NCBI RefSeq assembly: GCF_003367505.1
Contig: NZ_PXXX01000022.1
Span: forward strand, 17,625 to 57,624
DNA: 40,000 nucleotides
Direction of reading: 5' to 3'
DNA from: Lysinibacillus capsici
Lineage (GTDB): Bacteria > Bacillota > Bacilli > Bacillales_A > Planococcaceae
Shown here: piece after piece, positions 1 through 40,000 of the stretch
Position numbering within the stretch: position 1 is the stretch's first letter
How the letters are laid out: each line of letters begins with the position of its first letter
The notes under the pieces: generated by a model
Seen by the model: only the letters and a program-made list of their open reading frames with translations
What the model was told of the DNA's origin: nothing
Databases searched by the model: none
Position numbers and translations under genes: made by a program

Positions 1-366
1 ATGAGAGTCTACTACGCTAGTATGACGGGAAATGTCCGACGATTCATCCAAAAAACTGGATTAGATACAACTGACATTTCATGTAATCCAAATCCGAAAG
101 AGCCGTTTGTACTCGTCACATACACTTTCGGATTTGGCGCAGTACCAAAAGAAGTTGACGCTTGGTTGACGCAAAATTATAAGTTATTAAAAGGGGTAGC
201 TGTTAGTGGTAATCGTAACTGGGGCGATAACTACGGAAAAGCTGGTGACTTAATAGCTCGAAAATATAACGTACCTCTATTACACAAATTCGAGTTAGCA
301 GGTACAGACGAAGATGTACAAATTTTTAACGAAAGGTTGCTGATGGTTTGCGATACTACGAATTAA
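1..366 (+). CDS. nrdI: NrdI-like flavodoxin, ribonucleotide reductase class Ib accessory protein
   Basis: 121 aa, MRVYYASMTGNVRRFIQKTG FMN-binding-like start and TYTFGFGAVPKEV; directly upstream of nrdE/nrdF. May begin at the window edge. Confidence 0.9.
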   Translation: MRVYYASMTGNVRRFIQKTGLDTTDISCNPNPKEPFVLVTYTFGFGAVPKEVDAWLTQNYKLLKGVAVSGNRNWGDNYGKAGDLIARKYNVPLLHKFELAGTDEDVQIFNERLLMVCDTTN

Positions 367-2429
367 ATAACGAAATAATGCTACAAGGCGATAAAGATAT
401 TTACCAATATGAAAAAGATCAAGAAGCTACACGCGCTTATTTTTTGGATTACGTTAATAAAAAGACAATGTTTTTCCATAACTTACGTGAAAAACTTAAT
501 TACTTATTTGAAAACAATTATTACGAACAAGAATTATTCGATCAATACACATTTGAACAAGTAAAAGCAGTCTATAAACGTGCTTATGCAAAGAAATTCC
601 GTTTTCCTTCTTTCATGTCCGCGTACAAGTTTTATAATGACTATGCGTTAAAGACAGATGATGGAGAATGTATTTTAGAACGTTATGAGGACCGAGTTGC
701 AGTAAATGCTTTATTCTTTGCGAAAGGTGATCCGCAAAAGGCGATTGATTACGCGGACTTGCTTATCGAACAAGAATATCAACCAGCGACACCAACATTC
801 TTAAATGTTGGACGAAAACGTAGAGGCGAATTAGTGTCTTGCTTCTTAACAGAGGTAGGTGACAGTTTAAATGATATTAATATGGCGGAATCAACTGCAA
901 AACAACTCTCGAAGTTAGGCGGTGGCGTCTCATTAAACTTATCTAATATCCGCGCCAAAGGTGAAGCCATTAAGGGCATTAAAAACGTTGCTAAAGGCGT
1001 CGTAGGCGTTATGAAAATGCTTGACCATGCTTTCCGGTATGCAGATCAAATGGGTACAAGACAAGGTGCTGGAGCAGTTTATTTAAATGTATTCCACGCA
1101 GACATTAACGATTTTCTTGATACGAAAAAAATTAGTGCTGATGAAGATGTAAGAGTAAAAACACTATCTATTGGCGTTGTTATCCCAGATAAGTTTATTG
1201 AACTTGCTCGTGATAACAAACCAGCATATGTTTTTTATCCACATACTGTTGAGAAAGCAACAGGCGAACGGTTCTCCGATATTGACATATCAGCACGATA
1301 TGACGAATTAGTAACTAATTCTGCAATCCGAAAAGACCGTGTTAATCCTCGTCAATTGCTTGAAAAGATTGCAGCATTACGCTTTGAGTCTGGCTATCCG
1401 TATATCATGTTTAGCGACAATGTAAATAAAACACATGCTTTAAATGGCACGATAAAATTCTCTAATCTATGTAGTGAGATACTGCAACGATCTGAACAAT
1501 CTACTTATACAGATTACGGACAACAAGATGAAATAGGGTTAGATATTTCTTGTAATTTAGGGTCGTTAAATATTGCGAATATCATGCGATTAAAAGACTT
1601 CGAACGTGCAGTATCATTAGCAACAGATGCCTTAACAGTTGTGTCAGAATCAACGAATATTGCTAATGCTCCAGCAGTTTCAAAAGCCAATAAGGAAATG
1701 CGTTCAATTGGTTTAGGAGCTATGAATTTACATGGTTATCTTGCGAGTGTAGGTATTAGTTACGAAAGTCCAGAGGCGATCGAATTTGTAGATGTATTTT
1801 TTGCAGCAGTCAACTATTACTCTATTAAACGATCAATGGAATTGGCAAAACAAAAAGGGTCTGTATTTACTGGGTTTGAACAATCGAGTTATGCAGATGG
1901 TAGTTACTTTAAATCCTACTTAAACAATAGTTATTTGCTAAAAGACGAGTATATCAAATCATTATTTGACGGGATCGTGCTACCAACAACGGAGGACTGG
2001 CTAGAGTTAGCTTCTGATGTAGCTAAGTATGGCTTATATAATGCTTATCGCCTTGCAATTGCTCCAACAGGTTCAATAAGCTACGTACAATCAGCGACAG
2101 CAAGTGTTATGCCGATTATGGAACGGATTGAAGAACGTACTTATGGCAATTCAAAGACATACTACCCGATGCCTAACCTCTCTTATAAAACGTGGGCTTA
2201 CTACAAAGAGGCGTATGAAATGGACATGCGCAAAGTCGTCGATTTAATTGCAACGATTCAACGCCATATAGATCAAGGCATTAGTTTTACGTTATTCTTA
2301 CGTGACACAATGACAACACGCGATTTAACAAAGATTGATTTATATGCGCATCACAAAGGAATTAAGACGCTTTACTATGCACGAACAAAAGATACGGGCG
2401 CAGATATTTGTCTAGCGTGTCAAGTTTAA
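348..2429 (+). CDS. nrdE: Class Ib ribonucleoside-diphosphate reductase alpha subunit
   Basis: 693 aa with PATPTFLNVGRKRRGELVSCFL, SNLCSEI, APTGSISYV and C-terminal CLACQV motifs; probable TTG start overlapping nrdI. Confidence 0.96.
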   Translation: MRYYELNNEIMLQGDKDIYQYEKDQEATRAYFLDYVNKKTMFFHNLREKLNYLFENNYYEQELFDQYTFEQVKAVYKRAYAKKFRFPSFMSAYKFYNDYALKTDDGECILERYEDRVAVNALFFAKGDPQKAIDYADLLIEQEYQPATPTFLNVGRKRRGELVSCFLTEVGDSLNDINMAESTAKQLSKLGGGVSLNLSNIRAKGEAIKGIKNVAKGVVGVMKMLDHAFRYADQMGTRQGAGAVYLNVFHADINDFLDTKKISADEDVRVKTLSIGVVIPDKFIELARDNKPAYVFYPHTVEKATGERFSDIDISARYDELVTNSAIRKDRVNPRQLLEKIAALRFESGYPYIMFSDNVNKTHALNGTIKFSNLCSEILQRSEQSTYTDYGQQDEIGLDISCNLGSLNIANIMRLKDFERAVSLATDALTVVSESTNIANAPAVSKANKEMRSIGLGAMNLHGYLASVGISYESPEAIEFVDVFFAAVNYYSIKRSMELAKQKGSVFTGFEQSSYADGSYFKSYLNNSYLLKDEYIKSLFDGIVLPTTEDWLELASDVAKYGLYNAYRLAIAPTGSISYVQSATASVMPIMERIEERTYGNSKTYYPMPNLSYKTWAYYKEAYEMDMRKVVDLIATIQRHIDQGISFTLFLRDTMTTRDLTKIDLYAHHKGIKTLYYARTKDTGADICLACQV

Positions 2430-2441
2430 GGAGGATTCTAC

Positions 2442-3401
2442 ATGACTATTTATACGGCTGCGAACTATGCGGTAGATGACGACTCATTTACCCAGGCTTT
2501 TTTAAAGCAGAATCATTCACAATTCTGGCTACCCGAAGAAATATCGCTAACACCCGATTTATTGACTTGGAAAGCTCTTTCAAAAGAAGAACAAAAAGCA
2601 TATATGCGTGTACTTGGAGGATTGACTTTACTTGATACAGAACAAGGAGTTGGTATACCTCGATTAATTCCTCATATTAAAGGGCATCAACGACAAGCGT
2701 TGCTTACCTTTATGTCAGCAATGGAAAACTCGGTCCATGCCAAGTCGTACTCTAACATCTTCTTAACTTTGGCAAATCGTGAGGAAATTAAAGAAGTATT
2801 CGATTGGGTACGGGAAAATCAGTATTTGCAAACAAAAGCTGACGTTATTGTGACGCAATATAAGGCAATCAAAAACAATGATGATATTTCACTTTATAAG
2901 GCGCTAGTTTCGTCAGTATTCCTTGAATCGTTCTTATTTTACAGTGGTTTCTACTACCCACTGTATATGTACGGACAAGGAAAATTAATGCAGGCTGGGG
3001 AGATCATAAACTTAATTATTCGTGATGAAAGCATACATGGTGTCTATGTCGGTTTATTAGCGCAAGAAATCTATAACCGACACTCATCAGATGTACAAAG
3101 CGAATTGTCTGCGTGGGTACATGAGACACTCGAAAAGCTATATCAGAACGAGGCGTTATATACAGCAGACATTTATGATGATGTCGGTTTGACATACGAT
3201 GTACTTAATTTCGTTCAGTACAACGCAAATAAGGCATTATCTAACTTAGGATTTGACGCTTATTACACACATGACAACTTTAATCCAATCGTTTTAAACG
3301 GACTATCAACGAAAACAAAATCGCATGATTTCTTTTCAATGAAAGGTAATGGGTATAAAAAAGCAACTGTCGAACCAATTCAAGACTCGGACTTCTATTA
3401 G
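2442..3401 (+). CDS. nrdF: Class Ib ribonucleoside-diphosphate reductase beta subunit
   Basis: 319 aa, E/H metal ligand pattern ([22 protein letters not shown]), adjacent to nrdE. Confidence 0.95.
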
Positions 3402-3415
3402 AAAGGAACGATTCT

Positions 3416-3670
3416 ATGGTAAAAGACATCGAGCATCCCGATATAACGCACGCATTGCGAACAGGCCATGATCGGGAAACCTGGCGTAATATACAAAACG
3501 CAAAGCTGCTTACGGAATCAGTACCACGTGATTATTACGGAGACATTATTGACTTAAAGAACGACCATTACGTCGTGATTCCGACAGGCTATAAGATATT
3601 GCACAGTAACTTACAACGTTATTTGGAAGAAAGAAAAGGCTTCGAATTTAATTACGTATTCAGCGATTAG
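3416..3670 (+). CDS. Hypothetical protein
   Basis: 84 aa ORF tightly packed in the operon with an upstream GAAAGGA RBS. Confidence 0.7.
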   Translation: MVKDIEHPDITHALRTGHDRETWRNIQNAKLLTESVPRDYYGDIIDLKNDHYVVIPTGYKILHSNLQRYLEERKGFEFNYVFSD

Positions 3671-3681
3671 GAGGAAAACAC

Positions 3682-4335
3682 ATGGGACTGCCTAAAGATA
3701 CGATGTTATACGGATTTGCTGAAAAATTGACGCGAGAACAATGTGAGTATGTCGATAGTATTTTTGATAATCAAGTAACGATTGTAAACGCAAAGGCTGG
3801 GAGTGGTAAGACTACACTTGCAGTTGCCTGCGCAGCACTACTCGGAAAACCTCTCGTATATATTTTCGCTCCAGTCGAGGAAGGCAAGATGGGTTTTCGT
3901 CCAGGTACTCAACGTGATAAAGAAGCTGAATACTATCAACCATTAATTGACGCTCTATATGAAATCGGCGAGAATCCGTCAAAAGTAATCTATGATGCTG
4001 AAAATATCGAAGCACAAAAGCGTGGCGACGTTTGGGTGTATCCTCGGAGTCACATCTTCGCTCGCGGGACGAATATCAAGGATTCGACGGTGATTATAGC
4101 TGAGGCCCAGAATTTTACGCGAGGTGAACTTAAAAAGGTCCTTACGCGAATTCATGATAGCTGTACGGTAATTATCGAAGGACATGACGGCCAGAACGAC
4201 TTGCCAAATCCGAATAAGAGTGGATTTGTACCGTATATCGAACATTTAGCAGCTTATGAATTTGTAAATGTCGTGCGGTTAAAGAAGAACTTCCGAGGTC
4301 GTTTATCGACTATTGCGGATGAAATGACTTGGTAG
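3682..4335 (+). CDS. PhoH-like ATPase
   Basis: Walker A AKAGSGKTTLA, FAPVEEGKMGFRPGTQRDK, IIAEAQNFTRGELKKVLTRI. Confidence 0.9.
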   Translation: MGLPKDTMLYGFAEKLTREQCEYVDSIFDNQVTIVNAKAGSGKTTLAVACAALLGKPLVYIFAPVEEGKMGFRPGTQRDKEAEYYQPLIDALYEIGENPSKVIYDAENIEAQKRGDVWVYPRSHIFARGTNIKDSTVIIAEAQNFTRGELKKVLTRIHDSCTVIIEGHDGQNDLPNPNKSGFVPYIEHLAAYEFVNVVRLKKNFRGRLSTIADEMTW

Positions 4336-4347
4336 GAGGGGATTTCA

Positions 4348-4560
4348 ATGAAACGGTATACAATTGGCTTAAACGTAAACGATTCGTCAGAATTATTACA
4401 AGCAGCTACGGACATTCAAGCGTTCATTGATACGTTAGGTGTCGCAAGTGAGCTAGACATACAAGTGAGTGTTAATCCGTTATTGTCACAATCTGAAAAT
4501 ACTAACGTTATCGGGTTTGCGATGAAAACTGAGGAAGATTACGAGGAGGATGAAGAGTAA
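4348..4560 (+). CDS. Hypothetical acidic protein
   Basis: 70 aa ORF, GGAGGG RBS, stop overlaps start of next gene. Confidence 0.65.
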   Translation: MKRYTIGLNVNDSSELLQAATDIQAFIDTLGVASELDIQVSVNPLLSQSENTNVIGFAMKTEEDYEEDEE

Positions 4561-4973
4561 TGAACGAACAACAAGCACAAAAAATCGAGAGAGTGGCAAA
4601 AATGTCGCCAATTAACGATAAACTAACAGAAATGTATGATATGCAAACGAAACTAGACCAACGCATTATTACCGAGCGAGGTATATCAAAAACGACTGAC
4701 GAGTGGGTGGTCGGATTAACTATCGCAATGGAATCTGAGATTGACGAGATTCGTCGCGAGGTTAATTGGCGTTGGTGGAAAAATAGTAAGCCGATTGATC
4801 AAACTGCTTTGCAAGAAGAAATCGTGGACGTGTGGCACTTCTTATTATCTCTTTCTAGAGTAGTCGGAATGTCTCCGGACGATATTCATCGCATTTACAT
4901 GGAAAAGAACGCTGAAAATCACGCAAGGCAAAGTGGTACTAGCGAAAAGGAAGGGTATGAGGTATCGAAATGA
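4560..4973 (+). CDS. dUTPase_2/MazG-fold nucleotide pyrophosphatase (dimeric dUTPase-like)
   Basis: ESEIDEIRREVNWRWWK and EEIVDVWHFLLSLS, all-alpha NTP-PPase motifs. Confidence 0.85.
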   Translation: MNEQQAQKIERVAKMSPINDKLTEMYDMQTKLDQRIITERGISKTTDEWVVGLTIAMESEIDEIRREVNWRWWKNSKPIDQTALQEEIVDVWHFLLSLSRVVGMSPDDIHRIYMEKNAENHARQSGTSEKEGYEVSK

Positions 4974-5344
4974 GTGGATGTCCGAATGAATTCGGTATTT
5001 ACAGCAGAATGGTGACTTTAAAAATGCCAAATCATCTCTTTAAAAAGAACGGTGGGTACTATGTTGATAAAACGGAGTGCGATATTGACCAATGTTTAGT
5101 TGATGAAATCCGATTCTTATGGAGTAAAGGAGTTGTCACAACAGGTTCTTGTTGTGGACATGGAATAAATCAAGGAATGATTAATGTGTTAGAGTCAAGC
5201 GTAAATAAAATGATTGAATTAGGTTATGAATTACTAGACATTCCAGAGCCTTTCTGGAAATATTCGTTTATACCAAAATCTAAACACAAACAGGAGAAAC
5301 TCAATGACGAAAATCGAACGCAAAATAAACGTACTAGACGATAA
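4970..5344 (+). CDS. Hypothetical protein, Cys/His-containing
   Basis: 124 aa ORF, ATGA overlap with upstream gene; VVTTGSCCGHG motif; its 3' end overlaps thyX. Confidence 0.65.
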   Translation: MSGCPNEFGIYSRMVTLKMPNHLFKKNGGYYVDKTECDIDQCLVDEIRFLWSKGVVTTGSCCGHGINQGMINVLESSVNKMIELGYELLDIPEPFWKYSFIPKSKHKQEKLNDENRTQNKRTRR

Positions 5345-6032
5345 AGGGTATGTAATGATCCACGATGTACTTGGAACAGATTTAACGGTAGCAAATGCGG
5401 CTCGCGTAAGTTACGCAAAGAAGTCCGCAACATTGACCGATGGTGATAAGCGATTAATAGACTTTCTAGCGCGGGAGGGGCATACTTCGCCCTTCCGCCA
5501 CGTGATCGCACAATTCGAATTTAATGCGCCATTGATGGTCGCTAGGCAACATTGGAAATACGTTGTAGGATCGTCAATGCTCGAAGCTACTGGAGATAAT
5601 ATGGATGCTTGGAACGAATCGAGTCGTCGTTATGTAACGGAAGAACCGACATTCTACGTACCACAGCCATATGAATGGCGATCAGCACCAGAAAACAGTA
5701 AACAAGGTTCAGGCGATATAGTTCGTTTTGAAATTGGAGAATCTGCAACAAGTGCGCTCATACAACATGTTGATGTATGCATTAAATTGTACGAGGACGC
5801 TATTTCTAGCGGAATTTGTGCTGAGCAAGCACGCCTATTCTTGCCAGCATACGGAATGTACGTTAAATACTACTGGACAGCATCGTTACAAAGCGTCTGT
5901 CACTTCCTAAATCAGCGTTTAGCTCATGATTCTCAAGTTGAGATACAAATGTATGCGAAGGCAGTTCTTGAACTTATAAAACCGCATTTTCCGATCAGTG
6001 TTGAAAAATTAGTATCGGAGACTTCCGAATGA
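5304..6032 (+). CDS. thyX: Flavin-dependent thymidylate synthase
   Basis: ThyX-type RHxxxxFxxN..RQHWKYVVGSSM, SSRRYVTEE, FLPAYGMYVKYYWTASLQSVCHFLNQRL. Confidence 0.93.
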   Translation: MTKIERKINVLDDKGYVMIHDVLGTDLTVANAARVSYAKKSATLTDGDKRLIDFLAREGHTSPFRHVIAQFEFNAPLMVARQHWKYVVGSSMLEATGDNMDAWNESSRRYVTEEPTFYVPQPYEWRSAPENSKQGSGDIVRFEIGESATSALIQHVDVCIKLYEDAISSGICAEQARLFLPAYGMYVKYYWTASLQSVCHFLNQRLAHDSQVEIQMYAKAVLELIKPHFPISVEKLVSETSE

Positions 6033-6703
6033 AAAAACTATACGCGTCAGCTATGGCGCTACTCATCGCTGTTACTTTATTTATCTACTTATATAAACCA
6101 CAAGATCATGAACAGCTTTCCGAAAGTCCCACCGTACGCAATTTAGAACACGTAGAATACAATGGATTTAACGCAATATACACGCAAGTTCTTGAAAAGA
6201 AACGCCTACAAGCCGAATCAGAACGAAAAAAGAAACGTCAACAGGCGTTAGAAGAAGCACATAGACTATACCACGCTAAGATTGCAGAGGAAAAGCGTAC
6301 AAGGCAAGAAGAAAAAAGACGAAATGAACTAAAACGAAAAACACAAGAACAAGTAAGTCGAAATGACGACGTTCAACTGACGCAATTATCGATGATAGCA
6401 ACGCACTACACGTCGACATGTAATGGGTGTTCTGGAATAACTGCCACTGGCTATGATGTGCGCCAAACCATATATGCCGAAGGATTAAGAGTGATTGCAG
6501 TTGATCCGCGAGTGATTCCACTAGGTTCAATAGTGCGCATTGATTACCCTAATGGTACTTCGTTTAAGGCTATTTGTGCTGATACAGGTGGGGCAATTAA
6601 AGGACATAAGATTGATGTACTTGTTTCAAACATTAATGAGGCTTACTCATTAGGAAAACAAACAGTAACAGTAACTATACTTAAAAACGGAAAGGGACGA
6701 TGA
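6029..6703 (+). CDS. 3D (Asp-Asp-Asp) domain cell-wall-associated protein, YorM-like
   Basis: N-terminal TM segment, charged linker, C-terminal TGYDVRQTIYAEGLRVIAVDPRVIPLGSIVRI...ADTGGAIKGHKIDV. Confidence 0.88.
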   Translation: MKKLYASAMALLIAVTLFIYLYKPQDHEQLSESPTVRNLEHVEYNGFNAIYTQVLEKKRLQAESERKKKRQQALEEAHRLYHAKIAEEKRTRQEEKRRNELKRKTQEQVSRNDDVQLTQLSMIATHYTSTCNGCSGITATGYDVRQTIYAEGLRVIAVDPRVIPLGSIVRIDYPNGTSFKAICADTGGAIKGHKIDVLVSNINEAYSLGKQTVTVTILKNGKGR

Positions 6704-6706
6704 TAC

Positions 6707-7183
6707 ATGGTAAAAGCACAGGAAGGCGATTTGATTCGAATTGTTTCAGTACCAGAAGATTGGTCGTACGATGTTGGAGGAATTTATGAGGTAATTAGTA
6801 TTTCAAACGAAGGCTATCCTCGATTTTACATCGATGATACCGAAGATATTTATTATGCACTACCTGGACAGTATATGATTCATCGCAAAGCTGGCGAAGA
6901 AGATGATCGAGACAAATTAATACCAAGAGAAGTCGCAATTAAAAACGCTGCAGACGCTTTAGGCGACTTAATAATCCGTAAAAATCACGATTACGGAGAT
7001 AGTTTCTCGCAACAGTACGATAAATACGGACTTATGAGCGCTTTAATCCGAATGGATGATAAACTGCGTAGGTTAGAGACTTTACAGGGCGGAGACAAAG
7101 CGAAAGTCAGCGAAAGCATTTCGGATACCCTCTTAGATTTAGCTGGATATGCATTGTTGACATATGTAGAGACGCAGAAATAA
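6707..7183 (+). CDS. DUF1599 / nucleotide modification associated domain 1-like protein
   Basis: RKNHDYGDSFSQQYDKYGLMSALIRMDDKLRRLETL...SISDTLLDLAGYALLTYVE. Confidence 0.75.
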   Translation: MVKAQEGDLIRIVSVPEDWSYDVGGIYEVISISNEGYPRFYIDDTEDIYYALPGQYMIHRKAGEEDDRDKLIPREVAIKNAADALGDLIIRKNHDYGDSFSQQYDKYGLMSALIRMDDKLRRLETLQGGDKAKVSESISDTLLDLAGYALLTYVETQK

Positions 7184-7421
7184 CGTGAATTAAATATGAT
7201 TAATAGCCAACCTAGCGGAATAAAGCCGTGATGGTTGGCGAGTTTTGACGTTTAGGGGGACTCATTTTGGTCAGATACATTGCTCAAGATGCGTATAACC
7301 AGGCAATATACTTTTCTGGAGAAATAACTACTTGCATAACTACTAACGTAGGGAAACGTGGCAGGAACGGTATAAATATTATAGAGCTTTACGAAATAAA
7401 TGAAATGGAGGACTTTATAAT

Positions 7422-8928
7422 GCCGTATGTTAAACATAAGAAAGAAAAAGAAGAAATTATTATTAAGTCTTTCACTTACGCATCAGCATTCGCAGGTATC
7501 GGCGGCATGACTCTCGGACTTAAACCGTTAGGTGGCGAAGGAGTTATCGCATGGGAATATGATCCGACAGAAAAGCGACGCCAATACGCACAGGACGCTC
7601 ACAAACTGTTGCATCCTGAAATACCCATACATGGAGACATTTGCGAAGCTAATACAGATGAGTTACCCGACTTTGACGTATTCTGCTTTACTCCGCCATG
7701 CCAAGCGTTTTCAGTTGCTGGCAAACGAGGCGGATTCGATGATACTCGCGGTACACTCACATTTGAGGCGTTACGAATAGCACAAGCGAAAAAGCCGAAG
7801 ATTCTCTTTATGGAAAACGTTAAAGGTCTCGTAAATCATGATAAAGGGAATACGATGGGGACTATTATTCACGCGATTAATGAAATCGGCTATACAGTCG
7901 ATTTTACCGTTTTAAATTCGAAATACTTTGATGTAGCGCAGAATCGTGAACGCGTCTACTTAATCGCATTTAGAGACGATTTAATCTCGCCAGAGCCGTG
8001 GAATGACGTAAAGGGTACTACAATGCTGCCGAAAGCAAAGCGTCGTTATCAGGAAGAGGGCGCAAGAACGTTTAATTTCGATTGGCCAGAGCAAACGGAA
8101 GTACTAACTAGGTTGCGTGATTTCTTAGAGCCTATCGTCGATGAAAAGTATTATATTGACGAGGAAAAAACGGCTAAGCTAGTTGCGCAGTTAGAAGAAA
8201 AGGCGGATGGAATCGTGATTAGAGAGGCGACTAACAAGGGCTACGCCGTAGCTGCGGAGGGAGACGCCGTTAATATTCAGTTCCCTAACAGCAAAACTCG
8301 CAGAGGACGCGTGGGTAAGCAGATGGCTAATACGCTAGAGGCGAATGGGTGCAATCAAGGCGTTGTGGAGCGTATTGAACAGTTCTCTAAAGGAGACGGA
8401 ATAAGCTGTTGTATAGACGCAAATTATGCGAAAGGTACATCACCTGGAGACGTCGGTAAAGGACGTCGTACACATATCGTAGAAGATTCTCCGATAATGC
8501 TCGGTCATATCGACTTAAAAGGTCACGACGCTATTAAGAGGGTTTACAGTCCGACAGGGCAAGGCCCGACATTAACGACTATGGGCGGAGGACATCGTGA
8601 GCCAAAAATTGTAGAAGAAATTCGTCCAGTATTAACACCAGAACGCCTTGAAAAACGTCAAAATGGACGTAGATTCAAAGAGGACGGAGAAGAATCATTC
8701 ACACTCACGTCTATTGATCGACATGGCGTAGCAGTCGGAGAATATCCGAAATATCGAATCCGCAAGCTAACTCCGCGAGAGTGCCTACGTCTGCAATCCG
8801 TTCCAGAGGACATTATTGACGCTTTATCAACGCATTTTAGCGACAGTCGTTTATACCACTTTGCCGGAAATGGCCTCACAACAAAGGTAATTACAGCGAT
8901 TGGCGAACGCTTAATTAAGTATTTATAG
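7422..8928 (+). CDS. DNA (cytosine-5-)-methyltransferase
   Basis: FAGIGGMTLGL, CFTPPCQAFSVAGKRGG, ENVKGL, QNRERVYLIAF, RKLTPRECLRLQ, GNGLTTKV. ORF track opens at 7267, but ATG at 7422 has an upstream GGAGG and better fits the family start. Confidence 0.94.
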
Positions 8929-8950
8929 TGATAAAGCAGCAAGCGATTGC

Positions 8951-9544
8951 CTACTGCTTAAAGATAACGACATTCCCACTAAGTGACGCAGTATCGGCGT
9001 AAAACGTCTGTCCTTCGAATTTCTCTAAATTAAATTGGTTGAAAAGTTTGGCAGCAGTAATGTCTTTCCGATTACTTACGAAGTAACCTGCGGAACGCAT
9101 TTCTTCACTCAATGAAGGTGCAGAAGGCTTAACGATAGCAAAAGCCTGATCTACAGGATTGAACGCAATAAGGACGCGTGAACGTGGTTTAATACCTAGT
9201 TGGGATAATATATCGCCCTTTAGATATAGCCGATTACGCTTACCAACATAAATTTGTGACATACCTTTATTCGGAACAAACGTGAAGCCAGCGAGCAATT
9301 GCGCTTCTTCATCGTCAAACTCCGTTGAAGGAACGGGCTTAAAGTGATATTCGAGTGTTCGGTCAAGCTCCGCACAATATGCGTCAGCTTCTCCAGGCTC
9401 GTTAAGAGTAATCATCGGATAAAATTCGTCTTTAAATTCGATACCTGCGATGTAAGTATCTGCGACCGTATCACAATATGATCGTGCTGATTCATCGATT
9501 TTAGGCAGTAATTCATCAAGCGTATAAAATTTCGCAACAGTCAT
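8951..9544 (-). CDS. Hypothetical protein with possible AbrB-like C-terminal segment
   Basis: 197 aa reverse-strand ORF between forward operons; good RBS (GGAGGTGTGACTT). Confidence 0.7.
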   Translation of the reverse strand: MTVAKFYTLDELLPKIDESARSYCDTVADTYIAGIEFKDEFYPMITLNEPGEADAYCAELDRTLEYHFKPVPSTEFDDEEAQLLAGFTFVPNKGMSQIYVGKRNRLYLKGDILSQLGIKPRSRVLIAFNPVDQAFAIVKPSAPSLSEEMRSAGYFVSNRKDITAAKLFNQFNLEKFEGQTFYADTASLSGNVVIFKQ

Positions 9545-9840
9545 AAGTCACACCTCCGTGTTTTTATATGTGAAAGAACGTCATATTTACGTTTTTGATA
9601 AGGATATTATATCAAAAAGAAAACGCAATATCAACGCAAAAGGACATCAAAAGCAAGGAGGAAATGGAATATGGGACCGAAAATACCCGCCGTCAGACTT
9701 ATTTCACTGTATTCCTATCGAAAATAGAGAGCGATATATGGGCAAGTATCACGACATCTTTACTCTAATTAGCCTTATTTATCTAATTTAAGAAAATTAG
9801 ACTCTTTAATCTAAATTACGCAAATATAAGGAGGAAGTTT

Positions 9841-10191
9841 ATGAAAACACGAAAATCAACCGCAAAAGCGATTTTAACGAATTTGCATGCACTACGACAA
9901 CGCAGATATGTCGGAGATTTAGATGCTAGCGATACGCTAATTGACTTTGAAAGAGCGTGTCAGATGGCGAAATTGACGAAAAGGCAGTTTGAGGCTATTC
10001 GATTTGTATATGACATCGGATTGACGCAGAAGGAGGCTGGTGAGCGAATGGGAATTGGTCAAGACGTAGTAAGTTCTCATATTGATGCTTCTGCGACTAA
10101 GCTAGATGAGATATACGAAATGTGGGCATGGATGGACGCTGAATTGACGTTAAAAGGTTTTAAAGGTGTGGGGGAAAATGCTACATGCTAA
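9841..10191 (+). CDS. Sigma-70 region 4-like transcriptional regulator
   Basis: LTKRQFEAIRFVYDIGLTQKEAGERMGIGQDVVSSHID helix-turn-helix; GGAGG RBS. Confidence 0.8.
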   Translation: MKTRKSTAKAILTNLHALRQRRYVGDLDASDTLIDFERACQMAKLTKRQFEAIRFVYDIGLTQKEAGERMGIGQDVVSSHIDASATKLDEIYEMWAWMDAELTLKGFKGVGENATC

Positions 10192-10559
10192 CTAACCAAG
10201 ACATGCACAACGAAATTTCATCTGCATTTACCCGTTTTAAAAAAAGTAAGACTAACCGTCAAAATCGTATTGAATATGTAGCAAAACTGACTGAAAGATA
10301 CTTTCTTCAACATGAGAAAATGCCTGCAACACATGTGCTAGATCGCATGGCTACGTTAATATTGCAAGATGAATTGGCGGATATAGACCGTATGAAGATG
10401 CGTAACACAGAATACCCACTTCTTAGTGAGACTCAAGAGTTATACCGTAAAAAAGATGAACGTTCACTAAAAGCTGCACAAGATGTAGCAACAGACGGTG
10501 TTGATTATCGTATTAGAACACGTGATAGTAATCGTCGTATGCGTGAAGTGTTTGGATAA
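10185..10559 (+). CDS. Hypothetical protein
   Basis: 124 aa ORF overlapping upstream CDS, followed by a terminator. Confidence 0.65.
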   Translation: MLTNQDMHNEISSAFTRFKKSKTNRQNRIEYVAKLTERYFLQHEKMPATHVLDRMATLILQDELADIDRMKMRNTEYPLLSETQELYRKKDERSLKAAQDVATDGVDYRIRTRDSNRRMREVFG

Positions 10560-10578
10560 TATTTGGATATAATCGTTT

Positions 10579-10607
10579 AAGACTACCTTTTGGTAGTCTT
10601 TTTTTTG
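10579..10607 (+). terminator. Rho-independent terminator
   Basis: GACTACC-TTTT-GGTAGTC followed by TTTTTTTT. Confidence 0.92.
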
Positions 10608-10921
10608 TTGTAAAAATAACTATTTACGGGGATTAATATTTGATATTTATGTTGACGTTAGTTAATAAAAATGGCCATTGAAAGAGTAGTTGCACTAGCG
10701 ACTTTCTTAAAATTTATTAGCAAATTGGTTAACTTTCAGACAGCATTGATAACAAAAAGCTAAAGAAGTTGAAGAAAGCAAAAAAGACACTACCCCAAAA
10801 GAGTAGCGCCCACCAAAAGTTAATAAAATGAAGGTTAAGGCTGACACCCTTAGCCTTCACCCTAAATATAAAATATTTATACATGATAAACAATAAATCA
10901 TATTTAAAAGAGGATAAAATT

Positions 10922-11008
10922 ATGATGACTGTTACTTTTGTCTTAATTGGTTTAACATGGATAGTAATAGGAGCAACTTTTATTACTATTCGAAAAAATA
11001 AACGATAG
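10922..11008 (+). CDS. Small hydrophobic single-TM peptide
   Basis: ATG ATG ACT GTT ACT TTT GTC ... CGA TAG, about 28 aa: MMTVTFVLIGLTWIVIGATFITIRKNKR; upstream AGAGGA. Confidence 0.45.
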   Translation: MMTVTFVLIGLTWIVIGATFITIRKNKR

Positions 11009-11022
11009 GTGGCGGAAATTAT

Positions 11023-11256
11023 ATGTCTGAAAATTACTCTTTCAACTCACGTGAAGAATTAACAGAGTATATAATAGATGAAATCATTAATACAACTGAA
11101 GCATTAGAAATACTTCAATGCTCACGACAAAATCTGAACAACTTAGTGAAACGTGGTGTGTTAACACCAATTAAAGATCTACCGAGAGATAGATTGTTCT
11201 TTAAGGAAGATATTGTTAAGCGTAAAAATGATATGGATAAGAAAGCTAAAAATTAG
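11023..11256 (+). CDS. Helix-turn-helix DNA-binding protein
   Basis: 77 aa, EALEILQCSRQNLNNLVKRGVLTPIKDLPRDRLFFKEDIVKRK resembles MerR/excisionase-type HTH_17. Confidence 0.7.
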   Translation: MSENYSFNSREELTEYIIDEIINTTEALEILQCSRQNLNNLVKRGVLTPIKDLPRDRLFFKEDIVKRKNDMDKKAKN

Positions 11257-11281
11257 CACATCAAATTGGTGTGCTTTTTTT
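11254..11281 (+). terminator. Rho-independent terminator
   Basis: AGCACATC-AAATT-GGTGTGCT followed by TTTTTT. Confidence 0.85.
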
Positions 11282-11415
11282 ATCCTATATCCATACTTTA
11301 TATCGTTTTGTACCTTTACATTATAGGAAGGTAAGAATCAAGCAAACTCACGTAACTAACGCAAGATGTAAAAGGCTCGGTTATATTATGTGAAAAGAGT
11401 ACTGTTTTAAGGAGG

Positions 11416-11610
11416 TTGCTGTGGATGACAAACAATAAATTTTACTACGCATATTCACCTAATCTATATCGATATTTAAAGGCGACAGGTTTCCGTTATA
11501 TTTGTACTGGACTTAATGAATCAACCATGCGTCAGTTCTGGCAATATGAACGCACACCAGAACTAAGCGCAGCCCTTACGTCATATGCGGAGAATAAGCC
11601 TTCTAAATAA
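11416..11610 (+). CDS. Hypothetical protein
   Basis: 64 aa ORF with AAGGAGG upstream. Confidence 0.6.
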   Translation: MLWMTNNKFYYAYSPNLYRYLKATGFRYICTGLNESTMRQFWQYERTPELSAALTSYAENKPSK

Positions 11611-11634
11611 GGCAGTGCTAGGAGGTTAAGTGGA

Positions 11635-12108
11635 ATGATGGTAAATCAAACGAAACGTGGATTCGTACAGATTTCTAACGCTATATTCACGCACTATAAC
11701 TTTTATCCGAAGTATAATGGTACTTCAATACAAGTTTACGGGTATCTTACAAAATTAAATAACTCCGATTATGGATATGCATTTCCGACTAATATACAAG
11801 TTATGCGAGATTTAGGGATTAGCGATAAAACCTTTAATAATGCGGTAAAGACGCTTGTTGCTTGTGGATTGGTGACAGTTTGTAAACATAAAGGAGCGAT
11901 GTTTCACAACAACTTGTATTATGTACATGAACCTATAGAAGATATGACGGAGTTTTTCGCTAAGTATCCAGAAGCAAAAGAGGTGTGGGAAGCGAAACAA
12001 GCAACGGTTGATAAAGTAGCTAGACGAAAGTCAGTTGATAAAGAAGCGTATAAAGATGCTCAGACAGCAGCAAAAAGTGATGTAGACGCTGTTTTAGAAT
12101 GGTTATGA
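11635..12108 (+). CDS. Winged-helix (HTH_36-like) DNA-binding/replication-initiator-like protein
   Basis: YGYLTKLNNSDYGYAFPTNIQVMRDLGISDKTFNNAVKTLVACGLVTVCK. Confidence 0.7.
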   Translation: MMVNQTKRGFVQISNAIFTHYNFYPKYNGTSIQVYGYLTKLNNSDYGYAFPTNIQVMRDLGISDKTFNNAVKTLVACGLVTVCKHKGAMFHNNLYYVHEPIEDMTEFFAKYPEAKEVWEAKQATVDKVARRKSVDKEAYKDAQTAAKSDVDAVLEWL

Positions 12109-12118
12109 CAGATAGCAC

Positions 12119-12348
12119 ACAGTAGTTTTTACTGTACGACACAGTAAAATTTACTGTAAGGCACAGTAGTTTTTACTGCGTATAAATATTTACCGTATAA
12201 ATATTTACTTATAAATATTTACTATAAATAATTCCATTTACGATTATTTGCTAACGCAAATAATCGTAGCTATCAATAATAATATATCTTAGTGTAATTC
12301 TTTTAAATAATACGATAAAGAAATACACCTCACAGTAATTTTTACTGT
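12119..12348. repeat. Array of ACAGTA-N5-TACTGT palindromes with an AT-rich triple repeat and a hairpin
   Basis: Palindromes at 12119-12135, 12141-12157, 12163-12178 and 12332-12348; TATAAATATTTAC at 12181, 12196 and 12210; perfect inverted repeat at 12239-12268. Confidence 0.85.
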
Positions 12349-12385
12349 GCGCTATTTGCGATGTTATTAATGGTAAAACTAAAGT

Positions 12386-12420
12386 AAAAAAAGACACCCT
12401 AACAATAAATTAAGGCGTCA
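12386..12420 (-). terminator. Rho-independent terminator for reverse-strand genes
   Basis: Reverse strand GACGCCTTAA-TTTATTG-TTAGGGTGTC followed by TTTTTTT. Confidence 0.75.
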
Positions 12421-12431
12421 ACAATCATTGA

Positions 12432-12548
12432 TTATTCTATATGTGATTCGTATTTTCTCGGATTTGGCTGGTCTTTTTCAAGTAGCCATACACGACCAAT
12501 CTTACGACAAAAGACTTCTCGCGGCACTTTTTTAGTCGTTGTTTTCAC
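12432..12548 (-). CDS. Small hypothetical protein (38 aa)
   Basis: GTG start, VKTTTKKVPREVFCRKIGRVWLLEKDQPNPRKYESHIE; overlaps the end of the upstream reverse gene, just before the reverse-strand terminator. Confidence 0.35.
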   Translation of the reverse strand: MKTTTKKVPREVFCRKIGRVWLLEKDQPNPRKYESHIE

Positions 12549-12729
12549 CTCGTTTGTTGATTATTTCTAGTATGGTGTTAACTATGAAAAGAATGACAAT
12601 TAAGACGTACAGTGCTATGAAAAAATAGTCTGACGTCGTTAGATTATTAAAGTCTGTTGTCCGAGGAATTAAAATGCTCAGTGCAATGATGATAGCAATG
12701 TCAAATATTCGTTTGAGAGTCGTTTGCAT
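12532..12729 (-). CDS. Small membrane protein
   Basis: 65 aa with two predicted hydrophobic segments. Confidence 0.55.
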   Translation of the reverse strand: MQTTLKRIFDIAIIIALSILIPRTTDFNNLTTSDYFFIALYVLIVILFIVNTILEIINKRGENND

Positions 12730-12788
12730 ATTGTTAGTGGTTACGATAAAATACTAAGTATAAAGGAGGCGCTAACCTCCTTCATATG

Positions 12789-12995
12789 CTACTTGCGACG
12801 TTTTCCTTTGCGATGGGGGCGTCGCTTTTTGTTGTTCTTACGCTTGTTATTCTTTAATTGCTGTATGTTGAGAGCAAATGAAGAAAGTCCGCCTAAGATA
12901 CCAACAATTGTAGCTATGTGTTTTAGTATAGCTTCGTAATCCACTTGGTTCACCTCCTTTTCTATACTCTTATTATAACATTCGCATTGACCCAC
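12789..12995 (-). CDS. Small membrane protein with very basic C-terminus
   Basis: KHIATIVGILGGLSSFALNIQQLKNNKRKNNKKRRPHRKGKRRK; likely real start is an internal GTG after GAGGTG (MDYEAILK...). Confidence 0.5.
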   Translation of the reverse strand: MGQCECYNKSIEKEVNQVDYEAILKHIATIVGILGGLSSFALNIQQLKNNKRKNNKKRRPHRKGKRRK

Positions 12996-13065
12996 GTCTA
13001 TATAAAATACCGTATTTTTAACGTTAATTTACCGTAAAATTTTAAGAAAGGAACGATGCTAGGAT

Positions 13066-13437
13066 ATGACTAAATTAAACGATAAACAAATTGCTGCTAT
13101 TACGATACTAAGTCAACCGAAACGTGGTGGGCTTACTTATAAAGAAGTTGCAGAGGAAGTTGGAGTAGCAGAGTCAACACTGCATTTGTGGCGCAAAAAT
13201 GACGCATTTAATGAAGAACTAAAGCGACAGATTATGCGTGATACGATTGATAGATTACCAGAAGTAATGGCGTCTATACCTGATCATATTATTAATGACG
13301 GCAATGCAGCGTTATTCAGAACGTTATTACAAGCGCATCAAATGCTAACAGAGAAAGTTGAAGTGTCAGACGGTAATAAAGGTACAGATATTGATGCGAT
13401 TAAGGCAGAGATTGAACGTATGAGAAAAGGTGAGTGA
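13066..13437 (+). CDS. Terminase small subunit-like (helix-turn-helix, phBC6A51-type)
   Basis: LNDKQIAAITILSQPKRGGLTYKEVAEEVGVAESTLHLWRKNDAFNEEL; AAAGGA RBS; upstream of the large terminase. Confidence 0.82.
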   Translation: MTKLNDKQIAAITILSQPKRGGLTYKEVAEEVGVAESTLHLWRKNDAFNEELKRQIMRDTIDRLPEVMASIPDHIINDGNAALFRTLLQAHQMLTEKVEVSDGNKGTDIDAIKAEIERMRKGE

Positions 13438-14102
13438 TTGGGAGAAACTCCGAAAAGGGGAATGAATAGTCTATTTATATAGGAAGAAACTATGAATAGT
13501 AGACGAATTGGTGTACGAGCGGTTCGGAGTGTGTAGTGTGGTTTATTGGGCAACAGCCGAGAATGGACGCGTACCTAAAACGCTTTGAAAGATAGGGTGT
13601 ATATGGATAGTATAGAGGCGGTAGGATATGCAGGATTTTATACAAATATAAGAGAAATCGCTATCCGATTACTATTAGTAAGTGTACGTAAATAGAGGGA
13701 TTATGGCGTGTGTATAAGAATTTGCATACGCTTATTTTACCTACAAAAGACAAACGTTGATATATCAATGGTTGAAGATAAATCTATTTTACATAATTAA
13801 GCTTATGGGAAGTTAGAAACGAATAATTATTCACTCACTATTCAATGCGTTAAATAAACGTTAATGATTTGAAATTCTCCCAAGCCGCCTATTTTCAAAT
13901 CGCTGTTTCTGATGGCAAACAAATCAGCGCACCAAAATTTCACTTTGGTCTTACGGAAAGCAACCGTTAATTTGTATCATTGTTTAACGGTTCTAACGTA
14001 GCCTACACGTCGTTCTGCGTAATCAAAAGATAAAATATAAGGAACGTATTTAAAACGCTAAATAAACGCGAATAAACAGCTAAAATGAAAGGAGGCGCTA
14101 AT

Positions 14103-15833
14103 ATGGCGTGGGTAAATGGAGAATGGTTAGATCGAAATAAACGCGAAGCATTAATCGCAGTGTATCGTGAGTACATCGATACTATAGACGCAAAGTATTC
14201 GGATTCAGCCGGCGAAGTCGATATTGACGGCATCATTAGCGCTGGCCTTATCGAAGATTATCACGCAAGGTTGAAAGAGCTTAATCGCCTAGAACGTATC
14301 CATCGATGTGAGGACGATTTACTTTACTTCGTCTATCAGTATTTTGCGGACGAGTATAATCCGGAAAACGAAGTCAACTTAATTCCGAAGGGGCAGCGAT
14401 ATGAAGATGCGGCGGAGTTTCACAAGGAATTGTGTAGATTGCTTGATGATATAGCAAAAGGAAAGTCTGCATCAAACGTAGCATGGTCGGTAGGCCGACG
14501 CCACGCAAAGACCGCATATTTGTCTAACGCATTTTTATGCCACCAAGTTGTGTATCGCAAACAAAAGTATATCATCGAAGTATCGGAAACTACAGACGTA
14601 GCAGCCGATTTCATAAAGTTTACTGCGCAAAATCTAAAGTTTAATGAGCGCTTACGTGCGGACTTTGGCGAACTATTGTTCCAAAAATCACAAGCTAACG
14701 AAGTTGATAATAAGCTTGAATTTATTACGACTAGCGGTACGAAGGTCGAAGCTAAAGGGATGGGAACGCAAATGAGGGGACTTCGACACCTTAGCGAACG
14801 CCCTGGGCTTTTTTTGCTAGACGATTTAGAAAGCAACTCGAATACCAATACGCCAGAACTTCGAACAAAGAATCTTCACTGGTTTCGTTCCGAAATGATG
14901 GAGGCGTTAGGTTTCGGTGGTATTTGTATCTATATGGGTACTATTCTTGGGCCAGATTCATTGCTTAACCACGTAATCACACAAAGAAAAGACTTTATCA
15001 GCCGTAAGTTCCCTGCGATTTTATCCTGGACAAAGCGCGAGGATTTATGGGATCAGTGGCGTGAGATTTATAATAGCGACGATGTAGCTTCCAATGAAAA
15101 AGCAAACGCCTTTTACGTAGAAAACGAAAAAGAGATGCTACACGGAACTAAAACGTTATGGCCACAGATGTACTCATATAAATACTTTATGGAAAAACGT
15201 GAATCAATGGGTGGGAGAGCGTTCAACCAGGAGTATCTCGGAAATCCTACCGACCCGGATTCACAAATTTTTAAACCAGAAGAATTTTCTTATTTCTACG
15301 AATCTGAATTAGACGGAATGAAAGTCGATTATTATGCGGCTGTGGACTTTGCAATGGGAAAAGAAAAGGGCGATTACTCTGCTATTATTACGCTAGCAAA
15401 GAATCAAGAGACAGGGACTTGCTACGTAGTTGATACATTTATCGAACGAGTACACCCGGATAAATTGCTCGAAACAATCGTAGAGAAGGCACTTAAATAT
15501 CAATACGCTGGAATTGCGGTAGAGGCACAACAGGCACAAGAGTGGTTCGCTCATAAGGTAAAAGAAGAGTTACATCGAAAAGGTTATCCAGGAAGTACAC
15601 GAGTAAAGGAAGTTAAACAACGGATGCGAAAGGCGCTGCGCATTGAAGCGTTGTTGCCAGATATACAAAACGGTAATATCCGATTTAATAAAGGGCATCG
15701 ATTATTAATTGAGCAATTAGAACTGTATCCGAATGCTCGGCACGATGACGGCCCGGATGCACTTGCGATGGCATACGATGTCGCAAGAAGTGTACGTAAG
15801 ATAGAATTACAGCAAAAGCCATCATGGTTATAA
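14103..15833 (+). CDS. Terminase large subunit
   Basis: ATPase region ASNVAWSVGRRHAKTAYLSNAF, LFLLDDLESNSN, nuclease DYYAAVDFAMGKEKGDYSAII..DGPDALAMAYD. AAAGGAGG precedes ATG 14103 (the track opens at 14085). Confidence 0.93.
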   Translation: MAWVNGEWLDRNKREALIAVYREYIDTIDAKYSDSAGEVDIDGIISAGLIEDYHARLKELNRLERIHRCEDDLLYFVYQYFADEYNPENEVNLIPKGQRYEDAAEFHKELCRLLDDIAKGKSASNVAWSVGRRHAKTAYLSNAFLCHQVVYRKQKYIIEVSETTDVAADFIKFTAQNLKFNERLRADFGELLFQKSQANEVDNKLEFITTSGTKVEAKGMGTQMRGLRHLSERPGLFLLDDLESNSNTNTPELRTKNLHWFRSEMMEALGFGGICIYMGTILGPDSLLNHVITQRKDFISRKFPAILSWTKREDLWDQWREIYNSDDVASNEKANAFYVENEKEMLHGTKTLWPQMYSYKYFMEKRESMGGRAFNQEYLGNPTDPDSQIFKPEEFSYFYESELDGMKVDYYAAVDFAMGKEKGDYSAIITLAKNQETGTCYVVDTFIERVHPDKLLETIVEKALKYQYAGIAVEAQQAQEWFAHKVKEELHRKGYPGSTRVKEVKQRMRKALRIEALLPDIQNGNIRFNKGHRLLIEQLELYPNARHDDGPDALAMAYDVARSVRKIELQQKPSWL

Positions 15834-15866
15834 GAACGTAAATATGACGTAAAGGAGGAGACCAAG

Positions 15867-17453
15867 ATCGGACTATTTAGAAAGAACGACAAAGAAATGC
15901 AAGAAACGGGAACTGTCACCTACACATATGACGCATTTAAACCTGGCGAACAATTTCCGCCAGCTAACGCAATTGAACGTATAGCAAAGTATCGACGTAT
16001 GAAAAAGTTATATGACGGAAAACAGTCCGAACTATATGATAGAGCAACAGCGCTCCTAAAAGATACGCCACATGCTAAACAATTACAGTCACTCTATATT
16101 GCAGCCAATATTGCCGACATCATTGTTACGAAAGCAAGTGATTTACTTGTCGGAGAACCACCAATCTTCGATAGCGGATTAGCAGACGATACGGAGCAAC
16201 AATTTGCAATTAACTCCTACGTTGAGGAAAACGATCTTGTTAAGTTAATTCACGAATCTGCGCTTGCTAATGGTTATCGTGGCGATTCATGGATTAAAGT
16301 TCGTTACGACTATCGCCAGGACTATAGCGCTCTAACAATGAGAGGCCTACCTATCCCAGACGATGCGGTAATGGAGCCTATTATCGAACATATTGCCGCA
16401 GACTGTGTATTCCCAATTACAAGTGACGGTAACGTGAAGAAGTTTAAGTCAGTAGTCATTGCAAGCGTAGAATGGGTAGTTTCTAAAAAGGAAGAAACAC
16501 CGTACTTAAACGTTGAGCACCACCTGCCAGGCTATATCATTAATGAGCGATATAAACTTACGACTTATGAAGGTGGAGTTGACAACAAATACGGCTATCC
16601 AGTACAGCTTTTCTTAATTGATAAAAAGGTCAGCGATAGCGAAATTGTTCCGACAGGAGTTCCGCACTTACTCGTTCATCACATTCCATATAAATCAACG
16701 GACGACCAATGGGAGGGTAAAGGAACATTAGAAGTGCTAGAAACGATTTTAATTGCGATAAATGACCGATTAGCGCAGCTCGATTATGTTCTATGGAAGC
16801 ATAGTGATCCGACAGCGTATGGACCAGAACTAGGGACGCATGGTAACGCAAGATTAACAGGCGCTTATATTCCTTTAACTGCCGAAGATAAAACACCAGG
16901 CTATATGACGTGGGATGGACAGTTGAATAGTGCATTTAAAGAACTTGAAACATTGATTGGCATGGCGTTTCAAATCGCAGAAACTCCGCAATGGCTATTC
17001 GGTACTGTACTTGGAGATCAAAACGCTGGAGGAACAGGCACATCGCATACAGATGGCGCTGCTATTAAAGCGCGCTTTATGCCAATATTGACGAAAGTAG
17101 CTCGTATTAGAACGCACTACGACCGCGCTCTACGAGATGCACTATATAACTGCCAATTGCTTGATATAGCGCATGGCGAAGCTAATTTCGAAGCAGTCTA
17201 TCCGGTTATTCACTGGCAAGATGGCTTACCTCATTCCGAAAAAGAGCAAGCCGAAATTATGGCAATTCGTACTGGCAATAAGCCGACAATTGACGTAGCT
17301 ACAGCGATTAAACGTATGGACGGTGTAGACGACATTCAAGCTACCGAAATCATGACGCGGATTGATGCCGATACAGAGCGTGAAGTTGGTACAGTCGATG
17401 CTTCCATCTTTAATGACCCTTATACAGAAATGGACGAAGGGACTGACGCCTGA
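15867..17453 (+). CDS. Portal protein (SPP1 gp6-like)
   Basis: LYIAANIADIIVTKASDLLVGEPPIF, WLFGTVLGDQNAGGTGTSHTDG. Possible ATC start at 15867 (MGLFRKNDKEMQ...); otherwise ATG 15897. Confidence 0.9.
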   Translation: MGLFRKNDKEMQETGTVTYTYDAFKPGEQFPPANAIERIAKYRRMKKLYDGKQSELYDRATALLKDTPHAKQLQSLYIAANIADIIVTKASDLLVGEPPIFDSGLADDTEQQFAINSYVEENDLVKLIHESALANGYRGDSWIKVRYDYRQDYSALTMRGLPIPDDAVMEPIIEHIAADCVFPITSDGNVKKFKSVVIASVEWVVSKKEETPYLNVEHHLPGYIINERYKLTTYEGGVDNKYGYPVQLFLIDKKVSDSEIVPTGVPHLLVHHIPYKSTDDQWEGKGTLEVLETILIAINDRLAQLDYVLWKHSDPTAYGPELGTHGNARLTGAYIPLTAEDKTPGYMTWDGQLNSAFKELETLIGMAFQIAETPQWLFGTVLGDQNAGGTGTSHTDGAAIKARFMPILTKVARIRTHYDRALRDALYNCQLLDIAHGEANFEAVYPVIHWQDGLPHSEKEQAEIMAIRTGNKPTIDVATAIKRMDGVDDIQATEIMTRIDADTEREVGTVDASIFNDPYTEMDEGTDA

Positions 17454-18733
17454 TGCGTGAAGTACCTCAGCCAGATTACGATTATGATGTTAAAAAGATA
17501 CAAAAAGCTTATACAAAAGCATTAAAAGACGTAAAAAATGAACTTAATAACTTATTTCTTACGGATTTCGAGAGCGCGCAGATCATCGCCGTTGAAAAGT
17601 CTATCCGTAACATATTATCCGACATTGAAAAATACGGAAATGAATGGTCTGCCGTCGCCATAACTAAATCAGCAACAGAAGGTATCGCATCGACTATTTA
17701 TACTTTAGAGCTTACTAAGTCTTATGAGGATGCTCTTAAAATTGTAAAATTTAATACGGTAAATAAACGACTTATTGCTGCAGCTATAGCAGATACTCAG
17801 TCAGATTTACTCGCAATAACGCAAAACATGGAGCGACAAGCAAAGATAGCAATTAGAAAAGCAACGGCCGAAGCCATGCGCGCTAAACTTACGTCTGGTA
17901 TTAACGCTACATCTGACATATCAAAAGAGATACGGGAACGTATCATTAATGCCACCGGCGTTGCGATTATTGACTCTAGGGGGAATCGATGGAAAGTTGA
18001 AAACTACGCAGATGTAGTCGCCAGAACTAATATGATGAACGCGCATCGCGAAGCAAGTATTAACGAAGCGTTATCGGAAGAGTCTTACTATGGTCGAATT
18101 AGTCGTCATGGAGCTAAGGACGCTTGCAGAGAATATGAAGGTAAAATCGTAAAATTAGTAGCAGATGCACCTGGAGATTACCCTTACATTGGCGATATAC
18201 CAAGAAAAAAACTGTTCCATCCTCGTTGCAAACATTTGGTCAGCCCTTTGCGTGATCCAGAGAAGTATAATAACCCAAACGTATGGGAGAAAAAACCAAC
18301 AGAATCAACACTTAAACATGCTAATCTAGGAGACTTTACGATAAAACCTCGCACACAAGAGATTTCTAAAATGAAAAGTGGAGGGCATGGTCAAGATAAT
18401 ATTAGTTTCTTAAAAGAAAATAATATTGATTACAATATTGAAAAGATTTTTTCTAACGGAGTTCGCATAGGTAACGTTCCTAGTCATAAGTCTAAAACAA
18501 AGAAAACTGGAGTAGGGCAGTCATGGTTTCCTGAAAATTGGACTAAAGATGATATTGAAAAAGCAGGTTTACATGTAGCCAACAATCCTGATAATAAAAT
18601 TGTTAACGGATTTCAAATATTTGGCGTTTACAAGAATATTGAAATTGGTGTATTTTTAAACTTAGACAATAATAAAGTTATCAGTACTATTTTCCCTACA
18701 AATAAGCAATCTCATTTAGAGGAAGGTGATTAG
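17453..18733 (+). CDS. Phage minor head protein (MuF/SPP1 gp7-like) fused to a C-terminal EndoU-like nuclease domain
   Basis: MuF region TNMMNAHREASINEAL...HPRCKHLVSPLRDPEKY; C-terminus GGHGQDNISFLKENNIDYNIEKIFSNGVRIGNVPSHKSKTKKTGVGQSWFPENWTKDDIEKAG...TIFPTNKQ resembles bacterial EndoU. Confidence 0.88.
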   Translation: MREVPQPDYDYDVKKIQKAYTKALKDVKNELNNLFLTDFESAQIIAVEKSIRNILSDIEKYGNEWSAVAITKSATEGIASTIYTLELTKSYEDALKIVKFNTVNKRLIAAAIADTQSDLLAITQNMERQAKIAIRKATAEAMRAKLTSGINATSDISKEIRERIINATGVAIIDSRGNRWKVENYADVVARTNMMNAHREASINEALSEESYYGRISRHGAKDACREYEGKIVKLVADAPGDYPYIGDIPRKKLFHPRCKHLVSPLRDPEKYNNPNVWEKKPTESTLKHANLGDFTIKPRTQEISKMKSGGHGQDNISFLKENNIDYNIEKIFSNGVRIGNVPSHKSKTKKTGVGQSWFPENWTKDDIEKAGLHVANNPDNKIVNGFQIFGVYKNIEIGVFLNLDNNKVISTIFPTNKQSHLEEGD

Positions 18734-18735
18734 AT

Positions 18736-19038
18736 TTGATTAACACAGGTAACATTACGAATATTATTGAGAAAATGAAAAAATTGCACATAAACGATCC
18801 CGCAATCGAAAATTATTGGAATCAGTTGGTTTTAGAATTTAATGATGAAAAAGAAACAATTCATTTTTTGGATACATGTACCGAAGAAGAAGCTTCTTGG
18901 ATTTCATCAATTTTTGACGACTTGGCACACGTATTTCAAAGTAAAGAATACGCTGATTGCCTCAAAAGACTTGATAAAAAATATCCTAATTTACTAATAT
19001 CGCTCGATATAGAAATAGCAGAATCTTATCTTTCTTAA
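18736..19038 (+). CDS. Candidate immunity protein for the MuF-EndoU toxin
   Basis: 100 aa acidic ORF, 2 nt after the toxin stop, GGAAGGTG RBS, WISSIFDDLAHVFQSKEYADCLKRLDKKYPNLLISLDIEIAESY. Confidence 0.75.
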   Translation: MINTGNITNIIEKMKKLHINDPAIENYWNQLVLEFNDEKETIHFLDTCTEEEASWISSIFDDLAHVFQSKEYADCLKRLDKKYPNLLISLDIEIAESYLS

Positions 19039-19039
19039 A

Positions 19040-19076
19040 ACCGCACTCTGAGAAATAAATGAGTTGCGGTATTTTT
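19040..19076 (+). terminator. Terminator-like hairpin after candidate immunity gene
   Basis: ACCGCACTC ... GAGTTGCGGT followed by ATTTTTAT (one bulged T). Confidence 0.75.
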
Positions 19077-19153
19077 ATGTCCGAACGGAAAGGACGTTAA
19101 ATAATAACGGAAACTACAGCCTACGTAGGCTCAAAAAACGGAGGTAATACGCT

Positions 19154-19876
19154 ATGATTAACAAATTAAACGCATTATTAACGCTAAACCTACAATATTT
19201 TGCAGAAGACGGCGAACCAGAAGCGCCTGAGACGAATCCAGACGGACAACCGCCCGCTGAATCGCAACTCGAATCGTCTGAGAGCGCAGAAAAGACGTTC
19301 ACACAAGCGCAAATCAACGAGATGATTACAGACCGAATCAAGCGAGAGCGTAAGAAATTTGCAGATTACGACGATTTAAAAGCAAAACTTGCAGAGTTTG
19401 AATCGCAAGCAGAAGAAAAGCGTCAGTCGGAATTAACTGACTTAGAGAAGGCGCAAGAACAGGCGAAACAATTCGAGGCACAATTAGCAGAATTAACGGC
19501 ACAACTCGAAACCGAACGCAATAATGCGCGTCAACAAGCAATTAAGAACGAATTTATTAAGGTAGCATCAAGCGCAAATATTATCGACATTGACGCAGCT
19601 ATTGCATTGTCCGATTTATCCGTCGTAGAAATCGGTGAAGATGGCAAAGTTAACGGAGTCGACGACATTATTAAGTCGCTTGTTGAAAATAAACCGTACC
19701 TGGTAGCGAAGAAACAGACGCAACCTATAGGTACTGCTACAAATGGCGGCACTGGCGGACATTCCGAAAAGACGGCCGATCAATTACTCGCAGAAGCAGC
19801 CGAAAAAGCACGTCGAACAGGCTTACTAAAAGATAAAGCTGCCTATGCACAATTAAAAAAGCAACTTGGTAAATAG
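19154..19876 (+). CDS. Capsid scaffolding protein (DUF4355-like)
   Basis: NLQYFAEDGEPEAPE start, coiled-coil rich in E/Q/A, located between MuF and capsid. Confidence 0.85.
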   Translation: MINKLNALLTLNLQYFAEDGEPEAPETNPDGQPPAESQLESSESAEKTFTQAQINEMITDRIKRERKKFADYDDLKAKLAEFESQAEEKRQSELTDLEKAQEQAKQFEAQLAELTAQLETERNNARQQAIKNEFIKVASSANIIDIDAAIALSDLSVVEIGEDGKVNGVDDIIKSLVENKPYLVAKKQTQPIGTATNGGTGGHSEKTADQLLAEAAEKARRTGLLKDKAAYAQLKKQLGK

Positions 19877-19877
19877 T

Positions 19878-19907
19878 CGTTTAGCGGAATATAGCTAACG
19901 GCTTTTT
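19878..19907 (+). terminator. Terminator-like hairpin between scaffold and capsid
   Basis: CGTTTAGC-GGAATATA-GCTAACG followed by GCTTTTT (one bulged T). Confidence 0.65.
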
Positions 19908-19958
19908 ATATTGGCAGTAAACATCAAAAATAAAAAAAACTAAAGGGGTTAAAAATTT

Positions 19959-21044
19959 ATGACAACGTTACAGAATCAAATCGTAGGTAAAAAAGAATCA
20001 GTTACAGACGAATTATTACTTTTAAATCCACACCAAACACCAATGATTAGCTTAGTCGGCTTTGGTGAACCTGTGTCACAAGTAGAGCATCAGTGGTTTG
20101 AGGACGAAATGTTTGCAGATGAAACAACTGCAACAGCAGCTTTAGTTGATGCAACAACAATCACAGTTGCAGACGGTTCTATTTTCGAGCCTAAGCACGT
20201 TGTAAAAATCGGTGAGGAGTTACTTTTAGTTACAGCTATTAATGCAAACGAATTAACAGTTACTCGCGGATACGCAGGAACTACAGCCGCAGCCGTAGTA
20301 GATGGTGCTAAAGTAGAGTTCCAATTTGTTGAAGGTGTAGAAGGAGCAGATGCTCGTAAAGCACGTTACAAATCTCGTAAACGTGTATCTAACTTAACGC
20401 AAATTTTCGATGAAACAGTATCAATTTCAGGTACAGCCGCAGCAACTTCTGAATACGGCATTGATGATCTTTACGAATACGAAAAACAAAAGAAACTATT
20501 AGAGCTTGCATTACAACTTGAAAAAGCAGTAATCAACGGTGTGAAATACGAATCTCCAGACGGTAAAGTACGTCAAACAGGCGGTATCCGTAACTTTATT
20601 AAGACAAATGTAATTAATGCTAACAATGCTACATTAACGCTTAATATGTTGGGTGATGCGTTCCAAGCTATTTATGAGGCAGGTGGTTTCGCAACAGGCG
20701 GTAACTACAAAATTGTTGTTGGAGCTAAACAAAAGCGTGCTATCTCGGCTGCTGACGTTGACAAGATCAATATCACTCGCCAAGATAACGGTCGTGGTCA
20801 AGTTGTGGATCACTTCTTATCAGACTTCGGTTCTGCAGAAATCTTACTAAATCCTAACGTTGGTCCAGACGAAGTGTTTATCATTGACGCTAATCGTACA
20901 GAAATCAAGCCGTTAAAAGGTCGCGACTTTGCACATACGTTCTTAGGTATCAAGGGAGACTATCTTGAAGGTCAGATTGTTGGTGAGTTCTTATTAGAGT
21001 TCAAGCAAGAGAAAGCGCACGCTCGCATTAAGGGCTTAAAATAA
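19959..21044 (+). CDS. Major capsid protein
   Basis: 361 aa, VTDELLLLNPHQTPMISLVGFGEPVSQVEHQWFEDEMF; position after scaffold. Confidence 0.87.
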   Translation: MTTLQNQIVGKKESVTDELLLLNPHQTPMISLVGFGEPVSQVEHQWFEDEMFADETTATAALVDATTITVADGSIFEPKHVVKIGEELLLVTAINANELTVTRGYAGTTAAAVVDGAKVEFQFVEGVEGADARKARYKSRKRVSNLTQIFDETVSISGTAAATSEYGIDDLYEYEKQKKLLELALQLEKAVINGVKYESPDGKVRQTGGIRNFIKTNVINANNATLTLNMLGDAFQAIYEAGGFATGGNYKIVVGAKQKRAISAADVDKINITRQDNGRGQVVDHFLSDFGSAEILLNPNVGPDEVFIIDANRTEIKPLKGRDFAHTFLGIKGDYLEGQIVGEFLLEFKQEKAHARIKGLK

Positions 21045-21054
21045 TCGCTGTTAT

Positions 21055-21074
21055 GGCGGTCTTGCACCGCCTTT
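21055..21074 (+). terminator. Short GC-rich hairpin after capsid gene
   Basis: GGCGGT-CTTGC-ACCGCC followed by TTT; weak U-tract. Confidence 0.4.
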
Positions 21075-21106
21075 AACGCATTATTATTAACGAAAGGAGC
21101 GCAATC

Positions 21107-21319
21107 ATGGCGAAATACGAATCGCGTTATAAATCGTTAGGCTTTTACGCTAATGGCGAGCTAAAGCGATTTAATAACGGCACTTATGTAACGGAAGATA
21201 AGGACGAAATTACCGTCTTAGACGGATTAGCAGACGTAACTCGTGTCGATGAAGAACCAAAAACGGAGGCAAAGCCTGTAATTAAAGCGCCAGCTAAACG
21301 CACAGCCTCCGCTAAATAA
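21107..21319 (+). CDS. Small head-associated hypothetical protein
   Basis: 70 aa ORF, AAAGGAG RBS, in head gene cluster. Confidence 0.65.
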   Translation: MAKYESRYKSLGFYANGELKRFNNGTYVTEDKDEITVLDGLADVTRVDEEPKTEAKPVIKAPAKRTASAK

Positions 21320-21326
21320 TACGGAG

Positions 21327-21722
21327 GTGTGGCGTGTGGAATGGAATTTAACAGAAGCATCCGAATATGTAACATATAATGCGGTTGATAATGAAGACTT
21401 TTTAGCATCTGACGATACGCAGAAGATACGCTTTTTAAACGTCGGTGAACGTACTCTGCGTCGAGCCTTTAAAGGTTATACGATTCCAAACGAAGCGTGT
21501 TACTTATTTGCTTGCGTGCTTAACGCTAACTTTAATGATACAACTGTAATGGCGCAGCGAGGCATTGCCGGATTCAGTATCGATGGCATTTCGTTCACCT
21601 TCAAGGATTGGGCGAAGAAAGAGTTAGACGATCTTATTACAGATGACATTCGCGACATAATCGCAGAAGCTAATCAGGATATCGACAGCAATAATGGACG
21701 CGTAAAGTGGGTGACGCTCTAA
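21327..21722 (+). CDS. Head-tail connector (gp6/gp15-like)
   Basis: 131 aa, DITDIRDIIAEANQDIDSNN-type alpha-helical protein; synteny. Confidence 0.65.
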   Translation: MWRVEWNLTEASEYVTYNAVDNEDFLASDDTQKIRFLNVGERTLRRAFKGYTIPNEACYLFACVLNANFNDTTVMAQRGIAGFSIDGISFTFKDWAKKELDDLITDDIRDIIAEANQDIDSNNGRVKWVTL

Positions 21723-22045
21723 TGGCGATTGTACCACTAAAACAAAAGGCGTTTGTGCGTAAATACATCGCAGACAATAACGATGGATGGGCGACTGATG
21801 ATTACGCAGAGCCGGTTGAATATACGGTCAGAGCTACGGAACGCTTCGAAGTTGTTACGAATCAACTTGGTGAAGAAGTTACAACATCTCTTAAACTGCT
21901 GTTCGACAAGATGCCAGATGTCAGCTATGATGATATGTTTTCGTTTACTAACGAGTTGGGCCATACAATAGAGCGCAAGCCTATATCGATAAAGTATACA
22001 CGGATGGTTAATGGTAAAGTTACGTTGACATCCGTTTTCTTGTGA
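21722..22045 (+). CDS. Head closure protein-like
   Basis: 107-aa ORF starting at an ATG overlapping the upstream TAA (TAATG); position in head-tail joining module. The track opens upstream at 21707. Confidence 0.6.
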   Translation: MAIVPLKQKAFVRKYIADNNDGWATDDYAEPVEYTVRATERFEVVTNQLGEEVTTSLKLLFDKMPDVSYDDMFSFTNELGHTIERKPISIKYTRMVNGKVTLTSVFL

Positions 22046-22054
22046 GGTGACGAA

Positions 22055-22456
22055 ATGGCCGAGTTTTATATTGAAGCTAATGGATTAGCACGAACAATGG
22101 AGCGATCAATCGACGCTACAGCTCGCGGAATGCTAAACGGTCTCACAGACGTTAAGAACGATTGGAAAGCTGAATCGATTGATATTGCGCCAATTGATAC
22201 GAGCAATTTACGACAGCAAATAGCTGCGGAAGTGTTTACGGAAGGTAACGAAAAAGGCGTTGAAATCAGCGCTAATGCTACACGTGGAGCAAGACGATTC
22301 AATTATGCATACTACATTCATGAAGAAGATGCGGGTGGTGCAAACGTAAACGGTGAAAAGAAATTCCTCGATAAGCCAGCGCAAAACAACAAGGAAAAAT
22401 GGGCGGAGTGGATCGAGAGGGAAATCGAATCAGAGCTTAGAAGGGCGGGATGGTAG
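22055..22456 (+). CDS. HK97 gp10-like/minor tail completion protein
   Basis: ANGLARTMERSIDATARG...ADTSNLRQQIA-like region and synteny. Confidence 0.65.
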   Translation: MAEFYIEANGLARTMERSIDATARGMLNGLTDVKNDWKAESIDIAPIDTSNLRQQIAAEVFTEGNEKGVEISANATRGARRFNYAYYIHEEDAGGANVNGEKKFLDKPAQNNKEKWAEWIEREIESELRRAGW

Positions 22457-22459
22457 TCT

Positions 22460-22921
22460 ATGGCGGACATAATCAAAGAAATCGATACGATAGGTGATTT
22501 ACTGGCGACTGTAGACGTCACTCGCTTGTATAAACAAGACTTACCGTTAAAATATATTGCTAATACGCTCGGTATTCGATGGCAAGGCGATAGTGACGAC
22601 GATTTCACGCAAGCAGCATATGAAATCAACCGTATTTATCAGATTATATACTTCGGTAATAGTGAGATTGATTGTTTAAAAAAATCGAAATTAATCCGTT
22701 CAAAATTGAGCGATTACTTATCCAAAAAAGTACAAATACGAGACTCTAACGACTTTATCACGTTTGAGTCTTTTTCTATGTCCGCCCCATTTAAAACGGA
22801 AACGGACGGAGTTTATGCGGTTGTTGGCGTGCTTAACGCTTTACTACTTGAAGCATATACGCAACCACAATACGAAAAAATGCGTGAAATTCACGCAGCT
22901 ATTAACGAAGGAGGAATTTAG
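22460..22921 (+). CDS. Tail terminator-like hypothetical protein
   Basis: 153 aa between gp10-like and sheath genes. Confidence 0.55.
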   Translation: MADIIKEIDTIGDLLATVDVTRLYKQDLPLKYIANTLGIRWQGDSDDDFTQAAYEINRIYQIIYFGNSEIDCLKKSKLIRSKLSDYLSKKVQIRDSNDFITFESFSMSAPFKTETDGVYAVVGVLNALLLEAYTQPQYEKMREIHAAINEGGI

Positions 22922-24004
22922 ATGGCGAATGGAGGAACGTGGGAAGCTACGTCTTTACCAGTCCGTCCAGGACTATATATTAATTTCCGCGATGCAGCAC
23001 TTGCATCTATAACGGGCGGTTCACGCGGAACAGTAGCAGTACCGATTTTTAATTACACAGGCGGTACAGCAGAGGCAGGAAAATTCTACACAATTGAAAC
23101 CGTATCAGACGGTATGGAGTTAGTTGGTAGCGCAAATGCAACACCAATTACACGCATTTTACAAGGCGGGGCTAAAGAAGTATTAGTATACGCGGTGCCA
23201 GCAATCGGTGAAAGCGAAACAGCGACAGAACAATACGCTAATTTACGAGATACGTTCTCGGTGCAAGACTTTAACGTCTTTGTATATCCTACTGTAATCG
23301 ATGCAGCAGAACAGACAGCGACTAAAGCATGGGTAGAGAGTTGTCGTGAAGAAGGTAAACACTTTATGTATGTAGCTGGCGGAGATGCAGCGAGCGATGC
23401 TGATATTACAGCGGGCAATGCGCGTTCTGTTATTTTGAAGGATTCGTATATTGTCAACTTGGTTACTGGCGTAGTTTTAGCAGACGGAACCGAAGTTCAA
23501 TCGGCTGATTATGCGCCGTACATCGCGGGACTTATCGCAGGAACACCGATTAACAAGTCTATTACTTATGCAGAGTTACCACTTGCTGACGTTACCCTGC
23601 GACTTAAAAACTCGCAAGTAGAGACAGCGTTAAAATCTGGATCACTCGTAATCATCAAAGACGGCAACAAGGTCCGTATTGAGCAAGGCATCACAACGGA
23701 CTCAAATGCTGGAGAACGTGGTAAAATCCGTACGACTCGCGCTAAACAAGCTGTCGCTACGGACATTCCGTCTACTGCACGCGATTCCTACATTGGTAAA
23801 GTCGATAATAATCCGAATGGCCAAGCATCATTAATTGGTGCTATTAAGGCTTATCTCGAATTGATGGAGACGGACAATGTACTAATGAATCCAGAAGTAA
23901 TGCTCGATTCTCGATATAAGTCAGAAGGTGACAAAGTATTCATCGCTGTTGCTTATACGGAAGTTGACAGTATGGAACGAATTTTCTTGACGATTACTGT
24001 TTAG
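22922..24004 (+). CDS. Contractile tail sheath protein (XkdK-like)
   Basis: MANGGTWEATSLPVRPGLYINFRDAALASITGGSRGTVAVP; RGKIRTTRAKQAVATDI; DKVFIAVAYTEVDSMERIFLTITV. Confidence 0.93.
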   Translation: MANGGTWEATSLPVRPGLYINFRDAALASITGGSRGTVAVPIFNYTGGTAEAGKFYTIETVSDGMELVGSANATPITRILQGGAKEVLVYAVPAIGESETATEQYANLRDTFSVQDFNVFVYPTVIDAAEQTATKAWVESCREEGKHFMYVAGGDAASDADITAGNARSVILKDSYIVNLVTGVVLADGTEVQSADYAPYIAGLIAGTPINKSITYAELPLADVTLRLKNSQVETALKSGSLVIIKDGNKVRIEQGITTDSNAGERGKIRTTRAKQAVATDIPSTARDSYIGKVDNNPNGQASLIGAIKAYLELMETDNVLMNPEVMLDSRYKSEGDKVFIAVAYTEVDSMERIFLTITV

Positions 24005-24017
24005 TAGTCGTCTTTTT
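23990..24017 (+). terminator. Terminator-like hairpin overlapping the sheath stop codon
   Basis: ACGATTACT-GTTT-AGTAGTCGT (one G.U) then CTTTTT. Confidence 0.75.
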
Positions 24018-24043
24018 AAATATAACGCAGGAGGTAATAGTTT

Positions 24044-24475
24044 ATGGTAATGAAATCAACTGATGCCGTATCAGGTACGTTTGGTAAGCTGATCCATGAT
24101 GGACAATGGCTCACAAATGTATACGGTGTTGAAGTGAACGGCGAAATCAACTACGAAGATGTTAAACGTTCGGGTACTCGCGCAAAAGGTAAGAAGGCGA
24201 TGGACTTCGAATTTACTGGAACGATTAAGTCTTACAAGATGAGCAACGAATTTGCGAAGAAGATTGGCCAGATTACAGATGATACTAAAGGCGCGTTTGT
24301 AACAGAGCTTATTGTCGCATTAGAGGATCCAGAAAATGCGCCAGTTGGTGCGGAGAAAATTCGAATTAAGGGTGTACAATTTACGAATATTCCCGTAATC
24401 AACTTTGAGCATGGCGCATTAGTTGAAGAAGAACTGCAGTTTGTTTGTGAAGGTTACGAGTACATCATGATTTAA
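24044..24475 (+). CDS. Tail tube protein (XkdM-like)
   Basis: STDAVSGTFGKLIHDGQWLTNVYGVEVNGEINYEDVKRSGTRAKGKK; follows sheath. Confidence 0.9.
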   Translation: MVMKSTDAVSGTFGKLIHDGQWLTNVYGVEVNGEINYEDVKRSGTRAKGKKAMDFEFTGTIKSYKMSNEFAKKIGQITDDTKGAFVTELIVALEDPENAPVGAEKIRIKGVQFTNIPVINFEHGALVEEELQFVCEGYEYIMI

Positions 24476-24484
24476 TGCAATTAT

Positions 24485-24517
24485 GACGCAAGGGCTACGG
24501 CTCTTAGCGTCTTTTTA
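24485..24517 (+). terminator. Terminator-like hairpin after tail tube gene
   Basis: GACGCAAGGG-CTACGG-CTCTTAGCGTC then TTTTT (one bulged A). Confidence 0.75.
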
Positions 24518-24552
24518 AATTCGAAAATAAACTCAACGGAGGTTATCCATAC

Positions 24553-24945
24553 ATGGACGCATTACAAGCATTATTAGGCGCAAAGCCAGCAACGGAAATT
24601 ACGAATCAAGTGAAAATCAAACGTCTAGGAACAGAGTTTACGATTAAGGCGCTTACTGGCGAGGACATTGATAAGATTCGAGATCAAGCAACTGGGCCAA
24701 TGAAAAACGGTAAAAAAATAGAGATGAAAGTTAATGAGGAAGAAGTTGCACGCTTACTTATCGTTAAATCTGTAGTTGAACCTTCATTTTCTAGCCCACA
24801 ACTACTAGAACATTTCGGAGCATCTGACGCAGGAGAATGTGTTCAAAAAGCACTACTAGCTGGTGAAATTGCTACATTACAAAACGAAATTTTAATGTTA
24901 TCCGGCTTTAATGACGAAGAAGAAATCGAAGAAGTAAAAAACTAA
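24553..24945 (+). CDS. Tail assembly chaperone (XkdN-like)
   Basis: 130 aa, TNQVKIKRLGTEFTIKALTGEDIDKIRDQA; located between tube and tape measure. Confidence 0.87.
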   Translation: MDALQALLGAKPATEITNQVKIKRLGTEFTIKALTGEDIDKIRDQATGPMKNGKKIEMKVNEEEVARLLIVKSVVEPSFSSPQLLEHFGASDAGECVQKALLAGEIATLQNEILMLSGFNDEEEIEEVKN

Positions 24946-24947
24946 TA

Positions 24948-25121
24948 ATGGCGGGTGGCGAAGCGTTTTTGCTACACCGCATATGGCAAGATAAACATGT
25001 ACTGCCTCATGAAATTTACACTCTAGATAGACGTTATAAGAATTTCGTTTACGCATCAGAGTTACTTGTAATTGAGGAAGAAGAAAAGGCGGAAAAAGAA
25101 CGTCAGAAAGGAGGAAAATAA
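24948..25121 (+). CDS. Second tail assembly chaperone segment, probably expressed by -1 frameshift
   Basis: 57 aa, MAGGEAFLLHRIWQDKHVLPHEIYTLDRRYKNFVYASELLVIEEEEKAEKERQKGGK; in the -1 frame immediately after A AAA AAC TAA. Confidence 0.8.
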   Translation: MAGGEAFLLHRIWQDKHVLPHEIYTLDRRYKNFVYASELLVIEEEEKAEKERQKGGK

Positions 25122-28100
25122 TTGGCTGTAAATTTGACAGCTGTGTTTCGTCTACGGGATCAAGGTTCTTCGCGCTTACGACGAATCACGGATATGATGA
25201 ATCGAATGAACAGAGCAGGACGTACAGCGAGTGAGGGCATATCGAGAGTACAAACAGCAACTAATCGTCTAGGAAGTACTGTCTCCACAACATCTAATCG
25301 TATGAATGGATTTGCGGCTAGTGTAAGTCGTTTGCACGTCGGATCGAATGGACTGAGTGCGTCTTTCGGTGGGTTACAAAGCACTTTAATTGGACTCGCT
25401 AGCGCATATATGACTGTACAAGGAGCAGCGAAAGCGTTTGATGCAACAATCGGAGCTGCGGCACGTTACGAGCAATCAGAGGTTGCAGTTAAAGCAATAT
25501 TTAATGACCCGAAAAAGTCAGATGCTTATTTGAAGATGGTTGATAAGATGGCGATAGACAGTCCGTTGCTTAATAGTGGAGATATGCTAAAGTCGTCTAA
25601 AACGCTTGTAGCAATGACAAAAGACGTCGGGGATTTAGGTAAAGCATGGTCAATAATTGAACGTCTGATGGTTCTTGATCCTACGCAAGGAACTGACGGA
25701 GCAGCATTTGCCCTTAATTAAGGGGGCAGTAAAAGTGGGTTATATGCTGGAACGAACCTTAGAGCCTAACGTACCAAAGTGTAAAAATCGTTAGGATTGG
25801 TCAATCAGCAGGGAAGGCGACAACCAAGCCACCCTCAACGACTATCGGAATATCCGACTATTATATAGGTGACTATATAATAGAACCCCACCGTGTATAT
25901 CGTGAGATATGCTAATGATATAGTCTGTTCTTTACGTGAAAGCGTAAAGAGTGTAGCAGAAATGACTACACCCTAACTTTAGTGAGTTAGAGTAACAAAA
26001 GGCAAAGAGATGTGGCAAGGAGACGCACTTTCGATGGTTGAGCGTTTTGGATTGAATAAAGGTGAGCTAAACGACATTAAAAAAATGGCAATTCCAGAAC
26101 AAATAGCGGAAATTAATAAAATGCTTAATAAAATGGGTATCACCCAGGAAACTGTAAATGCAATGGGCGAAACTACACTCGGCTATTGGGCGCAGATTCA
26201 AGAACGAGTCGGTAAGTTTTTACGGCAAGTTGGTAATCTCGGTAACTCTAAACTTGGTGAGACACTAGGAAAAATCGTTGAAGCCTTCGATAATATCGAC
26301 CTAGACGGCATGGCAAAAAAGTTAGACGCCAAGCTCGCAGGATTAGTCGATAATGCAATCGCTTTTGGAAAGTTTGTCTGGAAATGGCGAGAGCCAATCG
26401 CTTATATTGCAGGAGCACTTACTGCAGCAATGGGCGCATTTGCCATTGTAGGCGTCATTGCAGCGTTAGCAAATCCAGTTACGTTAATCGCTGCAGGAAT
26501 AGCCGCAGCCGCAGTCGGTTTCAAGGCGCTCTATGATAATAGTAAGGTTTTCAGAGGGTTTATAAACGGTATAAGAAATGCTGTAAAAACGGTTTCAAGG
26601 ATATTTGAGTCTATGTTCATACTAATTAAAGGTGGCTTCAAGGATTATGGTAAAGGACGAAAAATTTTAGAAAATTTAGGACTGGAAGAAAAACAAATAA
26701 AAACAGTTATCCGATTTGCTTATGGCATTAAAGGCGCATTTGATAAGGTGAAAGCTGTTTTCAAAAGTATTTCGTTTATCTTTTCAGGACAACATAAAGC
26801 ATCTATCGACATACTAAAAAGTGTAGGATTTTCTGATGAAAAGATTACTAGTATACGTAAATTCGGAAATAGCCTAAAATCAGCTTTTGACACAGTAGGA
26901 AACATTTTCGGTGGTGTAGGTTCTATATTGTCAGGTGAGGGTTCAGCAGACTTAATAGCTACATTAGGGCTGTCTCCCGAAGTTGCTTCCGTAGTAGACA
27001 GTGTTATCAATAAAATTACATCTAAGATAAAATCACTGTGGAAAGCATTTAAAATGAATGGAGTCAGTGGACTCGTCGATGCAATTTACGGAAAAGGTAC
27101 ATTTGAAGCGATTAAAACGAAATTTGAAGAAGTCAAAGCATATATAGCCGAAAAAGTGACGCAATTTAAAGGTGTATTTGATCGTCTAAAAGAAGCGTTC
27201 TCTAAAGCGTGGACTACTATTTCTGACATCATCTCAAATGTGTGGTCGATTATTGAGCCGTATTTGAGTGGCTTTTGGAACATTTTACAGGTCATTGGGG
27301 ATATCGCAATGAAGGTTTTTGACAACATCATCGCTCCAGCAATCTCGTTTCTAGTTCAACTATTTTCAACGCTGTGGTCAATCGCGAAGCCTGTCCTTGA
27401 ATTATTAGGAATCGCATGGGAGGCGCTCTCAGCAATCATTAAATGGGCATGGGACAACGTGTTGGCTCCGTTAGTTGACTTCATTTTAACTGGCGTTAAA
27501 AACGCGTTAGAAGGATTTTCAGGAGCACTATCTATCGTTCAAGGATGGTTCGAAACACTTAGTGGTTGGATTTCGACTGCAAAGGGACATGTAAAGGACT
27601 TTATCGATTCAATTTCTAATGTTAAATTACCTGGTTGGATTACAAAGGGAATCAGCGCAGGAATAAACTTTGCCGGTAATTTTATTGGTGTTGGGAATGG
27701 GAAGGGTGAGTCTCCGAAATCAAATTATCATGGATTAGATTATGTGCCGTATGACGGTTATTGTATAGCCGCTTAATAGAGAGATCTATTTCGAATAATC
27801 AACCAAAATCGGTAAAAGCTAAGTTGTGAAATCTAATTAACCGAAATTTTACAATATGCTAATACCGAGGTAAGCGAGAACATCACTCGCCACCGTAACG
27901 CATAGGGGTTGAGCGATATGAGAGCAAAAATATCCCCACGAGTGGTTGACACCTTAACGTTAATTTAATGTAGGTGAAAATGTATGCTGAGCCGGGTACG
28001 AATAAGAAATTAGTAAGCGCCTATCGATAAGATATGGTGCTTTTTGACGTACCGTAATGCGAGGAAACTCCCGGAAGTAGAGGATAAAAAGCCTTTACGA

Positions 28101-28311
28101 TAACAAACTGTATTCGGCACGACTACACAAAGGCGAACGCGTTTTAACTGCGCGAGAAAATCGTGATTATTCAGACAGTAACAGCGGTGGTCCAGGCAGT
28201 GGTGTTTTAATCACTGGTAACTCGTTTACAGTACGTGAAGAAGCCGACATTGAGAAAATTGCGTACGGTATTGCAAAACTAATCGAAAAGGAGCGTGTTC
28301 AGATTGGCTAA
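25122..28311 (+). CDS. Tail tape measure protein, three exons: join(25122..25714, 26003..27758, 28111..28311)
   Basis: TTG start after AAAGGAGG. The three segments total 2550 nt = 850 codons including stop; junctions read ...GTDGAAFAL|KEMWQGDALSMVERFG... and ...LDYVPYDG|YSARLHKGERVLTAREN... Confidence 0.85.
25715..26002 (+). ncRNA. Group I intron (IA-like), ORF-less, in tape measure gene
   Basis: P1: exon UGCCCU / IGS GGGGCA with U.G at the splice site (25714.25723); P7 GACUAU 25840-25845 / AUAGUC 25920-25925 following CUCAACGACUAUC; GAAA-capped and other P9-like hairpins; intron ends in G. Confidence 0.88.
27759..28110 (+). ncRNA. Second ORF-less self-splicing-type intron in tape measure gene, group I-like, subclass unassigned
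   Basis: Hairpin CGGUUAU-UGU-AUAGCCG spans the 5' junction with U.G at 27758; intron ends in G28110; possible P7 GGUACG 27995-28000 / CGUACC 28048-28053 enclosing a P8-like stem; removal restores YSARLHKGERVLTARE in frame. Confidence 0.7.
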
Positions 28312-28972
28312 AAGCACTATCGGCATATGGCTCAAAGATCGTAACAACGTCTATAAGCAATTTCCAGTCAATCCAGAAGTAATTAATCGCGAGTCTCCTT
28401 TCGATTTCACTCCTGTAAAAATTGCAAGTCTCGGCGATATTATCATTCCAGGTGAGCGAGGATTGAAGAAGTATTCGTTTAGTTCGTTCTTTCCTCGCGA
28501 CTATAACGCTTCATATTGCGAATACGAGGATTTCATGGAGCCGTGGAAGTGGGTTGAGCAAATTGAAAAATGGCGTGATACACGCCTTAATTTACGTTTA
28601 ATCATTACAGGGACGCCAATTAGCGTTCCTGTATTTATTGAAGCCTTTGATTTAGAGCCAGAGAAGGCTGGAGCACCTGGCGATATTTATTATTCGATAA
28701 CACTTGTTGAACATCGTCCATTTACTGCGAAAGAATTGATTACGGATAGTAAAGGTAAAACAACAGCAACTCCCGTGAAGCAAACGCAAACTGCTGTGGA
28801 GAAAAAGCCTACAACGATAACAGTCGCAAAAGGTGATACATTATGGAAGATTGCGAAATCAAAATACGGTGATGGTGGTAAATGGAGCAAGATATACGAA
28901 GCAAACAAAACTACAATCGGCAAGAATCCAGACGTAATTAAGCCTGGTCAGAAGTTGGTGATCCCTACATGA
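28304..28972 (+). CDS. LysM-domain tail protein (XkdP-like)
   Basis: C-terminal TITVAKGDTLWKIAKSKYGDGGKWSKIYEANKTTIGKNPDVIKPGQKLVIP. Probable TTG start at 28304 behind AAGGAG, overlapping tape measure stop. Confidence 0.9.
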   Translation: MAKSTIGIWLKDRNNVYKQFPVNPEVINRESPFDFTPVKIASLGDIIIPGERGLKKYSFSSFFPRDYNASYCEYEDFMEPWKWVEQIEKWRDTRLNLRLIITGTPISVPVFIEAFDLEPEKAGAPGDIYYSITLVEHRPFTAKELITDSKGKTTATPVKQTQTAVEKKPTTITVAKGDTLWKIAKSKYGDGGKWSKIYEANKTTIGKNPDVIKPGQKLVIPT

Positions 28973-30054
28973 ATTTACGAATACTACTTAACGGTTCTTA
29001 CGACATATCCGAAATGGTCGTTTCTGCCGAGCTATCTGGAGATACTTCGAAATTCAATCGGCAATTAAATGTTAGCGCAATTGTGACGAAAGATGGACGT
29101 ACTCCTTTATTTCGTATAAGCGAAGGTAGTCGTATTTCATTACGTATCGATAATAAGCTGTTATTTGTCGGTGTAGTATTTTCTCACGAAGTCAATAGTG
29201 AGGGAAACGTTACTTTAACAGCTTATGACAGTAATATTTATCTATCAAAATCTACAGACTCTCGTATATTTAAGAACAAGAAAGCGTCCGAAATTATTAC
29301 GACATTAGCAAAGGAGTTTGGAATTAAGACTGGCAAAATTGCCGACACAGGTTACGTTATTCCTTACTTGCGAATGTCGAATAAAACCCTTTTTGATATG
29401 GTTGTAACTGCACTTAGACTAACGCAAGGTCAAACGGGGAAACGGTATTTTATCGGTAACGATGCCGGTAATCTAACACTAACAGAAGGCGCAAAGTCCG
29501 AAAGGAAATACGTGTTTAAGGACAGTACGAACTTGATTAGTGCTTCTTTTTCATCGTCAATCGAGGACACAATTACGCAAGTCAAAGTAATTGGCGGTGA
29601 AAAAGGTAAAGAACGTACAGTTATTGCTAAAAACGAAAAACTACGCCAAAAGTTTGGTGTTATGCAGGCACTCGAAACAATGGACGAGAAAGCTACAGAA
29701 TCACAAATAAAACAACGTGCAGATATGCTCATGAAGCAAAAGGGTGTTATTGACGAGCAGTATCGTGTTGAGGTTTTAGGTATTCCAGAGGTGGATGTCG
29801 GAACACCTGTTTACATTAAAAATGTAATGACGGGCATTTATGGCGCTTTTTATGTAACAACCATTAATCACACTTATGCAGAAAATCATTTAATGTCGTT
29901 AGAATTAAGCCGTACCTACGATTTGCCTGACATTGATATTAATGACGATGATTTGAAACCTGAAACACCAAAGAAGAAAAAGAAAACGTCAAAGAAAGCC
30001 CTTGAAGCTGAGAAGAAAAAGAACGAAGCCATAAAGAAGGAGGAAGGTAAATGA
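28969..30054 (+). CDS. Baseplate hub protein (XkdQ-like)
   Basis: ISLRIDNKLLFVGVVFSHEV..KKASEIITTLAKEFGIKTG; synteny. Confidence 0.85.
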   Translation: MNLRILLNGSYDISEMVVSAELSGDTSKFNRQLNVSAIVTKDGRTPLFRISEGSRISLRIDNKLLFVGVVFSHEVNSEGNVTLTAYDSNIYLSKSTDSRIFKNKKASEIITTLAKEFGIKTGKIADTGYVIPYLRMSNKTLFDMVVTALRLTQGQTGKRYFIGNDAGNLTLTEGAKSERKYVFKDSTNLISASFSSSIEDTITQVKVIGGEKGKERTVIAKNEKLRQKFGVMQALETMDEKATESQIKQRADMLMKQKGVIDEQYRVEVLGIPEVDVGTPVYIKNVMTGIYGAFYVTTINHTYAENHLMSLELSRTYDLPDIDINDDDLKPETPKKKKKTSKKALEAEKKKNEAIKKEEGK

Positions 30055-30437
30055 TGGAAGGAACTGGAGCATCGCGTTTATATCAACTTCTTGGAGGAAA
30101 TTCAAGCCCATCAGGCGTTGATATAAAACGAGCCGTAATTAAATCTTTACCTCCTGAAATCTCCGTTCAAGTTGACGGAGACTCAATCGATACACCAAGT
30201 GAAGGTATTATCGTTGCAGAACATTTACTTGAACATAAACGAACAATTAGCTTTACTGGCGGAACAGTTAGTGGTCAAGTACAAGATACGTACACTGGAG
30301 GCGGAGACTTACGTTCGCTTGAAATCATTGACGGAGAATTAACGTTTAAATGTGACTTAAAAGTAGATGACCCTGTCATTGTAGCAGTAGCAAATGACGG
30401 TCAAATGATATACGTACTAGATAAGGCGGTGGTTTAA
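30051..30437 (+). CDS. XkdR-like protein (DUF2577)
   Basis: 128 aa; position between XkdQ-like and XkdS-like genes. Confidence 0.78.
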   Translation: MMEGTGASRLYQLLGGNSSPSGVDIKRAVIKSLPPEISVQVDGDSIDTPSEGIIVAEHLLEHKRTISFTGGTVSGQVQDTYTGGGDLRSLEIIDGELTFKCDLKVDDPVIVAVANDGQMIYVLDKAVV

Positions 30438-30438
30438 C

Positions 30439-30879
30439 GTGTCATTAACTCCTATAGAATACGAAATTTTAGCGGAAGAAGAAGATGAACTCGACTTAGA
30501 CACCCATACATTGCCCGTTATAGAAGCGTCCAGCACTTGGCGAATGGACTTAGAAAACGGACGATTACGTACCTTTATCAATGATGAAGATGCTATCCGT
30601 CAATATATCCGAAAAGCCCTTATGACGGCACGTAATCGGTACTTAATTTACGACGATACGTATGGAGAAGAACTGCGCGACCTTATCGGTCAGAACTTAA
30701 CACAAGACCTCATGAACGTTGAAATACCCCGAGTAGTTCGTGAAGCAATCGAAGGTGATGATCGTATTGAGGAAGTTTCTGACGTAACTGTTAAGCAATA
30801 TAATTCCGATGGAATTTTAATCGAAGTCACAGTAATCACTGTAGCAGGAATATTTATAACAGAGGAGGTGACCGTTTAA
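30439..30879 (+). CDS. Baseplate wedge-like protein (XkdS, DUF2634)
   Basis: RMDLENGRLRTFINDEDAIRQYIRKALMTARNRYLIYDDTYGEEL. Confidence 0.87.
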   Translation: MSLTPIEYEILAEEEDELDLDTHTLPVIEASSTWRMDLENGRLRTFINDEDAIRQYIRKALMTARNRYLIYDDTYGEELRDLIGQNLTQDLMNVEIPRVVREAIEGDDRIEEVSDVTVKQYNSDGILIEVTVITVAGIFITEEVTV

Positions 30880-31949
30880 TGGCAATCACGCCACGATTTA
30901 ATGACCAAACAGAAGCGAATATCTTATCTCGTATGCTTGACTCAATTCCTCCAGAAGTTGATAAACGACAAGGGTCGATAGCCTATGATTTATCCGATCC
31001 AGCAGCACAGGAGTTTGCGCAGGCATATATAGCATTAGACAGAACATTGAGTTACGCATTTTTAAACGAAGATATGCCGTCTGATTTATTGACGTTAGGA
31101 GCATCAGACTTCGGTGTTGACCGTAAGCCTTCTGTTATTGCAAAGGGGGAAGTAACGTTTACTGGACCACAGGGTCAATATATACCTAAAGGGACACAAG
31201 TACGTACAGACGACGGTGTTTATTTTGTAACCATAAATGACGTTACTTTGACTTCTGAATCTGCGAAAGAATCTGTTGAAGCTGTACTTGGAGGAGTTAG
31301 TGGGAATGTCGGTATTGGTGAAATTAATACAATTGTCGGCGATCTTGCAGGCGTACTTACAGTTACAAATGAATTGGCGTTTAATAACGGAATAGATGAA
31401 GAAACTGACGAATCATTACTACAACGTGTTTACGATAAAGTCCGAAAGCCTGCAACAAGTGGTAATATCCATCATTACGAACAATGGGCACGGGAGGTAG
31501 CTGGTGTTGGTGCTGTACGAGTGTATCCGACTTGGAATGGTCCAAACACAGTAAAAGTCGTTTTGCTTGGTGATGATAAACGTACACCTTCACAAACAAT
31601 AATTAACGAAGCTACCAAACATATTGAAGATGAACGTCCAGTAGGTGCTAGTGTTACGGTAGTAGGAGCAACGGAAGTATTGATTGATATTACCGCAGAT
31701 TTGACGCTATCGCCAGATGCAACTATTAGTGAAGTACAGACAGCCATTGAAACAGCATTACATGAATACCTGGAGCCTTTAGCGTTTAAAGATCCTACAG
31801 TTAGGTATAACCGTATCGCTGCCATCATTTTAGACATTCCGACTATTGTTGACTATGAAAATCTTACAGTGAATGGCGGTACAGCAAATATCGAGATTAC
31901 AGACGAACAAGTTGCGGTTTTAGGGACGGTGAATATCAATGCCTTATAA
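30879..31949 (+). CDS. Baseplate J-like protein (XkdT-like)
   Basis: GSIAYDLSDPAAQEFAQAYIALDRTLSYAF; GIDEETDESLLQRVYDKVRKPATSGNIHHYEQWAREVAGVGAVRVYP. Confidence 0.94.
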   Translation: MAITPRFNDQTEANILSRMLDSIPPEVDKRQGSIAYDLSDPAAQEFAQAYIALDRTLSYAFLNEDMPSDLLTLGASDFGVDRKPSVIAKGEVTFTGPQGQYIPKGTQVRTDDGVYFVTINDVTLTSESAKESVEAVLGGVSGNVGIGEINTIVGDLAGVLTVTNELAFNNGIDEETDESLLQRVYDKVRKPATSGNIHHYEQWAREVAGVGAVRVYPTWNGPNTVKVVLLGDDKRTPSQTIINEATKHIEDERPVGASVTVVGATEVLIDITADLTLSPDATISEVQTAIETALHEYLEPLAFKDPTVRYNRIAAIILDIPTIVDYENLTVNGGTANIEITDEQVAVLGTVNINAL

Positions 31950-32586
31950 TCGTAAGCTGATTGATTATGTACCTCCTTATTACGATGAATTGCTCGAATC
32001 AAGCGAGTTATTATCCGCAGAAGATGCAGAGTTTGCACGCCTTAACAGCAGTATTGACGAGTTACTTTTACAGTTTAATGTTAGTACAACAACGTGGGGA
32101 CTACGAGAGTGGGAGCGTATTTTAGCGATTACACCAAAGCTGAATAGCACAGTCGAAACAAGACGCTCACGTATCTTGGCAAAATTGCGAGGTGTTGCAC
32201 CAGCAACAGTTGCAAATATGTTATCCATCATTAACGCTCACGTTCCGAATAAAGACGCCACATTAACGGAATTACCTGAGCCTGGAGTTGTTGTAGTTAA
32301 TATTCCCTTACAAAACGGTATTACTTTAACTGAATTAAATACTGACATTGCAACATATAAGCCAGCACATTTACAATTCGATATTACTGGCACAATCGAG
32401 GACTTAATCACACTAAGAGGTTCAGAGTACACATTCGATGTACCCTATCTTATTTGTGGAGAGTTTACAACGGACGATGCAAATGGCGTAGGCATGGGAC
32501 TTTCTATAAATGGGCAATCACAAGAATATGACTTTAATGTGTCGTATTTAATATGTGGCGAGTTTGAAGCACAGGAGGTGTACTGA
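31939..32586 (+). CDS. Baseplate protein, XkdU/YmfQ-like (DUF2313)
   Basis: LIDYVPPYYDELLESSELLSAEDAEFARLNSSIDELLLQFNVSTTTWGLREWERILAI. Confidence 0.87.
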   Translation: MPYNRKLIDYVPPYYDELLESSELLSAEDAEFARLNSSIDELLLQFNVSTTTWGLREWERILAITPKLNSTVETRRSRILAKLRGVAPATVANMLSIINAHVPNKDATLTELPEPGVVVVNIPLQNGITLTELNTDIATYKPAHLQFDITGTIEDLITLRGSEYTFDVPYLICGEFTTDDANGVGMGLSINGQSQEYDFNVSYLICGEFEAQEVY

Positions 32587-32888
32587 TGGCAATACAGGCG
32601 TTATATAGAAGTGCAATATTAGAGGCAATAAAAAAATTAGGTGCAAAAGCAATCGTAACAATTGGTGGCGTATCTAAAGAATACCCACTTTTAAATACAT
32701 TACAGACGGATGATACTATTAAACATTTCGTTTACTTAGAGAATGAAGTAGGCTCAATTACTTCTGCAAAACTGGTAGATTCGATGGGCCGCGAACTTCA
32801 AACTTACAACACAGTCATTGAAAAGGGACAAGACGGCTTAGTAATAGTCTTTGCAATTAAATTAGAGATCAAGGAGGGCACGCAATGA
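32586..32888 (+). CDS. Hypothetical tail-associated protein
   Basis: 100 aa ORF, GCACAGGAGGTG RBS, overlapping neighbours. Confidence 0.7.
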   Translation: MAIQALYRSAILEAIKKLGAKAIVTIGGVSKEYPLLNTLQTDDTIKHFVYLENEVGSITSAKLVDSMGRELQTYNTVIEKGQDGLVIVFAIKLEIKEGTQ

Positions 32889-33463
32889 CAGTCTTAGGAC
32901 GTAAAGCAAATCCTTACAATAAAACGGTATGGTATGACCAAATTAAAGACGTAACAACAGGTCAAATCATACAAGAGGGGACTCGTTTTAATCAAAAGCG
33001 AGCTAACAACATCGAGGATGGTATTTATGATGCTTATGAGTATATCATTCAATTGGAATCTACTGTAAAACGATTACAGGCTCAACTAGACATTGATGGT
33101 CGCGCTCCAGGTAACGGAGGTAGTTTTTTTGATGCCTTTGACGGAACACCTAGCCGCATGGTGTTAGATAAAGCCTTAACAGACATTATCGAGACTGTAG
33201 AGATAGGCACAACTACTTTAAAAGTAGCTAGTGTAGAAGGCTTCACAGCTTTTACACAGGTCACTATTTTTGATGATGTCGCAACAGAAGATGTAGTGAT
33301 TACAGAGGTAGGAACAAACACAATCAAAGTACAAGCATTAAAAAATGCGTACAAAAAAGGTGCTAAATTAGCGCGCAGTAACGTGGACATTGACTATATC
33401 AATGCTGAAATGGGTGTCGGTGATTGGCAGACATTTAACGTTGAGTTAGTGGAGGTGGTATAA
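32885..33463 (+). CDS. Hypothetical baseplate/fibre-associated protein
   Basis: 192 aa; NPYNKTVWYDQIKDVTTGQIIQEGTRFNQKRANNIEDGIYDAYE. Confidence 0.75.
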   Translation: MTVLGRKANPYNKTVWYDQIKDVTTGQIIQEGTRFNQKRANNIEDGIYDAYEYIIQLESTVKRLQAQLDIDGRAPGNGGSFFDAFDGTPSRMVLDKALTDIIETVEIGTTTLKVASVEGFTAFTQVTIFDDVATEDVVITEVGTNTIKVQALKNAYKKGAKLARSNVDIDYINAEMGVGDWQTFNVELVEVV

Positions 33464-33465
33464 GA

Positions 33466-35946
33466 ATGGCAAAGTATTTTTATGATAAATATACAACTGT
33501 AGCTACTCAGGTTAAGGCAGACAATGCTCCTTGGCTTAATCATGGTAGTTCGGGATATAACGGAGAATATAGACAAGATTTTAGCATGCTCTATTTAAGT
33601 TATACATTCAATCCTGCCACCAACACATATATCGCAGGTCCTAAGTGGAATCCCAATAGTCCAGTAGAAGTTGGTTCAGTTGGTTATGCTATAACTTACG
33701 ATTCTTCGCAAGGTAGCGCAGTTCAATGGAACCGACTAATGAAATATACAGCATTAGAGGCGAGAAGTGCTGCAGTGGGTACTCTGATATGGGTTGAAAT
33801 GCAGGAGAGGAAAGCAAGTGAAAATACATCTGTAACAGACTATTCTCGGGGATCACTAGTGCAATCTGGTATTCTCGCAGAGGATGGAACGTATCCAGTA
33901 AATGGGCAACATACAGATGGATATTGGTATGTACGAGGTGCAATAAATACACCGCCAACAATGCCAGGGTCATTTACACAACCATCGGGGAATCTCGAAA
34001 TAGGTGATTCTAAAGTATTTTCAGTTGGAGCTGCTTCAGACGCGGAAGGCAATTTGTCCAAGTACATTTGGGAAGCATCTTTAAATGGTGGTGCTTACTC
34101 AAAAGTTGGAGAAACTACAACAAACAATCTAACTTACACAATACCTACAGCTACGAGCCTAAAAATGCGTGTTAAAGCTGTTGATTCAGCAGGGCTCGAA
34201 AGTGCATATCGTGAGAGTGGTTTGTATACTGTACAACCACCACAATATTACTATGATAAATATAACGTTGACGCTAAAAGGACTTATCAAGACACCGCGC
34301 CATGGGAGTATGTGTATGACGATAGTGTGACACCATCACTCGCGAGAAAAGCATTCGGGTTTAATCCGGCAACAAACAAATATTACCTAGGAGAGTTATG
34401 GGGGGAAAATGTCTCTATTACCGACCAAGCATTAATATATAACTATGCGTTTGATGGTTCTTACGTCACTCGTTATCAATTACCTACTTTTAGCGGCACG
34501 GGTAGTTCTAGTCACACTTACACAGGTGCAAAAGTATTTTTTAAGTACGCTAGTAAAAACACGTACACTACACAAGACGTACGCGGTTCATTAGTGCAAA
34601 CGGGAGTTATTGGAAGTGCTACAGCATACCCAGCAGATGGACGTCACACAGACGGTTTTTGGTATGTACGTAAATCACGTGTTAATCTATCCATTGCTTC
34701 ACCAACACCCTTTACATCACCAATACAAGGCAAAAAATTTAAACCGAGTGAGGTTGCTACAATTACTTTCGGAGCTTCTAACGCTGCTAATCTATCACTT
34801 TACGAAGTAGATTACAGATACAACACTACAGGTGCATGGACGCCATTACCATATAACAATACACTTTCTCGTAGTTTAACAATCACTACAGATAAGACAC
34901 TAAAAACGCTTGAATTAAGAGTGCGTGCTAAAGATACAAGTAATGTGTATTCGGATTACGTGTATTCAGAACCGTTTGAAATAGATCACAATGTGGCACC
35001 AACAGTTTCATTAACCGGACCTGGCGATAATACAACTCTATACGAAAATGATTCATATAACATTGCCGGTACTGCATATGACGACGATAAAGACCAATCC
35101 GTCACAGTATATTATCAAATCAACAATGAGCCACGTAAAGTATTAGCAACAAATCTAAGTCAGACGCAAATTTCTTTATTAAAGCAACTTACTTTTAAAG
35201 CAGGAAAATTATTTGATGGCGATACAGCACTTACTGGAACACTTGCCGAAGGTGTAGCACACACTTTAAAGGTATGGGCAGTAGATAGCGAGAATAGTCA
35301 ATCGACTACAGTAGAGCGAACATTCTATGTAGTACCTAACCGAGCACCAATTCTAACAGTCAATCCACCTAAACCATCTGGCATTATTAACTCTGATTCT
35401 TTTGAAATAAACGGTTCATATGAGGATCAAGATCAGAATGAAACAACGGTAAGTTACCGTATTAACGGCGCAAATCCAGTACAGATTACAAAAGGTACTA
35501 GCGGAGTCTTTGACTTTAATGTGTCTTTAGGAAGTCTACAAATTGGCGATAATGCAGTAACCGTTGAAGCAATCGATAGTTACGGAGCAAAGACGACACA
35601 CTCCGTAAAATTACGCAAAAATGAGGTAGCTATACCTGTCAATAAATCGACAGCTCGCTACAAAATTACACCGCCTACTGGTACTGCTTCGGAAATCCTT
35701 GTCTGGATACAACATGACGTTGAATTGACGCTTAAAGCATCGGTAAGCATGACGTTAGCCGGAGAACAGGAGTCATTTACACCTATGACTTTGACTAATA
35801 CAGCAAGTCTACCAAATGGTCAGGTTGAAGATGAGTTTTACCTAGCTGCTAATGAGGCGAAAGATTCGATTGTACTACAACTTCAACTTGAAAAATCGAA
35901 TTCTAACGCAAGCAACGCAATTACATTAATCATGGGGGTGCTTTAA
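33466..35946 (+). CDS. Tail fibre/receptor-binding-like protein with duplicated N-terminal module and Ig/FnIII-like segments
   Basis: 826 aa; two modules sharing DKY...FNPATNxY...RGSLVQxG...YPxxGxHTDGxWYVR, followed by Ig/cadherin-like repeats. Confidence 0.8.
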   Translation: MAKYFYDKYTTVATQVKADNAPWLNHGSSGYNGEYRQDFSMLYLSYTFNPATNTYIAGPKWNPNSPVEVGSVGYAITYDSSQGSAVQWNRLMKYTALEARSAAVGTLIWVEMQERKASENTSVTDYSRGSLVQSGILAEDGTYPVNGQHTDGYWYVRGAINTPPTMPGSFTQPSGNLEIGDSKVFSVGAASDAEGNLSKYIWEASLNGGAYSKVGETTTNNLTYTIPTATSLKMRVKAVDSAGLESAYRESGLYTVQPPQYYYDKYNVDAKRTYQDTAPWEYVYDDSVTPSLARKAFGFNPATNKYYLGELWGENVSITDQALIYNYAFDGSYVTRYQLPTFSGTGSSSHTYTGAKVFFKYASKNTYTTQDVRGSLVQTGVIGSATAYPADGRHTDGFWYVRKSRVNLSIASPTPFTSPIQGKKFKPSEVATITFGASNAANLSLYEVDYRYNTTGAWTPLPYNNTLSRSLTITTDKTLKTLELRVRAKDTSNVYSDYVYSEPFEIDHNVAPTVSLTGPGDNTTLYENDSYNIAGTAYDDDKDQSVTVYYQINNEPRKVLATNLSQTQISLLKQLTFKAGKLFDGDTALTGTLAEGVAHTLKVWAVDSENSQSTTVERTFYVVPNRAPILTVNPPKPSGIINSDSFEINGSYEDQDQNETTVSYRINGANPVQITKGTSGVFDFNVSLGSLQIGDNAVTVEAIDSYGAKTTHSVKLRKNEVAIPVNKSTARYKITPPTGTASEILVWIQHDVELTLKASVSMTLAGEQESFTPMTLTNTASLPNGQVEDEFYLAANEAKDSIVLQLQLEKSNSNASNAITLIMGVL

Positions 35947-36164
35947 TGGCGATTGAACGCAGACCACGACTACCAGACGGTACACTAGGCGCAGTAGAAA
36001 AGCTAGGGCAAGGCGAAACAGCTAGTGAAAGGGTTGAGCGCTTAGAGGCGGAAAATGCGTCTCTAACGCTTGCTCTTATTGAAAAAGATGTCCGTATAGA
36101 TACTATTGAAGCGATCCAAGCAGAAATTATACTACAACTATTAGGAGGCGTACCGAATGAATGA
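35946..36164 (+). CDS. Small tail protein (XkdW-position)
   Basis: 72 aa with coiled-coil segment; synteny. Confidence 0.6.
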   Translation: MAIERRPRLPDGTLGAVEKLGQGETASERVERLEAENASLTLALIEKDVRIDTIEAIQAEIILQLLGGVPNE

Positions 36165-36303
36165 CGTATACTACAACGCAGCTAAAGCGTACTATCCACG
36201 ATTTTATACGAAAGATAACGTGAAGTTATTCGTTGTTGCTGGCAAGATTACGGAGGAACAGTATAAAGAGATCACAGGCGATAAGTATACGCCTTTAAAA
36301 TAA
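36157..36303 (+). CDS. XkdX-like protein (48 aa)
   Basis: MNDVYYNAAKAYYPRFYTKDNVKLFVVAGKITEEQYKEITGDKYTPLK; below the ORF track length cutoff. Confidence 0.8.
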   Translation: MNDVYYNAAKAYYPRFYTKDNVKLFVVAGKITEEQYKEITGDKYTPLK

Positions 36304-36364
36304 TCAGAAGGCGCCTTCCGTATCCTATGCGGAGGGCTTTTATAATGAAGAAAGTAGGTGCTAT

Positions 36365-36652
36365 ATGAGTATTGAACTGTCCTTGTTTTTTGGCGCTACA
36401 GGTGCCTTTCTAGGTATTGTCGGGGTAATTGTTGCGATGAAAAAAGATAGTAAAAATCAAGGAGCAACGGAAGCAAGCATCTCGTCTAAGGTTGATTATA
36501 TAGTGCGAGGTGTAGACGACATAAAACTTGATTTTAAAGATCAAGCAAGAAAAATAGAGGCTCATAATGATCGTTTAATCCGTGTAGAAGAATCAAGTAA
36601 ACAAGCACACAAAAGACTGGATAAGATCGAGGGGAAAGCGAATGAAAATTAA
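36365..36652 (+). CDS. Small membrane protein, hemolysin XhlA-like/holin-associated
   Basis: N-terminal TM and coiled coil; precedes holin and lysin. Confidence 0.55.
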   Translation: MSIELSLFFGATGAFLGIVGVIVAMKKDSKNQGATEASISSKVDYIVRGVDDIKLDFKDQARKIEAHNDRLIRVEESSKQAHKRLDKIEGKANEN

Positions 36653-36902
36653 CTGGAAAGTACGACTTCAACATAAACAATTTTGGGTATCATTAATTGC
36701 ATTACTACTTGTGCTTGCGAATCAAATCGCAGGCATTTTTAATGTCGATATTACAATTTACAATGACCAATTTACAGCTATTTCAGAGACGATTCTAAGC
36801 ATTTTAGGATTACTTGGTATTATTATTGACCCAACCACAAAAGGGGCGTCAGACAGTCTAAAAGCGATGTATTATGACAAACCAAAGGATGATGCAAAAT
36901 GA
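36642..36902 (+). CDS. Phage holin
   Basis: INWKVRLQHKQFWVSLIALLLVLANQIAGIFNVDI...GLLGIIIDPTTKGASDSLKAMYYDKP, typical of phi LC3-type holin. Confidence 0.9.
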   Translation: MKINWKVRLQHKQFWVSLIALLLVLANQIAGIFNVDITIYNDQFTAISETILSILGLLGIIIDPTTKGASDSLKAMYYDKPKDDAK

Positions 36903-37567
36903 CGAGCATTACTACTACATGCCGTGATATTTTGGAGTTATTACCTGCTGCACAAACTGCCTGTCGATTGTTGTTTCAGGAGTGTTTTAAAGCAGGTATT
37001 AAGAACATTTTTATTACTGAAACATATCGCTCACAGGAACGACAAAAGTACCTCTATGAACAAGGTAGAACGCGTCCTGGTAATATCGTTACTTGGACAT
37101 TAAACAGTAATCATAATTCACGTCTAGCATGGGATATTGCTGTTGGCCCTCCAAAGTCTTTATATGATGTAACAACATTAAATCGAGTGGGTGCAATTGC
37201 ACGAAAGCTGGGTATTACATGGGGTGGTGTTTGGTCAGCCCAAATTGACCGTCCTCACTTTGAAGTTAAACCGAATTGGATTATGCCAAAGGGATACAAA
37301 ATAGAAGGACAAGTGATCATTCCAACAACAAGTAAATATCCAGTGCAATTAATTGTGGAAAGCAATACAGCTAAACCAATAACAAAGGATGATGACGTTA
37401 TGAAATTTACTAATGAAACACTTAAATCTGCAGTTCGGGATTACCTCAAACAAGCAGTAGACAAAAAACTTATTGATAAATCACATCTTGAAAAATTTGA
37501 TGCTGGTACATTAACCGATGGTGATTTTAAAGGTTTAGAAATTATCATTGCACAACGTAGTAATTAA
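36899..37567 (+). CDS. Endolysin, M15-family L,D/D,D-peptidase
   Basis: ITETYRSQERQKYLYEQGRTRPG...SNHNSRLAWDIAVGPP...ITWGGVWSAQIDRPHFEVKPNW. Confidence 0.9.
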   Translation: MTSITTTCRDILELLPAAQTACRLLFQECFKAGIKNIFITETYRSQERQKYLYEQGRTRPGNIVTWTLNSNHNSRLAWDIAVGPPKSLYDVTTLNRVGAIARKLGITWGGVWSAQIDRPHFEVKPNWIMPKGYKIEGQVIIPTTSKYPVQLIVESNTAKPITKDDDVMKFTNETLKSAVRDYLKQAVDKKLIDKSHLEKFDAGTLTDGDFKGLEIIIAQRSN

Positions 37568-37572
37568 AAGGT

Positions 37573-37613
37573 AAAGACCAAGATAGCTGAATTGCTTTCT
37601 TGGTCTTTATTTA
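37573..37613 (+). terminator. Rho-independent terminator after lysin
   Basis: Perfect 11-bp stem AAAGACCAAGA ... TCTTGGTCTTT then ATTTATTTT. Confidence 0.85.
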
Positions 37614-37639
37614 TTTTGATTCTTCTTTATTATTTTCAA

Positions 37640-38110
37640 TTATTGAGCTTTTTTATCAAAGAATAAATTTAAATCTGTTTTGTCAGTATCTTCAGCTAAA
37701 GCTGCGTGTATATATTGGTTTAATTCCTTTATTTTGGTTTTTTCAAAAAATGGCACACTTATGTAATATGGTGTTCCTGATTTCTCTATGTTTAATATCG
37801 TTTGAATGCCACTACCAGCAATTCCGACACCAATAATTAGCCAAATTAAACCACCGAAAAAGCTTTCGCCTATAGATGAAAGTCCAAGTAAAGCAAAAAA
37901 TAATCCAATAATTATTGCTTTGAGATTATATTTTGAAGATAACATTGATCCAGAAATATTCTTCAGAGGTATACTTTGTTCATCTTTACCCGCTGGAATA
38001 AATCCTAGAATTGTGTTTGATAAATTGGTTTTTACAAATCTGTTATCAACTTCTACGGCTCCTTTCACCCAAAAAAATAATAGACTGGTTGAAAAACTTA
38101 TTTTCTTCAT
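37640..38110 (-). CDS. Membrane protein of unknown function, possible lysogenic cargo
   Basis: 156 aa with two TM segments (AIIIGLFFALLGLSSIG, GGLIWLIIGVGIAGSG), opposite strand to the lysis genes. Confidence 0.7.
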   Translation of the reverse strand: MKKISFSTSLLFFWVKGAVEVDNRFVKTNLSNTILGFIPAGKDEQSIPLKNISGSMLSSKYNLKAIIIGLFFALLGLSSIGESFFGGLIWLIIGVGIAGSGIQTILNIEKSGTPYYISVPFFEKTKIKELNQYIHAALAEDTDKTDLNLFFDKKAQ

Positions 38111-38235
38111 GTTATAATTTCCCCTTTTATGTATTAATTTGTGTGGCTAAATATGACTATACCAAATTACCCAAAACATGTCAGTAAAATTTTTTATAAA
38201 AACAGACCAATGTGATTAGTTATTTTATTAACTAA

Positions 38236-38759
38236 TAAAACCTAGGACTCATCATACATCACGTAGAGCATGGGATGTTGCAGTAGCGCCACCAAGAAAT
38301 TTATATGATATTTCAACTTTATCAAAGGTAGGGGCAATTGCTAAAAAGTTAGGTATTACATGGGGAGGATATTGGCAAGCAGGACAGAATGATGCTCCAC
38401 ACTTCGAAATTCCTACTACTTGGAAAATGTCTGCTGGATATAAACTCGAAGGTCAAGTTATAGTACCGATAAGTAGTTCTGTAAGAGTGCAACTTATTGT
38501 AGAGGATAAACCACAACAAACTGAAGAGGATGATGACATTATGAAATTCACTAGCACAACTACAAAAGCTGCAGTACGTGACTATATTCAACAAGCAGTC
38601 TCTAAAGGGTTAATTGATAAATCTTGGTTGGAGAAATTCGATAATGGCACAATAACAAGTGGTGATTTTGAAGGATTGAAATTCTCATTGCACAACGTAG
38701 CGCTTAACAGAAAAGAGCCCAGATACTCAATTATTTTTGAGGCCTGGGCTTACTTTTAG
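38236..38759 (+). pseudogene. 5'-truncated and 3'-frameshifted copy of the M15 endolysin
   Basis: Reading frame THHTSRRAWDVAVAPPRNLYDISTLSKVGAIAKKLGITWGG...HFEIPTTWKMSAGYKLEGQVIVPISSS...DYIQQAVSKGLIDKSWLEKFDNG parallels 36899-37567; catalytic N-terminus is missing. Confidence 0.83.
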
Positions 38760-39127
38760 TTGAAGTTTATAGCTAAAATTATATCGATTAATATAGGGAT
38801 AATGCTTGAAAAAGATAAAAGTCCTTTTTTTATTAAAGGTCTCTTTTCATTACTTTCCGAGGAAGATAAGTAATTATTAACCTGAATGTTAATTGTTATT
38901 TGTTCTTTTCTGTGATTAATTTTATTTGTCATATTTAATATCAACCTTTCTAAAATTTAATTAGGTGTGGGCCTATATATAATTTTAAAGAAGATTTTTT
39001 TTATAAAAAAATACAAGAAAAGAACCTTTGGGGATGATCTTGTTAATTTTTAATCTGATTTACTTGTTATTTAGTTTTAAACTTAAAATATTATTTATGA
39101 GAACATTGAAAATAAGTATTTTAGTAC

Positions 39128-39164
39128 GTTTCATGAAACAAAATTTTTTTATGTTTCATGAAAC
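39128..39164. repeat. Two copies of GTTTCATGAAAC palindrome
   Basis: Copies at 39128-39139 and 39153-39164, 25 bp apart. Confidence 0.8.
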
Positions 39165-39379
39165 ATTTTTTTTATTATCTAGTGATTTAATTGTGCCACA
39201 GCTAGCAACGATTAAGTGACTACCTATGCAAACATGGCATTGAAACCGCAGGTGGAAAAATTGTTAAATCAACATTTAAACAAAGAACTACAAACTTAAT
39301 TACCACTCATTCCTTGATTTACATGTATTTTTGTTCTGACAAGGATAGTATCGTCAGTTATGTTTAACCATGCCATTCC

Positions 39380-40000
39380 TTATTCACGCCAGTTTAAATC
39401 TATGAAGCTACTGATGGCATCTTTAATTCTGTTAACAGGCGAACCTACCTCATCCACTACATGAGCCAATAGGGAGGCCCAGGAGTGATGCGATTCACCA
39501 TTTCTATTTACATACCTTAAGATCTCTTTAAACTCTCTCAATTGCGATTCAGATAATTCCTGTTGTAAAAATTCTTTTATATAAGAATTTACAAAGCGTG
39601 CCTGGCTCATACTGATTTCTAATAGAATTGCAGTTGCTCTTGATACTGTACAATCTAGTGAAAATGCTAATAAAGCTATTGCAGAATACTCACTTTGAGA
39701 AAACCTAATAGTTACCCTTTCACCTGGAACATTGATTCGTTTACTAATAGTTTTGTTAGTAACATGGCCTCGAAACATAGTGTTGTCGAATAGTAAATCT
39801 CGCTTGAAAAATTGGGACAAGTGTTCAATCGTTTTCCGATCTTTAATAACAAACATACATAGTGATGGGCAAACATCTTTGACTGGGGTGTAGGTAATGT
39901 TCGATAAACGATAAATTGCATCTTTTAAATCCAATTTTAGAGTGGGCTTTACATCACGTTTTTTATCTGAGCGTTGACCTCTTACTCCCTTTTTTTCCAC
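39380..40000 (-). CDS. Hypothetical protein, possibly truncated by the window edge
   Basis: 206 aa reverse-strand ORF; start is the last base triplet of the window so it may extend beyond. Confidence 0.65.
   Translation of the reverse strand: MEKKGVRGQRSDKKRDVKPTLKLDLKDAIYRLSNITYTPVKDVCPSLCMFVIKDRKTIEHLSQFFKRDLLFDNTMFRGHVTNKTISKRINVPGERVTIRFSQSEYSAIALLAFSLDCTVSRATAILLEISMSQARFVNSYIKEFLQQELSESQLREFKEILRYVNRNGESHHSWASLLAHVVDEVGSPVNRIKDAISSFIDLNWRE

Follow-up and report, generated by a model that had tools for sequence, protein, structure and literature searches.

What is the function of the phased palindromes, AT-rich repeats, and perfect hairpin that directly follow the gene for a small winged-helix protein in the 40-kb stretch of phage DNA analyzed here (the window)? 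A sequence-only reading of this locus had offered three candidates, namely a replication origin, a centromere, or an operator; our analysis favors the first, disfavors the second, and leaves the third as a live rival. Specifically, we lean toward the view that a conserved module extending from 1 bp past the stop codon of the winged-helix gene to a conserved right flank (12109..12365, no strand assigned, delimited by an alignment of 12 loci) serves as a phage replication origin of the iteron type and that its dedicated, minimal initiator is the 157-residue winged-helix protein encoded at 11635..12108 (+ strand). An origin is favored over a centromere or an operator because the protein resembles only the N-terminal domains of replication initiators and because a second module in related phages heads the replication cluster.

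The module begins with three dyads, none assigned to a strand, at 12119..12135 (dyad 1, ACAGTAGTTTTTACTGT), 12141..12157 (dyad 2, ACAGTAAAATTTACTGT), and 12163..12179 (dyad 3, ACAGTAGTTTTTACTGC). All three follow the pattern ACAGTA-N5-TACTG(T) at a pitch of exactly 22 bp, as the sequence-only reading had reported, and the right arm of dyad 3 is degenerate (TACTGC). The inverted arms converge on an A/T tract, giving the semi-palindrome ACAGTA-(G/A)TTTT-TACTGT. A count of three was too low, as a fourth dyad at 12332..12348 (dyad 4, ACAGTAATTTTTACTGT, no strand assigned), located 169 bp beyond dyad 3, had been overlooked. When one mismatch or fewer was allowed, ACAGTA-N5-TACTG(T) gave nine strand-hits in 40 kb compared to 0.67 expected, a number reached in 0 of 100 shuffles, and eight of these nine hits, including dyad 4, fell in the 12.1-12.4 kb locus. 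Dyad 4 and its flank (12349-12358) pair with dyad 1 and its left flank (12109-12135) in a 27-nt inverted repeat.

Dyad 3 is followed by a block of AT-rich repeats (12181..12235, + strand), in which the 13-mer TATAAATATTTAC occurs exactly at 12181, 12196, and 12210 and in degenerate form (TATAAATAATTCC) at 12223. The three exact repeats had been placed correctly by the sequence-only reading, and the degenerate fourth unit had been missed. By nearest-neighbour stability, the least stable 60-bp segment of the 40 kb starts at 12180, the least stable 40-bp segment falls within the 13-mer block in all 10 related loci tested, and the 13-mers of Sporosarcina phage Lietuvens are both the least stable 40-bp and the least stable 60-bp segment of its entire 64.5-kb genome. 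The earlier description of these repeats as unwinding-like thus fits their place as the easiest-melting DNA by computed stability and, on these thermodynamic grounds, we propose that the 13-mer block behaves like a DNA unwinding element. Alignment showed one extra 15-bp unit in the window, which has four 13-mers where relatives have three, and variation of this kind in copy number would be tolerated by an unwinding element.

A hairpin with perfect 13-bp arms and a TAAC loop, TACGATTATTTGC-TAAC-GCAAATAATCGTA (12239..12268, + strand), lies beyond the 13-mers exactly where the sequence-only reading had placed a perfect inverted repeat. It is the longest perfect short-loop inverted repeat of the 40-kb window, and a 13-bp perfect inverted repeat was reached in only 1 of 100 Markov-1 simulations. 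The DNA fold energy of the hairpin is -12.3 kcal/mol (z = -8.5), and the whole module (12109-12365) folded as a single strand gave z = -8.2 compared to shuffles. Across 11 loci, stem pairs 2-8 each show two to four types of Watson-Crick pair, and thus compensating changes, whereas the loop is TAAC in 8 of the 11 and the closing pair is C-G in all of them. Conservation is also strand-specific, and the TAAC loop is asymmetric. A compensated stem with a retained loop and closing C-G is less expected of a site bound as duplex than of a structure formed in one strand, and the aligned sequences therefore point to selection on the hairpin in single-stranded form. There is no T-run on either strand, which rules out an intrinsic terminator. 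Between the hairpin and dyad 4 is a spacer motif, TTCTTTTAAATAATACGATAAAGAAATAC (12297..12326, + strand), that is conserved in the alignment and unique in the window. Rfam models produced no match within the module when 11000-14200 was scanned, the only match being a sub-threshold one to the SR6 antitoxin at 12757-12836.

Is this arrangement conserved in related phages, a check that the sequence-only reading had named? A megablast search of 11000-13500 against 50,697 phage records gave no match, and Lietuvens was found only by a protein-level search. We examined genomic context for ~20 of 148 representatives of the winged-helix family, with 12 loci in the module alignment, 11 in the hairpin comparison, and 10 related loci in the stability test. 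The same layout (a stop codon, three dyads at 22-23 bp, three 13-mers at 13-15 bp, four in the window, and a hairpin) recurred in every phage or prophage relative examined, representing about a dozen lineages from 97% down to 28% protein identity, and in every one the array begins no more than ~15 bp past the winged-helix stop codon. The dyad pitch was 22-23 bp in all loci compared, and the 13-mer spacing ranged from 13 to 15 bp across relatives. The arrangement differs at a Halobacillus locus (L032), which was uninformative for the comparison. A genome-wide pattern scan returned mostly chance hits, with a convincing family member at 7 of 119 loci and a marginal one at L043 (E 3e-4). Dyad 4 is found 147-169 bp beyond dyad 3 in 9 of the 12 aligned loci and is missing from L003/L010 and L016/L017. 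The gene upstream of the winged-helix gene in the window, a DUF5659 gene (11416..11610, + strand), is the same neighbor in L006 and L021.

Comparison of the dyads among lineages links them to the protein encoded next to them. The core GTA-N5-TAC is invariant in the 12 aligned loci, every lineage has a degenerate right arm in dyad 3, and a conserved CG joins dyad 3 to the first 13-mer. Half-sites differ by lineage (CAGTA/TACTG, CGGTA/TACCG, GGTA/TAC, ATCACT/AGTGAT, CGTAAC/GTTGCG, ACTGCA/TGCAGT, and CGCAC/GTGCG), and the changes are symmetric in both dyad arms, as expected for dimer binding. The recognition-helix region of the winged-helix protein varies in parallel with these half-sites in ~10 lineages. 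Based upon this covariation, the dyads are predicted to be sites of the winged-helix protein. The suggestion that the adjoining protein is the ligand of the array is strengthened accordingly, with the array fixed to the stop codon of its gene and the palindromes varying with it. By contrast, the 13-mers are nearly constant across lineages whose dyads differ completely, and the consensus TATAnAnAyTTAC is retained in relatives with only 28-34% protein identity. Conservation of the 13-mers where initiator sites differ suggests that some conserved factor may read them across phage lineages.

What type of protein is the candidate ligand? In a Pfam scan, the 157-residue protein matched HTH_36 at 2.9e-6, which is above the cut-off; RP-C was weak, and TrmB, MarR_2, and HTH_24 were also listed. 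The same scan gave no match to RepA_N (PF06970), and Phage_rep_O was likewise unmatched. In an AlphaFold (AF2) model (pLDDT 90), a helix-turn-helix and a beta wing precede a long C-terminal helix (residues 112-156), and an acidic-aromatic tail (D..EWL) is conserved in the protein alignment. The HTH_36 match and the modeled fold agree with the winged-helix protein that had been assigned to 11635-12108. HTH_36 is described as "conserved in many transcription regulators" (PMC3832669). PHROG matches of the protein were to a DnaD-like loader (2.4e-11), replication initiation (2e-07), and O-like families (2.3e-06 to 5e-4); matches to initiator N-terminal domains ranged from 2e-11 to 1e-3, were weak and single-domain, and were confined to the N-terminal ~100-130 residues of initiator or loader families of ~300-450 residues. 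Profile searches of the PDB matched the DnaD N-terminal domain (2vn2) and RepA N-terminal domains (4pql/5kbj/4pt7) at ~4e-4. The best Foldseek match was 4pql_B, the N-terminal domain of pSK41 RepA (E 6.2e-4, TM 0.47/0.55), and further matches to 5kbj (a Rep-DNA complex), 4pt7, 2v79 (DnaD-N), and 4pta were interleaved with MarR-like folds, with MarR-like regulators scoring nearly as well as initiator domains. Taken together, these weak similarities (E ~1e-4 to 1e-11) suggest that its resemblance to replication initiators is confined to their DNA-binding N-terminal domain, and the protein is without the C-terminal domain by which DnaD-like, O-like, and RepA_N initiators recruit helicase or primase.

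A winged-helix protein of this kind could also be a regulator, and we consider it possible but unlikely that the locus is a transcriptional switch or relay in which the protein is a temporal activator or repressor of the following operon, mostly the terminase operon. Dyads 1-3 would then form a cooperative tripartite operator like lambda OR, the 13-mers would include promoter elements, the hairpin would be a stem-loop with a UAAC tetraloop in the 5'-UTR of the RNA, and dyad 4 would be a downstream operator that loops to dyads 1-3. RinA and ArpU, the late activators of Gram-positive phages, are usually encoded just upstream of the small terminase gene, which is where the winged-helix gene is found in all phage relatives, either directly upstream or with a few ORFs between. 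Lambda OR and OL have three 17-bp dyads at a pitch of about two turns and a distant site able to loop. The module shares these features and, as with RinA and ArpU sites, a regulator gene that precedes terS; MarR-type winged-helix regulators are also close to initiator domains in the fold search. Wherever a plus-strand gene comes next, as in most relatives, dyad 4 lies 20-70 nt 5' of its start codon, which leaves no space for a separate promoter. This typical operator position is an observation against an origin.

Other results argue against a switch. First, sequence searches match the protein to replication initiators; it is neither of the CI/Cro type nor of the sigma-like late-activator type, and a sigma region-4 protein is encoded separately at 9841-10191. 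Second, TTTACT in the right arm of dyad 3 and TATAAA in the second 13-mer are 16-17 nt apart in AT-rich relatives, resembling -35 and -10 elements, but this sigma-A-like arrangement is not conserved in the GC-richer relatives. Promoter-like matches were at chance level (18 sigma-70-type promoters found compared to 15.8 expected), those inside the module were weak (9/12), and we found no promoter over the sites that was conserved across relatives. Third, the array is downstream of its own gene, and in this window the module is insulated from the small terminase gene (13066..13437, + strand; HTH_Tnp_1_2; phrog_2538, 3e-19), with two minus-strand ORFs and terminators on each strand in between. 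Fourth, the dyad, 13-mer, and AATACGATAAAGAAATAC motifs did not recur elsewhere in the 40 kb, and they precede no other operon there. Confinement of the motifs to this locus, together with the terminators that isolate it here from the terminase operon, is an observation for an origin. Finally, an extra 15-bp 13-mer unit is tolerated, and no part of the whole Lietuvens genome is thermodynamically less stable than its 13-mers, a property that a promoter does not need.

A second locus in Lietuvens also bears on function. ORF38 of this phage (109 residues; initiator-like winged helix, 2e-12) is encoded upstream of the genes for a DnaC-like loader, helicase, and primase, and downstream of it are 23-bp repeats, 15-bp AT repeats, and a hairpin with a TAAA loop. 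Hence, a second module of the same grammar heads the helicase/primase cluster in Lietuvens and relatives, within the replication region and ~33 kb from the terminase gene. The winged-helix proteins of the two modules are short paralogues (24% identity), and in one phage the hairpin GCGTCAGC-TAAA-GCTAACGC is identical in both modules (L015 compared to L025). By analogy to oriL and oriR of SPP1, related phages probably have two origins. If the locus in the window were a switch, the second module would be an analogous switch for replication (middle) genes, and modules at two operon boundaries would suit a cascade. Two observations run against an origin at the terminase-linked locus: its winged-helix gene invariably accompanies the small terminase gene rather than replication genes, and Lietuvens already has other initiator-like proteins (ORF36, ORF38) adjoining the helicase loader. 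Cumulative GC skew, both in the window and in the Lietuvens genome, rises monotonically with gene strand and has no inflection at either module, and so neither supports nor refutes an origin. DnaA boxes were absent from the module, with counts at chance level, which matters little because the phage has its own replisome.

Phased repeats that adjoin a small DNA-binding gene are also a feature of the parC and tubC centromeres, and Lietuvens does encode an actin-like partition protein. We give very little credence to a partition centromere, in which the protein would be an adaptor like ParR, TubR, or Alp7R and the repeats would segregate a plasmid-like prophage. None of the loci examined has a ParA, ParM, or TubZ gene next to the module. 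In Lietuvens, ~36 kb separate the module from the actin-like gene, which is paired with a small downstream partner of its own (ORF35), and known centromeres make no use of an AT block of the unwinding type or of a strand-specific hairpin. Lacking a partition NTPase nearby in the window and related loci, the centromere was rejected.

Linkage of the array to the gene for the small terminase and to the end of the genome, which the sequence-only reading did not mention, raises the question of whether the module serves DNA packaging. Relatives down to 28% protein identity keep the synteny with the small terminase gene and a large terminase of the T7 type, the Lietuvens module is ~1 kb from the right direct terminal repeat, and the 13-mers, like the small terminase and in contrast to the dyads, are conserved across lineages. 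When T7 concatemers are processed, an inverted repeat that forms a hairpin takes part, as does transcription close to the right end. A packaging-linked role, which we regard as improbable, could take several forms. The small terminase could recognize the locus, with 13-mers resembling cosB or pacL repeats and with specificity or bending contributed by the winged-helix protein. Alternatively, the locus could be an origin or hairpin device of the right end, where it would start synthesis that runs through the terminal repeat and thereby provides two copies per packaged genome. However, the array is fixed to the winged-helix stop codon and not to the terminase gene or the termini, as its distance from the terminase gene varies among relatives from ~20 nt to >2 kb. 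The right terminal repeat of Lietuvens, which starts at 64081, is 1.03-1.26 kb past the module (~1.03 kb after dyad 4) and has no motif in common with it; the second module of the same grammar lies in the replication region, far from the terminase gene; and homologues of the protein occur on small plasmids that have no terminase genes. A pac or cos site was down-weighted on account of the terminal repeat ~1 kb away and the distance of the second module from the terminase gene. In the window, the phage termini would be expected in the gap at 13438-14084. A packaging-coupled right-end origin, in which rightward synthesis would traverse the one terminal repeat present at a concatemer junction with the strand-specific TAAC hairpin as a priming or turn-around signal, is still more doubtful. 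This idea comes from an initiator-origin cassette that, where terminases are of the T7 type, always directly precedes the small terminase gene and the terminal repeat. Such an origin would solve the problem of terminal-repeat duplication and would explain two modules, with bulk replication served by one and the duplication of ends by the other.

The homologues on plasmids are 152-164 residues long and are encoded by two Bacillales plasmids of 7.3-7.5 kb. Among ten of their ORFs scanned, which do not include every ORF, no known Rep family was found, and in the Planococcus plasmid related 13-mers lie downstream of the homologue gene. These plasmids count in favor of an origin.

How might an iteron-type origin at 12109-12365 work? 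Dimers of the 157-residue protein would bind the three dyads on one face of the helix, as set by the 22-bp pitch, and would bend or wrap the DNA, and the resulting stress would melt the adjacent 13-mer block. The inverted repeat could then extrude on one strand as a hairpin whose exposed TAAC loop (GTTA on the opposite strand) would act as a cue for a phage-encoded helicase loader, helicase, or primase, which might be recruited via the long C-terminal helix and acidic-aromatic tail of the protein. Looping back from a distance of ~150-170 bp, dyad 4 could complete the complex or restrain firing. By analogy to Lietuvens, the origin would lie in the final non-coding segment ahead of the small terminase gene, 1-2 kb before the presumed right terminal repeat.

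Parts of this arrangement are familiar from other replication systems. Unwinding elements of the E. coli oriC type and of iteron plasmids consist of three or four tandem AT-rich 13-mers beside initiator sites, an organization reviewed in literature that PMC7145576 cites (its reference 41), and the window has a tandem 13-bp AT-rich block that directly adjoins candidate initiator sites; unlike oriC, however, the 13-mer sequence is unrelated (TATAnAnAyTTAC) and DnaA boxes are absent. The iterons of RepA_N-type origins are tandem semi-palindromes with inverted arms that converge on an A/T tract (PMC7145576, PMC5703833), a description that matches the dyads and that we take to describe them. RepA_N theta origins (pSK41, pTZ2162, and the Vibrio PLE satellite) are also served by a winged-helix dimer related to the DnaD N-terminal domain, and RepA_N N-terminal domains are the best PDB matches of the window protein by both profile and fold. 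Nevertheless, the window protein matches HTH_36 rather than Pfam RepA_N and lacks the host-specific C-terminal domain, which in pSK41 binds DnaG. Its repeats follow the stop codon of the gene rather than lying mid-gene, lead into a defined triple 13-mer and a conserved hairpin, and belong to a tailed phage of virulent type with its own helicase, primase, and polymerase.

In lambda ori, four iterons, each an imperfect inverted repeat of 19 bp, adjoin an AT-rich tract (PMC7466680). It resembles the proposed origin in the placement of dyad iterons beside an unwound AT-rich region, in type-specific pairing of iterons and initiator, and in transcription through the origin (PMC7466680), and PHROG O-like families match the window protein weakly. 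By contrast, lambda ori is inside the O gene, whereas the window array is downstream of its gene; O has a C-terminal domain that recruits P-DnaB, whereas the window protein is a single domain with a helical tail; lambda has four adjacent sites, whereas the window has three adjacent sites and one distal site; and the AT region in the window consists of exact 13-mer repeats. In the Bacillus phage SPP1, oriL and oriR each contain initiator boxes and an unwinding element (PMC5737612). As is proposed for Lietuvens and its relatives, there are two initiator-bound regions with repeated boxes and an AT-rich unwinding element in each, one in the replication genes and one elsewhere, and the initiator has no AAA+ domain (PMC5737612). 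G38P alone binds both SPP1 origins, whereas here each module has its own winged-helix paralogue; oriL is embedded in gene 38, and the G38P family (PF09524) was undetected in a Pfam scan of the window.

If the module is an origin, then it would be a legible system in which a 157-residue single-domain initiator acts on a 250-bp site with four separable parts: dyads for specificity, a conserved 13-mer block for unwinding, a strand-specific hairpin, and a distal site for looping. About ten natural specificity variants are at hand for swap experiments. How RepA_N proteins melt DNA and hand over to helicase and primase is still an open question (PMC7145576), and the module would be a compact model for the way in which winged-helix initiators of the DnaD/RepA_N type, which have no ATPase, accomplish both steps. 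The constant link to the terminase gene and genome end hints at a coupling between initiation and packaging. As an origin, the module would also provide an annotation marker for origins in poorly studied Bacillales phages related to Lietuvens and possibly in small cryptic plasmids without a recognizable Rep gene.

Non-coding DNA directly 3' of the gene for a 157-aa winged-helix protein (11635–12108) carried a compact array of repeats (12109–12365), part of which (12119–12268) the sequence-only reading had proposed as a candidate replication origin, centromere, or operator. Of these roles, we prefer an origin, and hold with modest confidence that the module is a replication origin served by its own minimal initiator. 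A partition centromere is disfavored because no partition NTPase lies nearby; an operator or transcriptional relay is the serious rival. The individual elements of the sequence-only reading were found exactly where it had placed them: dyads 1–3 (ACAGTA-N5-TACTG) at 12119, 12141, and 12163 with a pitch of exactly 22 bp, exact copies of the AT-rich 13-mer TATAAATATTTAC at 12181, 12196, and 12210, and, at 12239–12268, a perfect inverted repeat whose 13-bp arms flank a TAAC loop. Its count of three dyads was one short, as a pattern search revealed a fourth copy at 12332–12348, and a degenerate fourth 13-mer unit followed the exact copies at 12223. With at most one mismatch allowed, the dyad pattern gave 9 strand-hits in 40 kb versus 0.67 expected, a number reached in none of 100 shuffles, and all except one of these hits (8/9) fell within the module locus. 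The module motifs are unique in the window, which speaks against an operator. The hairpin was the window's longest short-loop perfect inverted repeat (a length seen in 1 of 100 simulations), and dyads 1 and 4 with their outer flanks formed a 27-nt inverted repeat bracketing the whole module. The least stable 60-bp stretch of the 40-kb window began at 12180. At 40 and 100 bp, the stability minima of the 40 kb fell in 38800–39350, a non-coding, very AT-rich stretch that comes after the lysis genes and in which two 25-bp tandem repeats (39118–39167) each carry the palindrome GTTTCATGAAAC; this region probably represents an early control region or operators beside the minus-strand ORF at 39380–40000.

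The 157-aa protein belongs to Pfam family HTH_36 (2.9e-6), and its PHROG matches (DnaD-like loader, 2.4e-11; replication initiation, 2e-07; O-like, 2.3e-06) were all confined to the first ~100–130 residues of ~300–450-aa replication proteins. The best solved relatives found by a 43-sequence family profile (~4e-4) were the DnaD N-terminal domain (2vn2) and RepA_N N-terminal domains from staphylococcal plasmids (4pql, 5kbj, 4pt7, 4pta). The AlphaFold model (pLDDT 90) consisted of a winged helix and then one long helix (residues 112–156), and its top Foldseek match was the pSK41 RepA N-terminal domain, with MarR-like regulators close behind. The winged-helix family has ~148 representatives at 50% identity, mostly 140–200 aa, with a common acidic-aromatic C-terminal tail (D..EWL). 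Based upon these Pfam, PHROG, profile, structural, and family results, the protein resembles an initiator's origin-binding domain that lacks the recruitment domain normally attached to it, and its similarity to initiators is a further point against an operator. Separately, the 3816-aa protein P0006 contained 12 separate stretches matching the winged-helix family (E 1.9e-33) in an odd tandem multi-domain architecture.

In the only cultured relative, Sporosarcina phage Lietuvens, the same layout was built of different sequences directly 3' of the stop codon of ORF96 (39% identical to the 157-aa protein), with three GGTA-N5-TAC dyads at a 22-bp pitch, three 13-mers of sequence TATATATACTTAC or closely similar, an imperfect TAAC-loop hairpin, and dyad 4 a further 156 bp on. 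Additional loci from metagenomic, IMG/VR, and genome contigs represented about a dozen lineages with 97% to 28% protein identity, and conservation in related phages was borne out for the upstream part of the layout, which recurred at every phage or prophage locus examined. Dyad 4 was missing in the relatives' loci L003/L010 and L016/L017, and the most distant relatives kept the hairpin without the TAAC loop. Dyad half-sites differed by lineage (CAGTA, CGGTA, GGTA, ATCACT, CGTAAC, ACTGCA, CGCAC), always changing symmetrically, always keeping the 22–23-bp pitch, and varying in parallel with the recognition-helix region of the protein. The 13-mers were the most conserved part of the module (consensus TATAnAnAyTTAC), held the minimum-stability 40-bp window in 10/10 related loci tested, and at both 40 and 60 bp were less stable than any other stretch of the 64.5-kb Lietuvens genome; this extreme instability, and tolerance of a 15-bp insertion, also weigh against an operator. 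Hairpin stem pairs 2–8 each showed two to four pair types with compensating changes, the asymmetric loop was TAAC in 8 of 11 cases, and the closing C-G pair was present in all 11. Compensation in the stem and retention of the loop and closing pair argue for a hairpin that would act as a structure formed by one strand.

The replication cluster of Lietuvens is headed by ORF38, whose 109-aa product is an initiator-like winged helix sharing 24% identity with ORF96. ORF38 lies upstream of genes for a DnaC-like loader, helicase, primase, and Pol I, and is followed by 23-bp repeats along with three AT repeats of 15 bp and a hairpin with a TAAA loop (9894–10063 of Lietuvens locus L019; 29.9 kb in the genome), an arrangement also seen in relatives (L025, 2820–2995; L024, 2830–2990; L026, 1290–1420). 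On contig 3300014613_000623, the hairpins of the module near the small-terminase gene, terS (L015), and of the second module (L025) were identical, GCGTCAGC-TAAA-GCTAACGC. Two modules of one grammar, one of them inside replication genes, provide the strongest contextual argument for a role in replication, and recall the paired oriL and oriR of SPP1 (PMC5737612); their location at two operon boundaries would also fit a regulatory cascade, a point in favor of the operator reading. Two small plasmids, B. cereus pBFR_1 (7.3 kb; L028 1940–2434) and one from Planococcus sp. N022 (7.5 kb; L029 5351–5809), encode 152–164-aa homologues (HTH_36 and DnaD_N), and the ten ORFs scanned, a subset of those on the two plasmids, matched no known Rep family. 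In the Planococcus plasmid, related 13-mers, TATACAGACTTAC, lie in tandem ~160 bp downstream of the homologue gene, bracketed by a 23-nt inverted repeat (L029 5949–6105). This plasmid evidence for a replication role is suggestive, and the two plasmids may be a cryptic replicon type. Lietuvens, annotated with terminal repeats, also encodes an actin-like partition protein of the ParM/Alp type together with a small partner downstream (ORF34–35; L019 6258–7351), a hint that its DNA may pass through a plasmid-like or organised stage inside the cell.

The window appears to be part of a ~59–61-kb tailed phage of Bacillales, and near-identical contigs of 59–61 kb exist. Upstream are nucleotide-metabolism genes (nrdI, nrdE, nrdF, phoH, a dUTPase, thyX), genes for a 3D-domain protein and a cytosine methylase, and then a sigma region-4 gene (9841–10191), followed by genes for an excisionase-like HTH protein and a DUF5659 protein before the HTH_36 gene. 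In the near-identical relative L006, a 127-aa minus-strand ORF (2677–3060) situated ~1 kb 5' of the winged-helix gene matches Rep_1, a rolling-circle Rep family; at the corresponding position the window lacks any large ORF. Downstream of the module, two minus-strand ORFs (12532–12729 and 12789–12995) with their own terminators (12419–12393 and 12786–12759) encode small, hydrophobic products, one with a very basic tail, and a convergent plus-strand terminator lies at 12810–12825. Together with a sub-threshold Rfam match to Bacillus SR6 antitoxin RNA (12757–12836, plus strand; 23 bits, E 0.7), these ORFs may constitute an insert resembling a type I toxin-antitoxin system, lying between the module and terS in a region missing in most relatives. 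In all phage relatives the winged-helix gene precedes terS, and where the module is followed by a plus-strand gene, dyad 4 lies 20–70 nt ahead of that gene's start codon; both points favor an operator, but no conserved promoter was found and the module is insulated from terS in the window.

A non-coding gap of 648 bp (13438–14084), with a palindrome (13751–13774) and a terminator-like hairpin (13705–13732), separates terS (13066–13437) from the gene for a T7-type large terminase (14085–15833), after which comes the portal gene. Because a 437-bp direct terminal repeat sits between the same genes in Lietuvens, this gap by analogy likely contains the genome termini of the window's phage. Linkage to terS and the terminal repeat could reflect a packaging role for the module, but the Lietuvens repeat is ~1 kb away, the array is anchored to the winged-helix gene, and the second module is far from terS. 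Short recombinase genes recur between the terminase genes beside the terminal repeat: a ~180-aa tyrosine integrase fragment-like gene (Lietuvens ORF2, L002 590–1138; L022 9748–10287) and a resolvase (L003 7681–8256).

In design, the module resembles initiator-dependent origins such as lambda ori, in which 19-bp imperfect inverted-repeat iterons adjoin an AT-rich tract (PMC7466680). In the origin mechanism that we propose, protein dimers would load onto the three phased dyads, the 13-mer block would melt, the hairpin would extrude to give the phage's own replisome a strand-specific signal for loading or priming, and dyad 4 would loop back, with a partner recruited by the C-terminal helix and tail of the protein. 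The module would work like an iteron origin, yet is outside the RepA_N and lambda O families, as the 157-aa protein matched neither Pfam model and has no C-terminal domain, and the putative origin is located outside the gene. Our literature searches found no published description of such a module. As a probable origin, it combines a minimal private initiator, a sequence-conserved 13-mer block, and a strand-specific hairpin with duplication per genome and an unvarying location ahead of the terminase gene and the end of the genome.

Follow-up and report, generated by a model that had tools for sequence, protein, structure and literature searches.

A MuF2-EndoU toxin gene and its candidate immunity gene in the head operon of a Lysinibacillus-type phage

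The window, by which we mean the whole 40-kb stretch of DNA analyzed here, carries two adjacent genes that we interpret, with a probability of roughly 0.7, as a MuF polymorphic toxin gene and its immunity gene, located in the head-morphogenesis operon of a contractile-tailed Lysinibacillus-type phage of approximately 55 to 64 kb. MuF-EndoU toxins were catalogued in both Zhang 2012 (PMC3482391) and Jamet 2017 (PMC5576092), and an earlier sequence-only reading of this DNA was correct in stating that the class was already in the literature, where EndoU_bacteria appears as MuF cargo (PMC5576092, PMC3482391). The MuF-EndoU interpretation is supported and not new, and the locus adds one more sound example to a class that has been described before.

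Locus layout and the MuF domain

Both open reading frames were present exactly as the earlier reading had claimed, one at 17453..18733 (forward strand, ATG start, 426 aa), which is the MuF2-EndoU polymorphic toxin gene, and one at 18736..19038 (TTG start, 100 aa). The motifs HPRCKHLVSPLRDPEKY, GGHG, NGVRIGNVPSHK, GQSWFPENWT, and TIFPTNKQ were all found in the toxin translation. The features of the locus are the following:

15897..17453, forward strand: SPP1-type portal protein gene (PF05133, E=9.5e-8)
17453..18733, forward strand: MuF2-EndoU toxin gene, 426 aa (ORF, Pfam, PHROG)
17453..18270, forward strand: MuF (Phage_min_cap2) minor-capsid domain, aa 1 to ~272 (Pfam and DNA comparison)
18271..19129, forward strand: low-GC cassette of 859 bp with linker, EndoU, immunity gene, and 3' hairpin (GC, comparison with relatives)
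18344..18700, forward strand: EndoU_bacteria RNase domain, aa 298-416 (PF14436, conserved residues)
18720..18729, forward strand: Shine-Dalgarno AGGAAGGTGA of the immunity gene, within the last codons of the toxin gene
18736..19038, forward strand: candidate cognate immunity gene; its product has 100 aa, a pI of 4.5, and six predicted helices (ORF, synteny, conservation)
19040..19070, forward strand: hairpin that resembles a terminator, with AUUUUUAU after it, at the cassette's 3' end

The gene order is terS, terL, portal, muf-toxin, immunity, scaffold, and major capsid protein. The portal stop and the toxin start share 1 nt (17451-17455, TGATG), and the portal is presumed to be the docking partner of the MuF domain. 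PF06152 (Phage_min_cap2) matched toxin aa 42-236 (E=4.7e-9, 36.1 bits, Pfam cut-off 26.3), and PHROG 4611, "minor head protein," matched the toxin protein with E=3e-42. The N terminus had been described as being of the SPP1 gp7/MuF type; its placement in the MuF superfamily was upheld by the PF06152 match, but it does not belong to PF04233, the family of SPP1 gp7 and Mu gpF. PF06152 ("MuF2") and PF04233 form one superfamily (PMC5576092). SPP1 gp7 and Mu gpF share with this protein both their superfamily and the position after the portal, and gp7 is present in a few copies per procapsid (PMC6316719), but they are PF04233 proteins without a toxin domain, whereas the protein described here combines PF06152 with a 154-aa extension.

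By the published definition, a MuF polymorphic toxin begins with a MuF-superfamily domain (PF04233, PF06152, MuF3, or MuF4). Here, a protein with an N-terminal PF06152 domain is encoded immediately 3' of the portal gene, its C-terminal toxin domain is also found on other delivery domains, and a small (<150 aa) ORF lies downstream. The domain architecture, the post-portal position, and the adjacent small acidic ORF thus fit that definition, as the earlier reading had proposed. The locus is like the published MuF nuclease toxins in its MuF-superfamily N terminus, post-portal gene, polymorphic C-terminal toxin, small downstream ORF, and Firmicute phage. It differs from them in that theirs lie in temperate phages or prophages, whereas the 40-kb window is without lysogeny genes and the relatives of the phage are replicons of ~60 kb. 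MuF toxins are widespread in Firmicute prophages and are reported only from temperate phages or prophages. No integrase, repressor, or excisionase was seen within the window, which counts against the MuF toxin interpretation; the genes carried by the window include those for RNR, ThyA, PhoH, a methyltransferase, and a sigma factor. The phage relatives in isolate assemblies were separate contigs or replicons of 56 to 64 kb, such as CP189808.1, a separate 63.5-kb record in the L. xylanilyticus assembly GCA_050209885.1. A megablast search of the head module gave no match among GenBank phages or PLSDB plasmids, and PADLOC gave none at the locus.

The DNA of the MuF domain was 73 to 92% identical to that of relatives, most of which end after the MuF part, and the closest relatives are short MuF proteins of ~274 aa that are 60 to 81% identical and have no EndoU domain. 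The cassette that follows has a GC content of ~0.30, compared to 0.40 to 0.43 in its flanks, and in a short-MuF relative (L062) it was absent, with 59 bp in its place. The DNA of the EndoU domain was 96% identical in independent phages, even though the flanking genes there had diverged to 77 to 84%. Judging from these comparisons, the toxin-immunity block was acquired by horizontal transfer as a cassette. The hairpin stem at its 3' end was retained in another relative (L064) and in the satellite-like element L004 described below. This terminator-like hairpin sits in the middle of the late operon, a position for which the best explanation does not account and which was counted against it.

The EndoU domain

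The C-terminal part of the toxin, which had been suggested to be EndoU-like, matched PF14436 (EndoU_bacteria) at aa 298-416 (E=1.6e-12, 48.3 bits, Pfam cut-off 25.3) over profile positions 16-128 of 129. A linker of ~25 aa joins it to the MuF2 domain; the C-terminal domain is basic (pI 8.8), and the EndoU domain is 14 kDa and cysteine-free. In an alignment of 35 sequences, the invariant residues were G310-G311-H312-G313-Q314 (GGHGQ), N335, R338, and K350, while H345 and H289, the latter just upstream of the EndoU domain, were near-invariant (at least 90% of the 35 homologues). T352 and T412 were conserved by reading of the alignment and lie outside its computed invariant and near-invariant columns. 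The conserved EndoU set of His, His, Lys, and Ser/Thr residues is intact in the toxin, and the choice of the two catalytic histidines is an uncertain assignment because the His-His spacing of 23 or 33 residues exceeds the 12 to 18 reported as typical for EndoU.

The AF2 model of the C-terminal domain had a pLDDT of 91.5, and the order of its elements (helix, two strands, helix, three strands, helix, three strands) was close to that listed for the EndoU toxin 5HKQ. Its top structural match in BFVD was a coronavirus pp1ab fragment (probability 0.99, TM 0.53). Against the PDB, Foldseek returned nothing for this model at E<=0.001, with the best of the BECR-like matches (RelE, a CdiA-CT) at a TM below 0.3, and sequence searches with phmmer and a profile found nothing meaningful, reaching none of 5HKQ, XendoU, or Nsp15. 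Because these PDB searches gave no match, the EndoU assignment rests on the Pfam HMM, the topology, and one BFVD match. The same EndoU clade was found on MuF1 and MuF2, on PT-HINT giants, and, in Moraxella, on a protein of a hemagglutinin cluster. A tblastn search of 50,697 GenBank phage records with the C-terminal domain gave no match, and all known members of the clade therefore come from prophages, metagenomes, or IMG/VR. YxiD/YxxD was considered as a relative and rejected, as YxiD is an Ntox50 protein with a beta-rich immunity protein.

The toxin can be compared to CdiA-CT(STECO31), which is also a bacterial EndoU-type toxin of a polymorphic system with a dedicated immunity protein (PDB 5HKQ; Michalska 2018, summarized in PMC9086364). 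CdiA-CT(STECO31) is a metal-independent RNase with two alpha/beta subdomains and His-His-Lys(-Thr) chemistry that is neutralized by CdiI (PMC9086364). It is delivered by type V secretion, whereas delivery here would be by the capsid, and it has neither profile-level sequence similarity nor a significant Foldseek match to this toxin. Its CdiI is mixed alpha/beta, while the 100-aa protein here is predicted to be all-helical.

The candidate immunity gene, its family, and orphan copies

The 100-aa ORF was as acidic as had been claimed (pI 4.5), and the 2-nt gap between the genes was confirmed, with the toxin stop TAG at 18731-18733 and the TTG start at 18736. With a strong Shine-Dalgarno inside the toxin 3' end, the two genes are translationally coupled. 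Automatic gene calls on two metagenome contigs begin the small ORF at ATG 18775 (87 aa). The 100-aa form is better supported than this 87-aa form because there is a Shine-Dalgarno at 18720-18729, because homologues with an annotated length of 100 aa conserve the first 13 residues, and because L064 has an ATG at the position equivalent to TTG 18736. A scan for an internal promoter from which the immunity gene could be expressed in a lysogen found 10 sites versus 6.9 expected in this AT-rich stretch, which was indistinguishable from chance.

The 100-aa protein is a member of a large and widespread family, predicted to be all-helical, that is missing from Pfam and NCBIfam and comprises at least 67 clusters at 50% identity. 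A Pfam search of 53 family members gave scattered chance matches only, an NCBIfam search of the immunity protein gave no match, and the PDB gave none by profile or, for the AF2 model, by Foldseek at E<=0.001. The single library match of the immunity protein was PHROG 19054, "unknown function" (E=2e-5). SUKH, SuFu, and Imm28 are known EndoU-associated immunity families (Zhang 2012, PMC3482391) and, as here, consist of small proteins encoded directly after the toxin that also occur as orphan copies and in immunity arrays. The family described here differs from them in that its 53 members had no consistent Pfam match and no PDB match by sequence or fold, and the 100-aa protein matched none of SUKH, SuFu, Imm28, or CdiI-STECO31 in sequence or fold. 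As far as we found, this cognate immunity family is neither named nor described in the MuF toxin literature (PMC3482391, PMC5576092).

A family member was located directly downstream and on the same strand in 43 of the 50 IMG/VR EndoU loci with downstream room, and the remaining 7 had a different small acidic ORF at that place. All 10 of the toxins checked for architecture were MuF1 or MuF2 plus EndoU. On the Moraxella bovis plasmid pMBO-1, the C-terminal domain of a 778-aa EndoU protein was 45% identical to that of the phage toxin, and 12 nt downstream of its gene lies that of an immunity homologue with 30% identity. One further protein, P0007, is an in-frame fusion of a truncated toxin with an immunity homologue; the exhaustive HMMER profile included its toxin part, and the resulting 678 matches comprise both EndoU toxins and immunity proteins, which were separated by profile position. 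As judged from these loci, the immunity family tracks the EndoU clade across MuF1, MuF2, and the Moraxella hemagglutinin-type toxin locus. The toxin-immunity pairing, proposed earlier from adjacency, is thus strengthened by synteny that is conserved across many phages and other toxin-delivery systems.

Immunity homologues were also found without a toxin in Bacillus, in Listeria, and in a satellite-like element of Lysinibacillus fusiformis and Solibacillus. In B. velezensis, the orphan copy belongs to an array of immunity genes that follows an LXG toxin. The genome-collection scan (alignment A2) returned two loci only, and both were orphan immunity genes. The satellite-like element is conserved in Lysinibacillus fusiformis and Solibacillus cecembensis and encodes a replication initiator, a regulator, an SU10-type major capsid protein, a tape-measure protein, and terS; two of the examined copies also have a small tyrosine recombinase, and the element has no terL, portal, MuF, or sheath gene. 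In L. fusiformis it occupies approximately 2.144 to 2.156 Mb of CP104728.1, and the orphan immunity proteins are 67 to 69% identical. Its terS, tape-measure, and capsid proteins were 29 to 53% identical to those of this phage, and the two have in common a non-coding segment, 75% identical, next to terS. The element has the appearance of a phage satellite belonging to this group of phages. Its immunity gene comes without a toxin and is insulated, having a promoter-like site of its own and terminators that flank it.

Proposed function, alternatives, and significance

The portal directs SPP1 gp7 into procapsids, and gp7 supports the start of infection (PMC6316719). By analogy, the MuF part would bind the portal and thereby bring a few toxin molecules into each procapsid, and the toxin would exit the capsid together with the DNA upon infection. 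As with other EndoU toxins, the EndoU domain would then cleave RNA in the recipient cytoplasm in a metal-independent manner, with the anticodon loop of tRNA as the most likely target by comparison with CdiA-CT(STECO31), and translation would be arrested unless the recipient already produced the immunity protein. The immunity protein may bind the basic toxin 1:1 and cover its active site, which would shield the producer during late gene expression as well as any other cell or element with the gene. We infer toxicity, neutralization, virion packaging, and injection of this MuF-EndoU protein from such analogies. Packaging in the virion and delivery with the DNA are a hypothesis for MuF toxins (PMC5576092, PMC6316719), and in the papers covered here, toxicity and neutralization of MuF toxins are reported only for the (p)ppApp-synthetase subclass, with virion delivery not reported. 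In that subclass, the toxicity of Apk2 MuF toxins and their neutralization by the immunity proteins IapK/Aph1 were demonstrated (PMC12226406, PMC10083569, PMC11699363). Apk2 resembles the present toxin in delivery scaffold and gene layout but has a (p)ppApp synthetase, a nucleotide pyrophosphokinase, as its C-terminal domain rather than an RNase, and the immunity proteins are unrelated. The EFV toxin, an ADP-ribosyltransferase, is cited by Jamet 2017 as being toxic in yeast (PMC5576092).

A virion-borne EndoU might instead serve the phage's own infection cycle and not be a weapon between bacteria. Its role could be to stop host translation, to break down host or defense RNA on entry, or to bias a lysis/persistence decision, and the small protein would later switch EndoU off so that phage late translation proceeds. 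The phage does look ill-equipped for classical lysogeny (40 kb without integrase or repressor; RNR, ThyA, and a sigma factor of its own), Jamet 2017 proposes that the lysogeny decision is influenced (PMC5576092), and the co-transcription of the immunity gene with late genes fits self-protection in a lytic cycle. We nevertheless consider this unlikely: the closest relatives, with MuF parts 60 to 81% identical, manage without the EndoU domain, which therefore lies outside the core infection program; the chromosomal and satellite-like orphan immunity genes argue for selection to resist an incoming toxin; and the same toxin-immunity pair is found in non-phage polymorphic toxin loci. It is very unlikely that the pair is an addiction (toxin-antitoxin-like) module that keeps an extrachromosomal prophage stable because cells losing it are killed. 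The occurrence of relatives as separate ~56- to 64-kb contigs or replicons (e.g., CP189808.1) is compatible with a plasmid-like prophage, but a toxin fused to a structural head protein in a late operon would not be expected to be expressed in a quiescent prophage, neither a labile antitoxin nor an autoregulated promoter is in evidence, the cassette is missing from most related replicons, and searches of PADLOC and TA-type families gave no match.

That the 100-aa protein has no recognizable domain and is encoded between muf and the scaffold gene, a common place for small accessory ORFs, could also mean that it is a head-assembly accessory protein or chaperone that is merely next to muf. This seems extremely improbable, as close relatives without the EndoU domain also lack the 100-aa ORF, and family members are found 3' of the non-capsid EndoU toxin on the Moraxella plasmid, in the immunity array after the LXG toxin of B. 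velezensis, and in a fusion with a truncated toxin. Remnants abound in polymorphic toxin loci, and the same clade includes truncated copies (P0007, L059, and several short proteins labeled "partial"). The EndoU domain here, however, is full length when aligned to its Pfam profile (positions 16-128 of 129), retains every invariant column of the 35-sequence alignment, is 96% identical at the DNA level in independent phages despite flanks at 77 to 84%, and still has an intact immunity gene alongside, all of which leaves scarcely any likelihood that it has decayed into a remnant without catalytic activity. The reading that we prefer is that of a MuF polymorphic toxin accompanied by its immunity gene.

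The locus offers a compact nuclease-type case, with a 14-kDa RNase domain and a 100-aa antidote, in a culturable host genus, and its cognate immunity family can now be recognized in genomes. A speculative and rather unlikely extension is that the orphan immunity genes are the first genomic footprint of actual virion delivery of MuF toxins. If the satellite-like element is packaged in helper capsids, it would need the antidote in order to establish, because transducing particles with MuF-EndoU would poison their recipients. If this were true, MuF toxins would both impede and exert selection on whatever is carried in such capsids. The natural "immunity-only" elements provide a handle on whether the toxin reaches recipient cells. 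The picture of the MuF toxin class is unchanged by this locus, and the question of the natural role of these toxins is made easier to test.

The MuF-EndoU gene and its phage

Almost all genes in the window, which is a segment of a phage genome, lie on the + strand, and the structural and lysis genes are ordered terS, terL, portal, MuF-EndoU gene, scaffold, SU10-type major capsid protein, tail sheath, tape measure and endolysin.

Features of the window
1-10600, early and metabolic genes: NrdI, NrdE, NrdF, PhoH, nucleotide pyrophosphohydrolase, thymidylate synthase, a DUF1599 protein, a 553-aa DNA methyltransferase and a sigma-70 region-4 (sigma-like) protein
13066-13437, terS
13438-14084, terS-terL spacer, 650 bp, non-coding
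15897-17453, SPP1-type portal, directly before the MuF-EndoU gene
17453-18733, + strand, MuF-EndoU gene, 426 aa
18736-19038, + strand, candidate immunity gene, TTG start, 100 aa
36899-37567, endolysin gene (PHROG 6523)
38427-38759, 110-aa ORF

Both the toxin and the immunity ORF were found where the sequence-only reading had placed them, and the portal stop shares one base with the toxin start. Residues 4 to 290 of the toxin matched a minor head protein in PHROGs (E=3e-42), and both PF06152 (Phage_min_cap2, aa 42-236) and PF14436 (EndoU_bacteria, aa 298-416) scored over their curated Pfam thresholds, demonstrating the MuF-EndoU architecture and bearing out the proposed EndoU-like C-terminal domain. 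The label "gp7/MuF-type" given to the N-terminal part was right at the superfamily level, since PF06152, the "MuF2" family, forms one superfamily with PF04233, the family of SPP1 gp7 and Mu gpF (PMC5576092); the family itself is PF06152, versus PF04233 for gp7.

In an alignment of 35 homologues, G310-G311-H312-G313-Q314 (the GGHGQ motif), N335, V337, R338, G340, K350 and W358-F359-P360 were invariant and H289 and H345 nearly so, and T352 and T412 (the latter in the final TIFP strand) were read as conserved from these sequences too; all are intact in the window protein. The EndoU domain (14 kDa, without cysteine) was modeled by AlphaFold with a pLDDT of 91.5 as helix, two strands, helix, three strands, helix and three strands, an order that in this model is close to the one given for CdiA-CT(STECO31), a bacterial EndoU toxin of solved structure with H187, H204, K261 and T262 as its summarized active site (PMC9086364). 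A Foldseek search of the model against the PDB returned nothing significant, and no sequence profile of the domain reached a solved EndoU structure. A search of predicted viral structures ranked first a fragment of coronavirus replicase 1ab (probability 0.99, TM 0.53, E=8.6e-3), which probably contains the Nsp15 EndoU domain. Judged by spacing, H289, H312, K350 and T352 would align best with XendoU H162, H178, K224 and S229, with a His-His spacing that exceeds the 12-18 residues reported as typical, and H345 may be specific to this EndoU clade.

No lysogeny genes (integrase, repressor) were found within the 40-kb window. Published surveys have linked MuF toxins to temperate phages, and the lack of both genes is unusual against that reported temperate-only distribution. 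The phage, of about 60 kb, looks self-sufficient, and its relatives occur in isolate assemblies as their own contigs or replicons, which suggests a possible plasmid-like or carrier state. A tblastn search with the EndoU C-terminal domain gave no match among 50,697 GenBank phage records.

Small genes near the terminase genes vary among the phage relatives, marking a variable hot spot that holds none in the window: a 174-aa tyrosine-recombinase-like protein in L062 (519-1043, - strand), a 174-aa protein with Cys/His motifs in L063 (7580-8104) and a 191-aa resolvase in L064 (763-1338). Beyond 37 kb the GC content falls to 0.32-0.33, and the 110-aa ORF about 900 bp after the endolysin gene matches solely the C-terminal part of the endolysin family; between the two lies a 156-aa minus-strand ORF with no function assigned.

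The candidate immunity gene and its pairing with EndoU domains

Automatic gene callers took ATG 18775 as the start of the immunity gene on two metagenome contigs. TTG 18736 is preferred because the Shine-Dalgarno sequence AGGAAGGTGA ends 6 nt before it, residues 1-13 are conserved in the homologues annotated as 100 aa, and in the relative L064 an ATG occupies the exactly equivalent position. This Shine-Dalgarno sequence lies within the final toxin codons, and the toxin and immunity genes are therefore translationally coupled. The immunity protein is acidic (pI 4.5, versus 8.8 for the toxin domain), and six helices were predicted (AlphaFold, pLDDT 93.6).

A word-based search with this protein recovered four close clusters only, all from Lysinibacillus. 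Exhaustive HMMER searching reached much further: of the 150 top-ranked cluster representatives, at least 67 were about 100 aa long and aligned to the immunity portion of the profile, and the family is well conserved in a 53-member alignment. Its members matched no Pfam family consistently and no NCBIfam family, and neither profile nor fold searches linked them to a PDB entry.

Genomic context provided the decisive evidence for a cognate immunity role. Scanning IMG/VR with the EndoU alignment yielded 53 viral loci, 50 of them with room downstream, and in 43 of these 50 an immunity-family member directly followed the toxin gene on the same strand; none occurred elsewhere in these loci. In the other seven, the toxin stop is overlapped by a small acidic ORF of another kind. 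All 10 toxins scanned for domains combined MuF1 (PF04233) or MuF2 (PF06152) with EndoU. Pairing was also found outside phages: on the Moraxella bovis plasmid pMBO-1, a 778-aa EndoU protein within a hemagglutinin-repeat toxin cluster, with a C-terminal domain 45% identical to that of the window, is followed after 12 nt by an immunity homologue (30% identical). A further homologue, in Bacillus velezensis, belongs to an immunity array located behind an LXG toxin with its dedicated immunity gene. Protein P0007 (L008 4199-4861) is a truncated EndoU fused in frame to an immunity homologue; its neighbours are an Endonuclea_NS_2 fragment and a YezG-like immunity gene, in what looks like an orphan cassette array. 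Co-travel of this kind, with a small protein accompanying a toxin domain across unrelated delivery scaffolds, is the signature of a polymorphic toxin/immunity pair, and the proposed pairing of the two ORFs is supported.

Several variants were seen among the homologues. The EndoU part of P0007 is without its last strands, and P0174 is another in-frame EndoU-immunity fusion. Three separate stretches of P0125 (317 aa) and of P0200 (401 aa) each match the immunity profile, so that the domain appears to be triplicated in tandem within one polypeptide. The IMG/VR loci L018-L022 encode a stand-alone 172-aa EndoU protein (ORF 3905-4423) with an immunity-family ORF downstream and, by ORF size, no MuF-sized ORF directly upstream; its N-terminus, MGS..SGRY, is common to many short matches. 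In six IMG/VR loci (L035, L038, L041, L047, L048 and L056), MuF-EndoU is followed by a different acidic ORF (MWKELRKLI...DDPRYKGEHP..., about 87-106 aa) to which the immunity-family HMM gave no match; this ORF represents a second immunity family of the toxin clade or else a strongly diverged branch.

Cassette exchange and orphan immunity genes

At 60-81% identity, the MuF proteins nearest to that of the window come mostly from phage contigs of roughly 60 kb (Lysinibacillus and metagenome samples). They are short, at about 274 aa, and carry no toxin; EndoU was present only in P0268 (92%, L. xylanilyticus) and P0312 (68%). DNA homology to the short-MuF relative L062 (CP189808.1, its own 63.5-kb record in L. 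xylanilyticus assembly GCA_050209885.1) ends at 18270 and restarts at 19130, and thus 59 bp of L062 are replaced by 859 bp in the window. The EndoU part has a GC content of 0.31 and the immunity gene one of 0.30, with flanks at 0.40-0.43. The cassette closes with a hairpin (19040-19070; -12.2 kcal/mol, z = -2.5) and then a U-run; L064 and the satellite-like element described below retain the stem with another loop. DNA identity was compared by segment with L063 and L009.

DNA identity of the window to L063 and L009
Portal, 77%
MuF domain, 92%
EndoU, 96%
Immunity gene, 97%
3' intergenic, 100%
Scaffold, 78-80%
Major capsid protein, 84%

These identities show that the muf-toxin-immunity block was recently exchanged between diverged phages. 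Co-inheritance of the toxin and immunity genes is demonstrated.

Toxin-less immunity copies, 66-82% identical to the window protein and with no toxin remnant, were found in several genomes. In L. fusiformis (CP104728.1, CP070490.1 and metagenome contigs) and Solibacillus cecembensis DSM 21993 (LMBZ01000003.1, L068) the orphan gene is held by a conserved mini-element of about 10-12 kb; L004 1-12303 corresponds to CP104728.1 2143594-2155896, and further copies are L003, L005, L006 and L068.

Genes of the mini-element, with identity to the window phage
Replication initiator, 35%
HTH regulator
SU10-type major capsid protein, 53%
Immunity gene, without toxin
107-aa ORF
Tape-measure protein, about 50%
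terS, 29-32%
Small tyrosine recombinase, in L003 and L068 (Solibacillus), absent from L004

No terL, portal, MuF or sheath gene was found in the mini-element. Its immunity gene has terminator-like hairpins on both sides and a promoter-like site ahead. Beside terS, a 180-bp non-coding stretch (L004 10283-10465) is 75% identical to part of the window terS-terL spacer (13711-13889), and this common segment may act as a site of packaging or regulation in both. The mini-element could alternatively be a decayed prophage, but its conservation across two genera argues against random decay, and it looks like a candidate phage satellite dependent on the phage group of the window. Carriage of the antidote by such a satellite could, speculatively, be explained if helper capsids deliver the toxin.

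Proposed mode of action

The locus is a real MuF polymorphic toxin pair, as had been read from the sequence, and is a new member of an already described class for which capsid delivery was proposed by Zhang 2012 (PMC3482391) and Jamet 2017 (PMC5576092). The MuF part would dock on the portal, placing a few toxin copies inside the procapsid; SPP1 gp7 is portal-directed into the procapsid in a few copies (PMC6316719). The fusion protein would then exit the capsid with the DNA at infection, and its EndoU domain would cleave RNA in the recipient, the most likely target, by analogy with CdiA-CT(STECO31), being a tRNA anticodon loop. Binding of the acidic helical protein to the toxin would block it. 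Within the class, toxicity together with neutralization by an immunity protein has been reported only for (p)ppApp-synthetase MuF members (PMC12226406, PMC10083569, PMC11699363), and the ADP-ribosyltransferase EFV toxin is cited as toxic in yeast (Jamet 2017, PMC5576092). What is new here is that the cognate immunity family is defined and the cassette boundaries are set, and the immunity-only elements offer a possible handle for testing toxin delivery.

What the first reader, a model, noticed from the sequence alone, without database searches (positions are those of the whole stretch)
25122..28311. Tape measure gene split into three exons by two ORF-less introns
The ORF track shows two disconnected ORFs (25122-25721, 26010-27776) and a third unannotated open segment to 28311. 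Excising 25715-26002 (288 nt) and 27759-28110 (352 nt) yields one frame: 593 + 1756 + 201 = 2550 nt, 849 aa. Junction peptides (AAFAL|KEMWQGD and VPYDG|YSARLHKGERVLTARE) read as natural tape measure sequence, including the common LHKGERVLTARE motif. Phage group I introns are best known from nrd, thymidylate synthase, polymerase and lysin genes. Two in a single tape measure gene is unusual and could delay or tune production of a tail length-setting protein.
Basis: partly seen in the sequence, partly recalled or inferred. Interest (0 to 1): 0.88.

Follow-up and report, generated by a model that had tools for sequence, protein, structure and literature searches.

The report
Two introns split a phage tape-measure gene
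The tail tape measure gene of a Lysinibacillus prophage really is interrupted by two small ORF-less group I (self-splicing type) introns at exactly the predicted junctions, but such introns, including two or more per tape measure gene, are already documented in Bacillus-group phages, so this is a well-supported new example of a known thing.

Summary
Removing 25715-26002 (288 nt) and 27759-28110 (352 nt) joins three open segments into one 2550-nt, 849-aa tape measure gene. Uninterrupted homologues read AAFAL|KEMWQGD and VPYDG|YSARLHKGERVLTARE with no indel at either junction.

Both inserts are group I introns:
- Rfam Intron_gpI scores them 47.3 bits (E 2.6e-10) and 28.9 bits (E 8.8e-5).
- Both have a U.G pair at the 5' splice site in P1 and a terminal G.
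- Both have a full P3-P9 core with the P7.1 extension typical of subgroup IA.
- Covariation is strong among distinct relatives: 26 for intron 1 and 76 for intron 2 (91-94% of cells paired against 33-49% in slid controls).

Neither intron has an ORF, and the 40-kb window has no detectable homing endonuclease.

Close relatives show presence/absence polymorphism. One 98%-identical phage has intron 1 but not intron 2. The exon next to intron 2 carries a ~100-nt imported tract, so intron 2 arrived by DNA recombination.

The claim that this is unusual is not supported. Tourasse & Kolsto (2008) described tape measure introns at three sites, two per gene, in B. cereus-group prophages. The intron-2 family sits mostly in tape measure genes. 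There is no evidence for a regulatory role. Splicing itself is inferred, not shown.

The parts
25122..25714 (+). Tape measure exon 1 (593 nt). TTG start with a GGAGG ribosome-binding site 7 nt upstream. Ends after the second base of a Leu codon (CT|C).
   Evidence: ORF list and sequence. N-terminus MAVNLTAVFR matches the consensus start of homologues. Junction confirmed by homologues and by DNA of L006.
25715..26002 (+). Intron 1: 288-nt ORF-less group I intron, IA-type. Helices P1, P3, P4, P5/P5a, P6/P6a, P7, P7.1, P7.2, P8, P9, P9.1 and P9.2, with no obvious P2. In-frame TAA at 25719-25721. Terminal G at 26002.
   Evidence: Rfam Intron_gpI 47.3 bits, E 2.6e-10. All hand-drawn helices are canonical, and the unconstrained MFE fold recovers most of them; P7 is a pseudoknot helix that an MFE fold cannot show. 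Covariation on 26 distinct relatives: 94% paired against 35-49% slid, 42/52 pairs with changes on both sides. P7: 77% against 23-43%. z = -4.17. No ORF of 40 aa or more on the + strand inside it.
25708..25729 (+). P1 of intron 1. Exon bases 25708-25714 (UUGCCCU) pair with the internal guide sequence 25723-25729 (GGGGCAG). U25714.G25723 is the wobble pair at the 5' splice site.
   Evidence: Direct reading of the sequence and pair list. The G25729A difference in L005 turns U.G into U-A.
26003..27758 (+). Tape measure exon 2 (1756 nt).
   Evidence: Annotated on its own as 'hypothetical protein C7B89_19595 [Lysinibacillus capsici]' (P0005, 100% identity).
27759..28110 (+). Intron 2: 352-nt ORF-less group I intron, IA-type. 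Helices P1, P2, P3, P4, P5/P5a, P6/P6a, P7, P7.1, P8, an extended P9 and P9.2. In-frame TAA at 27774-27776. Terminal G at 28110. Its 3' tail (28074-28110) is near-invariant across the family.
   Evidence: Rfam 28.9 bits, E 8.8e-5. Hand-drawn structure with all canonical pairs. Own model R2 gave 76 distinct relatives: 91% paired against 33-42% slid, 38/38 pairs compensatory. P7 is 97% paired with A-U<->G-C covariation in 27 sequences. z = -4.17. The tail is 97-100% identical in Staphylococcus and Bacillus phages.
27755..27771 (+). P1 of intron 2: CGGUUAU (27755-27761) pairs with AUAGCCG (27765-27771), and U27758.G27768 lies at the 5' splice site. The guide bases A27765-A27767 can instead pair with the first three exon-3 bases UAU (28111-28113), forming P10.
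   Evidence: Rfam alignment and pair list. The UAU repeat at 27759-27761 and 28111-28113 is read from the sequence. P10 is my inference.
28111..28311 (+). Tape measure exon 3 (198 nt plus the stop at 28309-28311). Encodes YSARLHKGERVLTARE...VQIG. No start codon of its own.
27740..28210 (+). Tract imported together with intron 2 (co-conversion tract). It covers a few bases of exon 2, the intron, and about 100 nt of exon 3, inside a background that is otherwise 97-100% identical to L005.
   Evidence: Window against L005: 100% identical over 27400-27679, 60-80% over the first 100 nt of exon 3, and 95% or more from about 28211. The first 50 nt of exon 3 are 96% identical to L013, which carries an intron-2 relative at the same site.

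Best explanation
The tape measure gene of a ~60-kb Lysinibacillus myovirus-type (pro)phage with a PBSX-like tail module is interrupted by two unrelated, ORF-less group I introns of the IA type.

Mechanism. The gene is transcribed as one pre-mRNA. Each intron folds into the group I core. Its internal guide sequence pairs with the end of the upstream exon (P1, with a U.G wobble pair at the cleavage site). A free guanosine bound at P7 attacks the 5' splice site. The freed exon end then attacks after the intron's terminal G, joining the exons in frame. The result is one 849-aa tape measure protein. Unspliced RNA would yield only truncated products, because each intron has an in-frame stop within 18 nt of its start and exon 3 has no start codon.

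Origin. The introns are selfish passengers that spread between related phages at the DNA level by recombination, most likely during co-infection. A homing endonuclease supplied by an ORF-carrying relative or by another phage may have helped. They are not a device of the phage.

What is shown: the anatomy, the junctions, the RNA family membership with covariation, the presence/absence polymorphism and the recombination tract. What is inferred: actual splicing, its efficiency, and the route of mobility.
For: Junctions:
The single-ORF homologues align across both junctions with no indel.
- The intron-less locus L006, and L005 which lacks intron 2, fix the insertion points to the base.

Group I identity:
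- Rfam hits to both introns.
- U.G in P1 and a terminal G at both introns. The terminal G is kept in L016 although the neighbouring base changed.
- The core helices covary in relatives: A5 is 94% paired with 42/52 compensatory pairs; A8 is 91% paired with 38/38 compensatory pairs.
- P7, which was not in the models, is also supported.

Gene identity:
- PHROGs tail length tape measure families.
- The gene sits between the tail chaperone-like gene and the LysM/baseplate genes.

Selfish and mobile nature:
- L016 has a 94.8%-identical intron 1 at the same codon, in a gene whose protein is only 45-55% identical and whose flanking DNA is about 73-83% identical.
- L013 has an intron-2 relative at site 2.
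- 8 of 120 homologue proteins end in ...VPYDGYCIAA*, which is read-through into this intron's P1.
- A recombination tract flanks intron 2.
- Relatives of intron 2 carry HNH or other endonuclease ORFs in the P5 loop.
- Related introns interrupt terminase, DNA polymerase and other tape measure genes.

Precedent: PMC2504315.
Against: - No RNA or protein data were available, so splicing is inferred.
- Both Rfam scores are below the curated 50-bit gathering score.
- P10 is weak or absent for intron 1 (only one possible pair, my reading).
- Intron 1 has no P2.
- No homing endonuclease was found in the window, so the way the ORF-less introns moved is unknown.
- The covariation alignments were fitted to my models, which inflates the percentage paired. 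The slid controls and the unmodelled P7 test mitigate this but do not remove it.
Confidence: 0.9

Rival explanations
1. The introns are real group I elements, but one or both no longer splice. The gene would then be a pseudogene in a decaying prophage, and the intact look of the exons would reflect recent inactivation.
For: No experimental data. Both Rfam scores are below gathering. Intron 1 lacks P2 and has a weak P10. Neither intron has an ORF, which in the usual homing cycle is the stage before loss (PMC2504315).
Against: Every core helix is intact with canonical pairs. Differences between copies keep the pairing: P1 G25729A in L005, and my reading of the three-way alignment shows pair-preserving changes in P8, P7.2 and P9.2 of L016. 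All three exons are open and conserved to the residue at the junctions. The rest of the 40-kb window has an uninterrupted set of replication, head, tail and lysis genes. The same intron/site combination persists in several diverged phages, which is unlikely for a lethal insertion in an essential tail gene.
Confidence: 0.06
2. The introns splice and have also been co-opted as regulators: slow or conditional splicing delays or limits tape measure synthesis.
For: Only the general point that two sequential ribozyme steps must finish before a full-length protein can be made, and that early in-frame stops (25719-25721, 27774-27776) make unspliced RNA unproductive.
Against: A 98%-identical phage lacks intron 2, and 10 of 12 species-level relatives lack both introns, so neither is needed for this tail module. 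The same RNA families sit in unrelated genes such as terminase and DNA polymerases. Early stop codons are a general feature of bacterial group I introns (PMC2504315).
Confidence: 0.03
3. There is no splicing. The three segments are made as separate polypeptides, or joined by some recoding event, and the gaps are ordinary intergenic spacers.
For: Genome annotation treats exon 2 as a separate hypothetical protein (P0005). An ATG at 26010 could start exon 2.
Against: Exon 3 has no in-frame start codon. The last 7 nt of exon 2's coding sequence upstream of the ATG (26003-26009) match homologues (KE before MWQGD). The spacers are structured group I RNAs with covariation support. Homologues are single ORFs.
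Confidence: 0.01

Closest known systems
Group I introns TMP-IVS1, -IVS2, -IVS3a and -IVS3b in tape measure genes of Bacillus cereus-group prophages (Tourasse & Kolsto 2008, NAR 36:4529, PMC2504315)
   Same: Same host gene type. Up to two introns per gene. IA-class ribozymes. Many lack a homing endonuclease gene. Stop codons lie within the first 27 nt of the intron. Distribution among related prophages is patchy. Different introns share one site, and related introns sit at different sites. A B. mycoides plasmid prophage carries an intron-2-family core directly upstream of its downstream tape measure piece, so intron 2 is probably a relative of that published set (inference).
   Different: The host genus is Lysinibacillus. 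The tape measure family is different: about 740-850 aa with a PBSX XkdO-like context in a myovirus tail module, against more than 1200 aa in lambdaBa01-like siphoviruses. The insertion sites differ: after codon 198, and at the VPYDG|Y..LHKGE motif near the C-terminus. I could not see the published site alignment (a figure), so site identity is untested. That study was also computational, with no splicing assay.
Multiply split tape measure genes in sequenced phages: Bacillus phage vB_BtS_BMBtp13, Caldibacillus phage CBP1, Staphylococcus phage PT1-1, 'Arcanobacterium' phage TPWB06
   Same: All carry members of the intron-2 RNA family (R2 scores 67-185 bits) with the same near-invariant 3' tail, inserted in tape measure genes. 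BMBtp13 has two group I introns and PT1-1 has three.
   Different: The exon sites are different: TM[WY]EDQG and NNMA[AT]QED near the N-terminal or middle parts. The BMBtp13 copy carries an HNH endonuclease ORF in the P5 loop, whereas the window copy has no ORF. The records annotate the pieces as separate CDSs, not as introns.
Classical phage group I introns (T4 td/nrdB/nrdD, SPO1 DNA polymerase, SPbeta nrdE/nrdF, Twort orf142 with three introns, Cluster J mycobacteriophage capsid and tail introns)
   Same: Same ribozyme class and the same expected GTP-initiated two-step splicing. Insertion in conserved stretches of essential genes. Twort (from my own knowledge) and Cluster J (PMC3706429) show experimentally that structural and multi-intron phage genes are spliced efficiently.
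   Different: Those examples have biochemical proof and this one has none. In this phage the classical targets (nrdE, nrdF, thyX) are present but uninterrupted.

Membership tests
Group I intron (Rfam RF00028) | Match to the family covariance model | tested here: inconclusive
   Intron 1 scores 47.3 bits (E 2.6e-10) and intron 2 scores 28.9 bits (E 8.8e-5). Both are statistically significant but below the curated 50-bit gathering score. The Rfam model also misses bona fide intron-2 relatives.
Group I intron (Rfam RF00028) | Conserved core: P3-P8 and P4-P6 domains, with pairings maintained by covariation | tested here: met
   Intron 1 family: 52 pairs, 94% paired, 42 pairs with double changes, slid controls 35-49%. 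Intron 2 family: 38 pairs, 91% paired, all 38 with double changes, slid controls 33-42%. Caveat: the alignments were fitted to the models.
Group I intron (Rfam RF00028) | P7 pseudoknot helix (guanosine-binding site), with the 5' strand before P3' and the 3' strand after P8 | tested here: met
   P7 was not part of either model. Intron 1: GACUAU/AUAGUC matches the Rfam consensus segments, 77% paired against 23-43% slid. Intron 2: GCAUA/UAUGC, 97% paired, with A-U<->G-C covariation in 27 sequences.
Group I intron (Rfam RF00028) | P1 formed by the 5' exon end and the internal guide sequence, with a U.G wobble pair at the 5' splice site | tested here: met
   U25714.G25723 in a 7-bp P1, and U27758.G27768 in a 7-bp P1. 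The positions coincide with the junctions fixed independently by homologues.
Group I intron (Rfam RF00028) | Terminal guanosine (omega-G) as the last intron base | tested here: met
   G26002 and G28110. It is conserved in L005, L016, L013 and the other family members.
Group I intron (Rfam RF00028) | Guanosine-dependent self-splicing | not testable with these tools
   Needs in-vitro transcription with GTP labelling, or RT-PCR.
Subgroup IA group I introns | Extra helices P7.1/P7.2 between P7 (5' strand) and P3 (3' strand) | tested here: met
   Intron 1: P7.1 (4 bp) and P7.2 (11 bp), with all pairs showing double changes in relatives (helices 7 and 8). Intron 2: P7.1 (5 bp), 99% paired, all pairs covarying (helix 7). 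The IA1 versus IA2 split was not determined.
Mobile (homing) group I intron | Intron-encoded homing endonuclease | tested here: not met
   No ORF of 40 aa or more on the + strand inside either intron. No HNH, GIY-YIG or LAGLIDADG domain in any ORF scanned in the window. Relatives of intron 2 do carry HNH or other endonuclease ORFs in P5.
Mobile (homing) group I intron | Presence/absence at one site among close relatives, with co-converted flanking exon | tested here: met
   Intron 2 is absent from the 98%-identical L005. The adjoining ~100 nt of exon 3 are only 60-80% identical to L005, while the first 50 nt are 96% identical to the intron-bearing L013. For intron 1 there is no clear tract, only much higher identity of the intron (94.8%) than of its flanks (about 73-83%).
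Phage tail length tape measure protein | Sequence similarity to tape measure families, and position between the tail chaperone gene and the baseplate/distal tail genes | tested here: met
   PHROGs 991, 58, 1272, 8927 and 4200, E 1e-25 to 5e-16. Gene order is sheath, tube, Phage_TAC_5, this gene, LysM, YqbQ, baseplate J. Homologues are named phage tail tape measure protein.

The most novel reading that the evidence does not exclude
The intron-2 lineage may be a specialist on tape measure genes. It has re-targeted to at least five different sites in tape measure genes across Bacillota phages (Lysinibacillus, Bacillus, Caldibacillus, Staphylococcus). It changes its guide sequence but keeps a 37-nt 3' tail almost invariant, at 97-100% identity where the catalytic core is only 70-80% identical. 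Under this reading, its ORF-less copies, like the one here, are still actively mobilised in trans by endonucleases encoded in sibling introns or by free-standing genes in co-infecting phages. The invariant tail would then be a functional recognition or 3'-splice-site module rather than a trace of recent common descent.
Probability: 0.2. Interest if true: 0.45.

Novelty: new member of a known kind. Interest (0 to 1): 0.27.

Why it matters
Practical value is mainly for annotation. The gene is deposited as separate 'hypothetical protein' fragments. The same error recurs in many phage and prophage records: 8 of 120 homologue clusters end in the intron-encoded ...YCIAA*, and CBP1, BMBtp13, PT1-1 and TPWB06 list tape measure pieces as separate genes. 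Rfam's group I model misses most of the intron-2 family, so a dedicated model would recover many split tail genes.

Biologically, the locus is a clean natural series with 0, 1 and 2 introns and a visible recombination tract. That makes it a usable system for asking how introns without an endonuclease gene spread between phages. It does not open a new kind of mechanism.

Tried and rejected
- The Rfam gathering-threshold scan of the window found nothing. The permissive scan was needed.
- The whole-window permissive scan found no further introns at E<0.01. The only other hit in the region was a CRISPR-DR41 match at E=9, which is chance.
- I looked for a homing endonuclease that could mobilise the ORF-less introns. 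Pfam scans of 30 ORFs, plus inspection of the small ORFs in 10500-14100, found none.
- Exact-sequence look-up of the annotated exon-2 protein (P0005) to get the source contig failed: not on record.
- The element has no close relative in the annotated phage or plasmid collections. Only 65-69% identical head genes and short intron fragments were found.
- Model R1 (intron 1) does not hit intron 2 or the other tape measure introns, so the two introns are not recent duplicates of each other.
- The MFE fold proposed a 9-bp pairing between 27990-27998 and the terminal G plus the start of exon 3. I rejected it in favour of P9, because P9 covaries in relatives and the alternative is not possible in L013.
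- I looked for a co-conversion tract around intron 1 by comparing the window with L016 and found none beyond background.
- A literature search for Lysinibacillus plus group I intron gave nothing relevant except an IStron survey.
Full report
**1. What is in the sequence**

The window carries two + strand ORFs, 25122-25721 and 26010-27776, and a further open stretch that ends at the stop 28309-28311. Removing 25715-26002 (288 nt) and 27759-28110 (352 nt) gives 593 + 1756 + 201 = 2550 nt and a continuous 849-aa product. Intron 1 lies after the second base of a Leu codon (CT|C). Intron 2 lies between codons (GGT|TAT). The third segment has no in-frame ATG, GTG or TTG after the stop at 28078-28080, so it can be expressed only if it is joined to exon 2.

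**2. The gene and its setting**

The joined protein matches several PHROGs 'tail length tape measure protein' families, with E from 1e-25 to 5e-16. The window is a phage or prophage genome segment, with this gene order:
- Replication and nucleotide metabolism: nrdI, nrdE, nrdF, phoH, a dUTPase, thyX, a C5 methylase.
- Head: terminase, portal, a MuF-like minor capsid protein with an EndoU domain, scaffold, an SU10-type capsid protein.
- Tail: sheath, tube, a Phage_TAC_5 chaperone-like gene, this gene, then LysM, YqbQ-like and baseplate J genes, and a large tail-fibre-like protein.
- Lysis: an M15 peptidase.

The tail module has the PBSX XkdK-XkdT layout, so 'XkdO-like' is a fair description. 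The host is Lysinibacillus. The exon-2 ORF is 100% identical to 'hypothetical protein C7B89_19595 [Lysinibacillus capsici]', and nearly all named homologues are from that genus. No close relative exists in the annotated phage or plasmid collections.

**3. Junctions tested against uninterrupted genes**

A protein search returned 214 homologues. The best 120 are listed, and many are single ORFs of about 720-835 aa that cover 100% of the spliced query. In an alignment of 19 of them, the uninterrupted proteins cross both junctions without a gap. They read ...QGTDGAAFAL|KEMWQGD... and ...VPYDG|YSARLHKGERVLTARE..., or close variants.

At the DNA level:
- L006 (an assembly of run SRR29693860) has neither insert.
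- L005 (an assembly of run ERR7738273, 98% identical) has the 288-nt insert with only 2 differences, but runs straight through site 2.

The insertion points are therefore fixed to the base, independently of any RNA model.

**4. The inserts are group I introns**

Rfam. The gathering-threshold scan reports nothing. A permissive scan gives Intron_gpI at 25657-25948 (47.3 bits, E 2.6e-10) and at 27749-27991 (28.9 bits, E 8.8e-5).

Intron 1 structure. P1 has U25714.G25723 at the splice site. P3, P4, P5/P5a, P6/P6a, P7, P7.1, P7.2, P8, P9, P9.1 and P9.2 follow, with terminal G26002. Every pair is canonical, and the unconstrained MFE fold recovers almost all helices.

Intron 2 structure. P1 has U27758.G27768. 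P2-P9 and P9.2 follow, with terminal G28110. Its guide bases AUA (27765-27767) can swap from the intron's first UAU to exon 3's first UAU, which is a standard P1/P10 arrangement (my reading).

Folding energy. Both introns fold better than shuffles, with z = -4.17 each.

**5. Comparative test of the folds**

Exact-pattern scans of IMG/VR found 26 loci with the intron-1 core motif and more than 120 with the intron-2 tail. I built covariance models from the window copies plus close relatives (R1 and R2). They retrieved 40 matches (26 distinct) and 92 matches (76 distinct).

| Measure | Intron 1 family | Intron 2 family |
|---|---|---|
| Cells paired | 94.0% | 91.1% |
| Cells paired with partner slid | 35-49% | 33-42% |
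| Pairs with changes on both sides | 42 of 52 | 38 of 38 |
| Covariation score | 0.34 | 0.64 |
| Covariation score, slid | 0.06 or less | 0.09 or less |

Because these alignments were fitted to the models, I also tested P7. It is a pseudoknot helix and was in neither model. It is 77% paired against 23-43% slid in family 1. In family 2 it is 97% paired, with A-U<->G-C exchange in 27 sequences. The P7.1/P7.2 helices between P7 and P3' place both introns in subgroup IA.

R1 does not hit intron 2, or any other site in the window, so the two introns are different lineages.

**6. No ORF and no endonuclease**

Neither intron contains a + strand ORF of 40 aa or more. Pfam scans of 30 window ORFs, and inspection of the small ORFs in the 10.5-14.1 kb region, found no HNH, GIY-YIG or LAGLIDADG gene. 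Relatives of intron 2 in Bacillus phage BMBtp13 and Alicyclobacillus phage MMB025 carry an HNH or other endonuclease ORF inserted in the P5 loop. The window copy is therefore the ORF-less form of a family that also has ORF-carrying members.

**7. Evidence of movement**

(a) Site occupancy among species representatives. Of 12 species-representative genomes with this tape measure family, 10 are uninterrupted. L016 (Lysinibacillus sp. NPDC097195) has intron 1 at the same codon. L013 (Lysinibacillus sp. FJAT-14745) has a shorter (244 nt) intron-2 relative at site 2.

(b) Intron 1 in L016. It is 94.8% identical to the window copy, yet the host protein is only 45-55% identical and the flanking 300 nt are about 73-83% identical.

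(c) Flanks of intron 2. The window and L005 are 100% identical over 27400-27679. They are 60-80% identical over the first 100 nt of exon 3, and 95% or more identical from about 28211 onward. The first 50 nt of exon 3 are 96% identical to L013. That is a co-conversion-type tract. It shows intron 2 entered an L005-like genome by DNA recombination rather than by reverse splicing.

(d) Read-through products. Eight of the 120 listed homologue clusters end in ...VPYDGYCIAA*, which is translation running into this intron's P1. Site 2 is therefore recurrently occupied in the genus.

**8. Comparison with what is known**

Tourasse & Kolsto (2008, PMC2504315) reported group I introns at three sites in tape measure genes of prophages from B. 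cereus, B. weihenstephanensis and all 11 B. anthracis genomes studied. E33L, KBAB4, AH820 and G9842 each carry two in one gene. The ribozymes are IA1 or IA2, many copies lack a complete endonuclease gene, and stop codons lie within the first 27 nt. The paper also mentions a tape measure intron in Lactobacillus phage JCL1032. That work was computational. Splicing of introns in phage capsid and tail genes has been shown experimentally in Cluster J mycobacteriophages (PMC3706429).

My own survey agrees:
- Intron-2-family members lie in tape measure genes of CBP1, TPWB06, BMBtp13 and PT1-1, and of a B. mycoides plasmid prophage.
- BMBtp13 has two group I introns in or at the gene and PT1-1 has three.
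- About 45 of ~77 collected family copies with a readable 3' exon sit at four or five distinct tape measure sites. I confirmed representative 3' exons as tape measure proteins by PHROGs.
- Intron-1 relatives sit upstream of a terminase gene (Acinetobacter phage) and in DNA polymerase III alpha genes (Bacillus phage WH1, L038).

What is new here is the host genus, the tape measure family and the two insertion sites, not the phenomenon.

**9. Mechanism and rivals**

The best-supported account is ordinary group I self-splicing of two selfish introns from the late tail transcript, restoring one 849-aa protein.

- The regulatory idea has no support. Near-identical and related phages lack one or both introns, and early stops are a general trait of bacterial group I introns.
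- A dead-intron or pseudogene reading is unlikely. All helices are intact, differences between copies preserve pairing (my reading of the alignment), and the exons and the rest of the phage genome are intact.
- Separate polypeptides are excluded for exon 3, which lacks a start codon.
- Splicing itself remains an inference until RNA or protein data are obtained.

**10. Verdict**

This is a new member of a known kind with low to moderate interest. Its main use is to correct annotation and to serve as a natural 0/1/2-intron series for studying how endonuclease-less introns spread.

Noticed in passing
window 17453-18733 (+): A minor capsid protein (Phage_min_cap2, SPP1 gp7/MuF-like) carries a C-terminal bacterial EndoU nuclease domain. 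From memory, this architecture resembles the MuF-type polymorphic toxins of temperate phages.
   Followed up: no
window 1-6032 (+): nrdI, nrdE, nrdF, a dUTPase and thyX are present and uninterrupted. These are the classical homes of phage group I introns, yet here only the tape measure gene is invaded. The whole-window permissive Rfam scan found no other intron.
   Followed up: partly
window as a whole; contigs of P0001-P0008 and others: Contigs carrying homologous tape measure genes cluster at 57-64 kb. The nearest sequenced phages are 59-65 kb: Lietuvens, phBC6A51, KLEB27-1 and Mgbh1, at only 65-69% DNA identity over head genes. The element looks like an undescribed ~60-kb Lysinibacillus myovirus or prophage, possibly extrachromosomal.
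   Followed up: partly
L024 4418-5182; L025 8429-9193; L032 5184-5948; also L037, L007/L034, L033: Some viral contigs have three intron-1-family cores packed within about 770 nt. Several others have two, so those genes are split into very short exons by tandem group I introns. The host genes were not identified.
   Followed up: no
window 28074-28110; L001-L004, L009, L010, L013, L169: The last 37 nt of intron 2 (GAAGUAGAGGAUAAAAAGCCUUUACGAUAACAAACUG, which includes the P9.2 hairpin) are 97-100% identical in Staphylococcus, Bacillus, Clostridium-group and Lysinibacillus elements. The catalytic core in the same copies is only about 70-80% identical. The reason for this extreme conservation is unexplained.
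   Followed up: partly
window 27749-27991; L001, L002: Rfam's Intron_gpI model barely detects the intron-2 family. It scores 28.9 bits here and gives nothing at E<0.001 in CBP1 or TPWB06, where my family-specific model scores about 180 bits. Standard annotation pipelines will miss these introns.
   Followed up: yes
window 27990-27998 with 28110-28118: The MFE fold pairs GCCGGGUAC, just after P7, with the terminal G plus the first 8 bases of exon 3, giving 9 bp. This is not possible in L013 and competes with a P9 that covaries. It is probably chance, but it could affect use of the 3' splice site.
   Followed up: partly
window 28295-28311: The next gene (LysM protein, GTG at 28295) overlaps the end of tape measure exon 3 by 17 nt. 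This suggests the downstream gene's translation is coupled to translation of the spliced exon 3.
   Followed up: no

What the first reader, a model, noticed from the sequence alone, without database searches (positions are those of the whole stretch)
27759..28110. Intron 2: structurally distinct, possibly divergent group I intron
Hairpin CGGUUAU-UGU-AUAGCCG spans the 5' junction with U27758.G27768 in the middle, and the intron ends in G28110. Exon 2 starts UAU, which can pair with the AUA of the guide (P10-like). GGUACG 27995-28000 with CGUACC 28048-28053 may be P7, enclosing a strong GCGCCUAUC..GAUAUGGUGC stem as P8. It lacks the obvious IA core seen in intron 1, so it is not a duplicate. It could be a different subgroup, an ORF-deleted IStron, or a less characterised self-splicing RNA.
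Basis: inference. Interest (0 to 1): 0.75.

Follow-up and report, generated by a model that had tools for sequence, protein, structure and literature searches.

The report
Group I intron in tape-measure gene
The 352-base gap near the end of this phage tail tape-measure gene is a genuine, intact group I self-splicing intron of a family already described in Bacillus and Lactobacillus phages, so it is real but ordinary.

Summary
Window 27759-28110 is a 352-nt, ORF-less group I intron. Removing it joins ...GLDYVPYDG|YSARLHKGERVLT..., and the junction DNA (GACGGT|TATTCGGCA) is identical to the uninterrupted tape-measure gene of a Lysinibacillus prophage.

Its "P7" and "P8" are wrong. They are a peripheral insertion in P9, lacking in 18 of the 24 aligned relatives and a plain short hairpin in the other five.

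The real core was recovered from 24 non-redundant relatives:
- 98% of cells pair, against 34-46% in slid controls.
- 30 of 48 pairs show compensatory changes.
- The order is P3-P4-P5-P6-P7, P7.1, P3', P8, P7', P9, P9.1, ωG, with the P3/P7 pseudoknot and a bulge-plus-G-C pair in P7.
- This is subgroup IA architecture.

The family is large.
- It includes TMP-IVS3b of plasmid pBWB404, published as an IA1 group I intron.
- It includes the terminase intron of Lactobacillus phage JCL1032, reported as self-splicing.

Rfam's single group I model misses the whole family, which is why the intron looked distinct.

Verdict: new member of a known kind. Interest is low.

The parts
27755..27771 (+). P1. 5' exon CGGU plus intron UAU, loop UGU, internal guide AUAGCCG. 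U27758·G27768 marks the 5' splice site. AUA 27765-27767 can also pair with exon 2 UAU (P10).
   Evidence: In relatives the guide sequence changes with the exon: UUCGGU/GCCGAA, UGGGU/GCCCA, GGAGCU/GGCUCC, CGCU/GGCG and others.
27775..27790 (+). P2 hairpin AAUAGA / UCUAUU, capped by the GNRA tetraloop GAGA.
   Evidence: By eye, four relatives carry a GNRA-capped hairpin at this position: GAAA in L003 and L063, GUAA in L037 and L038.
27799..27805 (+). P3 5' strand UCAACCA, followed by J3/4 AAA (27806-27808).
   Evidence: helix 1: 7 pairs, 100% paired, 6 with compensatory changes. RNAalifold recovered it independently.
27809..27868 (+). P4 (UCGGU 27809-13 / ACCGA 27864-68) enclosing A-rich J4/5 and J5/4, P5 (AGC/GCU) and P5a (27823-32 / 27846-55). 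In relatives this is where the homing-endonuclease ORF sits. Here it is ORF-less.
   Evidence: helices 2-3; 552-955 nt excised at this point in 14 of 24 representatives. LAGLIDADG and HNH ORFs in relatives; no ORF here.
27869..27894 (+). P6 (GGU/ACC) and P6a (GCGAG/CUCGC).
   Evidence: helix 4: 100% paired, G-C changes to C-G and A-U..
27898..27904 (+). P7 5' strand: A27898, bulged C27899, GCAUA 27900-04. G27900-C27987 is the inferred guanosine-binding pair.
   Evidence: helix 5: 100% paired. A-U/G-C covariation occurs at two positions, including the pair across the bulge.
27905..27936 (+). P7.1 hairpin (GGGGU / AUCCC, with a conserved UGA...AAUAUAAU-type internal loop). It lies between P7 5' and P3 3', which is the subgroup IA signature.
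   Evidence: helix 6: 5 of 5 pairs covary, 98% paired.
27937..27949 (+). Conserved joiner CACGAG, then P3 3' strand UGGUUGA (27943-49). This closes the P3/P7 pseudoknot.
27950..27976 (+). P8 hairpin CACCU ... AGGUG.
   Evidence: helix 7: 5 of 5 pairs covary..
27977..27988 (+). J8/7 AAAAUG, then P7 3' strand UAUGCU.
27989..28074 (+). J7/9 GAG, then P9 as a three-way junction. Stem CCGG/CCGG (27992-95 / 28071-74). Branch P9b is GAG-GAAA-CUC (28061-70) with a GNRA loop.
   Evidence: (helices 8-9). 18 of 24 relatives have only a simple GNRA-capped P9.
28077..28098 (+). P9.1 hairpin GUAGAGG - AUAAAAAG - CCUUUAC.
   Evidence: In 52 distinct variants collected without reference to this hairpin, the stem is 92% paired and all 7 positions covary. 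The loop AUAAAAAG is conserved in 41 of 52.
28099..28110 (+). 3' tail GAUAACAAACUG. C28108-U28109 can pair with A27990-G27991 (P9.0). G28110 is ωG and the 3' splice site.
   Evidence: the ORF is restored in 26 of 28 loci using the terminal G, and the P9.0-type pair is Watson-Crick in 17 of 26; the tail is GAUAAC or GGUAAC in 50 of 52.
28111..28312 (+). Exon 3 of the tape-measure gene (YSARLHKGERVLT...VQIG*). It has no start codon of its own.

Best explanation
Window 27759-28110 is an intact, ORF-less group I intron of subgroup IA. It belongs to the lineage published as IA1 in prophage tape-measure and terminase genes, and it interrupts the last 67 codons of the tape-measure gene.

Inferred mechanism, the standard group I pathway:
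1. The internal guide AUAGCCG pairs with the exon end CGGU, placing U27758·G27768 at the cleavage site (P1).
2. A free guanosine bound at the G27900-C27987 pair of P7 attacks after U27758.
3. The terminal G28110 then replaces it in the same pocket. It is positioned by the P9.0 pair (AG 27990-91 with CU 28108-09) and by P10 (exon UAU with AUA 27765-67).
4. The 3' OH of U27758 attacks after G28110, ligating the exons to read ...YDG-YSARLHKGERVLT....

What is shown and what is inferred: the secondary structure, the splice-site logic and the family membership are shown here. Catalysis in this particular copy is inferred.

The intron has no homing endonuclease. It is probably inherited passively or spread by recombination with endonuclease-bearing relatives.
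For: Precise excision:
- Joining 27758 to 28111 restores the frame.
- Five Lysinibacillus prophage homologues are uninterrupted at this site. L130 has the identical 15-nt junction.
- tblastn hits in other phages cross the junction in a single piece.

Group I core:
- On 24 non-redundant relatives, 48 pairs are 98.0% paired against 34-46% when slid. 30 pairs show double changes, and 0 of 500 shuffles reach the observed values.
- RNAalifold finds the same nested helices de novo.
- P3 and P7 cross as in all group I introns.
- P7 has the bulged nucleotide followed by an invariant G-C pair.
- P7.1 sits between P7 and P3.

Splice-site rules across the family:
- A U·G wobble in P1 tracks different exons.
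- A terminal G restores long ORFs in 26 of 28 loci, in several sites of tape-measure genes, in a split DNA-polymerase gene and in other ORFs that were not identified.

Integrity: the window copy matches the consensus at 104 of 108 conserved columns. Two of the four deviations are one compensated P3 pair.

Published relatives:
- The pBWB404 tape-measure intron, TMP-IVS3b, classed IA1 in PMC2504315, carries the same P3, P7 and 3' hairpin.
- The terminase gene of phage JCL1032 is annotated as a two-piece join. Its intron is a clear family member. It is cited as experimentally self-splicing in PMC6669764, ref. 64.

Exon 3 has no in-frame start codon, so it can only be expressed after splicing.
Against: - There is no match to Rfam RF00028 even at E<=10. 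The same model also misses the published JCL1032 intron and four other relatives, so this reflects model coverage rather than the RNA.
- There is no experimental splicing data for this copy.
- P1 has only 4 exon base pairs and a tight 3-nt loop.
- The large P9a insertion is unusual within the family and could in principle slow folding.
- The IA1 label rests on homology to a published intron. It was not tested with a subgroup-specific model.
Confidence: 0.92

Rival explanations
1. It is a decayed group I intron that no longer splices. The phage then makes a tape-measure protein truncated five residues after the junction (…YDGYCIAA*), and the last 67 codons are dead.
For: The intron has no homing endonuclease ORF. 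It carries a 57-nt insertion in P9 that most relatives lack. Stop codons TAA TAG follow at 27774-27779. No splicing data exist for this copy.
Against: 104 of 108 family-conserved positions are retained and every helix is intact. The downstream exon is still open, in frame, and 45-63% identical to intron-less homologues through the conserved ARLHKGERVLT motif. That would not be expected of an untranslated remnant.
Confidence: 0.05
2. It is a new class of self-splicing or structured RNA that only mimics group I at its ends.
For: No Rfam family matches. The canonical GAUAUAGUC element is absent.
Against: The covariation-supported helices reproduce the full group I order and the P3/P7 pseudoknot, with a bulged P7, A-rich J3/4, P9.0 and P10. 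Members of the same family are already published as group I introns.
Confidence: 0.02
3. It is some other kind of insertion: an IStron remnant, a group II intron, a translational bypass element, or an intergenic spacer between two separate genes.
For: The gap contains stops in all three frames.
Against: There is no transposase or reverse-transcriptase ORF, nor any ORF of 40 aa or more. No group II or other Rfam hit was found. 352 nt is far longer than known bypass gaps. The downstream piece has no start codon. Homologues are contiguous at exactly this point.
Confidence: 0.01

Closest known systems
TMP-IVS3a/3b and term-IVS1 group I introns (class IA1) of Bacillus cereus-group prophages (Tourasse & Kolstø 2008, PMC2504315)
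   Same: - The host gene type is the same (siphophage tape measure).
- The pBWB404 copy (L127 28553-28789) has the same P7 (GCAUA/UAUGC), the CACGAG-P3' joiner, the identical 25-nt P9.1 hairpin and the GAUAAC tail.
- IMG/VR relatives at that same site (FFG|TMYEDQG) share the window's P4-P6 region and its three-way P9 (L033, L067).
- Endonuclease ORFs come and go, as that paper describes.
   Different: - The insertion site differs: the C-terminal ...YDG|YSARLHKGE rather than FG|TMYEDQG, with a correspondingly different guide sequence.
- The host is Lysinibacillus-like rather than Bacillus cereus group.
- The pBWB404 copy has a divergent P4-P6 region.
- The window copy has an enlarged P9a branch.
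Terminase large-subunit intron of Lactobacillus delbrueckii phage JCL1032 (Riipinen & Alatossava 2004, cited in PMC6669764)
   Same: Every core element is collinear with the window intron: P1 ACGGU/GCCGU, P3 GUGCGGU/ACCGCAC, AAA, P4 UCGGU/ACCGA, P7 GCAUA/UAUGC, CACGAG, GNRA-capped P9, the AUAAAAAG loop and the GAUAAC tail. It is cited as proven self-splicing.
   Different: - The host gene is different.
- It is shorter (about 220 nt) and has a simple P9.
- The P9.1 stem differs by compensated changes.
Intron 1 of the same gene (window 25715-26002), and classical phage IA2 introns such as T4 td and Twort orf142 (the latter from memory)
   Same: Same catalytic class and the same gene. The general IA layout is shared: P7.1/P7.2-type insertion, P9 extensions and a UAACA-type tail before ωG.
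   Different: Intron 1 carries the canonical AAUGAUAUAGUCU element and scores 47.3 bits on RF00028. Intron 2 has P7 = GCAUA/UAUGC and J8/7 = AAAAUG, and scores nothing. The two are separate acquisitions, not duplicates.
IStron (CdISt1-type group I intron fused to an IS200/605 element)
   Same: A group I ribozyme in a Firmicute protein-coding gene.
   Different: There is no IS module or remnant at the 3' end. The intron ends 12 nt after P9.1.

Membership tests
Group I intron | P1 helix between the 5' exon end and an internal guide sequence, with a U·G wobble at the cleavage site | tested here: met
   U27758·G27768 within CGGUUAU/AUAGCCG. The guide covaries with the exon in more than 20 loci at different insertion sites.
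Group I intron | The intron's last nucleotide is G (ωG) | tested here: met
   G28110. Using the terminal G restores long ORFs in 26 of 28 family loci. The junction is identical to the empty site in L130.
Group I intron | Conserved core order P3-P4-P5-P6-P7-P3'-P8-P7' with the P3/P7 pseudoknot | tested here: met
   98% paired, 30 of 48 pairs compensatory, slid controls 34-46%. P3 and P7 cross. Nested helices were recovered de novo.
Group I intron | Guanosine-binding site in P7: a bulged nucleotide on the 5' strand followed by a conserved G-C pair | tested here: met
   The pattern A/G, bulge C/A, G-C (invariant in 24 of 24), with the flanking pair covarying A-U to G-C (columns 141-147 / 263-268). 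That this pair binds G is inferred, not shown.
Group I intron | P9.0 and P10 pairings that position the 3' splice site | tested here: inconclusive
   The P9.0-type pair (J7/9 GA-X with X'-U before ωG) is Watson-Crick in 17 of 26 loci, with G-C, C-G and A-U seen. The other 9 fail: 8 end AAUG and 1 ends AAAG (tallied by hand). P10 is 3 bp in the window and 4-6 bp in several relatives, judged by eye.
Group I intron | Match to the curated covariance model Rfam RF00028 | tested here: not met
   No hit at E<=10. The model also misses the published JCL1032 intron and four other relatives, so the criterion is uninformative for this lineage.
Group I intron | Guanosine-dependent self-splicing | not testable with these tools
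   Reported for the JCL1032 relative, at second hand via PMC6669764.
Group I, subgroup IA (IA1) | Extra P7.1/P7.2 element between the P7 5' strand and the P3 3' strand | tested here: met
   P7.1 at 27905-27936. 5 of 5 pairs covary (helix 6).
Group I, subgroup IA (IA1) | Assignment to IA1 rather than IA2 or IA3 | tested here: inconclusive
   Rests on homology to TMP-IVS3b of pBWB404, which its authors class as IA1. No subgroup-specific model was available.
Mobile (homing) group I intron | Intron-encoded homing endonuclease | tested here: not met
   No ORF of 40 aa or more inside 27759-28110. Relatives carry LAGLIDADG or HNH ORFs. In 14 of 24 aligned representatives a 552-955 nt insert sits in the P5 loop.
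IStron | IS200/605-type transposase module fused to the 3' end of the ribozyme | tested here: not met
Group II intron | Six-domain structure with domain V; usually more than 600 nt | tested here: not met
   The element is 352 nt. No Rfam group II hit. The helices found are those of group I.

The most novel reading that the evidence does not exclude
This lineage may deserve recognition as a distinct, unmodelled branch of subgroup IA. Its marks are P7 = GCAUA/UAUGC, J8/7 = AAAAUG, a near-invariant AUAAAAAG loop on P9.1 and a GAUAAC tail. The invariant loop and tail might perform a function beyond ordinary peripheral stabilisation, for example a lineage-specific tertiary clamp or a protein-binding site. 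Alternatively, incomplete splicing at this C-terminal site could be used to tune production of full-length versus truncated tape-measure protein.
Probability: 0.1. Interest if true: 0.4.

Novelty: new member of a known kind. Interest (0 to 1): 0.2.

Why it matters
For this genome, the three tape-measure ORF pieces (25122-25714, 26003-27758, 28111-28312) should be annotated as one gene with two group I introns. They are not pseudogenes or separate proteins.

More generally, the standard Rfam group I model is blind to a large phage intron lineage. Those hits include many split tape-measure genes, at least one split polymerase gene and one split terminase gene. A covariance model built from the alignment made here would fix a recurring mis-annotation of phage genes. 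This does not change what is known about ribozymes.

Tried and rejected
- Rfam scans, at gathering threshold on the whole window and at E<=10 on 3.6 kb and on 411 nt, gave nothing for intron 2. This turned out to be a limit of the model, not evidence about the RNA.
Those stems lie in a P9 insertion that 18 of 24 aligned relatives lack.
- My first guess that UCGGU/ACCGA was P3 was rejected once the true long-range P3 (27799-805 / 27943-949) appeared. UCGGU/ACCGA is P4.
- The apparent ultra-conservation of the 25-nt 3' hairpin was an artefact of selecting loci with that exact pattern. A scan anchored on J8/7-P7 instead shows the stem covaries freely, and only the loop and tail are fixed.
- An exact 42-mer from the intron found nothing in one-genome-per-species GTDB contigs, so the source genome itself was not identified. 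The nearest tape-measure homologues are Lysinibacillus prophages.
- An automatic P1 finder was too noisy. It was replaced by 5' splice sites assigned by hand and checked by reading frame.
- No covariance model was built.
Full report
**The locus.** On the + strand the tape-measure gene is broken into three open pieces: 25122-25721, 26010-27776 and a start-less stretch ending at 28312. The finding concerns the second gap. Reading frames show that joining 27758 to 28111 gives ...NYHGLDYVPYDG|YSARLHKGERVLTAREN..., a frame shift of +1 over 352 nt. TATT is repeated at both ends, so the junction can slide over four positions. Only 27758|28111 leaves a U at the exon end and a G at the intron end.

**Independent proof of the boundaries.**
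- A protein-guided scan of one genome per species found five Lysinibacillus prophage tape-measure genes, 45-70% identical.
- All five are uninterrupted at this point.
- Lysinibacillus sphaericus OT4b.31 reads ...TACGACGGTTATTCGGCAAGG..., which is the window's exon end and next exon start with nothing between them.
- tblastn of the spliced peptide against phage genomes also gives single-piece alignments across residue 48|49, in Brevibacillus, Sporosarcina and Clostridium phages.
- The downstream piece has no in-frame ATG, GTG or TTG, and no + strand ORF is called there. It can therefore only be expressed by splicing.

**Database models.** Rfam 15 gives nothing for this region at gathering threshold or at E<=10, even when only 411 nt are searched. 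Intron 1 of the same gene scores 47.3 bits on RF00028. This difference is what made intron 2 look distinct.

**Relatives.**
- blastn found partial matches in Caldibacillus phage CBP1 (split tape-measure gene), 6ec-like Staphylococcus phages and Arcanobacterium phage TPWB06 (tape measure), Clostridium phages and Bacillus phages.
- It also matched Alicyclobacillus phage MMB025. There a DNA-polymerase gene is split by an 'endonuclease' ORF followed by the matching RNA.
- In 14 of 24 non-redundant representatives, a 552-955 nt insert sits at one point of the RNA.
- The MMB025 ORF is a LAGLIDADG protein, and the ORF between the tape-measure pieces of Bacillus phage BMBtp13 is an HNH nuclease.

This is the usual picture of a mobile group I intron family with interchangeable homing-endonuclease genes.

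**Structure.** I aligned 24 representatives, with ORFs excised, from just upstream of the conserved AAAAUCGGU motif to the 3' exon (A1). I then wrote out the helices seen by eye, including one pseudoknot.
- The count of structure pairs gives 98.0% of 1152 cells paired. Shuffles give 81.7% and slid partners give 34-46%.
- 30 of 48 pairs have changes on both sides.
- None of 500 shuffles reaches any observed measure.
- RNAalifold, which cannot draw pseudoknots, independently returned the same P3, P4, P5/P5a, P6/P6a, P7.1, P8, P9 and P9.1.

**Helix order in window coordinates.**

| Element | Coordinates | Sequence or note |
|---|---|---|
| P1 | 27755-27771 | exon CGGU + UAU / AUAGCCG |
| P2 | 27775-27790 | GAGA loop |
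| P3 5' | 27799-27805 | UCAACCA |
| J3/4 | 27806-27808 | AAA |
| P4 | 27809-13 / 27864-68 | encloses P5 and P5a |
| P6 / P6a | 27869-27894 | |
| J6/7 | 27895-27897 | GUA |
| P7 5' | 27898, 27900-04 | A, bulged C27899, GCAUA |
| P7.1 | 27905-27936 | |
| joiner | 27937-27942 | CACGAG |
| P3 3' | 27943-27949 | UGGUUGA |
| P8 | 27950-27976 | |
| J8/7 | 27977-27982 | AAAAUG |
| P7 3' | 27983-27988 | UAUGCU |
| J7/9 | 27989-27991 | GAG |
| P9 | 27992-28074 | three-way junction |
| P9.1 | 28077-28098 | |
| tail, ωG | 28099-28110 | GAUAACAAACUG |

This is exactly the group I core. P3 encloses P4-P6 and the 5' strand of P7, and P7 closes around P3' and P8. The extra hairpin between P7 and P3' defines subgroup IA.

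P7 has the classical form: a pair, a bulged base, then an invariant G-C, where group I introns bind guanosine. The pair across the bulge switches A-U to G-C in 9 against 15 sequences. Only the two middle pairs of P7 differ from the textbook GACUA/UAGUC. This removes the familiar GAUAUAGUC string.

GGUACG/CGUACC and the GCGCC stem lie inside P9.
- Eighteen of the 24 aligned relatives have a plain GNRA-capped P9 hairpin.
- Six sequences (the window, L001, L033, L039, L067, L123) have a three-way P9: stem, side hairpin and a GNRA-capped hairpin.
- In the window the side hairpin is further enlarged.

These stems are peripheral decoration, not the catalytic core.

**Splice-site logic across the family.**
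- For 28 loci I assigned the 5' splice site from P1: the exon U opposite a guide-sequence G just upstream of P2. I then asked which terminal G keeps both exons open.
- In 26 loci the first in-frame G after the GAUAAC tail does so. It gives sensible peptides across the junction in several tape-measure sites (e.g. ...FG|TMWEDQG), in the split polymerase gene (...LRKAIG|KKQADL) and in other ORFs that were not identified.
- The guide sequence changes with the exon: GCCGAA, GCCCA, GGCUCC, GGCG, GUCGC and others. This is the signature of group I exon recognition.
- The third base of J7/9 (GA-X) is Watson-Crick to the base two before ωG in 17 of 26 loci. G-C, C-G and A-U are all seen, which fits a P9.0 pairing. 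The other 9 fail: 8 end AAUG and 1 ends AAAG.
- In the window this pair is AG 27990-91 with CU 28108-09.

**Integrity of this copy.** The window sequence agrees with the consensus at 104 of 108 columns that are at least 85% conserved among the other 23 sequences. Two of the four exceptions are the two sides of one P3 pair, A-U for G-C. The RNA folds well below shuffled controls, with z = -4.3. It contains no ORF of 40 aa or more.

**Is the family known? Yes.**
- Tourasse and Kolstø (PMC2504315) described group I introns at three sites of prophage tape-measure genes in the Bacillus cereus group. They classed the IVS3 introns and a related terminase intron as IA1. They noted that these introns carry unrelated endonuclease genes and adapt P1 to new sites.
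- One of these, TMP-IVS3b, lies on plasmid pBWB404. That plasmid's tape-measure gap ends with the exact 25-mer and has the same P3 (UUGCGGU/ACCGCGA), P7, CACGAG and tail.
- IMG/VR relatives at the same site and with the same P1, but with the window's type of P4-P6 and an HNH-like ORF (L033), fit the paper's TMP-IVS3a. That identification is my inference.
- The terminase gene of Lactobacillus phage JCL1032 is deposited as a two-piece join. Its intron is collinear with the window's in every element.
- JCL1032's introns are cited as experimentally self-splicing (Riipinen and Alatossava 2004, via PMC6669764). I did not read the original paper.
- RF00028 fails on this published intron too, and on four other relatives. 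The Rfam negative therefore says nothing about membership.

**The 3' hairpin.** My first sample was chosen by the exact 25-mer, so the hairpin's invariance there meant nothing. Only 4 of 108 unique hits carried the exact 25-mer. Among 52 distinct hairpins from that set:
- the 7-bp stem is 92% paired, with several pair types at every position;
- the loop AUAAAAAG is conserved in 41 of 52;
- the following GAUAAC or GGUAAC is conserved in 50 of 52.

P9.1 is therefore a real helix, and its loop and the tail are under sequence constraint. I could not assign a partner to either.

**Verdict.** The element is a new copy, at what appears to be a different insertion site and in a Lysinibacillus-like phage, of a published IA(1) phage intron lineage. 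Its practical value is for annotation: it merges the tape-measure pieces into one gene and exposes a gap in Rfam coverage. Interest is 0.2.

Noticed in passing
window 25715-26002: Intron 1 of the same tape-measure gene is a classical group I intron: RF00028 47.3 bits, E 3.5e-10, just under the gathering score of 50, with the AAUGAUAUAGUCU element. Comparison with intron-less Lysinibacillus homologues (...GAAFAL|KEMWQGD) places the junction at U25714|C26003. P1 is GCCCU/GGGGGC and ωG is G26002.
   Followed up: partly
L128 2474-2696 (phage JCL1032), L001-L004, window 27759-28110: Rfam 15's only group I model (RF00028) gives no hit at E<=10 for any member of this intron lineage, including a published self-splicing one.
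   Followed up: partly
window 28084-28091 and 28099-28104; 52 relatives from L134-L246: The P9.1 loop AUAAAAAG and the following GAUAAC/GGUAAC are nearly invariant, while the P9.1 stem covaries freely. No pairing partner or role was identified for either.
   Followed up: partly
L013, L017, L085, L090, L154, L160, L161, L201: In some relatives coding-looking sequence runs right up to J8/7-P7' or into P9. This suggests endonuclease ORFs inserted at P8 or P9 rather than in the P5 loop used by most members.
   Followed up: no
L004 2871-2948 (Staphylococcus phage PT1-1): About 1.3 kb downstream of the family-member intron there is a canonical GAUGAUAUAGUCUGA element. It points to a second, classical group I intron in the same region that the record does not annotate.
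   Followed up: no
window 25122-28312 vs L129-L133: The closest tape-measure homologues are intron-less genes in Lysinibacillus prophages (45-70% identity). The window therefore probably comes from a Lysinibacillus-like phage or prophage. An exact 42-mer from the intron was absent from the species-representative genomes.
   Followed up: partly
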